Assembly: GCA_044347745.1 (NCBI GenBank)
Contig: JBIKUD010000003.1
Location: 17,942 to 81,941, forward strand
Direction: 5' to 3'
Origin: Bdellovibrionota bacterium
GTDB lineage: Bacteria; Bdellovibrionota_C; UBA2361; JAFLCA01
DNA length: 64,000 nt
The notes below the pieces were generated by a model that had not been told where the DNA came from, did no database searches, and was given only the letters and a program-made list of their open reading frames with translations. The translations under genes and the position numbers were made by a program. This document shows, in pieces, positions 1-64,000 of the stretch (positions within the stretch are counted from its first letter, which is position 1; each line of letters starts with the position of its first letter).

Positions 1-738
1 GGACGGTATCGAATTTTCAACCTCGTAAGTGGTAGTAGGTCATTGGTGACGCCGGCTCAAAAGCAGCTGGTAGGCTACCTCGACCTTTCAGGCACTTTAC
101 CATTTTATCTGCTTCAATATTACGTCTACGCGCGTTCAGATTTGTATCCTCACATAGAGATTCTGGCACTTGAATCAAAGGACTCGGTTCCACCGGGGCT
201 TTCGGCCCTGCTGGTGAACTCAAGCGACGCAACAGTAATTAATAAACTTGCATTGAATCAAAGTCTTGTAGTTCCCTTACACTACAAACGTCCAAACTAT
301 AAGCTTAATCATTACGAGGTGCATTACCCTCATAATCTTGAATTTGATAGATATCGCGAAATTGAAAATTACCTCGACACCCTTGACCTGGCCGCAATTT
401 TAGCGCCCAAAATGAGTGGGAACGCGCAGGAAGATGCGAGTTACTCCGCACAGCCAAAAATGACCTGGAGCGAAGATGCTCAAAGCTTTCAGCTATCTCA
501 ATTGAAGCCAAATAGCTTTTATCGGGTAAACTATAGCTACTTCCCTTACTGGAGCTCGAAAAATGCCTTAGTTTTTAGAGGTTCAGGGGAGCGTATGTTC
601 GTGCTGCCTCAGGCGGAGCAGGTAACTTTCTCCTATTCAGCTTGGAAACACCCCGCCAGTTGGTTAGGGCTTTTTATAAGTCTTGGTGCGTTTGTTATAC
701 TTATTTTGCTAAAAGACGAAGCAAAAAGTCGCCACTAA
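1..738 (+). CDS. hypothetical membrane-anchored protein, C-terminal part (5' end lies outside the window)
   Basis: Frame 1 is open from base 1 to the TAA at 736-738, so the listed ORF 43-738 is only the first in-frame Met. It has a single C-terminal hydrophobic helix (WLGLFISLGAFVILILL) and a basic tail. No family recognised. Confidence 0.45.
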   Translation, partial: GRYRIFNLVSGSRSLVTPAQKQLVGYLDLSGTLPFYLLQYYVYARSDLYPHIEILALESKDSVPPGLSALLVNSSDATVINKLALNQSLVVPLHYKRPNYKLNHYEVHYPHNLEFDRYREIENYLDTLDLAAILAPKMSGNAQEDASYSAQPKMTWSEDAQSFQLSQLKPNSFYRVNYSYFPYWSSKNALVFRGSGERMFVLPQAEQVTFSYSAWKHPASWLGLFISLGAFVILILLKDEAKSRH

Positions 739-1394
739 AGTATATTCTCCTCTGCAAAACTTAAAAAACTTGTTTGGCTAAATATTATATGGTCGAGCAA
801 TTTTATTCCCAAAATCTTCGAGGCTTCTTTTAAACAAGTGGTCACCTTTTTATCTTCTTCACTTGGGGTCAAACTTCCCGAAGGGTGATTATGAGCCACA
901 ATAACAGCACAGGCGCGATCACAAATTGGCTCGCTAAACACCTCTCTTGGATGCACCTGGGTGCTGTTTACGAGACCAATGGTCACAATACGTACGGCTA
1001 TAACTTCGTGAGCCCCGTTTAGTGAAATTGCCACGAAGTGTTCCTGCTTGCGGTCTGCTAAATGTCGCACCAAAGGATACACATCTTTGGCCTCGCTTAT
1101 TTTTACGCCTAAGGGACGAATTCTACGCCGCGCAAATTCAAGAGCCGCCATTATAAGCGCCGCCTTGGCGGGACCCATGCCCGAGACGCTCAGCAATTTT
1201 GAGTTCAAATCAGAGGCTGGCGTTTTATCGATATACTGAAGGCAGTCCTCAGCCACCTGAAGCACGTTTCGTCCCGCGCGGCCTGAACCAAGAATGATGG
1301 CCAAAAGCTCTTTGTCGCTCAGCGCTTGGGGGCCAACTTGATGAAGCCTCTCGCGGGGGCGTTCAGATAAAGGAATTGACGAAAAGGAGTTCAT
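735..1394 (-). CDS. radC: RadC-like JAB/MPN domain protein
   Basis: 219 aa. The N-terminal HhH-like region (LSDKELLAIILGSG) and the C-terminal JAMM motif (VAHNHPSGSLTPSEEDKKVT) are typical of RadC/YeeS. Its stop overlaps the convergent upstream gene by 4 nt. Confidence 0.85.
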   Translation of the reverse strand: MNSFSSIPLSERPRERLHQVGPQALSDKELLAIILGSGRAGRNVLQVAEDCLQYIDKTPASDLNSKLLSVSGMGPAKAALIMAALEFARRRIRPLGVKISEAKDVYPLVRHLADRKQEHFVAISLNGAHEVIAVRIVTIGLVNSTQVHPREVFSEPICDRACAVIVAHNHPSGSLTPSEEDKKVTTCLKEASKILGIKLLDHIIFSQTSFLSFAEENIL

Positions 1395-1445
1395 ACTCTC
1401 TATTCGTCAATTGAGGCTCAAAGTTGCGTGGAGCAGGAAAAAAAA

Positions 1446-2501
1446 CTACTTCCCAAGCAAAGCAAAAGCGCAAAGTTTATATAAGAGTCTGGCCCCCACG
1501 TTTGCGTCCCATTCGGAATCGCCCGGGCTAACTTCGTTAAGGTCAAAGCCCATAATCTTTCGCCCTGACTGCACAACTTTTCTAATAAGGTGTACCGCTT
1601 GTTCATACTCAAGGCCTCCGGGCACAGGGGTTCCCGTGTGCGGGCAAAGTTTAGGGTCTAGTCCATCTATATCAAAGCTTACATACACGTTCTTAGGTAA
1701 CTCAGAAATAATGCGTTCACATTGGGTGTTCCAGTTGGTGCCCGCATATTCGGCCTGCTTAAGCGTAGAATCAAAGAAGGTTGAAATGCGATTTTCAGAT
1801 GAGCGAATTACCTCGACCTCCGCTTCGCAGTAATCGCGAATGCCAACCTGCACCAGTTTTGAAATTTGTTTAAGCTTTAAGGCGTTCCACATAATTGAGG
1901 CATGAGAGAACTCAAAACCCTCGTAGCTCTTGCGTAAATCGCAGTGCGCATCAATTTGCAAAATACCAAAATTTTCGTGGTGTTCTGCCAGTGTGTTTAA
2001 AAATCCAAGTGGAGTACTATGGTCGCCTCCAACGAGTCCCACTACTTTTCCGGCGCCTAAGTAATTTTGAGTCTGCGACTGTACCCAGTGCTGAAGTTCT
2101 TGGCAGGCTGCGTTTATTTCAGCCTGTAATTTATGAAGTGAAGTGTCCCGCTCCAGGTCTATGCCAGATTGTAGGGCCTCAATAACTCGCTCAGCCTTGG
2201 GCCTTAGGGTATCGGAACGAGACAGCCACTTGTCTGAAATTGGGCTAAGCCAAACGCCGTCACGCCAAAGATTTGGATAATCTGAATCGTAGAGGTCTAC
2301 TTGGTAAGAGGCCTTTAAAATGGCCTCAGGCCCTTTATGAGTGCCGCTACCGTAAGAGACAGTTACGTCCCAAGGCACTGGAATGAGCACTATTTTGGCG
2401 CTGGCCTCGGTAGTGGGGAGCCCAAAAATTTGATTGGTGCTTAAGCCCACTGAATTGGGATCAAATTCAACTGTCACGTTATTTTCCTTTGAAGAAGACA
2501 A
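1446..2501 (-). CDS. arginase-family ureohydrolase (agmatinase/formimidoylglutamase-like)
   Basis: 351 aa with Mn-binding signatures of the arginase fold: GGDHSTPLG, QIDAHCDLR and SFDIDGLDP. Apparent TTG start. The subfamily cannot be assigned by eye. Confidence 0.8.
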   Translation of the reverse strand: MSSSKENNVTVEFDPNSVGLSTNQIFGLPTTEASAKIVLIPVPWDVTVSYGSGTHKGPEAILKASYQVDLYDSDYPNLWRDGVWLSPISDKWLSRSDTLRPKAERVIEALQSGIDLERDTSLHKLQAEINAACQELQHWVQSQTQNYLGAGKVVGLVGGDHSTPLGFLNTLAEHHENFGILQIDAHCDLRKSYEGFEFSHASIMWNALKLKQISKLVQVGIRDYCEAEVEVIRSSENRISTFFDSTLKQAEYAGTNWNTQCERIISELPKNVYVSFDIDGLDPKLCPHTGTPVPGGLEYEQAVHLIRKVVQSGRKIMGFDLNEVSPGDSEWDANVGARLLYKLCAFALLGK

Positions 2502-2920
2502 AAAAGTTGATATCGCTTAGGCGCATTCAGGCAGCATACGGCATTTTATTCGGGGTGCAAGCTGTAGCGCCCATCAGTTTTTTGATTGTTCTTTGCCAGC
2601 TTCTTTAATTTCATTTGACTCCAGCAGCAAGACATTAAAATGCCTTTAGTTCACCGTGAGGAAGTTAGTTTTGGCGAAGTCTTGAGCTGAACGCAACGAA
2701 AACGCTTAAACAATTGCAAGGAATTGAGCTCGGAATCGCTTTTTCCTTGTAACTATTTGGGCCACTTATGAGCTCAACTTCCAGCAATTTAAAGCGTTTT
2801 TCGGTTTTTTCCGGCGAACGTTTTATTTTGAACAAAAGTGGCTGCGGCATCGTCTGTACGGGTGACTTCGTAGATAACTGAAATTGTTACAATTATTCTT
2901 TTTCTGTGATGGAGGGATGT

Positions 2921-3565
2921 ATGAAGAGTGTGCCGCCAATTCAATCTGAGTTTTCCCTTCATGTAAGCGAGAACAAAAGGGAAAACAGTCCCGCAATCGT
3001 CAGCAAGCGAAAAAAGGCAATTTCGTTGAGGCTAAAGAGAAATTCTCGCGTCAGGGACCAAGAAGGTCTGGCTAGACCTCTCTATCTAAGGCCTAGCATT
3101 CTCAATGAAGTGCCTCAGGTGCTGTTTTCGTCCCTGGTTGCTTTGGGCATGGCCATAGCGCTGCATCTACATAGTGATTTTTGGTTGCATGAGCTTGGTG
3201 CAGCCTTCCCGGTAGTTTTATGGGGCATGCCCATTCTGATTCTGCTTGGCTCTGTTTTATTGTTTTTTTACCGCCGCTATAATGTGCAGTATCAAATTTT
3301 AGAAAACGGCGTAACGGCCCTGTCGGGTTTTTTGTCACTTACTCAGATTGAAGCAAAGCTTGATTACCGTCAAATTCGGGGCACCGAAATTCATCGCACT
3401 GTGTTTGATAGGCTGGTCGGCATAGGCGATTTGCATGTGTGCGGAGCAACCTCAAGCGGCATTGCCATATCTTTGCGAGGCATTCGAGACCCGTATTACT
3501 ACCAACACATAATTCAACAGCGGTTAAGTCATGTTTCGAAGCCGAGCGCTGTAGCCTTACAATAA
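2921..3565 (+). CDS. membrane protein with bacterial PH (bPH_2/YdbS-like) domain
   Basis: Two TM helices are followed by LDYRQIRGTEIHRTVFDRLVGIGDLHV, which resembles the membrane-flanked bacterial PH domain. The ATG at 2921 follows GGAGGGA (2911-2917), while the longest ORF starts at GTG 2906. Confidence 0.55.
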   Translation: MKSVPPIQSEFSLHVSENKRENSPAIVSKRKKAISLRLKRNSRVRDQEGLARPLYLRPSILNEVPQVLFSSLVALGMAIALHLHSDFWLHELGAAFPVVLWGMPILILLGSVLLFFYRRYNVQYQILENGVTALSGFLSLTQIEAKLDYRQIRGTEIHRTVFDRLVGIGDLHVCGATSSGIAISLRGIRDPYYYQHIIQQRLSHVSKPSAVALQ

Positions 3566-3603
3566 TACTATTACTGCGGCGTTAGCTTAATAGATAGCCG
3601 CTT

Positions 3604-3954
3604 TCAGGCGACGCCTAAGTCAACGAAGGGGAAGCTGAAGGGTCGAGCATAGATTGTAAAGCTCGCTTTGCATTCTGGGCAGGTTCCGGTTCCAGATAGT
3701 ACTCTATTGCGCTGAGCATTGCGAAACGATGCCACAAATAGCGTTCCTAATAGGCCCAAGGGCACCAGCACAAAATGAAGAATAGGAATAAATGTCAGCA
3801 AGATAGTCAGAGCCAGACCGCCAATAACGGTCCATATGGTTCGTTTTAGCCGAGTAAGACTCGAAAAAGTTTCTACTTCCAAGCTTCCAGCGCTTTTGGA
3901 GGTAGCGCCGCAAAGTTCGATCCGCACATTTTGAACGCTTATTCCAGTATGCAT
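3604..3954 (-). CDS. small hypothetical membrane protein with a C-terminal CxxC element
   Basis: 116 aa with two hydrophobic helices (WTVIGGLALTILLTFIPILHFVLVPLGLLGTLFV) followed by GTCPECKASF. No family recognised. Confidence 0.35.
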   Translation of the reverse strand: MHTGISVQNVRIELCGATSKSAGSLEVETFSSLTRLKRTIWTVIGGLALTILLTFIPILHFVLVPLGLLGTLFVASFRNAQRNRVLSGTGTCPECKASFTIYARPFSFPFVDLGVA

Positions 3955-4067
3955 AATAAAATTCTATTGCGACGAAGGTGACACCGCAAGCGAATGAAAA
4001 CGCTCAATCTGACTTAATGTGTGCGCAGAGGCAGGTTTCGAACTTTATTCAGCTAAGTTACGCTGGT

Positions 4068-6290
4068 TTACGGTAGTTCATTTCTAATTTCTAACAAGTT
4101 GTTGACCACGATATCCTTGGCCACTTGTATCGCTTGAATTGCATCGGCTTTATTTTGATTCTCTTTGGCAATTTGCTGCAGAAGCTGTGCCTTCTTCTTG
4201 CAATGTGAATTTGTCTTTTTCTTTTTTGCTTGTTTACAAAGCTGTTTTTCAGTTTTGTATTTTTTATTGAGAGAAGAAATTTTGCTGCGTGTAATGTCCC
4301 GGTAATTCATGTTGATATTAAGCGCTGTTGTTGCACGCGAAAGGTCCTCTGCCCGCACTGCTTCATTTGAGGGCAGAATAATTGGACTAGAAGTAAGCAC
4401 TTCCAGAAATTTTGGCAATGCTTTGGTGATGCCCTTTAGGTGAGGATGAGCAGGATTTAAGGGGCTCTTAATCTTCGGAATTTTACCCGTATGATTGGGA
4501 GTAATTGCTTGGGCTTTGGCAAGTAAGGGCTCCACTAACGTTTTAAGTTCATCTCTCGATTCGACTGCAGGCGAGAGCGCTGTTGAGCAGCCCATGATAT
4601 CGTAAATGTAAACTGCGTTGTCAGAGGCAACTAATGCGATGTCAGCGCGGTTCTGGCTACGGGTATCTAGCGCCGCTACCTGCTTTCCGAATGAGGAGCC
4701 AATTGGTCCATTAAAATAGAACATGGCCCCGCGTTGTCCCGTAATGGGGGATTCTATTGGAGTGAGCATTGCGGCATAGTTTCCGCCGGGAGCGCCAACA
4801 AGGAGGTCGGGGCTTAAGTCTGCGTTTATATCGCCAAGGCCGCTCACGGAGGTCCCAAACAGCTCGTCGGGTTGGTCGCCAAAATCGAATCCGTGTCGCT
4901 CACCATCGAAAGTGTAATAGGCCACATGTCCTGCTTCTGGCTTAAATTCGGGGAGCTCACCAGGAGGCAAGTTCCATCCGCCAGGGCCTCGGGGGCGATT
5001 ACGTGGGCTTCCTACCGCATAAACCGTTCGACTATCTGGCCCTCGGCCTATTACTGAGACGGAGCCGTTTTCGCCCACATGACTGTCGCGAACTAATGTA
5101 GTTCCCAATCCCAAATAATTTCCCTGAGGATCGAAAAAGAGCAGTCCCCCATAGTTACCAAGTCCAATGCTTGGGCTAGAAAGTTCTGCAGTGATTGCGT
5201 AACCCGAACCCAGGGGATCGGCCACTACTTGGGTTATGGCGCCAAGCTGAATTCTGGCCGGGGGAAGACCTAAAATGCTTGGGTCGTTTGCATCCGCCGG
5301 AATGGGATCGCTTGGAAAGGGCACTCTAGAAACGAGATTCATCGCTGCGGAGTTAGGTCCTTGAAGAATCAATGAGCCTGGGTCAAGCACACTCCAATAA
5401 TACGGACAGGTAGGGCAGTGCTCGAATGCCAGCACCGGACGTGGTTCGTATCGAAGCTGGCAGGCACCAGAAATAACTAAGGGTGTTCCCGAAGAGTTCA
5501 GCGGCTGACAGGTGTCTTGTAAGGTTCCAACGCACTGGGCGACGGTTGGAAATCCAGGAACTACATCGCAGACTGGAAGCCCAGAGGGTTGCCCAAGTGA
5601 ATTAGTTCCTACCCGCACTATTTGCATCTCGGGCTGACCGCTAGGCAGCAGGTGGTACTGATAATAATTGGGATTTGGGTTACAGGCGTTTATTTGCTCG
5701 CCTGGGAAAGCGACGAACATTTTGTCTGCTGTTGCGCCTATGGCACGGCCGTGCTGCGCGTTTGGTGTTACACTTCCATTACATATCGGCTGTTGCCAAC
5801 TCGAAAGGGCCCAGTTCGATGTATAAAATGGCGCGGATGTTTGTTTGGGGGGCAGAAGGGAGTCATGTCCAAGATATTGACTGCGAGCCGTGTTCTCAAC
5901 TCCATCAGATAACCTAAAAAAGCGAACTGAATCGAATGGAGCTGGGCTTACGCTATCCCCTTGTGCATTTATCGGCATCCAATACGAAACGGCCAGATCG
6001 CCTTGGGAAAACGCGACTGAAGTATTAACGTTTGAGGGAACGGGAACTGAAAAATTCTCCTGAATTGCAATTCCATTAGGGCTTCGACTTGCCATGTATA
6101 CTTTCAGGTCTTGAGTGGTGCGAAGCGCAAGATACTGCGAATGCCCTGGTTCATGTACAGATGACCACATTTGCGTGGCGGAAACTGGAAGTTGTTGCAC
6201 CAGTGGGCACTGGGCCTCAGCCTTAGCGACAAAAAGGAGCAGGAGAGCGGCGAGGGAACGTGGTAGTTTCATAAGCACTTTAAAACCCAT
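4068..6290 (-). CDS. secreted FG-GAP (integrin-alpha-like) repeat protein with Lys-rich C-terminal helix
   Basis: 740 aa. It has a signal peptide (LAALLLLFVAKAEA|Q), a Cys-rich N-terminal half, and FG-GAP-type motifs (FGTSVSGLGDINADLSPDLLVGAPGGN; FGKQVAALD). The C-terminal ~90 aa are very Lys-rich and look like coiled coil. Confidence 0.65.
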   Translation of the reverse strand: MGFKVLMKLPRSLAALLLLFVAKAEAQCPLVQQLPVSATQMWSSVHEPGHSQYLALRTTQDLKVYMASRSPNGIAIQENFSVPVPSNVNTSVAFSQGDLAVSYWMPINAQGDSVSPAPFDSVRFFRLSDGVENTARSQYLGHDSLLPPKQTSAPFYTSNWALSSWQQPICNGSVTPNAQHGRAIGATADKMFVAFPGEQINACNPNPNYYQYHLLPSGQPEMQIVRVGTNSLGQPSGLPVCDVVPGFPTVAQCVGTLQDTCQPLNSSGTPLVISGACQLRYEPRPVLAFEHCPTCPYYWSVLDPGSLILQGPNSAAMNLVSRVPFPSDPIPADANDPSILGLPPARIQLGAITQVVADPLGSGYAITAELSSPSIGLGNYGGLLFFDPQGNYLGLGTTLVRDSHVGENGSVSVIGRGPDSRTVYAVGSPRNRPRGPGGWNLPPGELPEFKPEAGHVAYYTFDGERHGFDFGDQPDELFGTSVSGLGDINADLSPDLLVGAPGGNYAAMLTPIESPITGQRGAMFYFNGPIGSSFGKQVAALDTRSQNRADIALVASDNAVYIYDIMGCSTALSPAVESRDELKTLVEPLLAKAQAITPNHTGKIPKIKSPLNPAHPHLKGITKALPKFLEVLTSSPIILPSNEAVRAEDLSRATTALNINMNYRDITRSKISSLNKKYKTEKQLCKQAKKKKTNSHCKKKAQLLQQIAKENQNKADAIQAIQVAKDIVVNNLLEIRNELP

Positions 6291-6484
6291 TTAACCTTCA
6301 TCAAAGGTTATGAGGAGATTTTGAAGTTTGGTGATGTATAAAAGGGAATAATTCCCACACTATGAGTGAGTTTCTTCCGGCAGGGTGCTTGCTGCCGAAA
6401 AATACGTTGTGGCGGTCTATCTGTCTGAAATGATTGGGTCTTTAGCTCTTGGATGAGGCAATTGGGCGAGGTAGTTACTACTCT

Positions 6485-7183
6485 CTACTCAATTGCATAC
6501 GAAGCCTTGGTTACTACTCTGACCTTTTTCATTACGCTGCTGGTGGCTGTATATTCAGCATCGCTAAATGGAGAGGAGATACTAAAGAGGCCTTGAGAAA
6601 CTTGTTTTACTTTGCCAAGACGCACTCCGGTATCTTTGGCCAAAGATTCGGCTGCTGCCGTGGCTGACTGTGAAGCTGCTTTTAGCATCTCGGGTTTAAT
6701 GGAGTTAAGTCCAGTAAAATAATAGGCCACTTCGCTTCCTTCTAGAATCACTCCCTGACTAAGCAGGGTGTCGGTAGCTTCGGATGCAGTGGTAACTAAG
6801 TCTACATTAGCAGTAGATACCAAAATGGAACCTCGGCCCGAAAATCTTGGGGCACGGCTATTGTTGGTGTAGTTATCGGCGGTTCTGTCAGACACGGAGA
6901 GGGGGGTCTTTTGAATTTCAGATTTAGAAAAACCCCGAGCCACTAAAAAAGAAATTATGTTATCGTTCATTTGGGAAGAAATTGAAAAAAGCTGTTTCAT
7001 ATCTTCTGCTGATACCACATAGCGAATTTGCCAAGTTGCTTGGTCGGATTTTACGGTGCGCTCGTCTAAGCCTCGCACTTCTATGCTATCGCCAAGTTTT
7101 CTAAACTCTAGAATTCCATCGCGGAGTATTAGCGCTGAACCGAGGAAAGAGAGGGCCACAATCGTGGTCACAAATAATTTCAT
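6485..7183 (-). CDS. SIMPL (DUF541)-like periplasmic protein
   Basis: 232 aa with an N-terminal signal/anchor. The SIEVRGLDERTVKSDQATWQIRYVV opening and the overall size are typical of SIMPL-domain proteins. This is a pattern-level call only. Confidence 0.5.
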   Translation of the reverse strand: MKLFVTTIVALSFLGSALILRDGILEFRKLGDSIEVRGLDERTVKSDQATWQIRYVVSAEDMKQLFSISSQMNDNIISFLVARGFSKSEIQKTPLSVSDRTADNYTNNSRAPRFSGRGSILVSTANVDLVTTASEATDTLLSQGVILEGSEVAYYFTGLNSIKPEMLKAASQSATAAAESLAKDTGVRLGKVKQVSQGLFSISSPFSDAEYTATSSVMKKVRVVTKASYAIE

Positions 7184-7304
7184 AAAAAGAATGCCGTTCG
7201 AAAATAGATAAGAGCTTTTGGCTCAGCATTGAGCAGGGCTAGGGGTAGAGGTAGCGTATTTCAGTGTATGCAAGAGCACAATTGGTGCCGCCTAAAAAAG
7301 AGCG

Positions 7305-8249
7305 ATGCCAACTTCGACATTTTTTGGGTTGAAGCTAGGTTCCTCTCAAAGTAAAGTACGGCGAATGGAATGTGTGTTTGCCCATGCCCCAGCTGAGTTT
7401 GCAGGCGTAGATACAAGCCGCCCAGAATTTCATGGCCTTACTATGCCCCGGGAGGCGCGTGGTGAGATTTTTGATCATCTGGTTGAATCGCCATCTATTC
7501 AGGGCATTCGCATGGTGCGGGTGTACGTGCCGGCCCAGCGTTTTCTTACAGAACCTCTATCTATTATCGTTGTAAATGATGGGCACAAAGCCTTTGAGGC
7601 TGCACAGGTGCGAGGCCACCTGGATGCGCCTTGGCTGCAAACCGGTACTCTGCAGCTTCACAGAATAATGGATGGGCTCTTGTGTCAGGGGAAAATACGG
7701 CCAGCTATTGTGGTAGCGATTGGTCCAAGAGGGTCCTCTCGATTAAACGATTTTATGCCGCATAAAGAAAAAGTTGAGGGCGTTTCGATTGGTGGGCATG
7801 GCGAGCAGTATTTGGATTTTTTAGAGCATGATATCCTTCCTTTTGTGGCACGCGAGTTTGGCCATTTTGGCCTGAGTAGTCGCGCCGAAGATACAGCCGT
7901 GGTGGGTATGTCCATGGGCGGTTTTGCGGCGTTATTTGCTCGTCTTATGCGCCCTCACATTTTTGGTTCGGCCCTTGCCCTGTCTCCATCCGCTTGGGTG
8001 GAAAACGGGGTGCTCACTACTATGGCTACGGAACGCACGTTGGGGCAGGGTGGTCGAATCGCAATTGATATTGGTGAATCTGAGGCACCGAATAACAAAA
8101 ATTATTGTTCGCAGCTTTTTGCTGCGCTTCGTGAGCATCAAGGGCAAACGGAAATTTTAGCTGAGGTTGTACAGGGGCAGCACCATGAGGATAGCTGGAG
8201 GGAAAGGGTTCCGCGTTTGCTTGAGTTTGTGCTTACTCGAACGCCTTAA
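7305..8249 (+). CDS. putative esterase (esterase D / enterochelin-esterase-like alpha/beta hydrolase)
   Basis: 314 aa with nucleophile-elbow motif VVGMSMGGFAALF and a later HHEDSW segment. An alternative start is Met21 at 7365. Confidence 0.6.
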   Translation: MPTSTFFGLKLGSSQSKVRRMECVFAHAPAEFAGVDTSRPEFHGLTMPREARGEIFDHLVESPSIQGIRMVRVYVPAQRFLTEPLSIIVVNDGHKAFEAAQVRGHLDAPWLQTGTLQLHRIMDGLLCQGKIRPAIVVAIGPRGSSRLNDFMPHKEKVEGVSIGGHGEQYLDFLEHDILPFVAREFGHFGLSSRAEDTAVVGMSMGGFAALFARLMRPHIFGSALALSPSAWVENGVLTTMATERTLGQGGRIAIDIGESEAPNNKNYCSQLFAALREHQGQTEILAEVVQGQHHEDSWRERVPRLLEFVLTRTP

Positions 8250-8280
8250 AGGTATTAATCACTCTGTCGTGGAAAGTTCT

Positions 8281-8835
8281 ATGCGCATTGTAAGTTGCCT
8301 TATTGTGGTGAGTTTGCTTGTTGGTTGTGTCGGAGCATCTCAAAATATAAGTTTTTCGCCCAATTGGAATAGCGAAGAAGCAGGGCTGCCTCCAATAAAG
8401 GCGGATAATTTGCTTGGGGATACTGTGTCGCTGCCTGAAGATTTGAAAGGTTCCCGCACACTTCTTATTATCGGATTTAGTCATGCTCAAAAGGAGTGCA
8501 TCAAAGAGTGGCTGCGATCAGCAGATTCGATTGCAAAAACAAATCAAAATCTCGTGTCCTATCGCTTGGCGGTAATTGAGCCGTCTTCATTTCTTTTACG
8601 CTCCATAATTCGAAATGGTATGCGACGAGGTATTCTTGAAGAGGCTGAACGCGCGCGCATGTTAACTGTTTTCACTGAAGCTGCCACGTTTGCGAAAAGC
8701 ATTGGATTTGAGAGCGTGGCTGAGTGCGGCGTAGTAATGCTGGATAAGTCCGGTCGGGTTGTATGGAGGGCGCAAGGTCCATTCACGCCTGCATTAGAGT
8801 ATCAAATTGCCGCTAGCTTGCAGCCAGCGATGTAA
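8281..8835 (+). CDS. hypothetical lipoprotein
   Basis: The internal ATG at 8281 gives MRIVSCLIVVSLLVGC|VG, a lipobox-like signal. The longest ORF (8167) would overlap the esterase gene by 83 nt, so it was trimmed. No family recognised. Confidence 0.45.
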   Translation: MRIVSCLIVVSLLVGCVGASQNISFSPNWNSEEAGLPPIKADNLLGDTVSLPEDLKGSRTLLIIGFSHAQKECIKEWLRSADSIAKTNQNLVSYRLAVIEPSSFLLRSIIRNGMRRGILEEAERARMLTVFTEAATFAKSIGFESVAECGVVMLDKSGRVVWRAQGPFTPALEYQIAASLQPAM

Positions 8836-9005
8836 CTAGCTTAATTTTATTGTATTTTTACCTGTCTTTTAGGGCACACGTCCTTCATAGGCTCTTTGTT
8901 AAGGACTCTTACAGGAGTATTGTTGAATAAATCAAATCGAGGGCAAGTAGTCTTCGGGTTTGCTTCCTCTCTCTTGAAAACGGCAGAGGGAGATTCCTCT
9001 AAGGA

Positions 9006-10013
9006 TTGTGTGTGGTAGCTCCCAACTTTGACGGCCGAGATTCGGATAGAAATTCGCTTTTCGGTGCAGCACCTTTGGTGCCAACTTTTTCCGTTCATAA
9101 TGACTTTATTGCGCCTGAAACATCTAAGTTAGATCGAACTAAGAGGCCAGAGGCTGGTGGGCTTGAAAATTTGCAAGCTTGGGCTGGCGATGTAGCGCGG
9201 ATTACGTTGCGTGTGGGGGGTCAACCGTCCTCCTCGTTATCGGAGTATGTGGGCGCCGCGAGCTCCGCAGAGCTTAGGGCCGATGTTGCGGGCCAAAAAT
9301 TTCGTGGAGCTTACTTCCCGCGCTTATTTAGTTTCCAAGATACAGTAAAAATAAGCCTCAACACTCCAAGTTATGAACCTCAAAGCGGCTGGAGCGGAAT
9401 GTTTGAGGTAAAAGCCCATCACCGTGATGGCAGTGGGGGGCGTGAAGTTTTTGGATTGCGCGCAAACGCCAACACCGTGAGTGACGGTTCGGAGCGAGCT
9501 CTTGAATTTTTTAGGGGCTGTGTACTTGGAGCTTATGTAGGACTTCGTTACAAGGGGGCAGATATGCTTCGCGATCGGTCCAGCTTTATGCCGGACCTTG
9601 CTCCCACGCGACAGGGACTTTTTAATACTGTCGAGAAAAGCGACATTACAGCTTTTGCTAGGCGTCTTATTGGTTTTTCCGGACCTGGGCAAAGTGTGGT
9701 AGAGGAGCCGATTTCGGCTGTATTGCGCCCTAAAGTTGGGCTGCCAGGAGAACTGCGGGAAAAGGTGCCTGGAGCATTTGAAACTTCTGCTGGTTTGGTC
9801 GGGTTACAAATTTCGGGGGGCCGGCGAAATGAGGCTCTCAATATGTTCCTAAATTTAGAGAGCGCTACCCTGAGTATAGCCGCAGCTTCTCCTGGGCAGT
9901 TTGAGGCCAAGCGTGGGAGCCGAACTTTTATTTCGGCCGTTAACTCTCTTGATACAGCCGCGCTTTTGATGAAAGGCATGGCGCTTGGATATCTTGCTGG
10001 CCTTGGTAAATAG
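9006..10013 (+). CDS. hypothetical protein (start uncertain)
   Basis: This is the longest ORF in the region (335 aa) and has ordinary amino-acid composition. It has no in-frame ATG for the first ~130 codons, so a TTG or GTG start is implied. No signal peptide and no recognised motifs. Confidence 0.3.
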   Translation: MCVVAPNFDGRDSDRNSLFGAAPLVPTFSVHNDFIAPETSKLDRTKRPEAGGLENLQAWAGDVARITLRVGGQPSSSLSEYVGAASSAELRADVAGQKFRGAYFPRLFSFQDTVKISLNTPSYEPQSGWSGMFEVKAHHRDGSGGREVFGLRANANTVSDGSERALEFFRGCVLGAYVGLRYKGADMLRDRSSFMPDLAPTRQGLFNTVEKSDITAFARRLIGFSGPGQSVVEEPISAVLRPKVGLPGELREKVPGAFETSAGLVGLQISGGRRNEALNMFLNLESATLSIAAASPGQFEAKRGSRTFISAVNSLDTAALLMKGMALGYLAGLGK

Positions 10014-10096
10014 CGGCCGAAACTTGCGCCATCTGAGGGTTCTTTGTAGATTCAGCCCCTCTTTTAGAAGGGCAGCTTCGTGCGCGTCGTGTTGAT

Positions 10097-12172
10097 GTGT
10101 TCAAAAGCCAGCGCCCATGCCCAGAGTGCCGAATTAATATGAGTATCTCAGAAGACGCCCGCCGAATGCTTGAAGAAGAGCAGCAGATCCTCGATGAGGT
10201 CCTTAAGTCCCTCGGTGGTCAAATATCTAAAGGTAATGATCGCCTTCAAATAGAAAGCGCCCGCGCCAGAGAGCTGACCTCAGAGATAGTGGCTACGAGA
10301 AGGGCTGAGGAGAAGGCGATGCTTGCCTCCGACGAGGCAGTTTCTCATGGGCTGCGAGAACAAAAGCAAGAAGAGTTAAAGTCTTTGCAAAAAATTATTG
10401 ATAAGCCCTATTTTGCAAGATTTATAGTTGAAGAAGAGATACACGGGAAACCTAAACAATTTGACTATAAAATTGGATTTGCTGCCAACACAGACTGCCG
10501 CATTATTGATTGGCGTAAGGCTCCCATATCAAAATTGTATTACGAGTACCGCGAAAATGATGAGTATTCAGAGGAAATTCAGGGGAAAGAGCGAACGGGT
10601 AAAGTAGTATTAAGAAATTCAATTGATATTGAAAAATCTGTGCTTAAACGGGTCACCTGTCGGTACGGCACTTTTATGCAAGTGTCTGGGGAGTGGACTG
10701 GAAATTCGCATAATGGTCATAAAGGCGCCAAGGGTGGCAAAGCGTTGCCACACATACTTTCTCTTATCACTCCAGAACAATTTCAGTTGATAACTGAAGA
10801 GGCTCAAAGCGCAATTTTAATTCAAGGTATTGCAGGATCAGGCAAAACCACAGTTGCCCTGCATCGCCTCGCGTGGCTTTTGCATCAGGACAATTCCCCC
10901 CTGAAACCAGTGGAAAGTGTGGTGGTCGTATTTAGCGCTGCGCTTAAGCGATATATTGGCGGAACACTACCGTCTATCGGTATCGAGGGAGTCGATGTGC
11001 TTACCTTTGCTGAATGGACTGCACGCTCAATTGCCACCCATTGCCCGCATGTGCTGAACGAAAACCGGCAACTGAGGCGACCACTGCAGAGGCCGTCATC
11101 AAGCATCGAAAGGGTTAAAAGATCATTGGCCGTGCTTAGGGTGTTGGAGGAAATTGCGCTTAGCAAAAGCACCCAGTCTCCAGAAGAACTTGTCCTACAG
11201 GCATTATCACAGCCTCGGCGAATTCTTGAATTAGATGAAAGTCGATTGCTTACCTCAGAGCTTTTGAAAGCTGCATACGAGCGAGCGCTTGAGAATAGAC
11301 AGCAATTAAGCGTCGATTTTTGTGATGATGCGCTTTTACTACGTGCGGTGCAGCTTTTGAGCGGCGGTGTGACTCTGAAAGATGGTCATTGTGGGCGTTA
11401 CGGCCATATTGTGGCGGATGAAGTGCAAGACATGAGTCCTGCCGAACTCGCCAGCGTTATAGGTGCAGTAGAAAAACCAAGTTCACTCACGTTGGTGGGA
11501 GACACTGCGCAAAAGGTGGAAACATCCTCAAGTTTTCCTGGTTGGGAAAAACTAAGAGCAAGCTGTAGCCTTAAAGACTCAATGTCCACGTATGTGTCTT
11601 TAGACGTAAGTCATCGGTCGACTTTGCCGATTATGCGACTTGCTGACTATGTGCAGAATCGCAGTCTAGTTACTAAAGGACGCGAGGGCAGGGTGCCCAT
11701 CTGGTTTTCCTGTGATGATGAAGCTCAAGGAATTCGTTGCATCATTGACTGGCTTTCAAAAGCTATTGAACGTTTCCCAGATGCACTAACCGCAGTTATT
11801 TGTGCTTCTCGCGAGGATGCCAGAGTCGCATACGGATATTTAAATCCAAGCTTTGGTGCGGCCGTCCGCCGAGGCGATGAAAATGACTTTTCGTTTGAAG
11901 AAGGAATAATTGTGACCGACGCTGCCCAAGCGAAAGGACTAGAGTTTACGAATGTGCTGATTTGGAATCCAAGTCGAAAAAGTTATGCGAAAGATGAGCG
12001 CGGGCGAAATTTATTGTACATCGCAATTACCAGAGCTGAAGAGAATCTGTGCCTTGTTAGCTGGGACCCAGTTTCTCCGTTACTACCCAGTTTTGGATCG
12101 AAGCTTTTTCGTTGTTACGACATGAGTGCTCCAAAAGAGGAGCCAGCGTCGCTTGAAGTTAGCTCTGACTAG
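10097..12172 (+). CDS. helD: HelD-like UvrD/Rep superfamily-1 helicase
   Basis: 691 aa. An N-terminal coiled coil is followed by KPYFARF...IIDWRKAPISKLYY, as in HelD-type proteins. Walker A is IQGIAGSGKTTVALHR and motif II is ADEVQDMSP, with a C-terminal GLEFTNVLIW...LLYIAITRAEE. An alternative ATG start is at 10139. Confidence 0.75.
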   Translation: MFKSQRPCPECRINMSISEDARRMLEEEQQILDEVLKSLGGQISKGNDRLQIESARARELTSEIVATRRAEEKAMLASDEAVSHGLREQKQEELKSLQKIIDKPYFARFIVEEEIHGKPKQFDYKIGFAANTDCRIIDWRKAPISKLYYEYRENDEYSEEIQGKERTGKVVLRNSIDIEKSVLKRVTCRYGTFMQVSGEWTGNSHNGHKGAKGGKALPHILSLITPEQFQLITEEAQSAILIQGIAGSGKTTVALHRLAWLLHQDNSPLKPVESVVVVFSAALKRYIGGTLPSIGIEGVDVLTFAEWTARSIATHCPHVLNENRQLRRPLQRPSSSIERVKRSLAVLRVLEEIALSKSTQSPEELVLQALSQPRRILELDESRLLTSELLKAAYERALENRQQLSVDFCDDALLLRAVQLLSGGVTLKDGHCGRYGHIVADEVQDMSPAELASVIGAVEKPSSLTLVGDTAQKVETSSSFPGWEKLRASCSLKDSMSTYVSLDVSHRSTLPIMRLADYVQNRSLVTKGREGRVPIWFSCDDEAQGIRCIIDWLSKAIERFPDALTAVICASREDARVAYGYLNPSFGAAVRRGDENDFSFEEGIIVTDAAQAKGLEFTNVLIWNPSRKSYAKDERGRNLLYIAITRAEENLCLVSWDPVSPLLPSFGSKLFRCYDMSAPKEEPASLEVSSD

Positions 12173-12173
12173 G

Positions 12174-14276
12174 TTAAGAGCAGGCCGGCCCACTATCTAT
12201 TGCTGTTTCAGCCGGAGTATAGGGAGAAGAACTAAGAGAGTTGCACCAACCAGGATGGCATTTATTTTGAGTGCCATTTGCGCACAAGTTTGGATAGTTA
12301 CTTAAGGTGCCCCAACTCTCCATAGCACCTAATGAACTATGCGCTCCTGATACATACCCTTCAGTGTACAAACGATCGAGAAGATCAAATAAGGCTGTGT
12401 TTGAAAATGCGCTTTCGAGACCTAATAATCTGAGAGCTAAAAATTCACCGAGCCAAGCGCTGGGGCCACAGCAGAAAAAATAATTGTTATAGGTGTTACG
12501 ATCCCAATTTCCGGTCGGCCAATTGCTGCAGGGAAAGTTTGAATTATATCTCGGGAAATTATTTATTCCCAAATAGAGCGGATTGGACGGTGCATCATAA
12601 ACAGGGCCACAGGTTTTTCTGAAATAATTCTTGTTATTCCCATTCAGCACCACGTTGCGCATTGCGGGCACTTGTAGAGCTGCGCCAGCATACACAATGG
12701 CTGAAACTAAACCATATCCCGCATGCCCGTTGGCTCCTACAAAACCTACCCATCCGGGCACATATACTTTTCCGGCTTCCAACGCATAAAAAGCATCTAT
12801 TCCTATTTGAGAGATATGTTTCGCAAGTTCAATTTTTTGCGTGAAATTAATATTATTACTTACAAGCAACATCATGGCTTCGCCAAGATCCATACTTACG
12901 GCTGTGCCATAAGAGCGCATGTTTTGATTGGGAGCGATGCGAGTATAGCCCTCGGCGGCTGCATCAACTAACCAGGTTTTTTCGATGCCTCTCAGAACTC
13001 CTGTGTATGAACCCAAAAGCGGTGACGTTGGCAGGTTTACTGATATATAGGACGGGTCTGCATTTCGTAAGAAAAAGCGCGGCTTGGCTGAGCCAGGGGG
13101 CACCATGCGCGGGTAGGGAGGCCGAAGTTCATCGACATATGGCAGCTCATCGGCGGAAGGCACTATGGTAAGTACAAATGCGGTTTTTACCCCAGACCAG
13201 TTACAGGCGCCGCGAAAATCCAGGTAGCCAGACACTGTAGTTCCCAGCGGCGTACATTCGCGCGTATCGGCAACACTTTTGGTGAGTACCAGCGACTGAG
13301 TAACTTGACTATTAAAAAGTCGTGGATACGCGACCCCCAATCCCGGCTGGCCGCCGGCGCGGCTGGTGACGCTCTGAATTTGCTCCGGTATGGGATCGAT
13401 TAAACTTAAATTCCGTCTTCTATCGTAATAACAAGCAGAGCTTACGGGCCCACATTTGGCATCCCACTGAGTTCTGTCAAATTCAGTACAATGAGCAGTC
13501 CAAAAGGTTTCGTCCTGTATACAGCCATACGGAAAACCATTTGCTGGGGTGAGGCGGCCAGACTGCCCCATTATAGATTGATCTATTGGAGCGGGGCTAA
13601 CCGAGCTAATTATAAAGGGCTGAAGCGCTGCTGGCTCTCCGTTGGCGTAATAAGCAATGGTGACTGGCCTATCAAAATTTAGGGTAATTTCCTCGTGAGT
13701 GAGAGAGGTCACAACAGTAGTCGGCGCACGTCCAATGCCCACGGGAACTCCGGTTGCGGTTGGAGGCGGAGTGGGAAAAGGAGTTCCGCCAGAAAGCCCG
13801 CCATCGGGTGTTGCAGTTGGCGGCGGGGTAGCGTCAAGATCTGTAGTGGGAGTCGGGGTTGGCGTGATTTCGTCAGGCCCTGCCCAGGTCAGACATTCGT
13901 TACACTTTGCGAGCTTTGATTCGAGAAACTGAATTTCTCTGCGTTTACTCGGAGTGGGAGCTCTATTTTGAGATTTGCGTTTAGATTGAAGTGATCGCTG
14001 AATTTCTAGGCGTCGTATAGCAGCGAGAGAAAATTTTTTGTCCCGCAGATCACCTTTACGCACTTTTCCAAAGAGGCCCTTTTGCTTTAATTCATCGTAA
14101 TAACAAACAAGTTGGTAGTTGCCCAAAAACGGGCGAAGTTTAGACGACAGGGTATATACTTTAGGGTTGCCCGGTGTCGCATTCCGTTCTTTAGCAACGG
14201 CGACGTTGGCGCCTAGAAGCAGGCACGCAGCAGCGATCATTAGTTTAAAATTTGGGACCCAAGACTTTAATTCCAC
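12174..14276 (-). CDS. large secreted hypothetical protein with Pro/Thr-rich linker
   Basis: 700 aa. It has a signal peptide (AAACLLLGANVAVA|K), a basic helical segment, and a PT-rich linker (residues ~137-180, nt 13737-13868). The ~520-aa C-terminal domain is Cys-containing and of no recognised family. Confidence 0.5.
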   Translation of the reverse strand: MELKSWVPNFKLMIAAACLLLGANVAVAKERNATPGNPKVYTLSSKLRPFLGNYQLVCYYDELKQKGLFGKVRKGDLRDKKFSLAAIRRLEIQRSLQSKRKSQNRAPTPSKRREIQFLESKLAKCNECLTWAGPDEITPTPTPTTDLDATPPPTATPDGGLSGGTPFPTPPPTATGVPVGIGRAPTTVVTSLTHEEITLNFDRPVTIAYYANGEPAALQPFIISSVSPAPIDQSIMGQSGRLTPANGFPYGCIQDETFWTAHCTEFDRTQWDAKCGPVSSACYYDRRRNLSLIDPIPEQIQSVTSRAGGQPGLGVAYPRLFNSQVTQSLVLTKSVADTRECTPLGTTVSGYLDFRGACNWSGVKTAFVLTIVPSADELPYVDELRPPYPRMVPPGSAKPRFFLRNADPSYISVNLPTSPLLGSYTGVLRGIEKTWLVDAAAEGYTRIAPNQNMRSYGTAVSMDLGEAMMLLVSNNINFTQKIELAKHISQIGIDAFYALEAGKVYVPGWVGFVGANGHAGYGLVSAIVYAGAALQVPAMRNVVLNGNNKNYFRKTCGPVYDAPSNPLYLGINNFPRYNSNFPCSNWPTGNWDRNTYNNYFFCCGPSAWLGEFLALRLLGLESAFSNTALFDLLDRLYTEGYVSGAHSSLGAMESWGTLSNYPNLCANGTQNKCHPGWCNSLSSSPYTPAETAIDSGPACS

Positions 14277-14426
14277 CTAACCCTACCTTAAGACGGAGAG
14301 CGCACACATTTGACGCGCGGGCGATTAGCCACTGTATAAATGTGTACTGCAAATAGGATGTCTAATCCATTCAGCTTACTTCGCTCAAATGGTATCTGAA
14401 TAATATTAGATGCTTAACTCACTATT

Positions 14427-15365
14427 TCATCTGGTTGCAAGTAGGTACAGGTCTTGTCCTATTGTTCTTTCTTTGGGGTTCGCGGGCATCAAAATGATGC
14501 ATTTTTGCGGAGCATAAACCGGCCCGATTTCATCCTGCCCAATAAGCTCTCCGGGCTCAAGGGGGTCAAAACTTTGAAATGATTTTGCATATTCAAAATT
14601 TTTACTACGCACACTGAATACGGATTTAATTCGATATACGGTTAACTTTGAGGGGGAGATAGATAAAGAGGTTCCCTCACACATTCCGAGCACATTTAAA
14701 AAAGTGTGAATGGCAGAGTACGCGTAGTCAGCGCCGCCCGGCCAATCTCGTTGCCCGCATTCAAGCGTAATACCTATTCCGCCTTTTGAATTACAATAGG
14801 TTTCAGTGTCTCCTGTTATGCTGGCTGCACCAAGTGCGCCCCAGCCAACTACTAAAGGTGAAAACCCCAAAGTTTTTGCGAAATCAAAAGCAGACTCTTC
14901 GCACATTGCGAATGGAATAGTGGGGGCAGTGGTGCTGTGAAGATCTAGTAAATAGTCGGTGTCGGCATATAAGGGGCGCAGTTCAGCGGCTCGGGTGAGT
15001 TCGACGGAAAGCGAAGACGGCGCGACTGAATCTATAAAAAGTCGATTCAAGTTATGGTCTATATGCTGTTTTCCTTCGATGAAAGCACGGATATTAGCGA
15101 ATACTAGCGTTAAAGTGCCCCGATGAAGATGTCCTGTTCCATTTGCGAAGTGCTGCAGGAGATTTTTTAACGCATAGAATCCGCAGGGTTCGTTGCCATG
15201 CACAATGCCGCTTACGAGCAGACGAGGTCCAGGATGGCTACCCTCAATTTTGTAAGCTGCTGGGCAGTTTGCAATAGAAGCCGCCCCGGCCGAAACGGCC
15301 AATTTATTCAGAGAATCGAGTAGGTTCGCGTAAGAACCACTATCGAATTGACTATTGCTTTGCAT
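14427..15365 (-). CDS. succinylglutamate desuccinylase/aspartoacylase (AstE/AspA) family zinc deacylase
   Basis: 312 aa with GIVHGNEPCG (HxxE zinc motif), LLDLHSTT (second His) and ITLECG, as in the AstE_AspA / M14-like deacylase fold. Confidence 0.7.
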   Translation of the reverse strand: MQSNSQFDSGSYANLLDSLNKLAVSAGAASIANCPAAYKIEGSHPGPRLLVSGIVHGNEPCGFYALKNLLQHFANGTGHLHRGTLTLVFANIRAFIEGKQHIDHNLNRLFIDSVAPSSLSVELTRAAELRPLYADTDYLLDLHSTTAPTIPFAMCEESAFDFAKTLGFSPLVVGWGALGAASITGDTETYCNSKGGIGITLECGQRDWPGGADYAYSAIHTFLNVLGMCEGTSLSISPSKLTVYRIKSVFSVRSKNFEYAKSFQSFDPLEPGELIGQDEIGPVYAPQKCIILMPANPKERTIGQDLYLLATR

Positions 15366-15374
15366 AGCTTGCTT

Positions 15375-16943
15375 TTAGTTAACTAGTAGCATGCATCTCT
15401 GGCTAAGGTTAGCCAAAATTTCTCGGCAATGCTTAATGCCCTGATTAGAGGCAATAACGAGTCTTAAGTTTTGCCCCGGGTGTAGCACTTCAAGAGTTCC
15501 GTCGGCGTTTTTTCGCTGTATTGAATCTAAAAATGTTGGAATTACGCAGCCAAAATCGGGGTCTCTTTGCTCGTGAAGGGCCAATCCGTTGTTGTCGGTA
15601 AGAAGAGGAGCCACTTCGTCAAATGATGACATGGAGACCGGAAGTTTTAGTTTTGCGTTAATCCAATGAATTGCTCCAATCTTTTCTGCTACAATGTGGG
15701 CGTATGACGAGTTTATTGGTCTTCCGTTCGCTTCAATTACTATAGGCTCCTCTTCGCCCTTGCTGTTTCGAACGACGAGATAGTCTACCCCAAAAATTCC
15801 CGCATACCCGAGCTCGTGGTGGTAGAAGTTTGCAACAGACTTAAGCATGGCGTCTACTTTTTCTTTAAGTACCGCTTCGTGTGCTAATGACTCGTTACCA
15901 AGATAGGCCCCATCTTTAGTAATTTGCCTTGTGTAGGTTACTATAGTGCTTTGGCCATCCTTATTGAGAATAACCATAGCAGCGCAGTTATCGACTACTT
16001 CTCCTAAGACACTCGCATCGGCTTCTATAATAATGCTCGTGCCACTGGGCGTGAAGGAGTCTTTTGCCCAGAAATTCTCGTGTGCTTCCATATCGTACTG
16101 GTTAGACGCAAAAGCTTTGTCTACCTCGCCCCTTAATTTCTGAATTGCATTTCGTGCCTTCTCCTCGGTGAATGGGGCATCTACTGGAATTACTGTATCG
16201 CCTCCAGCTCCATGCGACAGTTTAAACCATAAGCGCGGTGCATGCCCAAAGGCTTCAAGTGCAGCAGTAACCGACTCCGGAGAATTTACTTTTATTCCAG
16301 GACTCATCCTAAATCCGTAAGCAGGAGCCATCTCACGCAAAAGCGCTTTGTTGTTGGTGGCCTGTGGATCGGAATCCTGGATAGGGTCTGCCCCCGCCGC
16401 GCGGGCTTGCTGACGAGCCAGATTAGAAGGGAAGGTAAATACGATTTTAGCGTTCTTTAGTTCATTGGGTAGTTCAAGCCCCTGAGCATCAAGCGCTGCC
16501 AGAGGATCTAGGTGCGGAAAACCGATTCCGCCAGGGAGTGGATTTACTTCTAATATTTGCTGTTCAGTTTCAAGTAGTCCGCGTCTAACATAATAGTTGG
16601 CAAAGCCTTCTGGCAAAGGCAAGGAAAGGGCAAATTCGCCCGAACGTAAGGTGGCAGCGCTGTAGGTAGTTAACGCCGCAACCTGGGTAGGCTCTGGCAC
16701 AATGTCAAAGGCGGTAAGCATTTCATTTTGAACAGCGGCGCCGCAATTGTTATTCACGTAGATAGAGGGCCCCTCTGCTTCAGCACCATGAGCAAGCAAG
16801 GTGCTCCCGGCGAGACTTAGCTTATTCTCTGTCGCTGGCCCGAGGCGTAAGGCGTTTAATTCTTGCGCGCCAGTACCATGAATGTTTGCAATTTGGGTTA
16901 GTTCCACCTGAGGAATATGGGACTTATTCGGCGTTGTTTCCAT
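15375..16943 (-). CDS. ATP-grasp-type ligase with long N-terminal pre-ATP-grasp region
   Basis: 522 aa. C-terminal GIFGVDYLVV...PIVIEANGRP matches the Mg/ATP-binding E-x-N core of ATP-grasp enzymes. It lies 9 nt upstream of the deacylase on the same strand. Substrate unknown. Confidence 0.55.
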   Translation of the reverse strand: METTPNKSHIPQVELTQIANIHGTGAQELNALRLGPATENKLSLAGSTLLAHGAEAEGPSIYVNNNCGAAVQNEMLTAFDIVPEPTQVAALTTYSAATLRSGEFALSLPLPEGFANYYVRRGLLETEQQILEVNPLPGGIGFPHLDPLAALDAQGLELPNELKNAKIVFTFPSNLARQQARAAGADPIQDSDPQATNNKALLREMAPAYGFRMSPGIKVNSPESVTAALEAFGHAPRLWFKLSHGAGGDTVIPVDAPFTEEKARNAIQKLRGEVDKAFASNQYDMEAHENFWAKDSFTPSGTSIIIEADASVLGEVVDNCAAMVILNKDGQSTIVTYTRQITKDGAYLGNESLAHEAVLKEKVDAMLKSVANFYHHELGYAGIFGVDYLVVRNSKGEEEPIVIEANGRPINSSYAHIVAEKIGAIHWINAKLKLPVSMSSFDEVAPLLTDNNGLALHEQRDPDFGCVIPTFLDSIQRKNADGTLEVLHPGQNLRLVIASNQGIKHCREILANLSQRCMLLVN

Positions 16944-16989
16944 ATAGGTGAGACTAGTGCTTCAAGCAGAGCAAAAAAAGTGAGGCATT

Positions 16990-17018
16990 TTGCATCTTGT
17001 CTAGAGTTGGTCTATGAT
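16990..17018 (+). promoter_or_regulatory. candidate sigma70-type promoter for the HTH-ACT gene
   Basis: TTGCAT (16990-16995), a 17-nt spacer, then TATGAT (17013-17018), about 55 nt upstream of the ATG at 17075. Confidence 0.3.
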
Positions 17019-17029
17019 TAGGCTAAGAT

Positions 17030-17043
17030 GTCTAAAATTAGAC
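17030..17043. promoter_or_regulatory. small palindrome (GTCTAA-AA-TTAGAC), candidate operator
   Basis: Perfect 6-bp arms with a 2-nt spacer, just downstream of the putative -10 in the divergent region between the ATP-grasp operon and the HTH-ACT gene. Confidence 0.25.
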
Positions 17044-17074
17044 TATTTTCGAGGCCAACACAGAGAGCAGCTTC

Positions 17075-17710
17075 ATGGCGACAGAAAGTATTACCAGACG
17101 TGCTCAGTCTTATATTTTTAAAAGACCAAGCTTGCGCGAATGTTTGGCTCGCGGGCTGATTAATCATTCGGCGCTTGCGAGGCAACTCTGCGAGGAGCTC
17201 AAAATTGAACAGTTTGATGGAGTGCTCGCGGCTATAAAACGTTTTGGGAATCGGCTTAGCCTGGGCGCTCAGGATCAGAATGTGATGAAATTACTGCGCG
17301 ATGTGCAAATTCGCGTTTCGAATCGCCTTGCCATTGCGGTGGCTTCGGCGCCTCCTAATTTTGAAAAACTATTTTTGTTGCAGCGACGCATTCGTAAAGA
17401 GCGAAGGCGATTTAATATGATTGATGGGGATGATTTTATTACCCTCCTTTTTTCTCAGCAGTACATGGCCGAGGTGGAGGAGTGTGTTGGCAGCTCTCTT
17501 AAGTCTATGGTGAGCAACCTCGCTCAAATAAATTTGGTGTTTGACGCTAGGATTGAAACGACACCCGGAGTAGTTGCTCAGGTGTATGGAATGCTGGCCT
17601 ATCACGGAATTAACGTGCGAGAGGAGATGAGTTGCTGGACAGATGTAATTTTGGTGGTGGATGAGCGGGATTTGGCGCGCACTCTTGCGGTTTTTGAGAG
17701 TATCTCCTGA
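17075..17710 (+). CDS. HTH plus ACT-domain regulator (predicted amino-acid-responsive)
   Basis: 211 aa. The N-terminal HTH-like segment is LRECLARGLINHSALARQLCEEL. The C-terminal ACT-like fold is TTPGVVAQVYGMLAYHGINVREEMSCWTDVILVVDERDLARTLAVFE, as in aspartate kinase regulatory domains. Confidence 0.5.
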   Translation: MATESITRRAQSYIFKRPSLRECLARGLINHSALARQLCEELKIEQFDGVLAAIKRFGNRLSLGAQDQNVMKLLRDVQIRVSNRLAIAVASAPPNFEKLFLLQRRIRKERRRFNMIDGDDFITLLFSQQYMAEVEECVGSSLKSMVSNLAQINLVFDARIETTPGVVAQVYGMLAYHGINVREEMSCWTDVILVVDERDLARTLAVFESIS

Positions 17711-17882
17711 TGACGTCTCTAGAACTTTGTTTTGTGTATCGCGCATATTCTCACTTCATTTCGTTTTACCCCTCGCCGCTTGTCCTTTGGATATGCTAAA
17801 CCCTTAACAGAAAGGCCGTGGTGTGTAGGTCTTTCCCCTTGGCAGTTATCTGCTAAAACTTGAAATCTTCTGGAGTCGGCTT

Positions 17883-18521
17883 ATGAAGTCCCTTTTTCGG
17901 TGCGTGGGTGTGCTTGCTTTTTTAGCGACGCCCGCATTCGCTGCTGAGCTTGTAGTAAATAATTGTGATGGGAGTCCGCTTTCGGTATCTAAGTTGAATG
18001 ATACTGCTGCAGGCAGTTTTGAGGTTTTTGTGGATGCCGCTCAGCCAGGAACAGAGCAATACGTGGCTCTCTTGCGCGATTCAAGAATGGATGCTCCTCA
18101 AAAAACCGCTTCAGTTCGTGCATCAAAAGCCGAGTTTTCCTCCATCCCGGCAGGCCAGTATCGGGCTTGTTTCCAAGGTGAGCGCCTCGTTTCTCGGGTG
18201 GTATTTGTTGAGAACGTTAAGCCGTCACAGTACACAGGGACTTTGCTCGGTCTAAGCGCCCTTGGCGCCGGTGGTATTGTTGCTGCTCGGCAAGATAGTG
18301 GAGGTGGGGCGGCTGAGAATACACTCCTTGCAGCAGAATCCTCGGAATCTAATGAGGTGTCCGGTCCTGCCGCTGGATCCCCTGTTGAGCAGACGCCTAC
18401 CACCGTTGTTTCATCAGGATGTTCTAAGTCAAAGCGCAAAGCGAGCTCATCGATTGGCACTTTGGACGCTGATGACTGTGGTGCGGGGCTAACGCCAGAT
18501 CCGCTTTCTCCGTATAATTGA
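17883..18521 (+). CDS. hypothetical secreted/membrane-anchored protein
   Basis: 212 aa. It has a signal peptide (VLAFLATPAFA|AE), a ~100-aa beta-rich domain, one hydrophobic helix (LLGLSALGAGGIVAA) and a Ser/Gly-rich tail. Confidence 0.45.
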   Translation: MKSLFRCVGVLAFLATPAFAAELVVNNCDGSPLSVSKLNDTAAGSFEVFVDAAQPGTEQYVALLRDSRMDAPQKTASVRASKAEFSSIPAGQYRACFQGERLVSRVVFVENVKPSQYTGTLLGLSALGAGGIVAARQDSGGGAAENTLLAAESSESNEVSGPAAGSPVEQTPTTVVSSGCSKSKRKASSSIGTLDADDCGAGLTPDPLSPYN

Positions 18522-18607
18522 TTAGGTAAGATTTAGTCGCCGGTTGGTGTTTAATCCAAGGCATCATCGTAAAGTTCAAGAATAGAATGTGAATAAGGTT
18601 GGAAGGT

Positions 18608-19090
18608 ATGAGTCAATTTAAGAGAATTACCAGCGCTTTTGCTTTTGTACTTCTAAGCTCGTTTGTCATGTCTGCGAATGTCGCAACAGCCGCAGGGCCA
18701 ACTACAGCCGACCTCGAGTTTACCTATAATATTGACAGTGGGCTAATTCGCGTGCTGCATACCTTTGATAGGGCACCTGCAAAAGTGTGCCGGGTGACAT
18801 TTCGAGGATTAATTAGCTATGAGGGATTAAACACCGAAGCTGCGCTGCGCTCTGTAAAAACTCGCAAGGTAAGTTCAGGAAGAACCCTTAGGCTTCGCGC
18901 ATATAACCTTCCCGGCGTACGCCTTGATTCGGAGGGGCGCGCTCCAATATTAACGATGCAGGCCAGAGCTAAATGCGGCAACAGGACGATTGTGTCGAAC
19001 GCTTTTGCGCGTTACGTCAAATGCGGCAAGGGGTCCTTGGGAGTTGGTCCAACGAAATTTCTTAAGCTTGTAGCGAACAGTATTAATTAA
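18608..19090 (+). CDS. hypothetical small secreted protein
   Basis: ATG at 18608 (the longest ORF starts at TTG 18599). Signal peptide AFVLLSSFVMSANVATA|AG. No family recognised. Confidence 0.45.
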   Translation: MSQFKRITSAFAFVLLSSFVMSANVATAAGPTTADLEFTYNIDSGLIRVLHTFDRAPAKVCRVTFRGLISYEGLNTEAALRSVKTRKVSSGRTLRLRAYNLPGVRLDSEGRAPILTMQARAKCGNRTIVSNAFARYVKCGKGSLGVGPTKFLKLVANSIN

Positions 19091-19117
19091 GAATTGATAC
19101 CGTTAATCAATCTGGAG

Positions 19118-19160
19118 AGGGGCTTTTGTTCAGAGGTTTTGAACGAAAGCCCCTTTGATT
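19118..19160 (+). terminator. rho-independent-type terminator hairpin
   Basis: AGGGGCTTT(T)GTTCA-gaggttt-TGAAC(G)AAAGCCCCT followed by TTGATT, 28 nt after the stop of the 18608-19090 gene. Confidence 0.55.
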
Positions 19161-19638
19161 ATTGGCCTCGAAGCACTCGTACGCTGTTGGTAAGCGAAGA
19201 CGCAATTATCAAGTTGCTGGGCTTAAGCAGCTTGGGCAGCAAGAAAACTCAATGAAAAGAAACTTAAAATCGCTTTTTACACTTCATCGGAATGTACTCA
19301 CTTTAATCTCTATTCTACCTAATTGGTTGGCCCCGTAGATCCCTTAGGCATTTTGCTACTCAGCGTTACGCAAAATCGTCAGGAATAAGTTCCTCTCGTT
19401 GGTAACTTAGCTACTGCCTTCGTGAGTTATGGGGAGGGCAGCAAGCTTTGTGCTAGATATCTGGGAGCTTATCCCAGGAGTTGGGAACAAGAGTCCGGCC
19501 TCAGTTGCCAAAATATGAATAATTTAAATGGATTATAAGAATGCATGCTGCCGCGTGCATTTAAGAGCAGGGTTAACTTATCCCTGCAAACAGCCGATTA
19601 TTAAGTAGAGGCCCTCGCCTAAAGAAAGGAAACTACTT

Positions 19639-21150
19639 GTGAATTTTCGTCCGCTTTCTCCCGAGCCAGAACGAACGATCGCAGTGCGGCCGGCACCTCC
19701 GCAAAATCGCGCAGCAGAGCAAACTATTAAACAAGTTTCAGAGGGGGGGCTTCCTGTAAACCCCCACGTACTTTCTCAGATTGTTGAAAAACTTGAGGCT
19801 GGCACCTACCGCAATGCCCCCGACAAGTTGGTATCAGATATTAAGCAAGACCCCGGTTTACTCTTCAGTTGCTTACGCAATCTTCAAAGTGTGACTCAGG
19901 TAGATGCTGCGCTTGAAAATCCCATTCAGGCTCTGCTCGAGCTTGAAGAGGAAAAGCTTTTGAGTGTGGTCACCGGCGGGGGGGCGCAGTGGCGCCAGCA
20001 TAGTTTTAAAGATGGAACAAAATTGCAAGCCCTACGTTACCAACATGCAATGCTCAGCACTCTCGCAGCTGAAGGTATTGCGGAGAAGCTCAATGTTTCT
20101 AAAGAGCTTGGGTTTGCAGCCGCATTTTTAAGAGAAGTAGCCTTGGCGCTTCTTGCGTGGAATTATCCGCATGTCTATCAAAAAGCAGTACAATCGCATC
20201 GAGCCCATAAAATAGATGTTGAACTTGAGCTACAAAAGCAATTGGGAATTAGTCCAGCAGAACTTGCCGTCGCGATTGCACAACAAATGGGAGTTCGAGG
20301 ACCTATTAAAAAAGCGATGCTGCTTTTGGGGGGACCAAATAGAGGCAGATTCTCGATAGAAGTTGAAAAAGACGAGACAGTACGAGCGCTCGTAAAGGTA
20401 ACTGAAGCAGCAAAACAATATGCCGATTCCGAAGATTCGTATACGTACCCTCATTTTGGTAAAATAAGTGGCTCGGTAAGTGCTGAATACGATGCTTTGT
20501 TGCCGGCCGCTGAACGAATGGAAATTGCGCGCGCTGTTGCCTCTCGAATTGAAGCTTCTCAATTGCCTGGAGAATTTCAGAAATTACCGATAGTAGCTCA
20601 ATTAAAGGCGGCCACAGTTCAGCCCAAAGTTAATCATGGACTCGAAGATAATTCCTTCGCGCAGAGGCTAATCCCAGCGCAGCGAAGTCTCTTTGAACCC
20701 GTGTACGCACAGCTTGATGGCACTCAGCAGCTCAGTAAGGCTGCTTTGCTTGAATTGAGCGAAGTAACTATTCCACAGCTTGGGTTTGCCCATGGCTGTC
20801 TTTACATGAGACAGAGCGAATACGGGCCGCTTATTCCGGTGTTACGGGTAGGGCCAAAAGCGCTTAAAGAATACACGCTAGGGCTAGCCTCGTGGCATCA
20901 GTTAATTGCCGCATCTGCTGACAGTACCCTGCCATTTAGGTCAGAAGGGCGGGGAAGTGAGGACTATGGTTCTGTATATATATGCGCGGCCCTTGGGCAT
21001 TCAATCTACAAGGGCGTTTTGTTCCTAGAGCTTGATGAGTCGGCGAGCGCCGATGTTTTACATCCGTCTATTTTGTTGTTTCAGGCCATTCGCCAGGCAA
21101 TAAATGACAGCCTTGGAGCTGGACGTGCGGTTACATTGCGCAGCGTTTGA
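19639..21150 (+). CDS. HDOD-like signalling protein with C-terminal GAF-like region
   Basis: 503 aa with a GTG start. LPVNPHVLSQIVEKLE...LVSDIKQDPGLLFSCLRNL resembles the opening of HDOD domains. The usual HD dyad position reads FLREVALALLAW, which is degenerate. The C-terminal ~150 aa look GAF-like. Confidence 0.4.
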   Translation: MNFRPLSPEPERTIAVRPAPPQNRAAEQTIKQVSEGGLPVNPHVLSQIVEKLEAGTYRNAPDKLVSDIKQDPGLLFSCLRNLQSVTQVDAALENPIQALLELEEEKLLSVVTGGGAQWRQHSFKDGTKLQALRYQHAMLSTLAAEGIAEKLNVSKELGFAAAFLREVALALLAWNYPHVYQKAVQSHRAHKIDVELELQKQLGISPAELAVAIAQQMGVRGPIKKAMLLLGGPNRGRFSIEVEKDETVRALVKVTEAAKQYADSEDSYTYPHFGKISGSVSAEYDALLPAAERMEIARAVASRIEASQLPGEFQKLPIVAQLKAATVQPKVNHGLEDNSFAQRLIPAQRSLFEPVYAQLDGTQQLSKAALLELSEVTIPQLGFAHGCLYMRQSEYGPLIPVLRVGPKALKEYTLGLASWHQLIAASADSTLPFRSEGRGSEDYGSVYICAALGHSIYKGVLFLELDESASADVLHPSILLFQAIRQAINDSLGAGRAVTLRSV

Positions 21151-21302
21151 TTTTTAAATTCTGCGACTTGCGAAGCTCGAAATCGACCCAATTGATTGCA
21201 TAGGGTGTTGGGTGCCAAGAGTCGGTTACTTTTGTGGGACTACAGTGAGGCACTGTGATATGCTCGATAGCATAATACGTCTCAGGAACCTTTTGTTTTT
21301 TT

Positions 21303-21920
21303 ATGACCGACTTCCCTTCCGTAACCCGCACCTTTGTTCTGCGTTGCCGCGGCGCGGCAGCAGATCCTCGCGCCCTTAGAGCTCAAGTAGGGTCTGATGC
21401 CCACACTGAGATTATTGCCCATACAGTCTTAAGTACTTTTTTTGTTTCTCAATCTGTGCGGCTGGATACAGAGCTCTACATTATCTTCGATAAAACAAAC
21501 GATTTTCCGAAGTCCCTTCGGTTATGTATGGCCGAAGGCCTCTCGCTTCCCTCGGCGCATGAGGCGGCAATATTTGATGTTCTGGAGCAGGGATTAAGAG
21601 CCAGCTCGTCGCTTCAAAAGGGGCAGCGCCTAACGGTGAAGCCGGGATTAGAGTTATGCGGTTTTGGTTTTGAAAAAGTACTTGATGCTGCGTTGCCGGG
21701 GAAAAGTGGGTATATGCTTGAACCGGAGGGCGTGCCGATGCGAACTGCTCACATTAATGTTCCAGCACTTTTTGTGCTTAGCGATCATCACGCCTTATCA
21801 AAAAATTCGGCTAAGGGACTTGAGCGTCTTGGGCTGCAAAAACTGTCTCTCGGGCCGCAGATGCTTTTTGCCTATCAGGCAGTGAGTCTGGTGCATTATG
21901 AGCTCGATTGTTCGAATTAA
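21303..21920 (+). CDS. TrmY-like SPOUT methyltransferase (DUF358 family; archaeal tRNA pseudouridine54 N1-methyltransferase type)
   Basis: 205 aa. It aligns along its length, from my recollection of the sequence, to archaeal TrmY: RTFVLRC..., TEIIAHTVLSTFFVSQSVRLDTELYIIF, PGLELCGFGFEKVL, and the C-terminal knot region LFVLSDHHALS...KLSLGPQMLFAYQAVSLVHYELD. Confidence 0.55.
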   Translation: MTDFPSVTRTFVLRCRGAAADPRALRAQVGSDAHTEIIAHTVLSTFFVSQSVRLDTELYIIFDKTNDFPKSLRLCMAEGLSLPSAHEAAIFDVLEQGLRASSSLQKGQRLTVKPGLELCGFGFEKVLDAALPGKSGYMLEPEGVPMRTAHINVPALFVLSDHHALSKNSAKGLERLGLQKLSLGPQMLFAYQAVSLVHYELDCSN

Positions 21921-21921
21921 T

Positions 21922-23853
21922 TTATGTTGAGCTGTCACACTGGGTAACACCAAAACTTTTGGCCCATTGTGTAAAACTAATAAGACGCCACCAGGTGCTA
22001 TCAACGCGCATTTTGCCAGAACGAATGCCAGCGATTTGAACTTGGATCTTATTTCTATCAAAAAAAGGTAAGTGTGAAAGAATATCGAGATCGATGAGCT
22101 GTTCCCAGCAAAGTGAGCTGGAATTGAGCCAGTTAATTTGGGGCGTTGCAAATCCAATTTTATCGGTCCGATCTAAAATTTGATTTGGTACCAATCCTCG
22201 CATTGCTTCTCTGAGTACGTATTTTGAGCGAGCTTGAGGAGAAATGAGGAAGTGGTCGGGTAATGAGTAAGCGAATTGAACTAATTCGGGTATCAAAAAC
22301 GGCACTCGACTTTCAATTGAATAGGCCATTGAATTTCTGTCTTCATAGCGCAAAAGGTGTGGCAAAACTGTTTCCTCGAGCGTGCGCCTCAATTCATACC
22401 GTAGGGCACTTCCAGCACTGGGAAGATCTAGATGTGCCACAGGAGGGCTTGCAATTGGACTTTTGAGCCAGCTTGGATACAGAAAGTTTTGGAGTAGTGG
22501 AAGCGCAGCTTTTTTTAATGCAGACGGAAGCGCAGTATGTAGCATGCGAGTTGCAATTTTGGTTGCGCGCATTCTACCGCTCCTTTTTATAGCTAGAGCA
22601 AATCGAATGGCGCTTGCAAATTTTGCCGCACGAATGAGGCTCCAGAGCTGAATCGCAAGGTAGTGATCATATCCACCAAATATTTCGTCGGCCCCCTGGC
22701 CATCCAGCATTACGGTAATGCCTCGCATTTTTGCGCGTTCGAAAACAAGACGCTGAGCAAACACGCTCGCCGAAGTGCAGGGCTCCTCAATACTGCGTGC
22801 AAGCAGAGCAATTTGATTTGCTAAATCACTCTCAGTGGCAAAAATTTTGTCCGGTGTAATCTGAGCTTGTTTGGCCAATAAATCGACCCAGCGCTCCTCC
22901 TTGATTCGCTCTTCGTCGGCAATATAACTAAACGCATGTAGTTGAGCCGACGGGCCAAGGTGCGCTCGCATTCCCATGACGATGGAAGACGAATCAAGTC
23001 CGCCTGAAAGTGCTGTGCCCAGTGGAACATCGGAGCGTAGATGCAGGCCAATGCTTTCGAGGAAGATACGGCGGACCTCGGCTTTTGCCTCATCGAACGA
23101 ACAATCAATGGTTTGTTGCACTTCGGCGCGCCAATAACGGGTTATTTCTAATTTTTCCGGCGCATCTAATGATATCTTGGCATAGTGAGCGGGCGGCAGT
23201 TGATGCACTCCCGCAAACAAGGTCTGACTGCCCTCATCGGTTCCCCCATAGGTGAGGTACTCAAGAGCTTTTGATCGATGAGCGACGGCCGGCATTTTGA
23301 GACTTGAGAGCACGCCACTTATGGTCGAGCAGAAAGCTAAGACTCCAGTCTTGGTGCCATAATAGAGGGGTTTTATGCCGAAAAAATCTCTAGCGAGTAA
23401 GAGTGTTCTGGCAGACTTATTCACAAATGCAAGTGCGAACATCCCGATACATTTTTTTAGAGCATCTGCTCCCCATGCCATAAGGGCATAAAGCAGCACT
23501 TCAGTATCTGATTGAGATTTGAAGGTGAATCCTTCTTGTTCAAGTAAGGCCCTGAGCTCTCGATAGTTGTAAATTTCCCCATTAAAAACCAAGGCGTAGT
23601 TACCATCTGGCGAACACATTGGTTGCCAGCCTGAAGGGGAGAGGTCGAGAATGGAGAGTCGACGATGTACCAGCAAGAGCGGGGAGACTGCATGAGCCGG
23701 GTTCCAATGTCGCTGGCAGATAAATTGGTTGTTATCGAGACTGAGGTATCCCTGATCGTTAGGCCCCCTCAAGGCCAAGGCTTCCCACAGCAAAGGCACG
23801 GCGTCTTCCCGTATGAACGGGTGCGTCTGCACAAATCCTGCGATACCACACAT
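21922..23853 (-). CDS. asnB: asparagine synthase (glutamine-hydrolysing) family amidotransferase
   Basis: 643 aa. It has an N-terminal MCGIAGF Ntn-glutaminase start and the PP-loop SGGLDSS. It is divergent from the polysaccharide genes. Confidence 0.85.
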   Translation of the reverse strand: MCGIAGFVQTHPFIREDAVPLLWEALALRGPNDQGYLSLDNNQFICQRHWNPAHAVSPLLLVHRRLSILDLSPSGWQPMCSPDGNYALVFNGEIYNYRELRALLEQEGFTFKSQSDTEVLLYALMAWGADALKKCIGMFALAFVNKSARTLLLARDFFGIKPLYYGTKTGVLAFCSTISGVLSSLKMPAVAHRSKALEYLTYGGTDEGSQTLFAGVHQLPPAHYAKISLDAPEKLEITRYWRAEVQQTIDCSFDEAKAEVRRIFLESIGLHLRSDVPLGTALSGGLDSSSIVMGMRAHLGPSAQLHAFSYIADEERIKEERWVDLLAKQAQITPDKIFATESDLANQIALLARSIEEPCTSASVFAQRLVFERAKMRGITVMLDGQGADEIFGGYDHYLAIQLWSLIRAAKFASAIRFALAIKRSGRMRATKIATRMLHTALPSALKKAALPLLQNFLYPSWLKSPIASPPVAHLDLPSAGSALRYELRRTLEETVLPHLLRYEDRNSMAYSIESRVPFLIPELVQFAYSLPDHFLISPQARSKYVLREAMRGLVPNQILDRTDKIGFATPQINWLNSSSLCWEQLIDLDILSHLPFFDRNKIQVQIAGIRSGKMRVDSTWWRLISFTQWAKSFGVTQCDSST

Positions 23854-24030
23854 GGAGGCCTGTACTTAAGCGAATTTCGAACTGAAAAAGGAGCGTCCTA
23901 AAGTTAACGACCACAGGTTCAGTTCTGCCTATGCATAAGTACTGATCCTGCCCTGAGGTCTAATTTGGGTCAATAATTGATTTGCTGGTAGGAAGCCTTA
24001 ATTAGGGCCTACATTGTCAATCTACCTCTA

Positions 24031-24058
24031 TTGAAAGCCTAGCGGGCTTGCCTATACT
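24031..24058 (+). promoter_or_regulatory. candidate sigma70-type promoter for the polysaccharide operon
   Basis: TTGAAA (24031-24036), a 16-nt spacer, then TATACT (24053-24058), 60 nt upstream of the ATG at 24118. Confidence 0.3.
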
Positions 24059-24117
24059 GAGATAGCTCTTCTGTCGGGGGGCTAATCTCGAATATGTTGA
24101 ATTGTTGGTGCTGAGCG

Positions 24118-25485
24118 ATGCTTGAGGACTACGCCTTTCTTGATAACGGCGTTACTTTTTTCTTACTCTTTAATTGTATTGGCTGCGTTGTCTCGGCGAT
24201 GCAGATAGGGCGCCTGCTTGCCTTTCAGCGTTTTGTGTTCTTAAAGCCCAGCGTATTGGTTGCTGCCTATAGTTTTTTATGGTTTCAACTGCCACTTGCT
24301 GCCTATTCGTCCTATTGCGAAGCAACTTTTAAAGAACCCTGGGGCTTCGCTATTTTGATTCATTCTTTAGTTCTCTCTGGTTTATTTATTGGCCCACTTA
24401 TCGCCCCCAAGGAAGCCTTTGAGATATGGCAACGCATTACCCATATGCGAGATGAAGTAGCGCGGGGAAGTGTGGGGGTGCTTCTCTCATTGAGCCTGCT
24501 TATTGTACTTTTTCTCATTCCCTATCTTTGGTTTGTACCGCTTTCTTCTTCTGGGCTGTACGCCATCTTTTTTACACCGGAGGTGGCAACAATTACCCGC
24601 GAGGAGTCGTTCAAGGTGCTCGAGGGTGCCTTACCTCGATACTCATATAGTTTCTTGTCCTTTGCTCTCGCTCCACTTTGTGCGGTGGTATTAAGTCAAT
24701 GGTTTTTCTCAGGGCTTCGTCGACATAACGCGCAAATTATATTTCTTTCCAGTGTTGGGTTTTTCATTTTGTTGCTTATCTCTTCGCTTACTGGTGAGCG
24801 CGGTAGGCCAGTAGAGCTACTTCTCGTCTCTCTTGTCGCCTATATGCTAAGAAAGGGGGTGCCAATTAAACCCGTGACCATAGGCGTCGCGCTCAGTCTT
24901 GTCTTAGCTCCAGCAACTATCCTCAGTATTCTGCGTGAAGGATTAGAATTAAATTTTGACTTATTCATGACGTACTTTGAAGGAATTATTTTGCGGGCCT
25001 TTCGGGCACCATTTGAGGTTGCAAGTTGGCATGTCCAGTATGTCGAGGATCATGGGTATTGGGGTGTTGCCGGAATTCCAAAACTGGCCGCGCTCTTTGG
25101 TGAGCGAGCGCTGAATGTTAATAATATAGTGGGGATTCATTACCTTGGTTTTGAGCTCGACACGGTAAGTGCAGGAACCGGATACCTCTTCACACAGCAT
25201 GCGTGTTTTGGATTTTGGATTTTGCCAATCTCGATTTTACAGTTATTTTTCCTCGACTTCGCATTAACCATTTTAAAGCGACTATCTGATTATATCCTTT
25301 TGCCATCTATGTCGGCGATCGTGGTTATTTGTCTTGGCTTTCTGCAAAGCAATTACACCACGGTGCTGCTCTCGGCTGGGTTTGGTGTAGTGATTGTGGT
25401 ATCTGCGCTGCTTTCGTTCTTTGTGTGCGCCAGACCTGTTAAAAAAGGTAGCCCCTATGGAACACCGAGAGCGGTGCCTGGGTAA
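24118..25485 (+). CDS. polytopic membrane protein, putative O-antigen/EPS polymerase (Wzy-like)
   Basis: 455 aa with roughly 10-12 hydrophobic helices, located first in an operon with two GT4 glycosyltransferases. The assignment rests on context and topology only. Confidence 0.4.
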   Translation: MLEDYAFLDNGVTFFLLFNCIGCVVSAMQIGRLLAFQRFVFLKPSVLVAAYSFLWFQLPLAAYSSYCEATFKEPWGFAILIHSLVLSGLFIGPLIAPKEAFEIWQRITHMRDEVARGSVGVLLSLSLLIVLFLIPYLWFVPLSSSGLYAIFFTPEVATITREESFKVLEGALPRYSYSFLSFALAPLCAVVLSQWFFSGLRRHNAQIIFLSSVGFFILLLISSLTGERGRPVELLLVSLVAYMLRKGVPIKPVTIGVALSLVLAPATILSILREGLELNFDLFMTYFEGIILRAFRAPFEVASWHVQYVEDHGYWGVAGIPKLAALFGERALNVNNIVGIHYLGFELDTVSAGTGYLFTQHACFGFWILPISILQLFFLDFALTILKRLSDYILLPSMSAIVVICLGFLQSNYTTVLLSAGFGVVIVVSALLSFFVCARPVKKGSPYGTPRAVPG

Positions 25486-25490
25486 TTTTT

Positions 25491-26609
25491 ATGTCTTTGA
25501 GAGTTGCTCACCTTACAACCGTGCACCCCGCCCATGAACCACGAATTTTAGAGCGTGAATGCGTATCTCTCCAGGAAGCTGGCTACGAAGTGCATCTTAT
25601 TGTGCCCCATGACAAACCTGAAGTGTATCGAGGAGTCCAGGTGCATAACCTTATGCCAGTACGCGGACGTGTGCGAAGGTTTTTAAAAGCCCAATGGGAG
25701 CTGTATCGAGCGGCACGAGAGCTACAAGCAGACCTGTACCATTACCATGATCCAGAACTTTTTCTAGCGGCGCTTGCCCTGAAGTGTCAGGGGAAAAAGA
25801 TAATTGTTGATGTGCATGAAAATTTGCCCGAACAGATATTATTTAAAAATTGGGTTCATCCACTTATTCGCTCATCGGTCGCCAAGCTTGCTGGAGTAAT
25901 TGAACGCCACCTCTATAAGCGATTTGATGGAATAGTAGTGGTAGTTCCTGATTTACTGGTCAAATTTCCACCAGAAAAAACAGCATTGGTGCGCAATTTT
26001 CCGGCACTCGATCCTGCCGATTTTGCGGGAGCTCAAGCATATCAAAATCGTCCAAACTCTCTGCTGTATGTTGGTAGAGTTGAAGAGGGCCGAGGAGCGC
26101 TCGAGATGTGTGAGCTCGTTGCTGCGTTGCCTAAAGAGCTTACTGTAAGCCTACAGCTTGCCGGCCCGATGAGCACTGTAGAGATTGAGCGAACCCTTAA
26201 AACTCATGCAGCAGCGTCGCACATTACATTTTTAGGGTGGCAATCTCGGACCCAAGTTCGGCAGCTTTTAGGGCAAGCTCGCGTGGGGCTTAACTTACTA
26301 AGGCCACTTCCTAATTATCTTAAAGCTCTTCCCACCAAAGCCTTCGAATACATGGCGGCGGGGCTCCCGGTGCTGAGCACCGATTTGCCTTTATTGAGCC
26401 CCATTATTGAGAAGCACAAATGCGGCATAATTGTGCCTTCCCAAGACACTGCCGCTACAGTCAAGGCGCTTGAGTGGCTGCTTACCCACCCTAAGGAGGC
26501 AGAGGAGATGGGGCGTCGTGGGCAAGAGGCGGTGTTATCTGAATACTCTTGGGGGGCGGAGTTTCGTACATTACGAAATTTATACGAAAAGATTCTTGGG
26601 GCGGGTTGA
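25491..26609 (+). CDS. glycosyltransferase family 4
   Basis: 372 aa with a GT-B C-terminal signature (LPTKAFEYMAAGLPVLSTDLP; EEMGRRG). Confidence 0.8.
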   Translation: MSLRVAHLTTVHPAHEPRILERECVSLQEAGYEVHLIVPHDKPEVYRGVQVHNLMPVRGRVRRFLKAQWELYRAARELQADLYHYHDPELFLAALALKCQGKKIIVDVHENLPEQILFKNWVHPLIRSSVAKLAGVIERHLYKRFDGIVVVVPDLLVKFPPEKTALVRNFPALDPADFAGAQAYQNRPNSLLYVGRVEEGRGALEMCELVAALPKELTVSLQLAGPMSTVEIERTLKTHAAASHITFLGWQSRTQVRQLLGQARVGLNLLRPLPNYLKALPTKAFEYMAAGLPVLSTDLPLLSPIIEKHKCGIIVPSQDTAATVKALEWLLTHPKEAEEMGRRGQEAVLSEYSWGAEFRTLRNLYEKILGAG

Positions 26610-26765
26610 GGTGTTGGAGGACGGGGGAGGATCAAACTTCAACGGAATCAGCACCTGGCCGGTGACAGGGCCGGTTCGCGGTCGACGGATAAACTGTGAG
26701 CCTTCAGCATGCGCATCAACTAAAATATAATGCCATTTCAGCGTCTTTAGGGTACATTCTTTGCT

Positions 26766-28040
26766 ATGAAGGCCCCAAATGTGTGGTTGTTAAAAGATGG
26801 TGAGCCCTTGCCGCATGAAGACAAGGGGCAAAGTTTACGTACTGGGAATTTGGCCAAAGCGCTGCTTCGGCTTGGCTGCACGGTAACCTGGTTTGCAAGT
26901 ACTTTTGATCACGGACAAAAACGACAACGCAGCAGCAAGACAGAAGTAATAGATGTTGCTGACCAGTATCGGATTGTGTTGCTCAAAGGTCCTGGGTATC
27001 AAAAAAATGCATCGCTGGGGCGTGTTTTTCATCAATTTGAGACGGGACGCCAGTTTTTGAGGATTGCTCCTAAAATGGAGCGGCCAGACCTTATTGTTTC
27101 AGCCTACCCAACTCCCGAGCTAAATTTTGCAGCAAGTAATTTTGCTTTGAGGCGTCGGGTGCCATATGTAGTTGACGTTCGCGATCCCTGGCCCGATCTC
27201 TTTCCCCAAAAGCCGCATCTTATCCCGCTTAAAGCTTGGTATAAAAAATTACTAAAACGTAGCCTGAATAGAGCCTGCGGAATTGTGTCCATGAGCGATA
27301 AAATGCTTGATTGGACCCTGGGCCATGCGGGGCGAGGAAAAACAGAGGCCGATGCCGTTTTTCATCTCGGGGCGCAGCGCTCATTGTCGCCCGAGCCACG
27401 AATTCAAGAATGGCGCCCGAGCGCCGAAGAGCCTCTGGTTTGTGTCTATTATGCAATGTTTGGCAAATTGCATCGAGGAGATGTCATTTTAAAGGCGGCG
27501 CGAATTTTGTCTGAACAAAAAGAGAAACGTATTCGTTTTATCTTTGTTGGCGATGGAGAGCTGCGGGCTTTGTGGGAGCAGGAAGTTAGGGACCTTGATT
27601 CAGTCCGCTTTTTGGGATGGATGGGAAAAGAAGAAGCATCTCTTGCTCTTCGGCAAGCTCAAGTAGGCATTATTGCCATAGGCCCTGAAGTTGCCGATGT
27701 TTGGTTTGGCAATAAGTTTTTTGAGTATTTGGAAGCAGGGCTTGCGCTTATCAACAATACAACTAGTGAGCTTCAGGAGCTTATTCAAACCAAAAATTTG
27801 GGATTACAGTTCTCAGGAGTTAGTGCTGAAAACCTAGCTCAGCAGCTTAGATTATTGGTAGCCCAGCCGGCGATGCTTGCCGAAATGCGGCGTAATGCCT
27901 GGCAGCTTTTTCAAGACGAATTTGATTCAGGAAGGGTGTACGAAAAATACGCCCGTCACGTACTTCATCTCGCAGGTGTCGACGTGGAACAATCCCAAGC
28001 CATGAATAACGCATTGCAGGCAGTCGCGCGAAGAGCTTAG
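26766..28040 (+). CDS. glycosyltransferase family 4-like
   Basis: 424 aa with IRFIFVGDGELR ... NKFFEYLEAGLALINN, the GT-B E-x7-E-type region. Confidence 0.65.
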   Translation: MKAPNVWLLKDGEPLPHEDKGQSLRTGNLAKALLRLGCTVTWFASTFDHGQKRQRSSKTEVIDVADQYRIVLLKGPGYQKNASLGRVFHQFETGRQFLRIAPKMERPDLIVSAYPTPELNFAASNFALRRRVPYVVDVRDPWPDLFPQKPHLIPLKAWYKKLLKRSLNRACGIVSMSDKMLDWTLGHAGRGKTEADAVFHLGAQRSLSPEPRIQEWRPSAEEPLVCVYYAMFGKLHRGDVILKAARILSEQKEKRIRFIFVGDGELRALWEQEVRDLDSVRFLGWMGKEEASLALRQAQVGIIAIGPEVADVWFGNKFFEYLEAGLALINNTTSELQELIQTKNLGLQFSGVSAENLAQQLRLLVAQPAMLAEMRRNAWQLFQDEFDSGRVYEKYARHVLHLAGVDVEQSQAMNNALQAVARRA

Positions 28041-28060
28041 ACTGAAAGAGGAGAGTGTGT

Positions 28061-28954
28061 ATGACCCTTGCCATGTTAAAAGAAGTTGTGATGGATTCAA
28101 CGAATCCGCACCAAATGAGCGTCGAGCAATGGCGCGCGTTGTTACTGATGCTTGATAGGGCGAATGACCCGCGTTGGATTCAGAGCCTTGAACAGCGTAA
28201 ACGAGAGGAAGCAGAATTTCATGATCAGCGGGAGGATCGAAAATCTGATGGTCATGAAGACCCAACTAAGGTTGGAGGAAACAAAAAGTATTACTGTTAT
28301 ACTCAAGCTTCTCGGGCTTACAGCGAAGCTTGGATTAGGCAGAATGCGCCGGGTAAGGTTTTTTTAGACTATGCGTGCGGCGAGGGGAATGCCACAGTGG
28401 CTGCCGCTCAGGCGGGGGCGAAATTAGCAATAGGAATAGATATTAGCGGCGAATCAATTGAACGTGCGCGGCGCCAGGCTGAAGCCAAAGGCGTGGGCTC
28501 CTCAACTGTATTTATTCAAGCCGATTGTGAAGATACTCGATTGCCAGCCGGTAGCGTGGATTTGATCTATTGTTGTGGAATGCTCCATCATCTCGATTTA
28601 TCGTATGCCTTCCCGGAAATGCGAAGGATTATGACACCGGGAGCTAAAGCATTTGGATACGAAGCGCTTAACTACAATCCGCTCATTAAGTTGTATCGAA
28701 AATTAACTCCGGAATTAAGAACTGCTTGGGAAAAAGAGCATATTCTGTCGCTTAAAGATCTAGAATTTGCTCGGCGTTTCTTTGAAGTTGAAGATGTGCG
28801 CTATTGGAATTTGACCGTAATGGCCGCACCTCATCTGCCCTTTCTTGCTCCTGCGTTCGCGGCTATTGATGCAGTTCTTACCAAAATTCCTTTGGTGCAG
28901 CTTATGTCCTGGATATTCACTTTTGAGCTCAGAAAGAGCCTGCACCTTAAATAA
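28061..28954 (+). CDS. class I SAM-dependent methyltransferase
   Basis: Motif I is VFLDYACGEGNATV and the post-I motif is GIDIS. The ATG at 28061 follows GAGGAGAG, while the longest ORF begins at GTG 28055. Confidence 0.75.
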   Translation: MTLAMLKEVVMDSTNPHQMSVEQWRALLLMLDRANDPRWIQSLEQRKREEAEFHDQREDRKSDGHEDPTKVGGNKKYYCYTQASRAYSEAWIRQNAPGKVFLDYACGEGNATVAAAQAGAKLAIGIDISGESIERARRQAEAKGVGSSTVFIQADCEDTRLPAGSVDLIYCCGMLHHLDLSYAFPEMRRIMTPGAKAFGYEALNYNPLIKLYRKLTPELRTAWEKEHILSLKDLEFARRFFEVEDVRYWNLTVMAAPHLPFLAPAFAAIDAVLTKIPLVQLMSWIFTFELRKSLHLK

Positions 28955-28976
28955 TTGAGGTAGCTTTAAGGGGGCC

Positions 28977-31900
28977 TTAAAACTCTTCTCCCAAAGGATT
29001 AGAGCGCTCGAGTTTTGAGAAAATGCGATAGGCGCAGGGAACCACAAAAAGCGAGAACAAGGTTGATACCAGTACGCCGCCCAAAATGGTCACTGCCATG
29101 GGGATACGGCTTTCAGCCCCGGGTCCGAGTGCCAGGGCAGGGGGAATAGCGGCAGCAATAGTTGCAAAAGAAGTCATAAGAATAGGTCTTAGACGAATCG
29201 GCGCGGCAGTCAAAATAGCCTGATCGATGTCCAACTTTTCAACAAACCGTTTGTGATTAATAAATTCTACAATCAAGATAGAATTTTTCTTCACAATACC
29301 CATAAGCAAAATCATGCCGATTATGCTGAATAAATTAAGCGTTTGGTCGGCGAGGGCCAAGGCAAATACGGCCCCTGTAATACTGAAGGGCAGGGCCAAG
29401 AGCACGGTGACTGGATGAATAAAGCTATTAAATTGGGCTCCCAAAATCATGTAGGCCACAATTACACCGAGCCAAAAAACAAAAATGAGGCTCTGAAAAG
29501 ATTCTTTGAATGTTTGTGCGCCGCCGCCCAGAAAAATAGTGTAACCAGCTGGTAATAACTCTTTTCCCAATCGTTCGGCTGTTTGAATTGCTTCTCCCTG
29601 AGAGCTCCCTGGTGCTACGTTTGCAAACACCGAAATTGAGCGCTGGCGGTTGCGTCGGGTGATAGTTTGCAAAGTCTGCTTGGTGCTCACTTCAGCCACC
29701 TCGCGCAAAGGAACAATTTCGCCATGAATGTTTCTTACGTCTAATTTGAGTATGTCCTCTGGTCCGGCCTTTTGGCTTGGTTCAAGCGCAACGCGTACAT
29801 CGTACCGGCGCCCATCATTGGTGAACTTCCCTTGTCGTTGCCCGCCCATGGCTATGCTTATGGTGTCGCTAATAGTTTCAACAGGCACTCCTCGTGCAGC
29901 TGCTGAGTCGCGCTTGGGTACTATGGCAACCTCAGGTTGACCCAAGCGATAATCGGTGTCGATATCTACTACCGTTTTTGAATCTTCTAAGCGTTTAATC
30001 AGGGCATTTGTATGAGTTTCAAGTTCATTCCAATCTGAGCCACGTACATTAAATTCAACCGGAAAGCCTCGCTGGGCGGTAAATCCACGAGTTGAAAGGT
30101 CTTGGGGGAACGCTTTCAAATTCGGAATTTTTTGCATAGCGCTGCGAACTTCGTCCATAATTTCGGCTTGAGTTAAGGAACGTTCTTTCGGAGGAACGAG
30201 CGAGACAAATGCAATTCCCGTGTTGACTTCTCCTCCGCCGAACCCTCCAATGGCTGCGAATACACGTTTTACATCTTTTCGAGACTGAAGATATTTTTCA
30301 GCTTCCCGAACAATTTGACTAGTTGCCTCGAGGGAGCTGCCCACTGGGGTCTGAAGACGCATAATAAAAATGCTCTGGTCTTGGGCTGGAATAAATTCTT
30401 TCTTTAGTTTGCCCATAACGGGTAGAGAGAACCCGAAAATGACCAAGGCCACTATAACCACAGCCCATCTCAGACGTAGGCAAGCGCCAAGTAATCCGCC
30501 GTAGAGTTTTGCAAACCAGGCAAAGATGTCATCTAGTTTGCGGACGAGAGCCCCCTGAGAATGGGTTTCTTCCATAAACTGCGAGCAGCGCATAGGCGTC
30601 AGCGTTACCGCTTCAAGCAGGGAAAGGGCAACGGCAGTTGAAATAGTGACTCCGAATTGGAAGAAAAATTTGCCAATTACTCCTTCCATGAATGCGACGG
30701 GTAGGAAGATGGCAATAACGGCAATCGACGCTGCGATTGCGGCAAATGTAATTTCGTTTGTGCCGTCACGCGAAGCAATTACGCGAGACTTACCCATGGC
30801 ATGGTGACGATATATGTTTTCGAGCACCATAATGGCATCGTCAACCACGATACCAATTGCTAATGCCAAGCCAAGAATAGTAAAGAAGTTAAGGGTGAAC
30901 CCCATGAAGTAAATTACTGCGAACGTGCCCACAATCGAGGTGGGAATCGAGAGAAGCACATTGAAAGTTGGTCTGAGTGAGCCAAGGAAAAAGAAGCAAA
31001 CCACTGCAGTCGCTAAGGCCGAAAGCAAGAGTGTAAATTCGGTCTCTTCTACCGATTCACGAATAAAAACAGTACTGTCAAAATTAACCCCGATATTAAG
31101 ATCAGAAGGTAACGTTTTAGCTACCTCCTCCATTTTTGCTTTTACGGTATCGCCGACTTCAACCGCGTTTGAACCACGTTGTTTTTTTATTCCTAAACCA
31201 ATTGCTGGCAACCCATTAACTCTTGAAATCCGCCGAATGTCCGCGAGTCCGTCCTCCACTCGAGCAATGTCTTTGAGGCGTAAGGAGCTTTGGTAGATGG
31301 GGCGACCGCCACGAGAGGTAATAAGAATATTTCCAACCTCTTCTGGAGTGTAGCCCTCTCCGTAAATACGAACGTTTAATTCCTGCTGGTTATTTTCAAG
31401 TCGGCCAGCTGCTATTTCAAGATGCCCACGCAATAATGCATCGCGCACATCCAATAACGTGAGTTCATGAGTTTTTAGTTTTTGGTTGTCAACCCAAAGG
31501 CGAAGATTGCGTTCGGTAAATCCTCCAAGCATTACCTCTCCGACACCAGGGAGAATTTCAAATCGATCTTTAATATTTTGATCAACGTAGGTAATAAGTT
31601 CGTGGAGGCTCCGTTCTCCCGAAACACCAAGCCAAATAATAGGCTGGTCGTCGGGATTTGTTTTTCGAATTGTAGGCGGATCTACATCTAACGGTAGGCG
31701 CACTCGGGACACGGCCGATTGAACTTCTTGGAGGGCAGAGTCCACATCTCGGCCGAGTTCGAACTCAACCGTAATGGTTGCTTGGCCTTGACGAATGGTT
31801 GAGGCGATGTCGCGTATTCCTTCAACGGAAACCAGATTTTCTTCGAGTACGTCTACAATTTCTGATTCGATGACGCTAGGCGCAGCTCCATTCCAAGCGA

Positions 31901-32048
31901 CTTGGACCGAGAGTACCGGAAAGTCAACGTCCGGCATCTGGCTAATGCCAAGGCGTAGAAAACTGATGGCGCCAAAAAGTACCAGCGCTAATGTAAGCAT
32001 CCAGGCAAATACCGGGCGGCGAATACTTATCTCTGCTAGAGAACTCAT
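28977..32048 (-). CDS. RND efflux permease (HAE-1 / AcrB-like)
   Basis: 1023 aa. The N-terminus is ISIRRPVFAWMLTLALVLFG and the TM4 motif is LAIGIVVDDAIMVLEN, which is the multidrug type rather than the heavy-metal type. Its start overlaps the upstream TolC stop (ATGA at 32045-32048). Confidence 0.9.
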   Translation of the reverse strand: MSSLAEISIRRPVFAWMLTLALVLFGAISFLRLGISQMPDVDFPVLSVQVAWNGAAPSVIESEIVDVLEENLVSVEGIRDIASTIRQGQATITVEFELGRDVDSALQEVQSAVSRVRLPLDVDPPTIRKTNPDDQPIIWLGVSGERSLHELITYVDQNIKDRFEILPGVGEVMLGGFTERNLRLWVDNQKLKTHELTLLDVRDALLRGHLEIAAGRLENNQQELNVRIYGEGYTPEEVGNILITSRGGRPIYQSSLRLKDIARVEDGLADIRRISRVNGLPAIGLGIKKQRGSNAVEVGDTVKAKMEEVAKTLPSDLNIGVNFDSTVFIRESVEETEFTLLLSALATAVVCFFFLGSLRPTFNVLLSIPTSIVGTFAVIYFMGFTLNFFTILGLALAIGIVVDDAIMVLENIYRHHAMGKSRVIASRDGTNEITFAAIAASIAVIAIFLPVAFMEGVIGKFFFQFGVTISTAVALSLLEAVTLTPMRCSQFMEETHSQGALVRKLDDIFAWFAKLYGGLLGACLRLRWAVVIVALVIFGFSLPVMGKLKKEFIPAQDQSIFIMRLQTPVGSSLEATSQIVREAEKYLQSRKDVKRVFAAIGGFGGGEVNTGIAFVSLVPPKERSLTQAEIMDEVRSAMQKIPNLKAFPQDLSTRGFTAQRGFPVEFNVRGSDWNELETHTNALIKRLEDSKTVVDIDTDYRLGQPEVAIVPKRDSAAARGVPVETISDTISIAMGGQRQGKFTNDGRRYDVRVALEPSQKAGPEDILKLDVRNIHGEIVPLREVAEVSTKQTLQTITRRNRQRSISVFANVAPGSSQGEAIQTAERLGKELLPAGYTIFLGGGAQTFKESFQSLIFVFWLGVIVAYMILGAQFNSFIHPVTVLLALPFSITGAVFALALADQTLNLFSIIGMILLMGIVKKNSILIVEFINHKRFVEKLDIDQAILTAAPIRLRPILMTSFATIAAAIPPALALGPGAESRIPMAVTILGGVLVSTLFSLFVVPCAYRIFSKLERSNPLGEEF

Positions 32049-33403
32049 GATACTGCTCCGCTTGCCACTTTTAGTTCTGCGTGCGCAATAAAGAGATCGG
32101 CCTGTGCACCAGCATATTTTCGTTCTGCTTCGAGTTCTTGTTGGATGGCTGCAAGCACATCAAGATTAGTTACCAGTCCAAGTTCATAATCGCGGCGCTG
32201 TGCGCTCAGATTCTTTCGGGCTGCCACACGCTGCACATCAATTAACTCGAGTTCTTTGCGAGTTGATACCAGTTTCACGTGGGCAGTCTTAAGTTCCTTT
32301 ATAGCCTCGCGTTCTTGCAGTTTTAGTCGCACCTGCGATGCTCGTTCTTTAGCTCGATATTCAGCTATCGCAGCTTGGGTAGCGCCACCTTCAAACAGAG
32401 GCAGGTCAAATTTGAGCAGGACCTCCCAGTCTCTATTTGAGTCTGGTTCTTCGTACAGGTAACTATTTCCCTCCAAAAAGAGGGTGGGGAGGTGCCCACG
32501 TTCAGCTGCTTTACGCTCTAATGTCGCTGCATTAAGCTGCGCCTGTTTGGCTTTGATATCATAGCGGCTTGGGGCTTCCTCAACCTGAGGAGGCTGGGAG
32601 CTTGGGAGGTTGGATGGCACACCAAGTTCAAACTGTTCGTTTGTTATGGTTTTGCCCGTAAGGAAATTAAGCAGTTCTCGACTTGTTCCTAAAAGCCCTT
32701 GATTTTGCGCACGCGAAGCACTTACGGCAGCCTTATCGGCAAGAGCTGCTTCGATTTCGCCTTCTCTGGCTTTTCCAAGAGTTCGAAATTTTTCAAGCTC
32801 GGTGATGCGATCAGATAATACCTGCTCAGTGCGTTTAAGCAGCGCATCGTCGCGCTGGTAGAGCGCCGTCTGTGCATACACTCGAGCAACATCTGCATAC
32901 AAAAGCTCGCCTTGACGAACTTTGAGGTGTCTCTGGGCCTCTAAGCCCGATTCTCGCGCATCTGCCACCAAAGACTCTCTAAACCCGGTGAAGAGGGGCT
33001 GGCGAAGTGTCAGTGACCAATCTCTGGGCTTAGAGCGACGGCTTCCAGTGCTTGAGTTCGATCCTTGCGAAGAATCATCTGAAAAAGTTGAACCAGTCAA
33101 CCGTCCATAATTTTGGCTACTTCGAAATCGGTGCGTGCCGAGTATGTGGATTTCGGGATACAGGGCGGCAAGGGCTTGTTGATATTGAGCCTCGGCAGCA
33201 AGAATAAGTTCTTGAGATTCCTGTAATGCTTCACTTTGTGCCAGCGCAAGCTGATACGCCTCATCCATAGAGAGCTTTAATTTTTCAGTTGGAGCAGCAT
33301 GGGTTACGGAAACGCACGCGAGGAGTGCGCTAATTGTTAAAATGAATGAGAGCGGAAGGACGGCAAAGTTTTGGCATTTTTGATAAGGGACTAAGAACTT
33401 CAT
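32045..33403 (-). CDS. TolC-family outer membrane efflux protein
   Basis: The ATG at 33403 is preceded by GGAGA and gives the signal peptide LSFILTISALLACVSVTHA|AP. The protein is long and alpha-helical with repeat character (LSMDEAYQLALAQSEAL..., RRDYELGLVTNLDVL), typical of the OEP family. Confidence 0.8.
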   Translation of the reverse strand: MKFLVPYQKCQNFAVLPLSFILTISALLACVSVTHAAPTEKLKLSMDEAYQLALAQSEALQESQELILAAEAQYQQALAALYPEIHILGTHRFRSSQNYGRLTGSTFSDDSSQGSNSSTGSRRSKPRDWSLTLRQPLFTGFRESLVADARESGLEAQRHLKVRQGELLYADVARVYAQTALYQRDDALLKRTEQVLSDRITELEKFRTLGKAREGEIEAALADKAAVSASRAQNQGLLGTSRELLNFLTGKTITNEQFELGVPSNLPSSQPPQVEEAPSRYDIKAKQAQLNAATLERKAAERGHLPTLFLEGNSYLYEEPDSNRDWEVLLKFDLPLFEGGATQAAIAEYRAKERASQVRLKLQEREAIKELKTAHVKLVSTRKELELIDVQRVAARKNLSAQRRDYELGLVTNLDVLAAIQQELEAERKYAGAQADLFIAHAELKVASGAVS

Positions 33404-33455
33404 AACAAACTGTCTCCATGTGAGACGGGAATACAGAAATGGTTTGGCGTAGAAT

Positions 33456-33467
33456 GTTTGCGCAAAC
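33456..33467. promoter_or_regulatory. perfect 12-bp palindrome GTTTGCGCAAAC, candidate operator upstream of TolC-RND
   Basis: Lies 53 nt upstream of the TolC ATG, in the 186-bp gap between the regulator and the TolC gene. Confidence 0.3.
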
Positions 33468-33589
33468 CTGTTCAAAAAAACACCTGCAACATCAAATCAG
33501 CTGATACCCCCGTATACTAGAAAAATCCTCAGCATACGGCAAACATGCGTCTTTGCGTAAAAACACGTATGGCTACGTATTTCAGTGTA

Positions 33590-34501
33590 TTATGAGCTTT
33601 GCCGAGAGAGTAAAAGCTCCTCAAGTGAGAGCCCAAGTGCCGTAGCTAGCCGCGCGATTACGCCAATCGTTACATTTTGTTTTCCATGCTCCACTGTGCT
33701 TAGGTAGGTACGATCCAAACCTGCGCTCTCAGCCAGCGCGGACTGGTTGAGTTGCAGTTCTCTTCGTCTTGATGCAATTCGATTGCCGAGCTCCCTAAGG
33801 TACTGTTCCACCGAAACCTGGGATGTAGGCAGCTGCAAGAGCTTACGGGCACTTTGCTGGGCCTCTACGGCGTCAAATGCAACGGCGTCAGCTCCGCACT
33901 GCATTAAATCTTGCCCCACAAGAACTTCAATTGGACCACCAACAATAATTTTTGGAGCTTGCGGTACCGATTTGAGGAGCTTCAAGCACTCCTTAAGCGC
34001 AGGGATGTCTTGGGCCTGAAAAACCGAAAGGCCCACCAGCGCCGGCTTTACTTGAAGCACATGCCGAAGTAAGTCATTTGCGGGAGTACTGGCTCCCAAG
34101 AAATGTATGTCCCAGCCGTCAACATCTAAAAAATCGGCTACCACCCGGGCTCCTAAAATATGTTGGTTGCCCTCTACGCAGGAGATTACAGCCTTCAAGT
34201 GCAAGGGCGCGCGTTTTGGAACTCGGGCCCGCACCTTGACCATGAGTTCAAGGCAAATTTGGGTGGCCATATGCTCTTCCGCTACGGTGGCTTTTCCATT
34301 ACGCCACAACGCACCAATATCCCGCAGTCCAGGCATGAGAAGACCCAAATAAATTTGTTCCCATGCCAATTTTGCTGACCAGGCTTTGTCGATAACAGCA
34401 GAGGCAGCTGAAGAGTCGCCAGCTTGAAACGCAGCAATAAGGTTTTGCTGTAAAGATTTGAGCAACAATTTGGTTTTCTTTGCGTTGTTCATACCCAACA
34501 T
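33590..34501 (-). CDS. cobalamin-binding (CarH-like photoreceptor module) regulator with C-terminal XRE-type HTH
   Basis: 303 aa. The W66-x9-E76-H77 motif is ALWRNGKATVAEEHMAT. The B12 Rossmann domain has His114 (VEGNQHILGARVVADFLDVDGWDIHFLGASTP), then GLSV and IIVGGP. The C-terminal Cro/C1 HTH is LNQSALAESAGLDRTYLSTVEHGKQNVTIGVIARLATALGLSLEELL. Confidence 0.7.
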   Translation of the reverse strand: MLGMNNAKKTKLLLKSLQQNLIAAFQAGDSSAASAVIDKAWSAKLAWEQIYLGLLMPGLRDIGALWRNGKATVAEEHMATQICLELMVKVRARVPKRAPLHLKAVISCVEGNQHILGARVVADFLDVDGWDIHFLGASTPANDLLRHVLQVKPALVGLSVFQAQDIPALKECLKLLKSVPQAPKIIVGGPIEVLVGQDLMQCGADAVAFDAVEAQQSARKLLQLPTSQVSVEQYLRELGNRIASRRRELQLNQSALAESAGLDRTYLSTVEHGKQNVTIGVIARLATALGLSLEELLLSRQSS

Positions 34502-34503
34502 TA

Positions 34504-34517
34504 TACTATAAATAGTA
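34504..34517. promoter_or_regulatory. palindrome TACTAT-AA-ATAGTA in the regulator/SRPBCC divergent region
   Basis: Perfect 6-bp arms with a 2-nt spacer, immediately upstream of the regulator start codon. It could equally be an AT-rich -10 element. Confidence 0.2.
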
Positions 34518-34575
34518 GACTAAAGGCAACCTAGCCAAGTATGCTAAAGAGAGCAACAGCCAGTGGAGTGTGATT

Positions 34576-35052
34576 ATGCATTACCAACTTCAAGATGTGC
34601 TCGTGGTGCCGAAGCCTATAGAGGAAGTGTGGTCATTTTTCTCTGACCCACGAAATCTTCCGCTAATTACTCCGCCGGATTTGGGGTTTAAAATAATATC
34701 CGATCCCGGAAATGAAACTTTTCCAGGCTTAATTATACGCTACCAGGTTACTCCACTACTGGGTGTACCATTAGAGTGGGTGAGTGAAATTACCCATGTG
34801 GTGCCGGAGCAGCTCTTTGTTGATGAGCAGCGTTTTGGGCCTTACGCGTTTTGGCATCATTTGCACCGATTTAGAAGCGAGGGGAGCACGACGGTTGTTG
34901 AAGATGTGGTGAACTATCGTCTGCCTATGGGAGTGCTTGGCCGTATTGTGCATCCTTTTATTGTGCGCCCCAAATTGGAGCGCATTTTTAGGTATAGGCG
35001 TAGCGTTGTGGAACAACTTATGGGGACTGCAACTACGCAGCTAATGAGCTAA
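34576..35052 (+). CDS. SRPBCC-family ligand-binding protein (COG4276-like)
   Basis: VWSFFSDPRNLPLITPPDLGFKI ... EWVSEITHV ... FVDEQRFGPYAFWHHLHRF ... VNYRLPMGVLG ... IFRYRR follows the SRPBCC pattern. Its 3' end overlaps the convergent RND gene by 20 nt. Confidence 0.7.
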   Translation: MHYQLQDVLVVPKPIEEVWSFFSDPRNLPLITPPDLGFKIISDPGNETFPGLIIRYQVTPLLGVPLEWVSEITHVVPEQLFVDEQRFGPYAFWHHLHRFRSEGSTTVVEDVVNYRLPMGVLGRIVHPFIVRPKLERIFRYRRSVVEQLMGTATTQLMS

Positions 35053-38000
35053 CGTCATCGCGTTCTTTTTTGTGATCCTTTGCAATCACCAAATACAAAG
35101 CAGGTACAAAAAAGAGTGTAAAAAGAGTGCCAATGAACATTCCGCTCACCAGCACAATTCCGATGCTGTTTCGTGCGCCAGAGCCCGCGCCGCTTGCAAG
35201 AATAAGCGGAAAGTGGCCAACAACTGTTGCCACCGAAGTCATCAGAACTGGACGAAGACGCGTGCTTGCTGACCCAAGGGCGGCTTCGCGTTTAGATTTT
35301 CCTTCCTCTTGAAGCTTGTTGGCAAATTCAACAATAAGAATTCCATTTTTTGCGACCAAGCCCACCAGAGTCACCAGTCCAACTTGGGAATAAATATTAA
35401 GCGAGGTGGCGCCTAAACATACAAATATAAGGGAACCAGCAAGAGCCAGAGGCACAGAGCCAAGCAATACGATTATGGGATCTCTAAAGCTTTCAAATTG
35501 CGCAGCGAGAACAAGAAATATGAGAATTGTTGCCAGAATAAGGGTTTCAGTTAGTGCGTTTCCTTCTTTACGTAACTGCCGCGATTCGCCGGCATAATCA
35601 ATGGTAAATCCCGGCGGCAAGATGGTTTTCGCTGCCTCTTCAAGGGCCTTAAGTCCTTGGTCAATGCTGACACCTGGTGGAATCGCCCCTTGAATTTTTG
35701 CCGAGTTAAGCTGTTGGAAGCGATTAAGCTGACGGGGCTGAGTGGCCACTTCAACCGAGGCTACGGCTGAGACAGGAATAAGCATTCCTGAGGGGCTCGT
35801 GAGGTAGCTATTCAAAACTTGCTCGGGATTTAATCGGGCTTGCCGTTTTGCCTGAGGGATAACTTTGTAGCTGCGCCCTTGAATGTTAAATCGATTAACG
35901 TAATCGCCACCGGTTAGCACTGCAATGTCTCTTGCCACGTCTTCAAGCGACAAACCTAGGGCCGCAACTTTGTCTCGATCTATAAGTATGCGTCCTTGGG
36001 GTAGGTCATACTTTAAGTCGGTGTCGGCATACATGAACATGCCGCTTTGAAAAGCTGCTCCCACAAGCTTTCCAGCAGCCTCAAGCATTTGCTCTGGTTC
36101 CGCTGTAGAGGAAATTACCATTTCAACCGGGAAATCGCTGCCGCCAGGGAGTGGTGGCGGAGAGGTGACGATGAGTCGTACTCCAGGAATAACGCTCATA
36201 CGGCCCCAAAGTTCGCCTTCAATCTCCGCTACTCCGCGAGCACGTTCGCTCCAGGGTTTTAAGATCATGCCAGAGAAACCGCCCGTAGCTTGGGTAAGCT
36301 GAAAGGTGTTGGCGTGTTCAGGAAAACTTCTAAAAATTTCCTCCGCTTGTTCGGTGTAGGGCACTGTTTGCTCTAACGTTGCATTTGGGGCCCCCTGCAC
36401 AATACCAAACACCACGCCTTGGTCTTCGCGAGGCGCAAGTTCTTTAGTCGAAAACATGTAGAGGAGAGGAATGGAGAGAATGAGTAAGGCCGTGGCAGCT
36501 AACACCATGGCTTTTAAATCGAGGATAGATCCTAAAGCACTTATATAGCGGCGACGGAGGTTTTCAAAAACCGCATCGACTCGCAGTTTCATTCGACTCG
36601 GCTTTTCGTGAGCGCGAAGTAGCCGCGAGCTCATCATAGGGGACAGCGTTAAAGCGACAAACCCTGAAATGATAACGGCACCAGCCAGCGTAAATGCGAA
36701 TTCTCGAAAGAGAGCCCCAGTAAGCCCACCTTGAATGCCAATTGGCGCATACACGGCAGCCAATGTAATCGTCATGGCGATAGTTGGGGCCACAAGTTCT
36801 CGTCCAGCAGTCAGGGCTGCTTGTACTGGAGCGAGACCTTCTTGAATATGACGCTCGACGTTCTCAAGCATCACAATCGCGTCATCAACCACCAGACCAA
36901 CCGCTAACACAATTGCCAGCAAGGTAAGAAGATTGAGCGTAAATCCAAGGCTAAGCATCAGAGCTGCAGCGCCAATTAAGGACAACGGAATGGCGACCAC
37001 AGGCACCAAAACGCCCCTAAATGATCCAATAAAAAGATAAATTACCAAAATGACGATTAGAATTGTTTCAAGAAGTGTTTTGCTTACTTCAGAGAGCGCA
37101 TCTCGAATGTACGCAGTTGCGTCATAGGGTACTCCCACTTGCATGCCCTTTGGTGCTGCTTTCTCAATGGCAGGAAGAAGGTCTCGTACCTTCTCGATTA
37201 CTTCGAGCGAATTCGCGTTCGGCAGAACCCAGACGCCCATGAACGTAGCGGCTTTGCCACCAAATCGAACATCTTCTTCGTAAGATTCTGCGCCAAGTAC
37301 CACTTCAGCTACGTCCCGAAGCCGCACCAGAGTGCTGCCGTTTTGCTTTACGACTAAATTTTCAAACTCTTCCCGGGTACGTAAATCGGTGTTGGTGGTA
37401 AGGTTCATGCTTACTAAGGATCCTTTGGTTGCTCCAACAGCAGCCAGCACATTGTTGGCTGCAAGAGCACGGCTCACATCTGAGGGGCTTAACCCCAAGC
37501 CTGCAAGAGCATCTGGTTTAAGCCAGATACGCATGGCAAAAGTTCTTGCCCCGAGAATGTCTGCTTTTTGTACTCCCGCAACGGCTGAGAGCTGTGGTTG
37601 CACCACACGAGTGAGGTAGTCAGTAATTTGACTTTGATCGAGATTGTCAGAATAGAAACTTAAATATACTGAGGCAAAGCGGCTGTCGGCATTTTCAACG
37701 GTAATAATTGGAGATTCTGCTTCCGGCGGAAGTTCGCTTCTTACTTGGGCCACCTTTGCTTGAATCTGAGTGAGGGCGTCGTTGGTGTTGTAATTTAAGC
37801 GTAAGTGGGCGGTGATGGTGCTGGCACCCTGAGCGCTAGATGACTCGAGGTAATCTATGCCATCGGCACTGGCAATCACTCGCTCTAACGGAGTGGTTAC
37901 GAAACCACGCACAAGGTCGGCGTTTGCGCCAACGTAGACTGTTTTGACAGTCACTACTGCCACGTCACTTCTTGGATATTGCTGAACGCTAATGCTCTGA

Positions 38001-38086
38001 ATAGCTTTAATGCCAGCTACGAGAATAAGAATATTGACGCACAGGGCCAATACAGGGCGTTTAATAAAAAGGTCAGTGAAGCTCAC
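35033..38086 (-). CDS. RND efflux permease (HAE-1, MdtB/C- or AcrB-like)
   Basis: 1017 aa. The N-terminus is FIKRPVLALCVNILILVAG and the TM4 motif is LAVGLVVDDAIVMLEN. It is the last gene of an OMF-MFP-RND operon. Confidence 0.9.
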   Translation of the reverse strand: MSFTDLFIKRPVLALCVNILILVAGIKAIQSISVQQYPRSDVAVVTVKTVYVGANADLVRGFVTTPLERVIASADGIDYLESSSAQGASTITAHLRLNYNTNDALTQIQAKVAQVRSELPPEAESPIITVENADSRFASVYLSFYSDNLDQSQITDYLTRVVQPQLSAVAGVQKADILGARTFAMRIWLKPDALAGLGLSPSDVSRALAANNVLAAVGATKGSLVSMNLTTNTDLRTREEFENLVVKQNGSTLVRLRDVAEVVLGAESYEEDVRFGGKAATFMGVWVLPNANSLEVIEKVRDLLPAIEKAAPKGMQVGVPYDATAYIRDALSEVSKTLLETILIVILVIYLFIGSFRGVLVPVVAIPLSLIGAAALMLSLGFTLNLLTLLAIVLAVGLVVDDAIVMLENVERHIQEGLAPVQAALTAGRELVAPTIAMTITLAAVYAPIGIQGGLTGALFREFAFTLAGAVIISGFVALTLSPMMSSRLLRAHEKPSRMKLRVDAVFENLRRRYISALGSILDLKAMVLAATALLILSIPLLYMFSTKELAPREDQGVVFGIVQGAPNATLEQTVPYTEQAEEIFRSFPEHANTFQLTQATGGFSGMILKPWSERARGVAEIEGELWGRMSVIPGVRLIVTSPPPLPGGSDFPVEMVISSTAEPEQMLEAAGKLVGAAFQSGMFMYADTDLKYDLPQGRILIDRDKVAALGLSLEDVARDIAVLTGGDYVNRFNIQGRSYKVIPQAKRQARLNPEQVLNSYLTSPSGMLIPVSAVASVEVATQPRQLNRFQQLNSAKIQGAIPPGVSIDQGLKALEEAAKTILPPGFTIDYAGESRQLRKEGNALTETLILATILIFLVLAAQFESFRDPIIVLLGSVPLALAGSLIFVCLGATSLNIYSQVGLVTLVGLVAKNGILIVEFANKLQEEGKSKREAALGSASTRLRPVLMTSVATVVGHFPLILASGAGSGARNSIGIVLVSGMFIGTLFTLFFVPALYLVIAKDHKKERDDVSSLAA

Positions 38087-38118
38087 GGTGCTATCCCTTT
38101 TTTAGAAGCATTTTCAGA

Positions 38119-39270
38119 TTACGTATCAGCAGGCGTTGGTGCATCACTCACGACTGGGCTACGACTATTATCAACAACCACCTTGGCGCCGGGTCTCAAT
38201 TTAAATGCGCCAGCGGTTACTACCTCCTGATTTTCTGTGAGACCAGAAAGTACCATTACTTTGTCTCCACGGCGTTGACCGAGTCTCACTATCGTTTGAG
38301 ATATATCTCGTGGACCCTGTGCATCGGTAGATTGAACAACCCAGACGCTGTCGCCATAAGGCGCGTGCATTATGGCAGTCTGCGGAATGATAAGTGCATC
38401 TTGCGGTGCACCAATATCAATTTCTATATGGGTAAACATTCCGGGGCGTAATTCTCCGCTTTGGTTGGCGAGTGTTGCTCTCACGGCAACGGTGCGAGTT
38501 GCATTTTCAATCTGAGGATCTATGCCGGTAACCAAGCCTTCAAAAACCCGATCTGGAAATGCGTCCACGGTAACAGTAACTTTAAGTCCAAGACTCAACT
38601 GACTTAACGCGTTTTGCGGTAATGCAAAATCAGCATAGACGGGGTCGAGTGCATACAGCGGCACAAGCGGGGTTCCTGGAGAAACATATTGGCCAAGACT
38701 TACTTGACGAATGCCTAGTTTGCCGCCAAATGGAGCAAGAATCCTCTTTTTAGCAATAGTTGCGCGTAATGCCTTTTCTTCTGCCTCGGCGCGAGCAAGG
38801 GCCTCTTGGGCCGATTCAAATGATTCTTGAGAAACTGCAAGATCTTTACGCAAACGTTCGGCGCGCTCAAATGCGGTGCGTGCGCGTTTGGTGCTTGCGA
38901 TAGCGCCAACAAGCTGCGCGTCTTCAACGCTTGCATCTATTTCGAGCAAGAAATCACCCGCCTTCACGTCAGCGCCAGATTCAAAATTGATTTTAGTTAT
39001 TTTGCCCGCTACCTCGGCACTGAGCGTCGCTCCCTGAGAAGCCGTGATGCTGCCAACTGCATGCGACCTATTTTGCCAAGAGACTTTACTGACGATACTC
39101 GTGCTGACGGCCTCGGGTGGCATCACCATTGAAGAGTGCTGCGCCATGGCTGCCGAAATTTGGAAGCCTTTGACGACTGCCACGAACGCGATAACTAAGG
39201 TCACGGCTCCTGCCCCCACAAAAATTTGAAGGTTTCGGCTTTGTCGAATAATTTCAATTCTAGCTTTCAT
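38119..39270 (-). CDS. RND periplasmic adaptor (membrane fusion protein)
   Basis: The ATG at 39270 overlaps the OMF stop (ATGA). It has an N-terminal anchor, lipoyl/hairpin motifs (GDFLLEIDASVEDAQL ... ILAPFGGKLG) and a beta-barrel region. The longest ORF (39345) would overlap the OMF gene. Confidence 0.85.
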   Translation of the reverse strand: MKARIEIIRQSRNLQIFVGAGAVTLVIAFVAVVKGFQISAAMAQHSSMVMPPEAVSTSIVSKVSWQNRSHAVGSITASQGATLSAEVAGKITKINFESGADVKAGDFLLEIDASVEDAQLVGAIASTKRARTAFERAERLRKDLAVSQESFESAQEALARAEAEEKALRATIAKKRILAPFGGKLGIRQVSLGQYVSPGTPLVPLYALDPVYADFALPQNALSQLSLGLKVTVTVDAFPDRVFEGLVTGIDPQIENATRTVAVRATLANQSGELRPGMFTHIEIDIGAPQDALIIPQTAIMHAPYGDSVWVVQSTDAQGPRDISQTIVRLGQRRGDKVMVLSGLTENQEVVTAGAFKLRPGAKVVVDNSRSPVVSDAPTPADT

Positions 39271-40772
39271 ACATTTTCCTGCGCTTGAGATGTTTGTTCG
39301 GTTTGAGGGGTTGGTAGTTGCCAGCCGCCACCAAGGGCTTTGCAAAGCGTAATAAATTGCTGGGCAATTTCACCGCGAACCGCAACCGCTTGTTCCTCTG
39401 CAGAGAAGAGAGCTCGGTCAACTTCTAACTTATCAATAAAGTCGATAAGGCCCTCATGGTATTGCTGAGAAGCGAGCTGCGCGGCACGGCGATTAGCTGC
39501 AAGCAGGGTCTCAATATGCTGACGTTTGCGAATTAAATTTCGGTAGCTTGTAAGTGCCCCCTCAACTTCAGCTACTGCACTTAAGACAGCATTTTGATAG
39601 GCAGCAAGTTTTTGCCGCATGCGGGCATCGGCGGCATCAACTTTGGCCATTAAATTATGCCAAGAAAGAATTGGCCAACTAAACCCTGGTGCGATTGCAA
39701 ATACTTCACTCGGATCATTAAAGAGAGTTCCTTGGGTGGCAGATCGAAATCCAAGTTCTCCAGTGAGGCTAAACTTAGGAAAAAGTGTTCCAATTGCTAC
39801 TCCAACCCGAGCAGTGTCGGCGGCTAACGCGTGCTCAGCGACTAACAGATCTGGACGGCGCCGAAGCAATTCAGACGGTAACCCAAGTTCTGGAAGCGAA
39901 TCTGGCTGGGGGAGATCTTGAAGAATAGAGAGCTCAGATTTAAGCGACTCAGTTGATTGGCCAAGAAGAACTTCCAATTGCTGCCTACTTACGTGCTCAG
40001 CAGATTCGAGCGCCGGAATTCCGGCTTCAACCTCAGAGGCTAGAGACTTTGCCCGTAACACATCTAGTTCAGAGCTTAGTCCGGCGGAAAAGCGTTTTTC
40101 AGTTAGTGCGAGCGAGGCAGTGGCAGCTTCCAAGTTTCCACGAGCTGCCACCAGACGATGTTGGGCGGTACGTAGCGCGATATATTGGGCAGCAACTTGA
40201 CTGAGTATTGAGAGCTGAGCTCCTTGTTCGGCGGCCAATGCCGAACCAAGTTCGGCTCGTGCTGCCTCAGCATCGCGGCGAATACGCCCAAAAAGATCTA
40301 TTTCCCAACTTAATTGAGCACCTACCGAATAGCGGCTCTCGATTATTCCCCCTGGAAAAAGAGCCAAGGTGTTGCTCTCTTTCGATCTTCGGTATTCAGC
40401 CCCAAGACCGATTTCAGGATTTAAATTGGAAAGGGCCACCTGCCGCAGTGCCGCCACTTCTTCAACTTTGGCTTGGGCCTCTTTTAAGGAGAAGTTTTGG
40501 GCTCGAGCAACCTCTAGAAAGTGAAGCAGCATTGGATCTGCAAAGCGAGTAAGCCACTTCGTTTCAGGAGTTACGGGCTCAGAATTGGCTGAAATTGGTG
40601 TTTCAGGCTTGGCTTCTGCCTGAGACCAGCCCTCAGTAACAAAAGGCAACTCAGGAGCTTTAAAGTCTGGACCAATCGCGCAGGCACTAAGAGCCAAGAG
40701 GCTTACGGGCAACAGGAATCGCCTATGGGTGGAGCCAAAGAGAAACCAAAATGGTGACAATTTGAGATGCAT
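39267..40772 (-). CDS. efflux outer membrane factor lipoprotein (NodT family)
   Basis: 501 aa. The lipobox LLALSAC|AIGPDFKAPE is the classic NodT-family N-terminus, and the protein shows TolC-like helical repeats. Confidence 0.85.
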   Translation of the reverse strand: MHLKLSPFWFLFGSTHRRFLLPVSLLALSACAIGPDFKAPELPFVTEGWSQAEAKPETPISANSEPVTPETKWLTRFADPMLLHFLEVARAQNFSLKEAQAKVEEVAALRQVALSNLNPEIGLGAEYRRSKESNTLALFPGGIIESRYSVGAQLSWEIDLFGRIRRDAEAARAELGSALAAEQGAQLSILSQVAAQYIALRTAQHRLVAARGNLEAATASLALTEKRFSAGLSSELDVLRAKSLASEVEAGIPALESAEHVSRQQLEVLLGQSTESLKSELSILQDLPQPDSLPELGLPSELLRRRPDLLVAEHALAADTARVGVAIGTLFPKFSLTGELGFRSATQGTLFNDPSEVFAIAPGFSWPILSWHNLMAKVDAADARMRQKLAAYQNAVLSAVAEVEGALTSYRNLIRKRQHIETLLAANRRAAQLASQQYHEGLIDFIDKLEVDRALFSAEEQAVAVRGEIAQQFITLCKALGGGWQLPTPQTEQTSQAQENV

Positions 40773-40791
40773 CGCAGGAGCCTAGCAGAGC

Positions 40792-40829
40792 GAGGGGCCC
40801 GAGACAATGCGCGGGCCCCTCATTTTTGG
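40792..40829. other. GC-rich hairpin between the His-rich OMP gene and the efflux operon
   Basis: GAGGGGCCCG-agacaatgcg-CGGGCCCCTC, a 10-bp perfect stem. The T-run (ATTTTTGG) lies on the + strand although both flanking genes are on the - strand. Confidence 0.5.
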
Positions 40830-40863
40830 TTAAGTTTTTCAGTTAAGGTACGGGTTTCTCTGA

Positions 40864-41931
40864 CTAAAACCGAAATCCTAACGAGAATCTTACCCTAGTT
40901 TCTGGAACTAACTGGTACCCCTCAGTTTCTGTAGACACGGGAATGTCTACATTAAGGCTCGCGTTTAGGCTTGCGGCATTGAGAGCCATGGAAGGACCTA
41001 CGTATAGATTGCGGAATTCACTTGCATCTTCTTCCGCTCCAGCTTGACGATCCGACTCTTTGTGTTCTCCGCTTAGATGCAGGGCAAGCCACATCACTTG
41101 GCTTGTTGCCAAGGTAAATTGATGCCCTGCCCATAGTGAGTACAAAAGGTCATTTCCATAACGGTAGTCTGACTCGCCACTTGTGCGAATCATATACTGT
41201 GCGTCTGCGCCTAAACCCCAAGTCCCCCAGGTCTGCTGCAAGCGCACTGCAAGCGGAAAATCAAAGGAGCCAGTGCCCAAAGCGAGGTCATGCTCGTGCA
41301 CGGCAGTAAGCACACTGTGGTCTTCTCCTGCATGTCGCAGCATGGCAATTTCATGCTGATGTGCCTCTTCGCTGTCATGTTCAGCCTCAGGTGCAGCATG
41401 GTGGTCGGAGTCATTTTCTGACTCCGATTCAGAGTGGTGAGTCGCCGTCAGGCGACCTTCATCTCCTGTAGGAATTTTAATTCCCGCAGATGTAAATAAG
41501 GTTGCAGTTCCACCAGCAAATTTTCTATTGAGCAATTTAGCTTCTCCTTTAAAGCTGATGTCTCCTAAGCCAGAGTCGGAGGCTGTGCGCGTGCCTTCCC
41601 CCGCAATACGGCGATAATGCCTTGAAACAAGAGGCACAGAGGCTTCAAACGTAAGCTTTTCGGAAAGCCCATAGGCAAAAACAAAATGAGAAAGAGACGA
41701 GGTAAGACGCTCCCTTTGTTCATTTTTAACGTAGGAGTTACCTAATTCGGTTTTTTTCATCACCAGAATCTGTTGATCTAGGCGAAGCTCTGTTTGATGA
41801 GGCTTTAAGCTCGAGTTTTTGTTTCCCAAAGCCAGTGCGCATACGTCGCAGGCTACGGCAAAACTGGGTGCCAGGCTCAGCCCCATACAGAGACAAGCAA
41901 GTCTTAAAGGGGACAATATGTGGACTCTCAT
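40864..41931 (-). CDS. outer-membrane beta-barrel (MetA-pathway/transporter-like OMP) with His/Asp/Glu-rich loop
   Basis: The ATG at 41931 gives the signal peptide LACLCMGLSLAPSFAVA|CDVCA. It has GLGD and IKIPTGD motifs and ends RFSLGFRF, a terminal aromatic typical of OMPs. A ~55-aa insert carries 11 His (THHSESESENDSDHHAAPEAEHDSEEAHQHEIAMLRHAGEDHSVLTAVHEHD). Confidence 0.5.
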   Translation of the reverse strand: MRVHILSPLRLACLCMGLSLAPSFAVACDVCALALGNKNSSLKPHQTELRLDQQILVMKKTELGNSYVKNEQRERLTSSLSHFVFAYGLSEKLTFEASVPLVSRHYRRIAGEGTRTASDSGLGDISFKGEAKLLNRKFAGGTATLFTSAGIKIPTGDEGRLTATHHSESESENDSDHHAAPEAEHDSEEAHQHEIAMLRHAGEDHSVLTAVHEHDLALGTGSFDFPLAVRLQQTWGTWGLGADAQYMIRTSGESDYRYGNDLLYSLWAGHQFTLATSQVMWLALHLSGEHKESDRQAGAEEDASEFRNLYVGPSMALNAASLNASLNVDIPVSTETEGYQLVPETRVRFSLGFRF

Positions 41932-42034
41932 AGAATTGATTCTTTTTTGAGAAAACTGTTTTGTGCAGCGCAAAGGCTTCGATGTGCACAAACACCGCAA
42001 GCCTAAAGCGGACAATTAAATAAAGTGAGGAAGT

Positions 42035-42367
42035 TTAAATAGTCGGGACGGTGTGAACCGGTGGGTCTCTTGCATTTTGGCGGAAGAGAGAAGCCTTTTT
42101 CTTGGCTTGTTGGATTAAAACAAAAGATGCCGGCTCAGTTTTGTGAAGCGCCGGATTCTCAATAGACAAGACTGGTTCAAATGAGAGTAAACTGCCTAAA
42201 GTTCTTAGTTCAGCAAATGGACAGGGTGCCGACTGGCTTGTCTTTTTTTTGTCGTGACAATGGCAATGTTCGTTCGGAATTCGGGCAAGCGGTGTTGCAG
42301 ATGAAAGCACCAGGACAAAAACGCTGAGTATAATTGAACCCCAAAGTGGGGCTCGCCGAATTTCCAT
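42035..42367 (-). CDS. small hypothetical exported/anchored protein with HCHCH motif
   Basis: 110 aa. It has an N-terminal hydrophobic helix (LWGSIILSVFVLVLSSA) followed by NEHCHCHD ... APCPF. It lies directly upstream of the His-rich OMP on the same strand. Confidence 0.35.
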   Translation of the reverse strand: MEIRRAPLWGSIILSVFVLVLSSATPLARIPNEHCHCHDKKKTSQSAPCPFAELRTLGSLLSFEPVLSIENPALHKTEPASFVLIQQAKKKASLFRQNARDPPVHTVPTI

Positions 42368-42393
42368 GCAACACAGACTTTAGTTGGTTTGGT

Positions 42394-43800
42394 ATGAAAA
42401 AGTACAGTAGGGGATTATTCGTATTTCGCCGCGACTTGAGGCTTATTGACAATACAGCCCTTAGCGCAGCACTACAAAGTTGTAAGCAGGTCTATGTGGC
42501 CTTTGTGCTTGATGCGCGGCAGCTTAAGCCTCATGCCTACCGCTCGCATAATGGACTACGCTTTATGTGCGAAAGCCTTCATGAACTGGCGGAAGAGCTT
42601 CGTGCCCGCGGTAGTCAACTTTTCTGGCTAGAGGGACAGGCCGAGCGAGAGATTCCGGCATTTATGAATGCCCACCAGATTGAGGCGCTTTTTGTAAATA
42701 AAGACTACACGCCTTTTAGTCGAGAGCGAGACAAAAAAATCAGTCAGGCGGTAGAAGCGCTGGGTAAAGTTTTTCATTCTTTTTCAGATTTACTTTTGGT
42801 TGAACCTAGTCAATTTGCCAAACCCGATGGCAAGCCATACACCGTTTTTACTCCCTTTTATAAACGAGCGTTGACGCAAGAAGTGCGTACACTTTCTCCA
42901 AATCCGTTTGACGGATTAGAAAGAGGTGAAGGTTTGGTGCCAGGTAACATGCAGGACAGCGCTTTTAATTTAGAAAGCCTGTTGCCACAAAACTTAGCAG
43001 CCAACCCAAGGCAGCGTGGTGGCCGCGCTGCCGCCCTTAAATTAATTGCCGAGCTTTCTACTAAATCAAACTATAAAGAAGAACGTGATATTCCGAGTAT
43101 TAAAGGCACTACTACCTTATCGGCGCATCATAAATTTGGCACCTGTTCAATTCGAGAAGTGTATTGGGCAGCTCGCGAATTGTATGGGGCGGATTCAACT
43201 TTGGTGCGAGAGCTTTATTGGAGAGATTTTTTTACGCATATTGCCTGGCATTTTCCCAAAGTGTTTAGCGGTGCTTTTCAGCAGCAGTATGACGCGATTC
43301 AGTGGTCAGAAAACGAATCTGCATTTAAGCGCTTCTGTGAGGGGGAAACTGGTTTCCCTATTGTTGACGCCGGAATTAGAGAATTGTTAACGACCGGTTA
43401 TATGCATAACCGTGTGCGTATGATCGTGGCATCATTTTTAACAAAAGACCTGCATATATCGTGGCGCTGGGGCGAGCAATTTTTTGCAAAACATCTCATT
43501 GATTTTGATCCATCAGTGAACAACGGAAGCTGGCAGTGGGCTGCTTCCACCGGCTGCGACGCCCAGCCATATTTTCGCATTTTTAACCCGTGGCTTCAGC
43601 AAGAGCGCTTTGATCCAGATTGTGTCTATATAAAGCGCTACGTCCCCGAACTCAAAACTCTAAGCCCTAAGCAAATTCACCAGCTCGGAGAAGAGGGGGC
43701 CAGCAGGCCAGCGGGATACCCTGCTGCAATTTGTGAGCATAGTTTTGAAAAAGATAGAGCACTTGAAATGTTTGAAGCGATTGCAAAAAAGCAAATGTAA
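42394..43800 (+). CDS. phrB: deoxyribodipyrimidine photolyase (class I CPD type)
   Basis: The N-terminal FVFRRDLRLIDNTAL and the FAD-binding region TGFPIVDAGIRELLTTGYMHNRVRMIVASFLTKDL ... WQWAASTGCDAQPYFRIFNP are diagnostic. The ATG at 42394 was chosen, while the longest ORF (42334) overlaps the divergent small gene. Confidence 0.9.
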   Translation: MKKYSRGLFVFRRDLRLIDNTALSAALQSCKQVYVAFVLDARQLKPHAYRSHNGLRFMCESLHELAEELRARGSQLFWLEGQAEREIPAFMNAHQIEALFVNKDYTPFSRERDKKISQAVEALGKVFHSFSDLLLVEPSQFAKPDGKPYTVFTPFYKRALTQEVRTLSPNPFDGLERGEGLVPGNMQDSAFNLESLLPQNLAANPRQRGGRAAALKLIAELSTKSNYKEERDIPSIKGTTTLSAHHKFGTCSIREVYWAARELYGADSTLVRELYWRDFFTHIAWHFPKVFSGAFQQQYDAIQWSENESAFKRFCEGETGFPIVDAGIRELLTTGYMHNRVRMIVASFLTKDLHISWRWGEQFFAKHLIDFDPSVNNGSWQWAASTGCDAQPYFRIFNPWLQQERFDPDCVYIKRYVPELKTLSPKQIHQLGEEGASRPAGYPAAICEHSFEKDRALEMFEAIAKKQM

Positions 43801-44055
43801 ATAAGCATTCGAGTTGCAAGTACGTCAGAGGTACGCAGAGAAATATAGAACAAGCTTATCGTAAGTTTTTGTTTCAACTTTGTGAGCTTGGTTCCCCCTC
43901 GGCGGTAAAATACTTTTTCTTTGCCAGCCGTTAATCGTTTCAGTTGAGTAGTTTTTTCTTCAACGGATCTTAAGCTTCTCGGTATCTGTATCCCGCACCA
44001 GAACCAGAAGCAGTGTCTACCTTCTGACCTGATTACCCGCTTTTAACAGAAAACT

Positions 44056-45882
44056 CTAAACTTTAGAGCGAACAAGCACACCAGCAAGATCATCATAAAG
44101 AGGCTCTACAATTTCCGCCGGATCAAGACCAAAGTTGGCCCTTAGAATATATTCAGCGCCGCTGCCACATTTTTGAAGTAGCCAAGACTTATAGGGCTCA
44201 AAAGCAGTTTCGCTTGTTAATAAAATAGCGAATTTGTCGTTAAAAGAAGCGCCCTCTGTAAATCGGTTGAAATGAGCTTGGGCTGCCCCAACTTGGTCTG
44301 GTACAGCAAGAGCAAGCGCTTCCATAAATACTACAACAAATTCAGTAGAGGCCGGTTGACGGGGAGTTCCAAGAAGTTCTTGTGCAATTGCATATCCGGC
44401 ATCCCGAGTTCTTATGCCGGCATCAGTTATAAAAGCGGCAAAATCCTGCAAACTATGGCGTCCCTTAGTTATCTCAATTTCGTTTGATATTTTTTGTTCA
44501 CGTACCGTAGGTTCCTCGTTCATGACATTTGCGAGGCCTCGATGTCCTTTGGAGCGCAAAAACAAAACGGTTCGTTTAAGGGCATGTTCGCGTGAGGACT
44601 GGGTGTCAAGCCAAGCTGAAAATGTTCCGGCACTAAGCGGCAGAGCGCCTCCAGTGTTATTGAGCGCAGAGAGAGAAGCCTCGGCTTCCATGTCTAGTTG
44701 CAGCTCTCGCGCAGCAAAGGCCAGATGATACAGCGCTGTAGCTTCCTGCACTAATTCCTGTTTATATCCATGCTTTTTGAGCCACGCGGGAATGGGGAGC
44801 TGGTGGGTATCTGTTTCTGTGGCGGCCACATATGTAAATCCATCACTCCACATTACGGTGCTGCGATCTAATAACTTGGCAGTGGGCAAGTAGGCCACAA
44901 TCTTTAGGGTACGACCTTCATTATAAAACGGAAGCTCGTTAGGGGGAATGCCGTACTGAGGCAAGCCGTTTCGCACAAGCTGCTTAATAGCGGCTTCCTC
45001 TAAAGCTAAGGCGAGAAGTGGAGGGGAATTATCGGCTTGCAGACGGCGATTGCTGAGGCGTGAAATTTCTTTTGCGCCGGCACCAACATCAACATACCCA
45101 TCAGAGGCAGCGAGAATAAAAGTTTCTGAAGGAGTAAGCACCAAAAGCTGTAAGGTAGCAGAATTAAACAATCTGCCGGCGTCAATCGGGTGGATGTGAA
45201 GTGTTTCACAAAGTTCAATTTGTGCTTTGGCGAGGAGAAGTTGCAAATCGGCACTAAAGCTTGGCACCAAAATTGAGCCTAGATTTGTTTTTGGCGCATC
45301 AGGCCTTTCAATCAGTTGTAGAGCCAAATTTGCCGATGCCTGGGCCAGAAACTGTGCGCCGTAATGAGCCAGCGGAACCGAACTGACACCATCGCAAATG
45401 GCAATAACTCGATTTCCTGCCGCGCTGATTCCAGAATCAAAAATGGCATCTTGGCATGGCTGACCTTTCAGCCAATGTGAATAACTACGCAGTAGAACTG
45501 AACGGACTTCGAAAGAATCTAAATTAACGGCGACTTGATACGCTGGAGCTCTTTGAAGAACACCTCGTTGCTCGGCGTTAATAATTTCATTCGTAGCTGC
45601 TTGCCAAAAGATGCCCTCTAAGACAGCCAGTGCTTGTGCTGGGTTAAAATGAGAAACAGGGATGCGGCGTTGGCTATCTTGGTGTGCTGAAAGCGCTTGC
45701 CCAAGTTCAGTTATCAGGGTGGGAGACACCAAAGAGTTTAGCAACCCTTTTGCTGGACTCGATAAGCCTGGTGGAAAAGAAGGTTGCCCCGCTGCCGCTT
45801 CCAGATTTGGAACGTTGGGGGGCATATTTTGGCCCCCAACCATTTGCTGGCGAGAAGGCTGCTGGGGATCAGTACTGCTCAT
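44056..45882 (-). CDS. PP2C_2-like (protein phosphatase 2C-related) domain protein with long uncharacterised C-terminal half
   Basis: 608 aa. A Pro/Gln-rich N-terminus is followed by RSYSHWLKGQPCQDA ... VIAICDGVSSVPLAHYGAQFLA ... FILAASDGY, resembling the bacterial PP2C_2 family. Residues ~330-608 match nothing I recognise. Confidence 0.4.
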   Translation of the reverse strand: MSSTDPQQPSRQQMVGGQNMPPNVPNLEAAAGQPSFPPGLSSPAKGLLNSLVSPTLITELGQALSAHQDSQRRIPVSHFNPAQALAVLEGIFWQAATNEIINAEQRGVLQRAPAYQVAVNLDSFEVRSVLLRSYSHWLKGQPCQDAIFDSGISAAGNRVIAICDGVSSVPLAHYGAQFLAQASANLALQLIERPDAPKTNLGSILVPSFSADLQLLLAKAQIELCETLHIHPIDAGRLFNSATLQLLVLTPSETFILAASDGYVDVGAGAKEISRLSNRRLQADNSPPLLALALEEAAIKQLVRNGLPQYGIPPNELPFYNEGRTLKIVAYLPTAKLLDRSTVMWSDGFTYVAATETDTHQLPIPAWLKKHGYKQELVQEATALYHLAFAARELQLDMEAEASLSALNNTGGALPLSAGTFSAWLDTQSSREHALKRTVLFLRSKGHRGLANVMNEEPTVREQKISNEIEITKGRHSLQDFAAFITDAGIRTRDAGYAIAQELLGTPRQPASTEFVVVFMEALALAVPDQVGAAQAHFNRFTEGASFNDKFAILLTSETAFEPYKSWLLQKCGSGAEYILRANFGLDPAEIVEPLYDDLAGVLVRSKV

Positions 45883-45944
45883 ACTTCTAATGTTAGCAGT
45901 GTTAATGTTACTAACAAAGCAAACTCAATACATTTTTTACTAAT

Positions 45945-46610
45945 TTATAGGGATGAATCGCCCTTAGTTTTACGCCGATTGTAAGCCTGCTTCGAACGAG
46001 CACTGCGTACTGCCTTGGTCCAGCCGCCGTTTCGCATCCAGAGGCTAAGCGCTATCGTCTGCGGGTGCCGCGCCTCCAGAGCTTTAAATTCGGCCCCATG
46101 CCAGAGTCTTTTTCCACCCAGCCTGGCAACTTTGTCTTCAAGCACGGCATGGCACATTTCATGGTAGAGCACTGGTTCAACCCACTCAAAAACCTCTTGA
46201 GGTTTCAGTTCTTTGGCTATTACTACTTGGCGACTCGCTATGTGGCAGGACCCAAGTACGCGTTTTTGGCGTCTAGGGCTCCAGCGCACAATATAATTCC
46301 GTAAATGTGGCACCTGCGGAAAATATTCGGCTGCGAGCTTATTCCAGATAGTTAAGAGTATTTCATCAGACACTTTTAGAGCGGCCTTGCGTTTAGCGCG
46401 CCGATTTGAAGCTGGCGCCAGAAGCGCAGGGTTTTTCTTTTGAGATATAAGTCTCAAACCCAAAGACCTTTGAAGCGAGCGCCACAGAGATTGCATAATT
46501 TGAGCATTAATTAGACTGCCAAGTATGGTTGGACTAGCACATTTCTGCAAGATATCCCCGATATTGGTTCTTTGGCATGGGGAGGGCGGGCTGTAGGGCT
46601 CATCACGCAT
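45945..46610 (-). CDS. SprT/YgjP-like zinc metalloprotease (HExxH)
   Basis: 221 aa with RVLGSCHIASRQVVIAKEL ... LYHEMCHAVL ... WHGAEFKAL, the arrangement of SprT-like/DUF45 zincins. It lies 62 nt upstream of the PP2C-like gene on the same strand. Confidence 0.5.
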   Translation of the reverse strand: MRDEPYSPPSPCQRTNIGDILQKCASPTILGSLINAQIMQSLWRSLQRSLGLRLISQKKNPALLAPASNRRAKRKAALKVSDEILLTIWNKLAAEYFPQVPHLRNYIVRWSPRRQKRVLGSCHIASRQVVIAKELKPQEVFEWVEPVLYHEMCHAVLEDKVARLGGKRLWHGAEFKALEARHPQTIALSLWMRNGGWTKAVRSARSKQAYNRRKTKGDSSL

Positions 46611-46877
46611 CGTTAAGACCCGGCCGTTTTTTGAATTACTAATTTTTGCCCGATTTCATCGAAGGCAGAATCTTTGGTACAACCCAGTCCGCCGTTATTA
46701 GGTTTGCACGTTGCTTTCGCCACCTTCGCCAAATTAATTGATCGTTCCCATCTTCTAAGCCCGTCGGGGCAAAGCTTAAAACTTGGCGCACCGAATCATA
46801 AACAGCCTAAGATTGCCCATGTGCCGCGAAGATTAAAAGTGACGTTTGAAGCGCTGATGTAGCTGGCGATATTGATT

Positions 46878-46955
46878 CACCACGAAGACCTCAAAGACCA
46901 CTAAGGGGAAATTTACAAGGGCTCCCACTTTGTGGTCTTTGAGGTCTTCGTGGTG
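46878..46955. repeat. perfect 24-bp inverted repeat with 30-nt spacer
   Basis: CACCACGAAGACCTCAAAGACCAC (46878-46901) and its exact reverse complement GTGGTCTTTGAGGTCTTCGTGGTG (46932-46955). It lies inside a 560-bp non-coding gap. Confidence 0.85.
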
Positions 46956-47170
46956 GAAAAATTTTCTTGACTACCTTCGACAAGCTTAGGCCAAGCAGGG
47001 CGAGCAGAATTTTTGGCGCCAGGGGCGGATCGCGACTACTGCGCCTGGACCGGAAAGCCGAGCCTGGCCAAGTAAACGACATCTCAAATTTAATTATATA
47101 TTACTAGACGCGCCGCTCAATTTTCCTCAGAATAGAGATATTAATGCTCGCCTCCGGAGAACGCGTGTAA

Positions 47171-48367
47171 GTGAATATAAAAAAAGACGAAATTGCAGAT
47201 TTTTGTTTGCTTGATACGCCAGAGGAGCATCGCCTGAGTAGTTTCGAGCGCTCCACTTTGTTTGGAGGGGAGGAACTTGAGCGCGCTTTAAATTGGGCAT
47301 CGCGGCAGCTTGCCTCAGTTAAGTTTGACGAACTGCTTTCTTTGTTACCAGCCGAGCAGTTTATTGCCCAGGCAAGTTTATTTGCCAGCGAGAATACCTG
47401 GAACAAAAATTGGATTTTAACTCCACACGCTTTTTTTAATCCGCCGCTCGTCGCGCCACAAGTTCGCAGCCAGGTATTTCATGGATTCCAAGATGGACAG
47501 GTGCTTGATATTGCCTTTGAGTCAAGTTACCGAGCGCAGCACCCTGAGTTTGTGTTGGCTTCAGCAGCGGCTCCTGAAAATAAAATAGTGCACGCGCGTT
47601 ACTGGCGGCACACGCAGCGTGGAGCTCCGGTGATGGTGGCGGTGCATGGTTGGACCATGGGGGACCAGCGCATTAACTCGCTTGCCTTTCTTCCCGGGCT
47701 TTTCTACCAGCTTGGTTTTGATGTGGTGCTCGTAGAACTGCCGTTCCACGGAAGGAGAAAGCCAAAACACGAAGGGAGCAAAAAGATTTCTTTTTTCCCG
47801 AGTATGGATGTTCTGGCCACCAACGAGTCTATGGCGCAGGCAATTTCTGATTTAAGGGAGCTCAGGCTGTATCTTGCAGCTGATGGGGGGACGAAAGTTG
47901 GATGCATGGGCATGAGTCTTGGCGCCTACATTGGAGTGCTGTGGGCATCGCTCGATGCGATAGATTTTTGTGTTCCGATTGTGCCTATGGTTTCAATGTC
48001 AGAACTTGCCTGGGAAGTAATGACCCGGAATACTCATTTTTCACTTTTAAGAGATGCTGGGGTGAGCATTGAGCTACTGGAGCAAGCCTATCGGGTGCAT
48101 TCTCCGCTTTTGTATAAACCAGCAACTGCCAAAGAGCGAATGCTTATTGTAGCCGGAATCGGAGACAAAATTGTGCCTTCGCGGCAGCCAAAGTTATTAT
48201 GGGATCATTGGAAACGTCCGCGCATTGTATGGTTTCAAGGTGGGCATGTGCCTCAATTTAAGCGCTCAAGGACATTCCATGAAGTGGCAGCTTTTTTTGT
48301 TGATATTGGTTTGGTCAGCGCTGAACGGGTGGCCAAAATATTGAGTACACCAAGCGATAAACCATAG
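47171..48367 (+). CDS. alpha/beta hydrolase
   Basis: 398 aa with a GTG start. It has VMVAVHGWTMGD, the nucleophile elbow GCMGMSLGAYIG, and later GDKIVP ... GGH. Confidence 0.6.
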   Translation: MNIKKDEIADFCLLDTPEEHRLSSFERSTLFGGEELERALNWASRQLASVKFDELLSLLPAEQFIAQASLFASENTWNKNWILTPHAFFNPPLVAPQVRSQVFHGFQDGQVLDIAFESSYRAQHPEFVLASAAAPENKIVHARYWRHTQRGAPVMVAVHGWTMGDQRINSLAFLPGLFYQLGFDVVLVELPFHGRRKPKHEGSKKISFFPSMDVLATNESMAQAISDLRELRLYLAADGGTKVGCMGMSLGAYIGVLWASLDAIDFCVPIVPMVSMSELAWEVMTRNTHFSLLRDAGVSIELLEQAYRVHSPLLYKPATAKERMLIVAGIGDKIVPSRQPKLLWDHWKRPRIVWFQGGHVPQFKRSRTFHEVAAFFVDIGLVSAERVAKILSTPSDKP

Positions 48368-48513
48368 CGGCAATGACAAAAAGGGCCGCCGTAGTTCGAA
48401 CTTGCCAAGAACAGCGAAGCGCACAATAATTTAGCAGCCTTTACAAGGGGCAGGGTAGTGCACCTCGGCTGATATCTGTCGAGGCGCTTCTCAATTTCCA
48501 AGGGAGTAGTCGT

Positions 48514-49791
48514 TTGTCATCATCTTTCTCTACGCGGGTAGCACTTCGTTACCTTTGGTCAAAACGCCCGGAAGCATTTATTAGCATCCTCACAGTTATT
48601 TCCGTTCTTGGGGTAGCAATTGGCGTTATCGTGCTCAATGTGGTCATGGCTGTCATGACTGGATTCGAGCATGAACTTAAAGAAAAAATTGTGGGGGCCA
48701 ATTCTCATGTCGTGCTTAAAACTCTTTCAGGTCGTCTGGAAAATTGGGAAGAGGTCTCAAAGCAAGTAGCCTCAGTCGCTCAAGTGGTCAGTGTATCTCC
48801 TTTTACCTATCACCAAGCGCTGATTCGCACCGACAATGGAGCTCAGGGGGTATTGATTCGAGGAATTGCGGAGTCTAGTTCTGCTGCGGACCAAGTACGT
48901 AGTTATGTGGCATCGGATGAAACTCTTCAGCAGCTTTTTAGTCCTCCGGCCATTGAAACCCGTGATGACCAGGGGCAGACATCCGAAGCCCGACTGCCTG
49001 GACTGTTGGTGGGGAGAGAACTCGCCCAGAATCTGGGGCTTTTTCCGGGCGCAACTGTTTCTGTTTTGACGCCGTCATTAACTTCAACGCCATTCGGAAT
49101 GGTTCCTCGATTCCGTCGATTTTTGGTTGTGGGTCATTATAGCTCGGGTTTGGTTGGTTACGAGAGTGAACTTGCCTACGCTTCACTTCCCGATGCGCAA
49201 ACTTTTTTTGGAATGGGATCCACTGTGTCTGGTCTGGAAGTGCGAGTCAGTGACATTGACAAAGCGCCGCAGGTGGCCAGCAAAATTTTAGATGCGCTCG
49301 GTGGTTTAAGCAAAGGAATTTTGGTGCAAGACTGGACGGAGTCTAATCGGGCGCTTTGGGATGCGTTGCGTCTTGAGAAAAAAGTGTACTTTATCGTGCT
49401 GCTTTTGATTGTGGTGATGGCTAGTTTTTCAATAGTGAGCACCTTAGTCATGATAGTGCTCGAAAAGCGTAAGGACATAGCAGTTTTAATGACGCTTGGC
49501 GCATCTGCCAGTAAGGTCTCACGCATTTTTTGGTTGCAGGGAGCCGTAATTGGGCTTTTGGGGACGCTTTTGGGGGTGGTAGGCGGCTGGTTAGGATGTA
49601 TTGCTCTTCGAGAGTATGGCTTTCCTCTGGACGAGCGTATTTTTCAAATGTCGAAGGTCCCCGTGCAAATTGAGCTGGTTAATTTTGTAGTAACGGGTTT
49701 AGCCGCCTTTGTTATTTGCTTACTTGCCACAATTTATCCGGCGCGACGTGCCAGTAGCCTTAGGCCAGTGGATGTATTGCGATATGAATAG
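48514..49791 (+). CDS. lolC: lipoprotein-releasing ABC transporter permease (LolC/E family)
   Basis: 425 aa with a TTG start. It has RYLWSKRPEAFISILTVISVLGVAIGV, a MacB-like periplasmic domain and a C-terminal FtsX domain, and is followed by lolD. Confidence 0.85.
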   Translation: MSSSFSTRVALRYLWSKRPEAFISILTVISVLGVAIGVIVLNVVMAVMTGFEHELKEKIVGANSHVVLKTLSGRLENWEEVSKQVASVAQVVSVSPFTYHQALIRTDNGAQGVLIRGIAESSSAADQVRSYVASDETLQQLFSPPAIETRDDQGQTSEARLPGLLVGRELAQNLGLFPGATVSVLTPSLTSTPFGMVPRFRRFLVVGHYSSGLVGYESELAYASLPDAQTFFGMGSTVSGLEVRVSDIDKAPQVASKILDALGGLSKGILVQDWTESNRALWDALRLEKKVYFIVLLLIVVMASFSIVSTLVMIVLEKRKDIAVLMTLGASASKVSRIFWLQGAVIGLLGTLLGVVGGWLGCIALREYGFPLDERIFQMSKVPVQIELVNFVVTGLAAFVICLLATIYPARRASSLRPVDVLRYE

Positions 49792-49813
49792 CCAGCACGA
49801 GGGAGCCTAAAAG

Positions 49814-50488
49814 GTGTTACAACTTCAATCCGTATATAAAGAGTATAGAGACGCAGATAAAAAGTTGGTTGTGTTGCAGGATATTAACCACACTTTTCCA
49901 GAATCGGGCAGCGTCGCTATTGTGGGACGTTCGGGAATTGGAAAATCTACTCTTTTGCATATTCTTGGCGGTCTTGATTCCCCGAGCAGAGGTCAGGTGC
50001 TGCTTGATGGATGTAATTTAACTGCGTTAGCGCCAGATGAGTTGTCGCGAGTGCGCGGAAGCAAAATCGGATTTGTGTTTCAGTTCCATCATTTGTTACC
50101 TGAATTTTCTGCCCTCGAAAATTGCGCCATGCCATTGCTTATTGCGGAGGTTCCAGAGTCTGAAGCTTTTGACCGCGCCGAAGCAGCGTTACGCCGGGTA
50201 GGTTTAGAAAATAGGGTAAAGCATAGACCCGGTGAGCTTTCGGGTGGGGAGCAGCAGCGAGTTGCGGTGGCCCGAGCCATCGTGAGTAAACCACGATTAC
50301 TTTTGGCTGATGAGCCGACTGGTAATTTAGACGAGGAAACTGCTCGCTTGGTGCAGCGCCTGCTACTAGAAATTCAAGCTGAGCACCAAAGTCTACTGGT
50401 TATAGTTACGCATAGTAAGGAACTGGCAAGCAGTTTAGACCAGGTGGTTGAAATGCAAGCCGGTGGGGCGCTGGTGGCTTTTCCTTAA
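49814..50488 (+). CDS. lolD: lipoprotein-releasing ABC transporter ATP-binding protein
   Basis: 224 aa with a GTG start after GGGAG. Walker A is GRSGIGKST, the signature is [14 protein letters not shown] and Walker B is [12 protein letters not shown]. Confidence 0.85.
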
Positions 50489-50685
50489 GGGCCTCAAAGT
50501 TTCGCCGAACCTTTATTCCCGCAAACTTTGCTCGAGGCGCTTCAGAACGTAATTTTAAAAGTTGCGGGTTCTGAGTAACCAAGGACTAGATGAAGCATGG
50601 TTGTCTCTTTGATTCGGTTTGCGTAAGTTAAGCCTTCACGGCCCGAAGCCCTGAGAGTGCCCACTTGTATTAATAAGGAGTTGCA

Positions 50686-52977
50686 GTGAGTCGTTCGATA
50701 TTTGGTTCCTTTTCCCTCCTTGGTTTTTTCACTTCCACGCTTCTCTCTTCTTCCTTGGCCTTCGCACAAATTTCAGATTCGCTGGTGATCAAAGAAGTTC
50801 AGGTTAGTGGTAATCGACGCATAGATGGCGCCGCTATTCGCAGTCAATTAAAAGCACTTTCCGGAAAGGTATCCAGTGACGCTATAGATGAAGATGTAAA
50901 AACTCTGTATCGCACCGGTTTTTTTGACCAAGTTACCGTTTCTGCCAATGCCGGCGTGTTGATCTACACCGTTATTGAGAAGCCTCAAGTTCGTAAAGTG
51001 TTCATAAAGGGCAATAAAGAAGTAAAAGAAAGTGAGCTTCGAGATGTCTTAAAGCTTGGAGCCGACCGGTTTATCGATAAAACCAAAATCGACTCGCTGG
51101 TGCGCCAAGTGACGCGGTATTATCAGACCCAAGGATTTTACGACGCCGAAGTGTCGGCATCGATTGTGCCTGCGGGCGATGGGCAGGTGGATCTCACCGT
51201 GCAGGTCTCTGAAGGGGACGCCTATAAAATTAAACGCATTAACGTGCTGGGCCTTAAAGAAATTGACGAGTCTGACCTACTCAGCGCAATTCAGACCAAG
51301 CGTTATAAGTGGTGGAATTCGTGGCTCCTGGGTACTGGCCGTCTCAGCCCTGAAATGCTTGAGAATGATCGGGCACTCATGCGTCAATATTTTCTTGATA
51401 ACGGATTTATTGATGCCGCCGTGAGCGAAGCTCGCATTGAAAAAGATGATAATCGCATTCAGGTATATTTCGAGGTGCAGGAAGGGCCACGGTATACCAT
51501 CTCTTCGGTGTCTGCGTCAGGAGATTTGATTGAGGATTCAATCGAAAAGACGCTTGAAGGTATAGAATCGGAACCAGGCGTCGTATTCAGTGCCTCAAAA
51601 ATTAGAGAAGACTCTTTTAAGGTGAGTGAGAAATTTACTGATAAAGGCTACGCATTTGCCAACGTTGTGCCCAATACTGCTATTTCACGCACGGACTCTA
51701 CCGTGGCGCTTGAGTTTGCAAGCACTAAAGGAAATCCGGTCATTGTAAACGAGATTCATATCCAGGGTAACCAAAAAACCTATGAAAACGTAGTGCGCCG
51801 CGAAATTAAGGTGCAAGAGCAGGAGCTATACTCCAGTTCAAAAGTGAAACGCAGCCAACAGTTACTTGAGCGCCTCGGCTTTTTTGAAGAGGTTAATATT
51901 ACCTCTGAGCCTACTGCCGAGAAAGATAAAGTGGATCTAAATGTAAGCCTTAGGGAGGGTTCAACAGGAACCTTCTCGGCGGGAGCTGGATTTTCAAGCT
52001 CTGATGGAGCCTTGTTTAATGCAAGACTTACCGAGAATAATATTTTTGGGTCGGGGCGCAGCTTGTCTTTGAACGCCGATATTGGCACGAGGCGCGATAA
52101 CCTTATTCTTTCGCTAAACGATAATCGTCTCAACGATACCTATGTATCGGGTGGTATTGACCTCCTCAAGAGTGACCGAGAGTATAGTGATTTTGACAGA
52201 AGTTTGACGGGCGGAGCTCTTGAATTCGGCTATCCTTTAGAGCAGGTCTTCGGAGAAGTAGCGGAAGATATTTCTGCCTCACTACAGTATCAGTTTTATA
52301 ACATTGAAATTTCAGATGTTGATGAAGCTGACGCAGCTCAATTGGTTATTGATTCCGCTGGAACGTCAACCTCGTCGTCGATTAGTCCAAAGATCATACG
52401 TAATACTATCAACAATCCTATGAATCCCTCACGAGGGTCGAGGCAGGTCTTGTCCGCCGAGTATGCAGGAATTGGTGGAGATCAGGAATTTTACAATTTT
52501 GAGTTTAGAAATCAGTGGTATCAGCCACTACTAAAAACAGGAATTGGAGACTTTGTTTTTTCATGGCGATTAGCGCTTGGGTATGGTGAAAGTCTTAATG
52601 ACGATCCGTTCCCTCTATTTAAGCGCTATTTCCCTGGTGGAATAAATTCCGTTCGCGGTTTTAAAAATAGGACGCTTGGGCCTAAAGATTCCCGCGGAAA
52701 TGAGTTTGGTGGTGCCAAAGAGGTGGTAAATAATATCGAGCTTATCTTTCCGCTTATAAATTCGGCTGGTCTGAAAGGTGTCGTGTTTTACGACATTGGT
52801 GAGGCGTTTGACGACTCCGACAGTATCGACCTGGGAGCGTTACGCAAGGCCTATGGGTATGGTATCCGCTGGGCATCCCCGCTTGGGCCGATTCGTGTTG
52901 AATTTGGCTTTCCGATTGGGAAAGAGGACGGTGAGAGATCTATGGTCACCTTGTTCTCATTTGGCGCACCAATGTAA
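50686..52977 (+). CDS. bamA: outer membrane protein assembly factor BamA
   Basis: 763 aa with a GTG start 5 nt after AAGGAG. It has a signal peptide, repeated POTRA-like units (VIKEVQVSGNRRI...; IKRINVLGLKEI...; VNEIHIQGNQKT) and a C-terminal barrel ending FSFGAPM. Confidence 0.9.
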   Translation: MSRSIFGSFSLLGFFTSTLLSSSLAFAQISDSLVIKEVQVSGNRRIDGAAIRSQLKALSGKVSSDAIDEDVKTLYRTGFFDQVTVSANAGVLIYTVIEKPQVRKVFIKGNKEVKESELRDVLKLGADRFIDKTKIDSLVRQVTRYYQTQGFYDAEVSASIVPAGDGQVDLTVQVSEGDAYKIKRINVLGLKEIDESDLLSAIQTKRYKWWNSWLLGTGRLSPEMLENDRALMRQYFLDNGFIDAAVSEARIEKDDNRIQVYFEVQEGPRYTISSVSASGDLIEDSIEKTLEGIESEPGVVFSASKIREDSFKVSEKFTDKGYAFANVVPNTAISRTDSTVALEFASTKGNPVIVNEIHIQGNQKTYENVVRREIKVQEQELYSSSKVKRSQQLLERLGFFEEVNITSEPTAEKDKVDLNVSLREGSTGTFSAGAGFSSSDGALFNARLTENNIFGSGRSLSLNADIGTRRDNLILSLNDNRLNDTYVSGGIDLLKSDREYSDFDRSLTGGALEFGYPLEQVFGEVAEDISASLQYQFYNIEISDVDEADAAQLVIDSAGTSTSSSISPKIIRNTINNPMNPSRGSRQVLSAEYAGIGGDQEFYNFEFRNQWYQPLLKTGIGDFVFSWRLALGYGESLNDDPFPLFKRYFPGGINSVRGFKNRTLGPKDSRGNEFGGAKEVVNNIELIFPLINSAGLKGVVFYDIGEAFDDSDSIDLGALRKAYGYGIRWASPLGPIRVEFGFPIGKEDGERSMVTLFSFGAPM

Positions 52978-53061
52978 TTTGATATTTGGGGGGCTATCCC
53001 GTATAGTCCTCGCTTGACTTTTAACCAGTCATTTTGTCTGCCTTCTGAAGGCTTTAAAAGG

Positions 53062-53628
53062 ATGCGCTCGCCCATGAAACTACATGCGTGCTGCCCAAGG
53101 AATCATAAATTGAGTATAGTGTGCAGTTTGGTGCTAAGCCTGGTATTGGGTGTTTCAAGCTCACAGGCCCAGAACGCCCCGCATGTGTATGTGGTAGACA
53201 TGCAGCGTATCCTCGACGAATCAATTGTGGGCAAGGCTGCCCAAGCGTCACTTAAAGCTGATGCGGAGAAGCGCGAGGCTAAGCTTGGCCTCATGCGCAA
53301 AGACGTACTCAAGGGGCGAGAGGATTTGGAAAAACAGTCCACCTTGCTCTCCCCGCAAGCAGTTCAAGAAAAACGCGAAGCGCAAATGAAAAAAGAGCGC
53401 GAGCTTGAGCGGGCCATCGCCGACGAGCGAGAAGCTTTATCTATGAAAAGCGATGAGGCTATCCGCAAAATAGTTCGTGACGCCCAGGCTCAAGTTCAAG
53501 TAGTGGCGCGCCAAGATAATTTGCCATTTGTTGTTGTGCGCGATGAAAATTTTGTGGTGTACGTGAATTCGAAGTTTGATATTACCGAACGAGTGCTTAA
53601 AGCGCTTGATGAAAAAGCAGTGGGGTAA
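53062..53628 (+). CDS. skp: OmpH/Skp periplasmic chaperone
   Basis: A signal peptide is followed by VYVVDMQRILDESIVGKAAQASLKADAEKREAKL..., a charged helical protein located directly after bamA. The start is ambiguous (53014 TTG, 53062 ATG or 53074 ATG). Confidence 0.75.
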   Translation: MRSPMKLHACCPRNHKLSIVCSLVLSLVLGVSSSQAQNAPHVYVVDMQRILDESIVGKAAQASLKADAEKREAKLGLMRKDVLKGREDLEKQSTLLSPQAVQEKREAQMKKERELERAIADEREALSMKSDEAIRKIVRDAQAQVQVVARQDNLPFVVVRDENFVVYVNSKFDITERVLKALDEKAVG

Positions 53629-53633
53629 GCGAT

Positions 53634-54110
53634 ATGGCAGAAGCAGCGAAGGAAAAAACGGAAGTACCTGAACAAGGCGTCGTGCTTGATTCCGTTCAGA
53701 TTCAAGAGATAATTCCTCACCGTTATCCATTTTTATTGGTCGATAAAATAATTGAATTTGTCGATAACCAGCGTGTTGTTGGCATTAAAAACGTTACGAT
53801 CAACGAGCCCTTTTTTGTGGGGCATTTCCCAGGGCAGCCCGTTATGCCTGGAGTCTTGGTGCTGGAAGCTATGGCGCAAACCGCAGCAATCTTGGCAAAG
53901 CGATCAATTGATGGGGTGGCGCCTGGTAAATCTGTGTTTCTTGTTGGCGCGACTGATTTTAAGTGGAAGAAAAAAATCGTGCCGGGCGATACACTTCGGA
54001 TTGAAATGGTGTCTGTGAGAAAGCGTCGCCCTATTTGGGTAATGCAGGGTGAGGTTTTCGTTGAAGGAAAGCTTGTCGCCTCCGGAACTATCTCTGCGAT
54101 GGAAAATTAA
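53634..54110 (+). CDS. fabZ: 3-hydroxyacyl-ACP dehydratase FabZ
   Basis: 158 aa with IIPHRYPFLLVDKI ... NEPFFVGHFPGQPVMPGVLVLEAMAQ, the canonical FabZ motifs. Confidence 0.9.
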   Translation: MAEAAKEKTEVPEQGVVLDSVQIQEIIPHRYPFLLVDKIIEFVDNQRVVGIKNVTINEPFFVGHFPGQPVMPGVLVLEAMAQTAAILAKRSIDGVAPGKSVFLVGATDFKWKKKIVPGDTLRIEMVSVRKRRPIWVMQGEVFVEGKLVASGTISAMEN

Positions 54111-54140
54111 AGGTGCTTTGAGAGTGATGAGGTACCCGCA

Positions 54141-54938
54141 GTGACAGCCCATATTCATCCAACGGCAGTGATTGATCCGAATGCGAGCATCGGCGAGGGC
54201 TCTCATGTTGGCCCATATGCGGTCATAGGGCCGCATGTGGTGATGGGAAAAAACAACACTGTTGGCCCGCATGTCGTCCTAGAGGGGCACACTCGCTTAG
54301 GAGATTATAACCAAATTTATCAATTCGCGTCGGTAGGCGCTGCGCCTCAAGATTTAAAATACAAAGGCGAAGCGAGCACCTTAGAAATTGGTAGCCACAA
54401 TATTATTCGTGAGTTCACCACCTTGCAGCCCGGTACCTCTGGCGGGGGAATGCGCACTGTCGTTGGAGACAAAAATCTTTTCATGGCAAATTCTCATGTG
54501 GGCCATGATTGTAAAGTTGGTAGCGGTAATATTGTAGCTAATTCCGTGGCCTTGGCAGGACATGTAACCGTGGGCAATTTTGTTACCCTAGGAGGCCTTT
54601 CGGCCGTGCATCAATTTGTTCGACTTGGTGACTATAGCTTTTTGGGGGGAGGTTCGATGGTCGCCCACGACGTGCCTCCCTACTGCATAGTTGAGGGAAA
54701 TAGAGCGGTGCTCGCTGGCCTTAATATTGTTGGTCTTGAGAGACGTGGATTTTCGGCTGAGGACGTAGAACGTCTCAGACAGATTTATCGCAAATTGTTT
54801 TTTGAAGCCGGGGCCTATCGCACCCGTTTGGCGGAACTAAAGCCTGAGCTACAAAGTTTTGCGGCTGGCGCCGTGTTGCTCCAATTTTTAGAATCTTCTG
54901 AGCGTGGGCTCTGTGCACCTAGACGGAAGAAAAAATAA
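54141..54938 (+). CDS. lpxA: acyl-ACP--UDP-N-acetylglucosamine O-acyltransferase LpxA
   Basis: 265 aa with a GTG start. It has hexapeptide repeats (IHPTAVIDPNASIGEGSHVGPYAVIGPHV...) and a C-terminal helical domain (RRGFSAEDVERLRQIYRKLF). Confidence 0.9.
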   Translation: MTAHIHPTAVIDPNASIGEGSHVGPYAVIGPHVVMGKNNTVGPHVVLEGHTRLGDYNQIYQFASVGAAPQDLKYKGEASTLEIGSHNIIREFTTLQPGTSGGGMRTVVGDKNLFMANSHVGHDCKVGSGNIVANSVALAGHVTVGNFVTLGGLSAVHQFVRLGDYSFLGGGSMVAHDVPPYCIVEGNRAVLAGLNIVGLERRGFSAEDVERLRQIYRKLFFEAGAYRTRLAELKPELQSFAAGAVLLQFLESSERGLCAPRRKKK

Positions 54939-54970
54939 ACAACCTAATACATGCTCGTTTTGGGCTCGCT

Positions 54971-55822
54971 ATGACCCTTGAATTGCAATCCCCAATTGGA
55001 CTCGTGGCTGGCGGGGGAAATTTTCCGATTGAATTTGTGCGTCGCGCGCGTGAGCGTGGTCTCGAAGTAGCAGTGGTTGCACATCATGGCGAAAGTGATG
55101 CGGCGCTCACGGCCTTAGTGCCAGATGCTTTGTGGATTAAAGTCGGGCAGCTTGGCAAATTGATTTCTTTTTTCAAAAAACGAAAAGTTCGCCAAGTAGC
55201 TTTTGCTGGCGGAATATCAAGGGTGCGGCTTTTTCAGAATACTTGGCTCGATTTTCGCGGGGCTGCGTTAATAGCGCGCCTTGGGAGTGTAAAAGACGAC
55301 GTGGTGCTTCGAGGGGTTGCCGCTGAACTTGAATCTGAGGGCATGCACGTTTTTTCAGCTACGGCACTTTTGGATCGCAGCACACCAGGCATCGGTCGTC
55401 TGGGTCGCCGTGAGCTTAGCCGGGCGGAAGCCGCTGAGGCTGTACTGGGCTGGGAGGCCGCTGAGGCTATCGGCCGATTGGATATTGGACAGACTGTGGT
55501 AGTGGCAAAAGGCGTAATTGCGGCAGTGGAAGCGGTGGAAGGAACTGACGCTGCTATTGCGCGTGCTGGGCAGTTGGCTGGAGCGGGGGCCATCGTGGTT
55601 AAGTTGCCCAAACCTCAGCAAGATAGACGCCTCGATTTGCCAGCTCTCGGTCCACAGACCATAGAGACCATGAAAAAGGTTGGAGCCACCGCTCTGGTGC
55701 TTCGTGAGGCTGGTGCCGTATTGCTCGATCCGCTGACGCTCGTGCACGCTGCCGATGAGGCTAATATAGCGATAGAGGCCTTTCCTGACATCGATGCGCT
55801 TAAGCTCCGTTGCCTACCATAG
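54971..55822 (+). CDS. lpxI: UDP-2,3-diacylglucosamine diphosphatase LpxI (DUF1009)
   Basis: 283 aa with IGLVAGGGNFPIEF ... VAFAGGISR ... DIGQTVVV ... QDRRLDLPALGPQTIETM, the LpxI family pattern. It lies immediately after lpxA. Confidence 0.75.
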   Translation: MTLELQSPIGLVAGGGNFPIEFVRRARERGLEVAVVAHHGESDAALTALVPDALWIKVGQLGKLISFFKKRKVRQVAFAGGISRVRLFQNTWLDFRGAALIARLGSVKDDVVLRGVAAELESEGMHVFSATALLDRSTPGIGRLGRRELSRAEAAEAVLGWEAAEAIGRLDIGQTVVVAKGVIAAVEAVEGTDAAIARAGQLAGAGAIVVKLPKPQQDRRLDLPALGPQTIETMKKVGATALVLREAGAVLLDPLTLVHAADEANIAIEAFPDIDALKLRCLP

Positions 55823-55938
55823 AATTGTTCGTTGATACCTTTGGAATCCACGTGTTAGAACCTTTAAGAGGAGAAAGATGCGTCAAAGCAATTTATTCTC
55901 TTGTGATTCTTGGCCAACTAACAACCGTGCGGTGAGCA

Positions 55939-57264
55939 GTGAGAACATTTTTATACCCAGCACTTTTTTTGATTTCGGCAGCTCTTGGAGTTCTCTCGTT
56001 AGCTGAATGGGCAAGTTTGTCGCTGGACAGCGCGCGCCAGGATCAAGCGGTCGTAATCACCAAGCAAAGTGCTCTTGCTCAGACCGAAAAAGGTTTCCTT
56101 CCTGATGCTGATCGTTACGTGCAGTCGTACTCCGAACTTCGTCTGCTGGCTCAGAAGGAAAAGGATCCGGCGCAGAGAATTGAACTTCTCTGTCATGCAC
56201 TTGAGCAGGTAGGGAACGCCATACGCCTCAGGCCTCAGCATTCAGTGTACCTTGTGAATTGGGCCAATGTGAGGCAGGTGCTCGGTGCTTCTCATGAGTG
56301 TGGCCGTCCTTATACCAGCGGAGATTTTAGAGAAGCAGTTGCCTTTGCACTAAGTTCTGATCCCACAAATCCGAGCGTGCTTTTTTCTGCTGGGCTCATT
56401 CGGCAATGGGCTGGAGATGAAGCCGGTGCCTGGCATCTTTTTCATCAAGTATTACTTTTGGGAGTTGATGTGCCTCAGGGCCAGCTTGATTATATACAGT
56501 CTCAAATTACTTCCCCCGCAGCACTCAAAGCGATCGTTCCGGCTCGGTTCCCTCAAATTAATCATTGGTCTCGTCAGTTGCAAAAGCAATCTTTTGTCCC
56601 CCTGCGTGAAATTAGTCCTGCTTTGGCTAGTTTGCAATTATCAGCACTTGCTCAGAGCAAAAGCGAATACGAGCAAGGCAGGATTCCAATTGAATTGCAA
56701 ATTAAGCGTCTACAAGGCTTATTGGCTCTAGGGGTGACTAATGTGGTTCGCCAGACAATAGATGCTGAATTAGCCGAGCTATTGGAGCACAAAGGTGAGC
56801 AAGGACTCGCCCAGTACTTGCGAGCCCGGTCTAAGCTGGTCGAGATTCAGGTAAATAGGGCCTATGTTGATTCTGACACAAGACCGCTTAAGGGCGCTTT
56901 AGGCGCTTGGAATGATCAGCGACCAGTTTTGCTTGATCAGTTTTATTCCAGTATCGGGTTTTTTGTACCCATGGGCGCCTGGCCACGACTTATTGAACTA
57001 CATGCCCAAACAGAAGTGTCTTCATTTTCAACGACTAATCTGAAATTCTTGGTCAGTGATGATAACCAGCGTTGGATGGATGTGCAGGGTGAGGTGAGAA
57101 CAGAAAAATTTGTGTTGGCGAATCATACAGTGGTTGCTGCGCATTCTGATGTAGAGCCAAGTAAATATTGGAAAATTCACTTCGCTTCCTCAAGCCGGGA
57201 TAAGCTATTTTACAACGGGCTTGAGCAGCTAGTGAAGGTATACGTAGCGCCGGGAGGTTTGTAA
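55939..57264 (+). CDS. hypothetical N-terminally anchored protein with TPR-like helical region
   Basis: 441 aa with a GTG start. It has one N-terminal TM helix and helical repeats, and the C-terminal ~110 aa are beta-rich. It is tightly packed with the downstream genes, with a 1-nt gap. Confidence 0.4.
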   Translation: MRTFLYPALFLISAALGVLSLAEWASLSLDSARQDQAVVITKQSALAQTEKGFLPDADRYVQSYSELRLLAQKEKDPAQRIELLCHALEQVGNAIRLRPQHSVYLVNWANVRQVLGASHECGRPYTSGDFREAVAFALSSDPTNPSVLFSAGLIRQWAGDEAGAWHLFHQVLLLGVDVPQGQLDYIQSQITSPAALKAIVPARFPQINHWSRQLQKQSFVPLREISPALASLQLSALAQSKSEYEQGRIPIELQIKRLQGLLALGVTNVVRQTIDAELAELLEHKGEQGLAQYLRARSKLVEIQVNRAYVDSDTRPLKGALGAWNDQRPVLLDQFYSSIGFFVPMGAWPRLIELHAQTEVSSFSTTNLKFLVSDDNQRWMDVQGEVRTEKFVLANHTVVAAHSDVEPSKYWKIHFASSSRDKLFYNGLEQLVKVYVAPGGL

Positions 57265-57265
57265 A

Positions 57266-58147
57266 ATGAAGACCATGTGGGGCCTTTGTTTTTTGGCAGC
57301 AGTACTGCTCGTGCAGCCAGCCTTTGCCGCTGATGTGATTACCATAGGTGTGCCTGAATTTGAGGAGAATATTAATTTTCTAAAAGATAAAAGTCTGGCT
57401 GCTCAATATGTGCGCCGCGCGAGTATGGGGCGCTTAATTGAGTTTGCTCCTGAAGGGGGGCGCCTGGAACTTTTGCTTGCTGATCGTTTTAGTTCGACTG
57501 GAGACCATCGCACTTGGTCTTTTAGAATTTCGCGGTTGGCCCAATTTGCCAACGGCCAGCAGATAACATTCTCCGACGTGCAAACCTCACTGAGGCGTTG
57601 CCAAGAGAGTGGTAAATTAGAAACAGCACTAGTTGTGAAAGCAGCGGATGGAGCCAAAAGGCCGGGTGCCTATGCAGATGGCATCTGGTTCGAGGTCGTC
57701 ATTCCAGAGCCATTGGTGATTGACTCGGTGCAGCGCCATTTAAGCGAATGTCCCATCTTGGAGGAGGCCTCTTCGGCGCTTTTTGGAAATCTTTTGGGTG
57801 AGGGAACTAACTTTGTTTCAGCTGGCGAGTATCGCTTAGTAGATTTTAAGGCTGGGCGTGAGCTAACCCTTATGCGAACATCATTGGTGCAGGGGAAGTC
57901 AAAATGGCAGGCCCCACAGTCGCTGGTTTTTAGAGGCTTTAAGGATGCTGACTCAGCTTTAACGGCATTACGGGTTGGTACCATCGATGCTTTTTTAATT
58001 CCAGGACCGGCTGCCCTAGATAGGATAAAAAGCGATGAGACCTTGGAGTCCGTGGCTTGTGGGGAGCAGGTGCAGATTCAGCGTAAGGGGCTGGCATTAT
58101 CTTGTCCGGCCCAGTTTGTTGGGTCTTTGACTCAATACATTGGTTAG
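57266..58147 (+). CDS. secreted protein resembling the N-terminal lobe of family-5 solute-binding proteins
   Basis: 293 aa. It has a signal peptide (AAVLLVQPAFA|AD), and RTWSFRISRLAQFANGQQITFSDVQTSLRR resembles the SBP_bac_5 core. It is only about 60% of normal SBP5 length. Confidence 0.35.
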   Translation: MKTMWGLCFLAAVLLVQPAFAADVITIGVPEFEENINFLKDKSLAAQYVRRASMGRLIEFAPEGGRLELLLADRFSSTGDHRTWSFRISRLAQFANGQQITFSDVQTSLRRCQESGKLETALVVKAADGAKRPGAYADGIWFEVVIPEPLVIDSVQRHLSECPILEEASSALFGNLLGEGTNFVSAGEYRLVDFKAGRELTLMRTSLVQGKSKWQAPQSLVFRGFKDADSALTALRVGTIDAFLIPGPAALDRIKSDETLESVACGEQVQIQRKGLALSCPAQFVGSLTQYIG

Positions 58148-58156
58148 GTGTAGCCC

Positions 58157-59299
58157 ATGCGATTTATTTTATTTATTCCGGCGCTTGTCTTCGTTTTAGC
58201 CAACTTCTGGGGCTGTAGCACCCGAGCTATGACCAAACCTCGCTCCGAAGTAATAGAAGAGGCGGCTCGCGACGGCCTGACCATGCCATCGATAGAGGAA
58301 GATCGCCAAGCCTTTTTTGAAGCCGATGCCGTACAGCAAGAGCAAATGATCGCCTTGGTTAAGCACCGTGCCAGCACCTCAGTCAGGGATGCAACCTACA
58401 GACTCGGCACGGGAGATGAAATTGAAATTAACGTATTCGATGTTCCTGAGTTGAATGTCACTGCGCGGGTTCGGGATTCTGGATTTGTGTCCCTTCCCTT
58501 GGTGGGAGCCGTTCGAGCCGCAGGACTCACCGAATCTGAATTCCATGAAGAACTTCGCTCTCGCCTCGCAAGTTATGTGAGGAACCCGGAAATTACAGTC
58601 TTTGTTTCTCTGTATGGCAGTCAGAAGGTGGCAGTCATGGGAGCAGTACAAAAGCCGGGCTCCTATCCCTTGAAAAAGGGCGCCAATAGCGTCTTAGAGC
58701 TATTGAGTGAGGCTGGGGGAGTGACTGACAAAGCTGGTAATGTGATTTCATTTATACCGGTTGAAGTATCGGGAGTTGGCGCAGCCACAGACGTCGAAAC
58801 AAGAGCCCGCATGGCCCTGGCTTCAGACCGAGTGGTGAGCGGAGCTAGTTCGGGAGGTATTCAACTCTATTTGGATCAGGTGTTAGGAACAAACGGAACC
58901 ATTCCCCTTGAATTGCCGGTTCGCGGTGGCGATATGATTGTCATTCCGGAAGCCGGACAGGTAAATGTTGACGGCGAGGTCCAGAAGCCGGGTAGTTATG
59001 AACTTGGGCAACGCATGACCCTACTTGGCGCGTTGGCGGCTGCCGGCGGCATTACGTATGGCGCAAAAATTGAGGAAATTGAGGTCGTGCGCGAAATTGG
59101 CCCCGATCGTAAGGCGCATCTCGTTGTAAATCTTGAAAAAGTGGCTCGAGGAGAGGAGCGCGACGTTCGTATTCGAACCGGAGATATTGTATTGGTCCCA
59201 TCTGATTCTGGGCGTAGAATGCGCCAGGATACATTTGAGAGCATTTCCAAGGTATTTAACTTTGGAGTCGGGGGTAGTGTTAACTTAGCCTCGCCGTAA
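58157..59299 (+). CDS. wza: polysaccharide export outer-membrane protein (Wza-like; Poly_export + SLBB domains)
   Basis: 380 aa. The lipobox-like N-terminus is VLANFWGC|S. YRLGTGDEIEINVFDVPELN is the Poly_export motif, and SLBB-type repeats are present (VAVMGAVQKPGSYPL; VNVDGEVQKPGSYEL). Confidence 0.8.
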   Translation: MRFILFIPALVFVLANFWGCSTRAMTKPRSEVIEEAARDGLTMPSIEEDRQAFFEADAVQQEQMIALVKHRASTSVRDATYRLGTGDEIEINVFDVPELNVTARVRDSGFVSLPLVGAVRAAGLTESEFHEELRSRLASYVRNPEITVFVSLYGSQKVAVMGAVQKPGSYPLKKGANSVLELLSEAGGVTDKAGNVISFIPVEVSGVGAATDVETRARMALASDRVVSGASSGGIQLYLDQVLGTNGTIPLELPVRGGDMIVIPEAGQVNVDGEVQKPGSYELGQRMTLLGALAAAGGITYGAKIEEIEVVREIGPDRKAHLVVNLEKVARGEERDVRIRTGDIVLVPSDSGRRMRQDTFESISKVFNFGVGGSVNLASP

Positions 59300-59333
59300 A
59301 CTGTGCTTCGTAAATGAGGAGTTCCATAAGTCC

Positions 59334-61667
59334 ATGAGTGATCAGCTTCCAAGCACCAGTGTGCGAGCCCTTCCCACGCATTTACCCGGTAAGGCGTTGA
59401 CCCTTGATGCCGTGATTGATGAGCCCCAAGAAGAGGCCCGTCTTCGCGAGTATTGGAGAATTATTTATAAATTTAGACTCCTTACCCTTGGTGCTGTAGC
59501 TCTTTGTGTGTTGCTCGCTGGTTTGTATGCGTTCACTGCGACTCCTCGCTATACGGCTCTATCAAAAATAAGAATTAGTACCTATGAACCTGTACTTGCC
59601 ACTACCAAGATTGAAGATTTGCTCCAAGCTAAAAGTAAAGAGTCTAATTATTTGGAAACCCAAATTGAGGAAATTCGAAGCTTCTCATTAGCCGATGAGG
59701 TGCTTCAAGACTCCACTATTCGTGCGGCGTTTGAAAAAAAATCTGGAGAGGGGATTTTTGCCCGACTTTTTGGCGCGAGTTCTGATGCTGGGACGGTTGA
59801 GCAGACTGAGCTCGACTCACTAACAGGGTACAAAAGCCCGATAGCAACCGTTCGAAACTACCTTGCAACCATTCAAGTGAAGCCGGTTCGACGAACCTCG
59901 CTTGTGGTCATCGAAGCCACCACTAAAAATCCTGGCCTTTCTGCTTTAGTCGCCAATAAACACGCACTGACCTATATCGATTGGATTCGTTCTAATCGCA
60001 TCGAACAACAATCTCGTGGTCTTCAATTTTTACGTGGCCAAGCTGATGAACTGCGAGAGAAGGTAGCAGATCTTGAACGAGAAATGGCCGACTACGCGGA
60101 AGCAAATAGCATTATTGCTCTTAATAAAGACGAAAATATTACCGCTCAAAAAATGTCTCAGTTAAATAAATTGCTTACCGATGCGACTGCACGGCGAATA
60201 GAAGCTGAGAATATGTTTAAAGAGGCAGAAAATGCCTTGAAGTCGCCATCCGCTGGCTTTGACGACCAATCACTTCAGGTGATGCGTTCTGAACTGGTGA
60301 AGCTTGAAGGCGAATATCAACAGCTTAGCAGCAAATTTACGCCAAGTTATCCTCGCATGCAGCAGCTCAAATCGCAGATTGATTCTCTCAAACAATCAAT
60401 CTCATCTCAAAGAAGCCAGGTGGTGCTTGGACTCAAAGCAAAAGCTGCGGCAGCTGCAGAAGAAGAGCGAAGCTTAAAGGATGAGCTTGAACAGCAAAAG
60501 AGTCGTGCCTTTGAGCTCTCAAAAAAGGAAGTTCAATATAATATCTTGAATCGAGAGCTCACAACTTCTCGAGAGTTACTGGAAAATATTCTCAAGCAAA
60601 TCAAGGAAACGGCACTCGCGGTTGAAAGTAATGCCAGCAATGTGTCGGTAGTTGACTACGCCAGCGTCCCTAAGATTGCGTCCTACCCAAGAAAAGGGTT
60701 GGTTCTCTTTTTAGGACTTTTGTGTGGAGTCGGTATTGGCTTAGTGCTCTCATTTTTAATGAGTTATCTGGACAACACCATTAGAACCCCTGAAGAAGTT
60801 GCGAGTGTGTTGCGTCTGCCAAGTTTGGGGGTGGTGCCTTCGTTCGAGCTTGACTGGAGTGGCTCGGTGCCGCCGGCGACTGATGCGCCTCCGCGCAAAA
60901 CTAAGTCATCCAAAGAAATTATTCCTGTCGACCCACTCAATTCCTTACCCGTGGTGTATGTCCAGGCGCCCAAGTCTCTTGCTTCTGAGGCGTATCGTAC
61001 CATTCGTACGGGCCTATTGCTTTCGCGAGCGGGAGAGCCACCACGAACAATTCTTGTCTCCTCCGCGCAATCATCTGAAGGAAAAACTACCTCGTCTATT
61101 AATTTAGCGGCTAGCCTGGCGAGTGCCGGGGGCTCCGTGGTCCTGATAGATGCTGATTTGCGTAGACCAAGTGTCTATAAACACCTTAATTTGGAAGCAA
61201 ACCTTCCGGGGCTCGTGGATGTTATTACGGGGCAGCGCACCATTGACGAAGTCTGCCTTAAGGACGTACTGAAGCGAATCACCATTATTCCAAGCGGTCG
61301 GATTCCGCCTAACCCGGCAGAGCTCCTAGGCTCATTAGAAATGGCATCGATAATTGACGAGTTGTCAGCCCGCTTTGATTACGTGGTAATAGATTCTCCG
61401 CCAGTATTGCCAGTCACCGATTCTGTTATTCTATCGCGCTACGTCGACGGGGTGGTTCTGGTCGTGAAGGGAGGCTCAACACCGAAACGAGTGGTCTCTG
61501 ATGCACGCAATCGCTTGAGGGGAGTCGGGGCAACTTTGTTGGGAGTTATCCTCAATGATGTCGATATTTCCGGTGGCGATTACTACTATTACAATCGCTA
61601 TTATCACTCATATTATCAGAGTGATAATAAGGACAATTCTAAATCAAAAGCAGTCGGCTCGCGGTAG
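59334..61667 (+). CDS. wzc: polysaccharide co-polymerase / tyrosine autokinase (Wzc/GumC-like)
   Basis: 777 aa. It has a Wzz-like N-terminal TM, a long periplasmic coiled coil and a second TM. The kinase domain has Walker A SSAQSSEGKTTSSINLA and Walker B VVIDSPPVLPVTD, and the tail is Tyr-rich (GGDYYYYNRYYHSYYQSD). Confidence 0.85.
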   Translation: MSDQLPSTSVRALPTHLPGKALTLDAVIDEPQEEARLREYWRIIYKFRLLTLGAVALCVLLAGLYAFTATPRYTALSKIRISTYEPVLATTKIEDLLQAKSKESNYLETQIEEIRSFSLADEVLQDSTIRAAFEKKSGEGIFARLFGASSDAGTVEQTELDSLTGYKSPIATVRNYLATIQVKPVRRTSLVVIEATTKNPGLSALVANKHALTYIDWIRSNRIEQQSRGLQFLRGQADELREKVADLEREMADYAEANSIIALNKDENITAQKMSQLNKLLTDATARRIEAENMFKEAENALKSPSAGFDDQSLQVMRSELVKLEGEYQQLSSKFTPSYPRMQQLKSQIDSLKQSISSQRSQVVLGLKAKAAAAAEEERSLKDELEQQKSRAFELSKKEVQYNILNRELTTSRELLENILKQIKETALAVESNASNVSVVDYASVPKIASYPRKGLVLFLGLLCGVGIGLVLSFLMSYLDNTIRTPEEVASVLRLPSLGVVPSFELDWSGSVPPATDAPPRKTKSSKEIIPVDPLNSLPVVYVQAPKSLASEAYRTIRTGLLLSRAGEPPRTILVSSAQSSEGKTTSSINLAASLASAGGSVVLIDADLRRPSVYKHLNLEANLPGLVDVITGQRTIDEVCLKDVLKRITIIPSGRIPPNPAELLGSLEMASIIDELSARFDYVVIDSPPVLPVTDSVILSRYVDGVVLVVKGGSTPKRVVSDARNRLRGVGATLLGVILNDVDISGGDYYYYNRYYHSYYQSDNKDNSKSKAVGSR

Positions 61668-61900
61668 GTGCTAGCTAACTGCTTATAAATTCTCATTTTT
61701 TTGTCCAGCTTCGAGTTAGATTCTGAGGTCTTTTTTGAAGCGGCTTGCCCCTATAAATCATCAAATATAAGGGGAGTAGCTCGTAGCGGCTGTGCCTACG
61801 CACTGAGAGACCATTTTTTAATGAGTATCGATCGTCATTAATCAAATGGATTCGAATAGAGCAGAGTCAATTAATGATTGTAATTGAACGGGTTTTTTGC

Positions 61901-62884
61901 ATGACCAAGGTATTAGTAACTGGAGCAAGTGGTTTTTTAGGCCAACGCGTGGTCGGCGAGCTTAAAGCTCAAGGCAATTATTCTGATGTCCATACTTTTC
62001 GTTCCTCTCAGTATGATCTGAGGGACGTTGAAGCGATTAAACAACTGCTCAGCGACAAGCCCGCAGATGTCCTGGTGCATCTTGCAGCAAAAGTTGGTGG
62101 AATCGGCGCCAACATGAAGCGCCCTGGAGAGTTCTTCTACGATAATCTCGTCATGGGCGTGCAGCTTGTTGAGCAAGCCAGACTGTTTGGAATAAAGAAA
62201 GTTGTGGTGGTAGGCACTATTTGTGCGTATCCAAAATTTACTCCCGTCCCATTTAAGGAAGAAGATCTTTGGTGCGGGTATCCCGAAGAAACTAATGCTC
62301 CGTATGGATTGGCGAAAAAGATGCTGATTGTGCAGCTTGAGGCCTACCGTAAACAGTATCAGTTTAATGGAATTAACCTTTTGATGGTTAACCTCTACGG
62401 CCCCGGCGACAACTTTGACCTCGAAAGTAGCCACGTGATTCCGGCCATGCTTCGTAAATTTCACCATGCAAAGGAGGAGGTCGCCGACACGGTCACGCTG
62501 TGGGGAGATGGTAGCCCCAGTCGAGAGTTCTTATACGTAGATGATGCCGCGCGGGCAATTCGTCTTGCTACCGAGCGTTATGAAAAGCCCGAACCAATTA
62601 ATGTCGGCTCAGGCATGGAAATAAGCATGAGGCAGCTTGCTGAGCAGGTGCGAAAGGTAGTTGGCTTTAAGGGAGAAGTGCAGTGGGACACCACTAAGCC
62701 TAATGGGCAGCCACGGCGTTGTCTTGATGTGTCAAAGGCCAAACAAGAATTTGGTTTTTCTGCCAACATGACTTTTCCGATGGGCCTTGAACTAACCTAT
62801 AATTGGTTCCTCGAAAACCAGGGCAGCATATGCTCCGTTCCGGGGATGGCTGTTGGGGCTTCGACCCAAACGGGTCGCAACTAA
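61901..62884 (+). CDS. fcl: GDP-L-fucose synthase
   Basis: The ATG at 61901 gives MTKVLVTGASGFLG (Rossmann). LAAKVGGIGAN, the catalytic YxxxK (PYGLAKK) and NLYGPGDNF are typical of Fcl/WcaG. Confidence 0.85.
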   Translation: MTKVLVTGASGFLGQRVVGELKAQGNYSDVHTFRSSQYDLRDVEAIKQLLSDKPADVLVHLAAKVGGIGANMKRPGEFFYDNLVMGVQLVEQARLFGIKKVVVVGTICAYPKFTPVPFKEEDLWCGYPEETNAPYGLAKKMLIVQLEAYRKQYQFNGINLLMVNLYGPGDNFDLESSHVIPAMLRKFHHAKEEVADTVTLWGDGSPSREFLYVDDAARAIRLATERYEKPEPINVGSGMEISMRQLAEQVRKVVGFKGEVQWDTTKPNGQPRRCLDVSKAKQEFGFSANMTFPMGLELTYNWFLENQGSICSVPGMAVGASTQTGRN

Positions 62885-63133
62885 GCCTCCTGGCCCCGGG
62901 CGATAGGTAACATACTGAAAATATTCATACTACAAGGTCTGAGAGACCTGGTATACGCAATATATGCGTTCTGGCGCCCCTAGAGGGCAATTCGCCTTGC
63001 GTTCCAACGGGCATTGCTTAGGATACAAAAGCTGAGCTAACCCCCATAACTCTTAAAGAGATTTCTGGATTGGGGCAGCCCTTCTGCAGTTGGAAGCTCA
63101 GTGGCTGGTTCTTTTGCAATTTTGGTTGGTTTT

Positions 63134-64000
63134 ATGATTCCAAAGCGTAAACAGCTTGAAGATGAGGCGGACACTCAGCCAGCGCTTTCTGATGCCCCAA
63201 CCCGACCCGCAGAGCAAACATATCAAAATCCACAATTCACAAAAAACGCAGATGTTGATAACCCAGGCTTTTCAAACTTGGGCAGTCCCTTTGAGCTTGC
63301 TCAAAAATTATCTGCGGTGGGTTATCAATGTTTGCCCTTTGTCGCGTTGCAGGTGTCGCTCCTGCTTTCATCTGAATCCAATCGAATAAAATCATTGTTG
63401 CTTGAAGGTCCATCGGGCTGCGGAAAGAGCTTCTTCGCCAAATGTCTTGCCAAAATTTCTGGCGCAGAACTAATGTGCTTGAGTTGTTACAAGGGCATGC
63501 CTACTCAAAATCTCATCGAAGCACCATCTACGTTAGCAATGGTAAATGCGATGGCGGGCAAGACTTCTGGAGATCCCACTGAACTTTTAAATTTAGGAAT
63601 ACTTTCTCGGGCATATCTCAAATCTCAACAAAAGCCCGTTATTTTGTTAATTGACGAACTTGATAAGCCAGACTCAGCTATTGATACATTCTTTTTAGGT
63701 CCCATTCAGGATGCGCGCATCTGGCTTGAAAGTCGTGAGCCGATTGATGCCAATCCTGCAAATTTGTTGCTCATCTTCACCAAAAACTTTAATCGAACAT
63801 TGGATGATGCCTTACTGCGACGTGTGCATCCGATTACCATGACCTATCTTGATGCAACGCTTGAAAGTAAAATTTTGGCACAATATTGCCACCCGCGATT
63901 GGTGGCTAACTTGGTTTCGATTGCCGACCGCATGCGTAACAATAGCGGTTCGTACGCGTTTGAGCGTCCCCCAGCCCCAGAAGAGCTCCTTTCTGCAGGG
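63134..64000 (+). CDS. MoxR-like AAA+ ATPase, N-terminal 289 codons (3' end outside the window)
   Basis: This frame-2 ORF is not in the supplied track because it runs off the window. It is open from 63050, with its first ATG at 63134. Walker A is LLLEGPSGCGKSF, Walker B is VILLIDELDKP, and sensor-1 is LLLIFTKNFN with DDALLRRV. Confidence 0.7.
   Translation, partial: MIPKRKQLEDEADTQPALSDAPTRPAEQTYQNPQFTKNADVDNPGFSNLGSPFELAQKLSAVGYQCLPFVALQVSLLLSSESNRIKSLLLEGPSGCGKSFFAKCLAKISGAELMCLSCYKGMPTQNLIEAPSTLAMVNAMAGKTSGDPTELLNLGILSRAYLKSQQKPVILLIDELDKPDSAIDTFFLGPIQDARIWLESREPIDANPANLLLIFTKNFNRTLDDALLRRVHPITMTYLDATLESKILAQYCHPRLVANLVSIADRMRNNSGSYAFERPPAPEELLSAG

Follow-up and report, generated by a model that had tools for sequence, protein, structure and literature searches.

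Organization of the locus

The regulator gene lies on the minus strand at positions 33590..34501 of the window (the whole 64-kb stretch of DNA that was analyzed), where the listed open reading frame encodes a protein of 303 residues with three Pfam domains. Its real start is probably Met4 (ATG at 34492), which would give a coding sequence of 33590-34492 on the same strand and a protein of 300 residues, because the closest relatives begin with MNNN or MHNN, the same 90% cluster includes a 300-residue member, and a TATAAT box is located 7 nt upstream of this codon. The first ATG of the open reading frame itself belongs to this −10 box and to the operator motif described below. The box is part of a predicted sigma-70-like promoter on the minus strand (34500..34529; TTGCCT, an 18-nt spacer and TATAAT), which agrees with the consensus at 10 of 12 positions and is the sole promoter-like match in 33380-34650. 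The position of the Met4 codon only 7 nt past the −10 box suggests that the regulator transcript is leaderless. Homologues of the window regulator were found at 96%, 54% and 35–46% identity, and the TATAAT-7 nt-ATG layout is also present at the locus of the 54% identical protein (L081).

Divergent from the regulator, on the plus strand, is a gene for an SRPBCC (polyketide-cyclase-like) protein (34570..35052; Pfam Polyketide_cyc, 3.3e-8), with a probable start at ATG 34576 that is preceded by GGAG. Members of the same subfamily also stand beside regulators elsewhere (40% identity to the protein of locus L075 and 33% to an SRPBCC-SDR fusion at L029), and the gene is a candidate member of the regulon. 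Directly downstream of the regulator and on its strand (28977..33475) are genes for an outer-membrane factor (OMF; 32045-33475, minus strand; Pfam OEP, probable start at 33403) and an RND permease (28977-32048, minus strand; Pfam ACR_tran), the latter of which groups with generic multidrug RND permeases and scores below the NCBIfam subfamily cutoffs. No convincing terminator was seen between the regulator and the OMF-RND genes, and from their arrangement they may be co-transcribed with it. A DNA photolyase gene (42394..43800, plus strand, start codon read from the sequence; Pfam DNA_photolyase and FAD_binding_7, and NCBIfam photolyase models) lies 7.9 kb upstream of the regulator. Synteny with the contig of a close relative (P0002) extends over the whole locus, including the SRPBCC gene, the regulator-OMF-RND order and the photolyase. 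Apart from the regulators themselves, no second B12-binding or HTH paralogue was found in the window or in 80 other loci.

Domain architecture and cofactor-binding motifs

The original prediction proposed the order B12-binding_2, B12-binding and HTH_3, and exactly this order was obtained with Pfam profiles. The first part is a four-helix-bundle cap (B12-binding_2, PF02607; residues 18-84, 34250..34450 of the minus strand; E-value 1.6e-13, 51 bits against a cutoff of 23), followed by a Rossmann-type B12-binding domain (PF02310; residues 103-211, 33869..34195 of the minus strand; 9.9e-16, 58 bits against a cutoff of 32). The C-terminal part (residues 237-296, 33614..33793 of the minus strand) is an XRE (Cro/C1) HTH that matches HTH_3 (PF01381, 40.4 bits against a gathering threshold of 23) and HTH_31 (42.1 bits against 27), both with E-values of ∼1e-10. 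The description of this part as a textbook Cro/C1 HTH was thus borne out by profiles above their cutoffs and by matches to solved XRE structures. No MerR domain was matched by Pfam in the window protein, and the C-terminal HTH_3/HTH_31 region is its only DNA-binding domain.

The individual motifs named in the original prediction are all in place. The translation contains W66-x9-E76-H77 (WRNGKATVAEEH), which is encoded at 34271-34306, and the proposed lower-axial ligand His114 within VEGNQHILG (codon 34160-34162), with the anticipated Asn instead of Asp or Glu two residues before it (N112, the H-2 position). The GLSV and IIVGGP segments provide S159, and G188 and G189, respectively. The classic B12-binding motif is D/ExHx2G/Px41SxT/Vx22-27GG, and the second motif that defines CarH is Wx9EH (PMC9304148; PMC8156234). 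The complete Rossmann motif of the window protein reads N-x-H-x2-G-x41-S-x-F-x26-GG, which agrees with the classic form in its spacing and at the His, Gly, Ser and GG positions but has Asn for D/E and Phe for T/V. A parallel had also been drawn with the W-to-His spacing of Thermus thermophilus CarH (TtCarH), and the numbering used for it (W131, E141 and hence H142, and H177) agrees with the published one (PMC10442372). The distance from W to EH is identical in the two proteins, and that from EH to the lower-axial His is 37 residues in the window protein and 35 in TtCarH.

The best NCBIfam model was CarH (8.3e-18), which aligned only over model positions 81-249 and scored 64.6 bits against a 400-bit equivalog cutoff; the score is this far below the cutoff because the MerR part is absent. 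Weaker matches were obtained for MtbC (2e-13) and pyl_corrinoid (2e-12). As suggested by 'methanogenic corrinoid protein MtbC1', the annotation at JGI, the protein could be a carrier of methyl-corrinoids, of the MtbC/MtmC/MetH-cap type, that became fused to an HTH by chance. The fold is indeed common to MtmC (3ezx), MttC (7xcn) and MetH. However, the two models reached only 50.3 bits against a cutoff of 350 and 46.9 bits against 215, no methyltransferase partners occur among the recurrent neighbours, the hosts are neither methanogens nor methylotrophic acetogens, and Wx9EH is reported to be absent from MetH-type caps (PMC8156234). A carrier function is therefore highly improbable.

Structural relatives

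The AF2 model of the window protein has a pLDDT of 93.3. A linker of about 40 residues had been expected between the Rossmann domain and the HTH, but in the model the last Rossmann helix ends at residue 221 and a short loop (222-230) leads to the XRE domain, whose first helix starts at 231 and whose five helices cover 231-297. When the model was superimposed on CarH structures, as had been proposed, their B12-binding domains matched at 2.4–2.6 Å rmsd, with target-normalized TM scores of 0.84–0.87 for 8jbs, 5c8d and 8c31. The B12-binding fold is also shared with AerR/PpaA (AerR-type 7te2, TM 0.77), to which the window protein adds an HTH of its own. AerR and PpaA are light-linked antirepressors; they have no DNA-binding domain, exert their effect through a partner repressor and bind hydroxocobalamin formed by photolysis. 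AerR-type antirepressors constitute a further characterized group of B12 photoreceptors.

The best solved sequence matches are all light-sensing B12 domains, namely the photocobilins 8j2x and 8j2w and the MerR-type 8jbs (∼1e-16), followed by TtCarH (3e-9), and the Wx9EH of the window protein coincides in every alignment column with the WxxxxxxxxxEH of 8j2x and 8jbs. The B12-binding domain of a MerR-family protein from Chloracidobacterium thermophilum (8jbs/8jbt) was among the top three solved matches (8.6e-17), and 8jbs ranked top by target-normalized TM (0.84 at 2.5 Å rmsd). It shares WR-x8-EEH with the window protein, including Arg rather than His after the Trp, but it is MerR-type with an N-terminal DNA-binding domain and has Asp at H-2. 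Wx9EH is also present in the photocobilins (8j2w, 8j2x and 8j2y; best match 4e-17), B12 modules whose response to light has been demonstrated experimentally and whose outputs are not of the MerR type (Zhang et al. 2024, PMC10979010). They differ from the window protein in having a photoglobin/biliverdin domain and enzyme outputs, whereas the window protein contains no globin: outside the B12 module it consists of a short linker (222-236) and the HTH, which takes up its C-terminal 70 residues; the alignments with 8j2x and 8j2w end at the B12 module, and the full-length rmsd is ∼20 Å. For residues 236-296, the best solved match was C.AhdI (1y7y, 7.5e-7), and 434 repressor and SinR were also found. 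These stand-alone HTH proteins are small and have no sensor domain, in contrast to the HTH of the window protein, which is fused to the B12 module; once loaded with cofactor, this module is predicted to provide the oligomerization.

Predicted operator

Unbiased enumeration of dyads in the regions upstream of the regulators yielded a conserved candidate operator, ATGTTG-N8-CAACAT, a 20-bp inverted repeat that is usually paired at a distance of 31–32 bp. Of 81 upstream regions, 15 contained the dyad TGTT-N10-AACA, where its frequency in control segments would predict 0.4. Matrix matches of ≥12 bits were present in 33 of 80 upstream windows and in 11 of 1530 control segments, were spread over 12 of 34 clusters at 60% identity, and showed a spacing of 31–33 bp in 19 of 23 site pairs. 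A clear site was found in only ∼40% of the family loci. Adjacent palindromes that overlap the regulator's own promoter, as in the operator predicted here, are also seen with restriction-modification controller (C) proteins and phage repressors. A LexA/SOS-box interpretation of the motif was rejected, as the occurrence of the sites follows that of the regulator gene in different phyla; the half-sites and spacing of the LexA box are also different from those of ATGTTG-N8-CAACAT.

The window was scanned with a matrix built solely from other genomes. The top-scoring 20-mer of the entire 64 kb was a palindrome at 34482..34501 (15.9 bits; the minus strand reads ATGTTGGGTATGAACAACGC), which includes the final two bases of the −10 box, the site where transcription is predicted to start and the Met4 codon. 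At a distance of 31 bp, a degenerate operator-like site at 34513..34532 (the minus strand reads AGGTTGCCTTTAGTCTACTA) overlaps the −35 hexamer. It scores only 0.3 bits, yet falls within the top 0.19% of window positions; this distal site is a weak candidate on its own. The promoter/operator layout of L081 is the same as that of the window, with TTGTTG...CGACTA at the same −31 position. A third-ranking, weak operator-like site (42107-42126, 12.3 bits) is located in the divergent intergenic region by the photolyase gene, which we consider with low confidence to be a candidate regulon member.

The second-best matrix match (54240) is inside lpxA and presumably occurred by chance, although its score is comparable. 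The simple pattern TGTTG-N8-CAACA with up to two mismatches was not enriched across the window (39 matches against 31 expected), and therefore only position-specific evidence is meaningful. The first operator candidate, the perfect palindrome TACTATAAATAGTA (34504-34517), sits between the proximal and distal sites; it was discarded, as it occurs once in the window, where a search allowing two mismatches expects about one chance match, and does not recur in other loci. A direct repeat, AGTAGACTAAAG/AGTATGCTAAAG, was also seen, without comparative support.

A recurrent family of XRE-B12 regulators

The full-length B12-binding_2/B12-binding/HTH_3 layout comprises more than 150 clusters at 50% identity and is encoded in at least 80 species-level genomes, all of them metagenome-assembled, from Bdellovibrionota, Dehalococcoidia/SAR202, Rokubacteria and other groups. 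The XRE-B12 regulator is thus a large recurrent family and not a one-off fusion. None of the homologue searches returned a relative with the full architecture from a cultured organism, and the matches of a tblastn search of plasmids with the regulator were confined to the B12 domain. Database labels for the family already exist but are generic ('MtbC1/XRE regulator', 'cobalamin-dependent protein'), and no paper describing the combination of XRE with CarH-type B12 sensing was found in the searchable full-text literature. In every full-length relative the DNA-binding domain is of the XRE class and C-terminal, which supports the earlier proposal that the light-sensing module was fused to a new output domain independently of the MerR-CarH lineage.

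Among 168 distinct members, E76 and H77 of the cap motif are invariant, and W66 (166 members), H114 (167) and the GG pair (166–168) are nearly so; at the other Rossmann positions, S159 is kept in 161 members, D/E at H-2 in 154 and T/S at position 161 in 151. With this degree of conservation, the family consensus fits both published motifs that define CarH. In the recognition helix, R264, Y266, S268, E271, G273 and N276 are found in 167–168 members and Q275 in 165. At three cofactor-related positions, the window protein does not follow the consensus: N112 replaces D/E at H-2 (shared by 12/168 members), R67 replaces the His that follows the Trp (30/168) and F161 replaces T/S (3/168). R67 corresponds to H132 of TtCarH, which is reported to be critical for tetramer disassembly and for stabilization of the light state (PMC10442372); the solved MerR-type domain 8jbs likewise has W-R at this position.

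These three substitutions near the cofactor site could be read as signs of a repressor that works independently of the cofactor, with the B12 module serving as a mere dimerization scaffold and control exerted by another factor, for example an antirepressor. There is a precedent in Myxococcus xanthus CarA, which retains the classic B12 motif but works without B12 (PMC8156234; PMC9304148). CarA, however, has lost the Trp of Wx9EH (PMC9304148), whereas W66, E76, H77 and H114 are intact in the window protein and are also kept in its closest relatives (P0002 and P0003), and the neighbours include no evident CarS-like gene. We therefore regard a CarA-like mode of action as very unlikely.

Genomic neighbourhoods and the nature of the signal

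Gene neighbourhoods were counted over 81 regulator loci. A photolyase gene occurs in six of them, in addition to the window and the P0002 contig. An SRPBCC or SRPBCC-SDR gene is located within 4 kb in ∼10 loci, an amine oxidase gene occurs in four (three of which also contain DUF1295 and CFA synthase genes), and YbgA and NmrA-DUF2867 are found in four loci each. The photolyase, the CFA synthase/amine oxidase/DUF1295 group and the SRPBCC neighbourhoods are independent pointers to a light response, in support of the original interpretation. RND pumps are present in ∼15 loci, and in 13 Dehalococcoidia loci the RND gene lies 96–419 bp downstream of the regulator on the same strand. CobT (DBI_PRT)/CobS genes directly follow the regulator in ∼9 Dehalococcoidia loci. 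Neither RND pumps nor CobT/CobS are classical light-response genes. Carotenoid genes are absent from the annotated recurrent neighbour clusters of the XRE family. The targets of PhrR from Halomonas sp. HL-48, reportedly described by Romine et al. in 2017 as a B12-binding light-sensing factor that controls photolyase, cfa and folate genes, overlap the neighbourhood of the XRE family, although PhrR is said to be MerR/LitR-type and not XRE.

The CobT/CobS genes raise the alternative that the protein senses the availability of cobalamin, with AdoCbl or another corrinoid acting as co-repressor in feedback on corrinoid remodelling or salvage and on other genes, and that its light lability is incidental. 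The window protein also does not have the His that stabilizes the light state of TtCarH. In the window itself, no cobalamin supply genes or riboswitch were visible, and an Rfam scan of the window was empty. Light and B12 signals are inseparable from sequence, since CarH itself needs B12, but the near-invariant Wx9EH sets AdoCbl photoreceptors apart from other B12 binders (PMC8156234; PMC9304148), bound AdoCbl is intrinsically photolabile, and the photolyase, CFA synthase with amine oxidase and DUF1295, YbgA and SRPBCC-SDR genes belong to light responses and not to B12 metabolism. Sensing of cobalamin as such is thus unlikely.

Proposed mechanism and relationship to CarH

The window gene probably encodes a one-component, AdoCbl-dependent photoreceptor repressor in which a CarH-type B12 module is wired to an XRE HTH. 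By analogy with CarH, binding of AdoCbl in the dark would lead to oligomerization, probably into a dimer of dimers, which would set two HTH pairs on two palindromes located three helical turns apart. The bound oligomer would block the promoter and thereby repress the regulator itself and the divergent SRPBCC gene, and probably also the OMF-RND genes and the photolyase. Upon illumination, the Co-C bond would be cleaved and the oligomer would dissociate or lose cooperativity, so that the target genes would be derepressed.

CarH and class I LitR proteins (Thermus thermophilus, Myxococcus xanthus and Bacillus megaterium) resemble the window protein in having a four-helix Wx9EH cap over a Rossmann domain and a lower-axial His. 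They are likewise one-component DNA-binding regulators encoded beside photoprotection genes, and both are probably autoregulated. They differ in that their DNA-binding domain is an N-terminal MerR winged helix with an RxWERRY recognition helix, in contrast to the C-terminal XRE domain found here, and in the Asn at H-2 and the Arg in place of TtCarH H132 in the window protein. The genes that recur beside the XRE regulators (photolyase, CFA synthase, SRPBCC, RND pumps and CobT/S) set them apart from CarH as well. The operators are also dissimilar, as the CarH tetramer binds 11-bp direct repeats (PMC8156234), whereas a pair of 20-bp palindromes 31–32 bp apart is predicted for the XRE protein.

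Implications

The experimentally characterized B12 photoreceptors in the literature examined are MerR-type CarH/LitR proteins and photocobilins. We consider it an evenly balanced proposition that the XRE-B12 regulators, with the window protein as their founding example, constitute a second, independently assembled class of B12-dependent photoreceptor transcription factors, widely distributed among uncultured members of Bdellovibrionota, SAR202/Dehalococcoidia and other phyla. With their CarH-type AdoCbl module fused to an XRE domain at the C-terminus, they would act as light-dissociable dimers of dimers on paired palindromes. Their light-controlled regulon would comprise photolyase and lipid-modifying genes and, unexpectedly, RND pumps and corrinoid remodelling. 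In the sub-lineage of the window, where H-2 is Asn and the bis-His histidine is replaced by Arg, the chemistry of the light state may differ from that of TtCarH.

The prediction is directly testable on a defined 51-bp candidate operator region (34482-34532). A protein that proved unresponsive to light would still represent a new family of B12-linked regulators. If the prediction is correct, the protein could serve in optogenetics as a compact repressor that responds to green light and acts on a palindromic operator, and the AdoCbl light switch would have been coupled to DNA binding on more than one occasion, with another domain order and another operator geometry. Light or B12 would also be tied to RND efflux and corrinoid remodelling, and the family would provide a first entry point to the light responses of uncultured bacteria that abound in lakes and oceans, such as Bdellovibrionota and SAR202.

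Domain architecture and translation start

The minus-strand ORF at 33590–34501 encodes a protein of 303 aa that combines a CarH-type B12 module with a C-terminal XRE HTH. Pfam searches located B12-binding_2 at residues 18–84 (E 1.6e-13), B12-binding at residues 103–211 (E 9.9e-16) and HTH_3/HTH_31 at residues 237–296 (E about 1e-10), all above gathering scores and in the order given by the original prediction. The motifs named there, W66-x9-E76-H77, H114 with Asn two residues before it (position 112) and G188-G189, were all found in the ORF, as was S159. The linker, predicted to span ∼40 aa, is shorter: in the AF2 model (pLDDT 93.3, pTM 0.77), a loop formed by residues 222–230 is followed by the first XRE helix from residue 231. 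The ORF is present as predicted, but its listed start is doubtful. Sequence comparison indicates that Met4 (34492) is probably the true translation start, because the corresponding Met is the first residue in the closest relatives, a 300-aa form belongs to the same 90% cluster, and the first ATG is the end of a TATAAT box.

Conservation of the cofactor site

Conservation was counted over 168 distinct family members in the numbering of the window protein. E76 and H77 are kept in all 168, W66 in 166, H114 in 167, S159 in 161, and G188 and G189 in 166 and 168, respectively; position 112 is D or E in 154 and position 161 is T or S in 151. The motifs defined by the Murcia group for CarH homologues are Wx9EH and D/ExHx2G/Px41SxT/Vx22-27GG (PMC8156234, PMC9304148). 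The first is present in both the window protein and the family, and the second, located in the Rossmann domain, is present in the family and only in part in the window protein. The cofactor site of the family is conserved as in CarH, and the family very probably binds cobalamin. The alternative of a CarA-like repressor that acts independently of the cofactor, on which the same conservation bears, is distinctly improbable.

The residues originally aligned with this site in Thermus thermophilus CarH (TtCarH), W131, H142 and H177, agree with the published ones (E141 there, hence H142; PMC10442372). By sequence, the closest solved relatives are photocobilins and 8jbs, the MerR-type B12-binding domain (CBD) from Chloracidobacterium thermophilum (about 1e-16), followed by TtCarH (3e-9). 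Superposition of the AF2 model on the CBDs of 8jbs and TtCarH gave TM scores of 0.84–0.87 (target-normalised) and rmsd values of 2.4–2.6 Å. This fold is also common to MetH, MtmC and AerR, and the discriminating feature is the motif, not the fold.

The window protein carries minority residues at three positions, N112 (12 of the 168 members), R67 (30) and F161 (3). Position 67, directly after the Trp, is His in 114/168; its TtCarH equivalent, H132, serves as upper ligand in the light state and was reported to be critical for tetramer disassembly (PMC10442372). W-R also occurs in the solved 8jbs domain, and in P0002, the closest relative, positions 112 and 67 are occupied by Asn and Cys. With these minority residues, including R67 at the position of H132, the sub-lineage of the window protein may therefore behave differently after photolysis.

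Relation to known systems and size of the family

The window protein probably works like CarH yet falls outside the CarH family as defined. It shares Wx9EH with CarH but lacks the N-terminal MerR DNA-binding domain, and the top NCBIfam model is CarH, with a match that is confined to the B12 part and a score far below the cutoff. The absence of a globin domain distinguishes it from photocobilins, and its DNA-binding domain sets it apart from AerR-type proteins. It also scores far below the cutoff for MtbC-type proteins, and a role as a methyl-corrinoid carrier is scarcely credible. Genome surveys cited or reported in the photocobilin (PMC10979010) and photoglobin papers show B12 modules fused to many outputs; the photoglobin survey names MerR, ANTAR and HTH_17, and XRE is absent from its list. 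Full-text searches of the accessible literature turned up no paper in which XRE is joined to CarH-type B12 sensing; an earlier mention may exist elsewhere.

The window regulator belongs to a large and coherent family. In a word-indexed search, this trio of Pfam domains was found in about 95 clusters (90% identity) of proteins of ∼300 aa. An exhaustive profile search gave at least 150 representatives (50% identity). Full-profile matches at 280–330 aa make up nearly the whole list, with a few fragments; since rank 150 still had an E-value of 1e-65, the family exceeds the 150 listed. Species-representative genomes contained at least 80 full-length loci, and among the matches listed, tblastn confirmed 486 of 600 pattern matches. 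All 80 listed loci come from MAGs (Bdellovibrionota, Dehalococcoidia/SAR202, Rokubacteria, Fimbriimonadales, Fraserbacteria, Bipolaricaulia and others), and no cultured host was found among them or in the plasmid search. From the relatives of its BamA, the window too belongs to an uncultured bacterium, one resembling Oligoflexia/Bdellovibrionota. Database labels are generic ('MtbC1/XRE regulator' or 'cobalamin-dependent protein'). One Rokubacteria MAG contig (VGLJ01000045.1) carries two paralogous family regulators (L015 and L029) ∼11 kb apart. Between the genome of the window and that of the P0002/P0273 contig, the regulator is only 54% identical and BamA is 80% identical, so the regulator evolves comparatively fast.

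Predicted operator

Inverted dyads were enumerated without bias in 290 bp around each regulator start at 81 loci. The dyad TGTT-N10-AACA was present in 15/81 loci (0.4 in control segments), and the fuller form of its sites is ATGTTG-N8-CAACAT, AT-rich at the center, whereas CarH uses a direct-repeat operator. A matrix built from these sites reached at least 12 bits in 33/80 upstream windows versus 11/1530 control segments, and the matches came from 12 of the 34 clusters defined at 60% identity. When sites were paired, the spacing was 31–33 bp in 19 of 23 pairs, corresponding to three helical turns. The residues of the HTH recognition helix are almost invariant family-wide, which fits a half-site common to the family.

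With a matrix from which the window had been left out, positions 34482–34501 rank first in the entire 64 kb. The regulator region has a single sigma-70-like promoter, TTGCCT-18-TATAAT, and this predicted site extends from the end of its −10 box over the Met4 codon. At a distance of 31 bp, a degenerate second operator-like site covers part of the −35 hexamer. The locus L081, with a 54% identical regulator, has the same TATAAT-7 nt-ATG layout, with ATGTCG-N8-CAACAA over the start and TTGTTG...CGACTA at −31. A perfect 14-bp palindrome, TACTATAAATAGTA, lies at 34504–34517 between the two operator-like sites of the window and overlaps the −10 region; it does not recur elsewhere. The simple pattern TGTTG-N8-CAACA is not enriched across the whole window, and a similar-scoring matrix site inside lpxA is presumably due to chance.

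Genomic neighborhood

ORFs of the 81 loci were clustered and recurrent clusters were annotated. The neighbors found suggest a link to light as well as to B12 and efflux. A DNA photolyase adjoins the regulator in six loci (L002, L031, L040, L042, L060, L075) and a flavin amine oxidase in four (L001, L003, L010, L037), three of which also carry DUF1295 and CFA synthase genes beside it. One SRPBCC subfamily, either as a separate protein or as a fusion with SDR-DUF1731, lies within 4 kb of the regulator in about 10/81 loci, and homology of these neighbors to the SRPBCC gene of the window was confirmed. YbgA/DUF1722 and NmrA-DUF2867 each occur near the regulator in four loci. Proteins of ∼388 aa that contain the sensory domain DICT were observed near it in seven (L005, L022, L031, L060, L066, L076, L078). 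In 12 Bdellovibrionota loci (L008–L030), the divergent neighbor is always a protein of 344 aa that has a DnaJ domain at its N-terminus, most have a DUF1698-type methyltransferase downstream, and about half have ApaG and a Mur ligase.

Among Dehalococcoidia, CobT and CobS adjoin the regulator in about nine loci, and in 13 the gene immediately downstream, in the same orientation, encodes an RND permease. No Rfam family reached its gathering score in a scan of positions 1–64000, and the window therefore contains no cobalamin riboswitch. A sensor of B12 availability, the reading on which the CobT/CobS neighbors bear, is unlikely.

In the window, a complete OMF-MFP-RND set lies upstream of the regulator (35033–40772, minus strand), with the SRPBCC gene between them on the plus strand, divergent from the regulator. 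Downstream are OMF and RND genes (28977–33475, minus strand; OMF 32045–33475, RND 28977–32048). RND sets thus flank the regulator on both sides, the downstream one without a membrane-fusion protein gene, and the same asymmetry is seen in the syntenic P0002 contig. The gene order on that contig, from SprT and photolyase through the second RND, is the same as in the window. The photolyase of the window occupies 42394–43800, starting at ATG 42394; a start at TTG 42334 was rejected. A matrix site on its side, 42107–42126 (12.3 bits), is only suggestive as a candidate operator. The 110-aa ORF at 42035–42367 (minus strand) had no Pfam match; because it takes up the intergenic space (42016–42393) from which the photolyase and a MetA-pathway porin-like gene diverge, it is probably spurious. 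Farther along are an ordinary-looking outer-membrane biogenesis cluster (bamA, skp, fabZ, lpxA, lpxI; 50686–55822) and, after it, equally ordinary-looking Wza- and Wzc-type capsule export genes (58157–61667).

Proposed mechanism

By analogy with CarH, the window protein is likely a light-relieved repressor. Its AdoCbl-loaded form would oligomerise; pairs of palindromes lying in phase suggest that the oligomer is a dimer of dimers. In the dark, the oligomer would sit over its own promoter and repress the regulator itself and the divergent SRPBCC gene, and probably also the co-directional OMF-RND genes. Light would break the Co-C bond, so that cooperativity would be lost and the genes induced.
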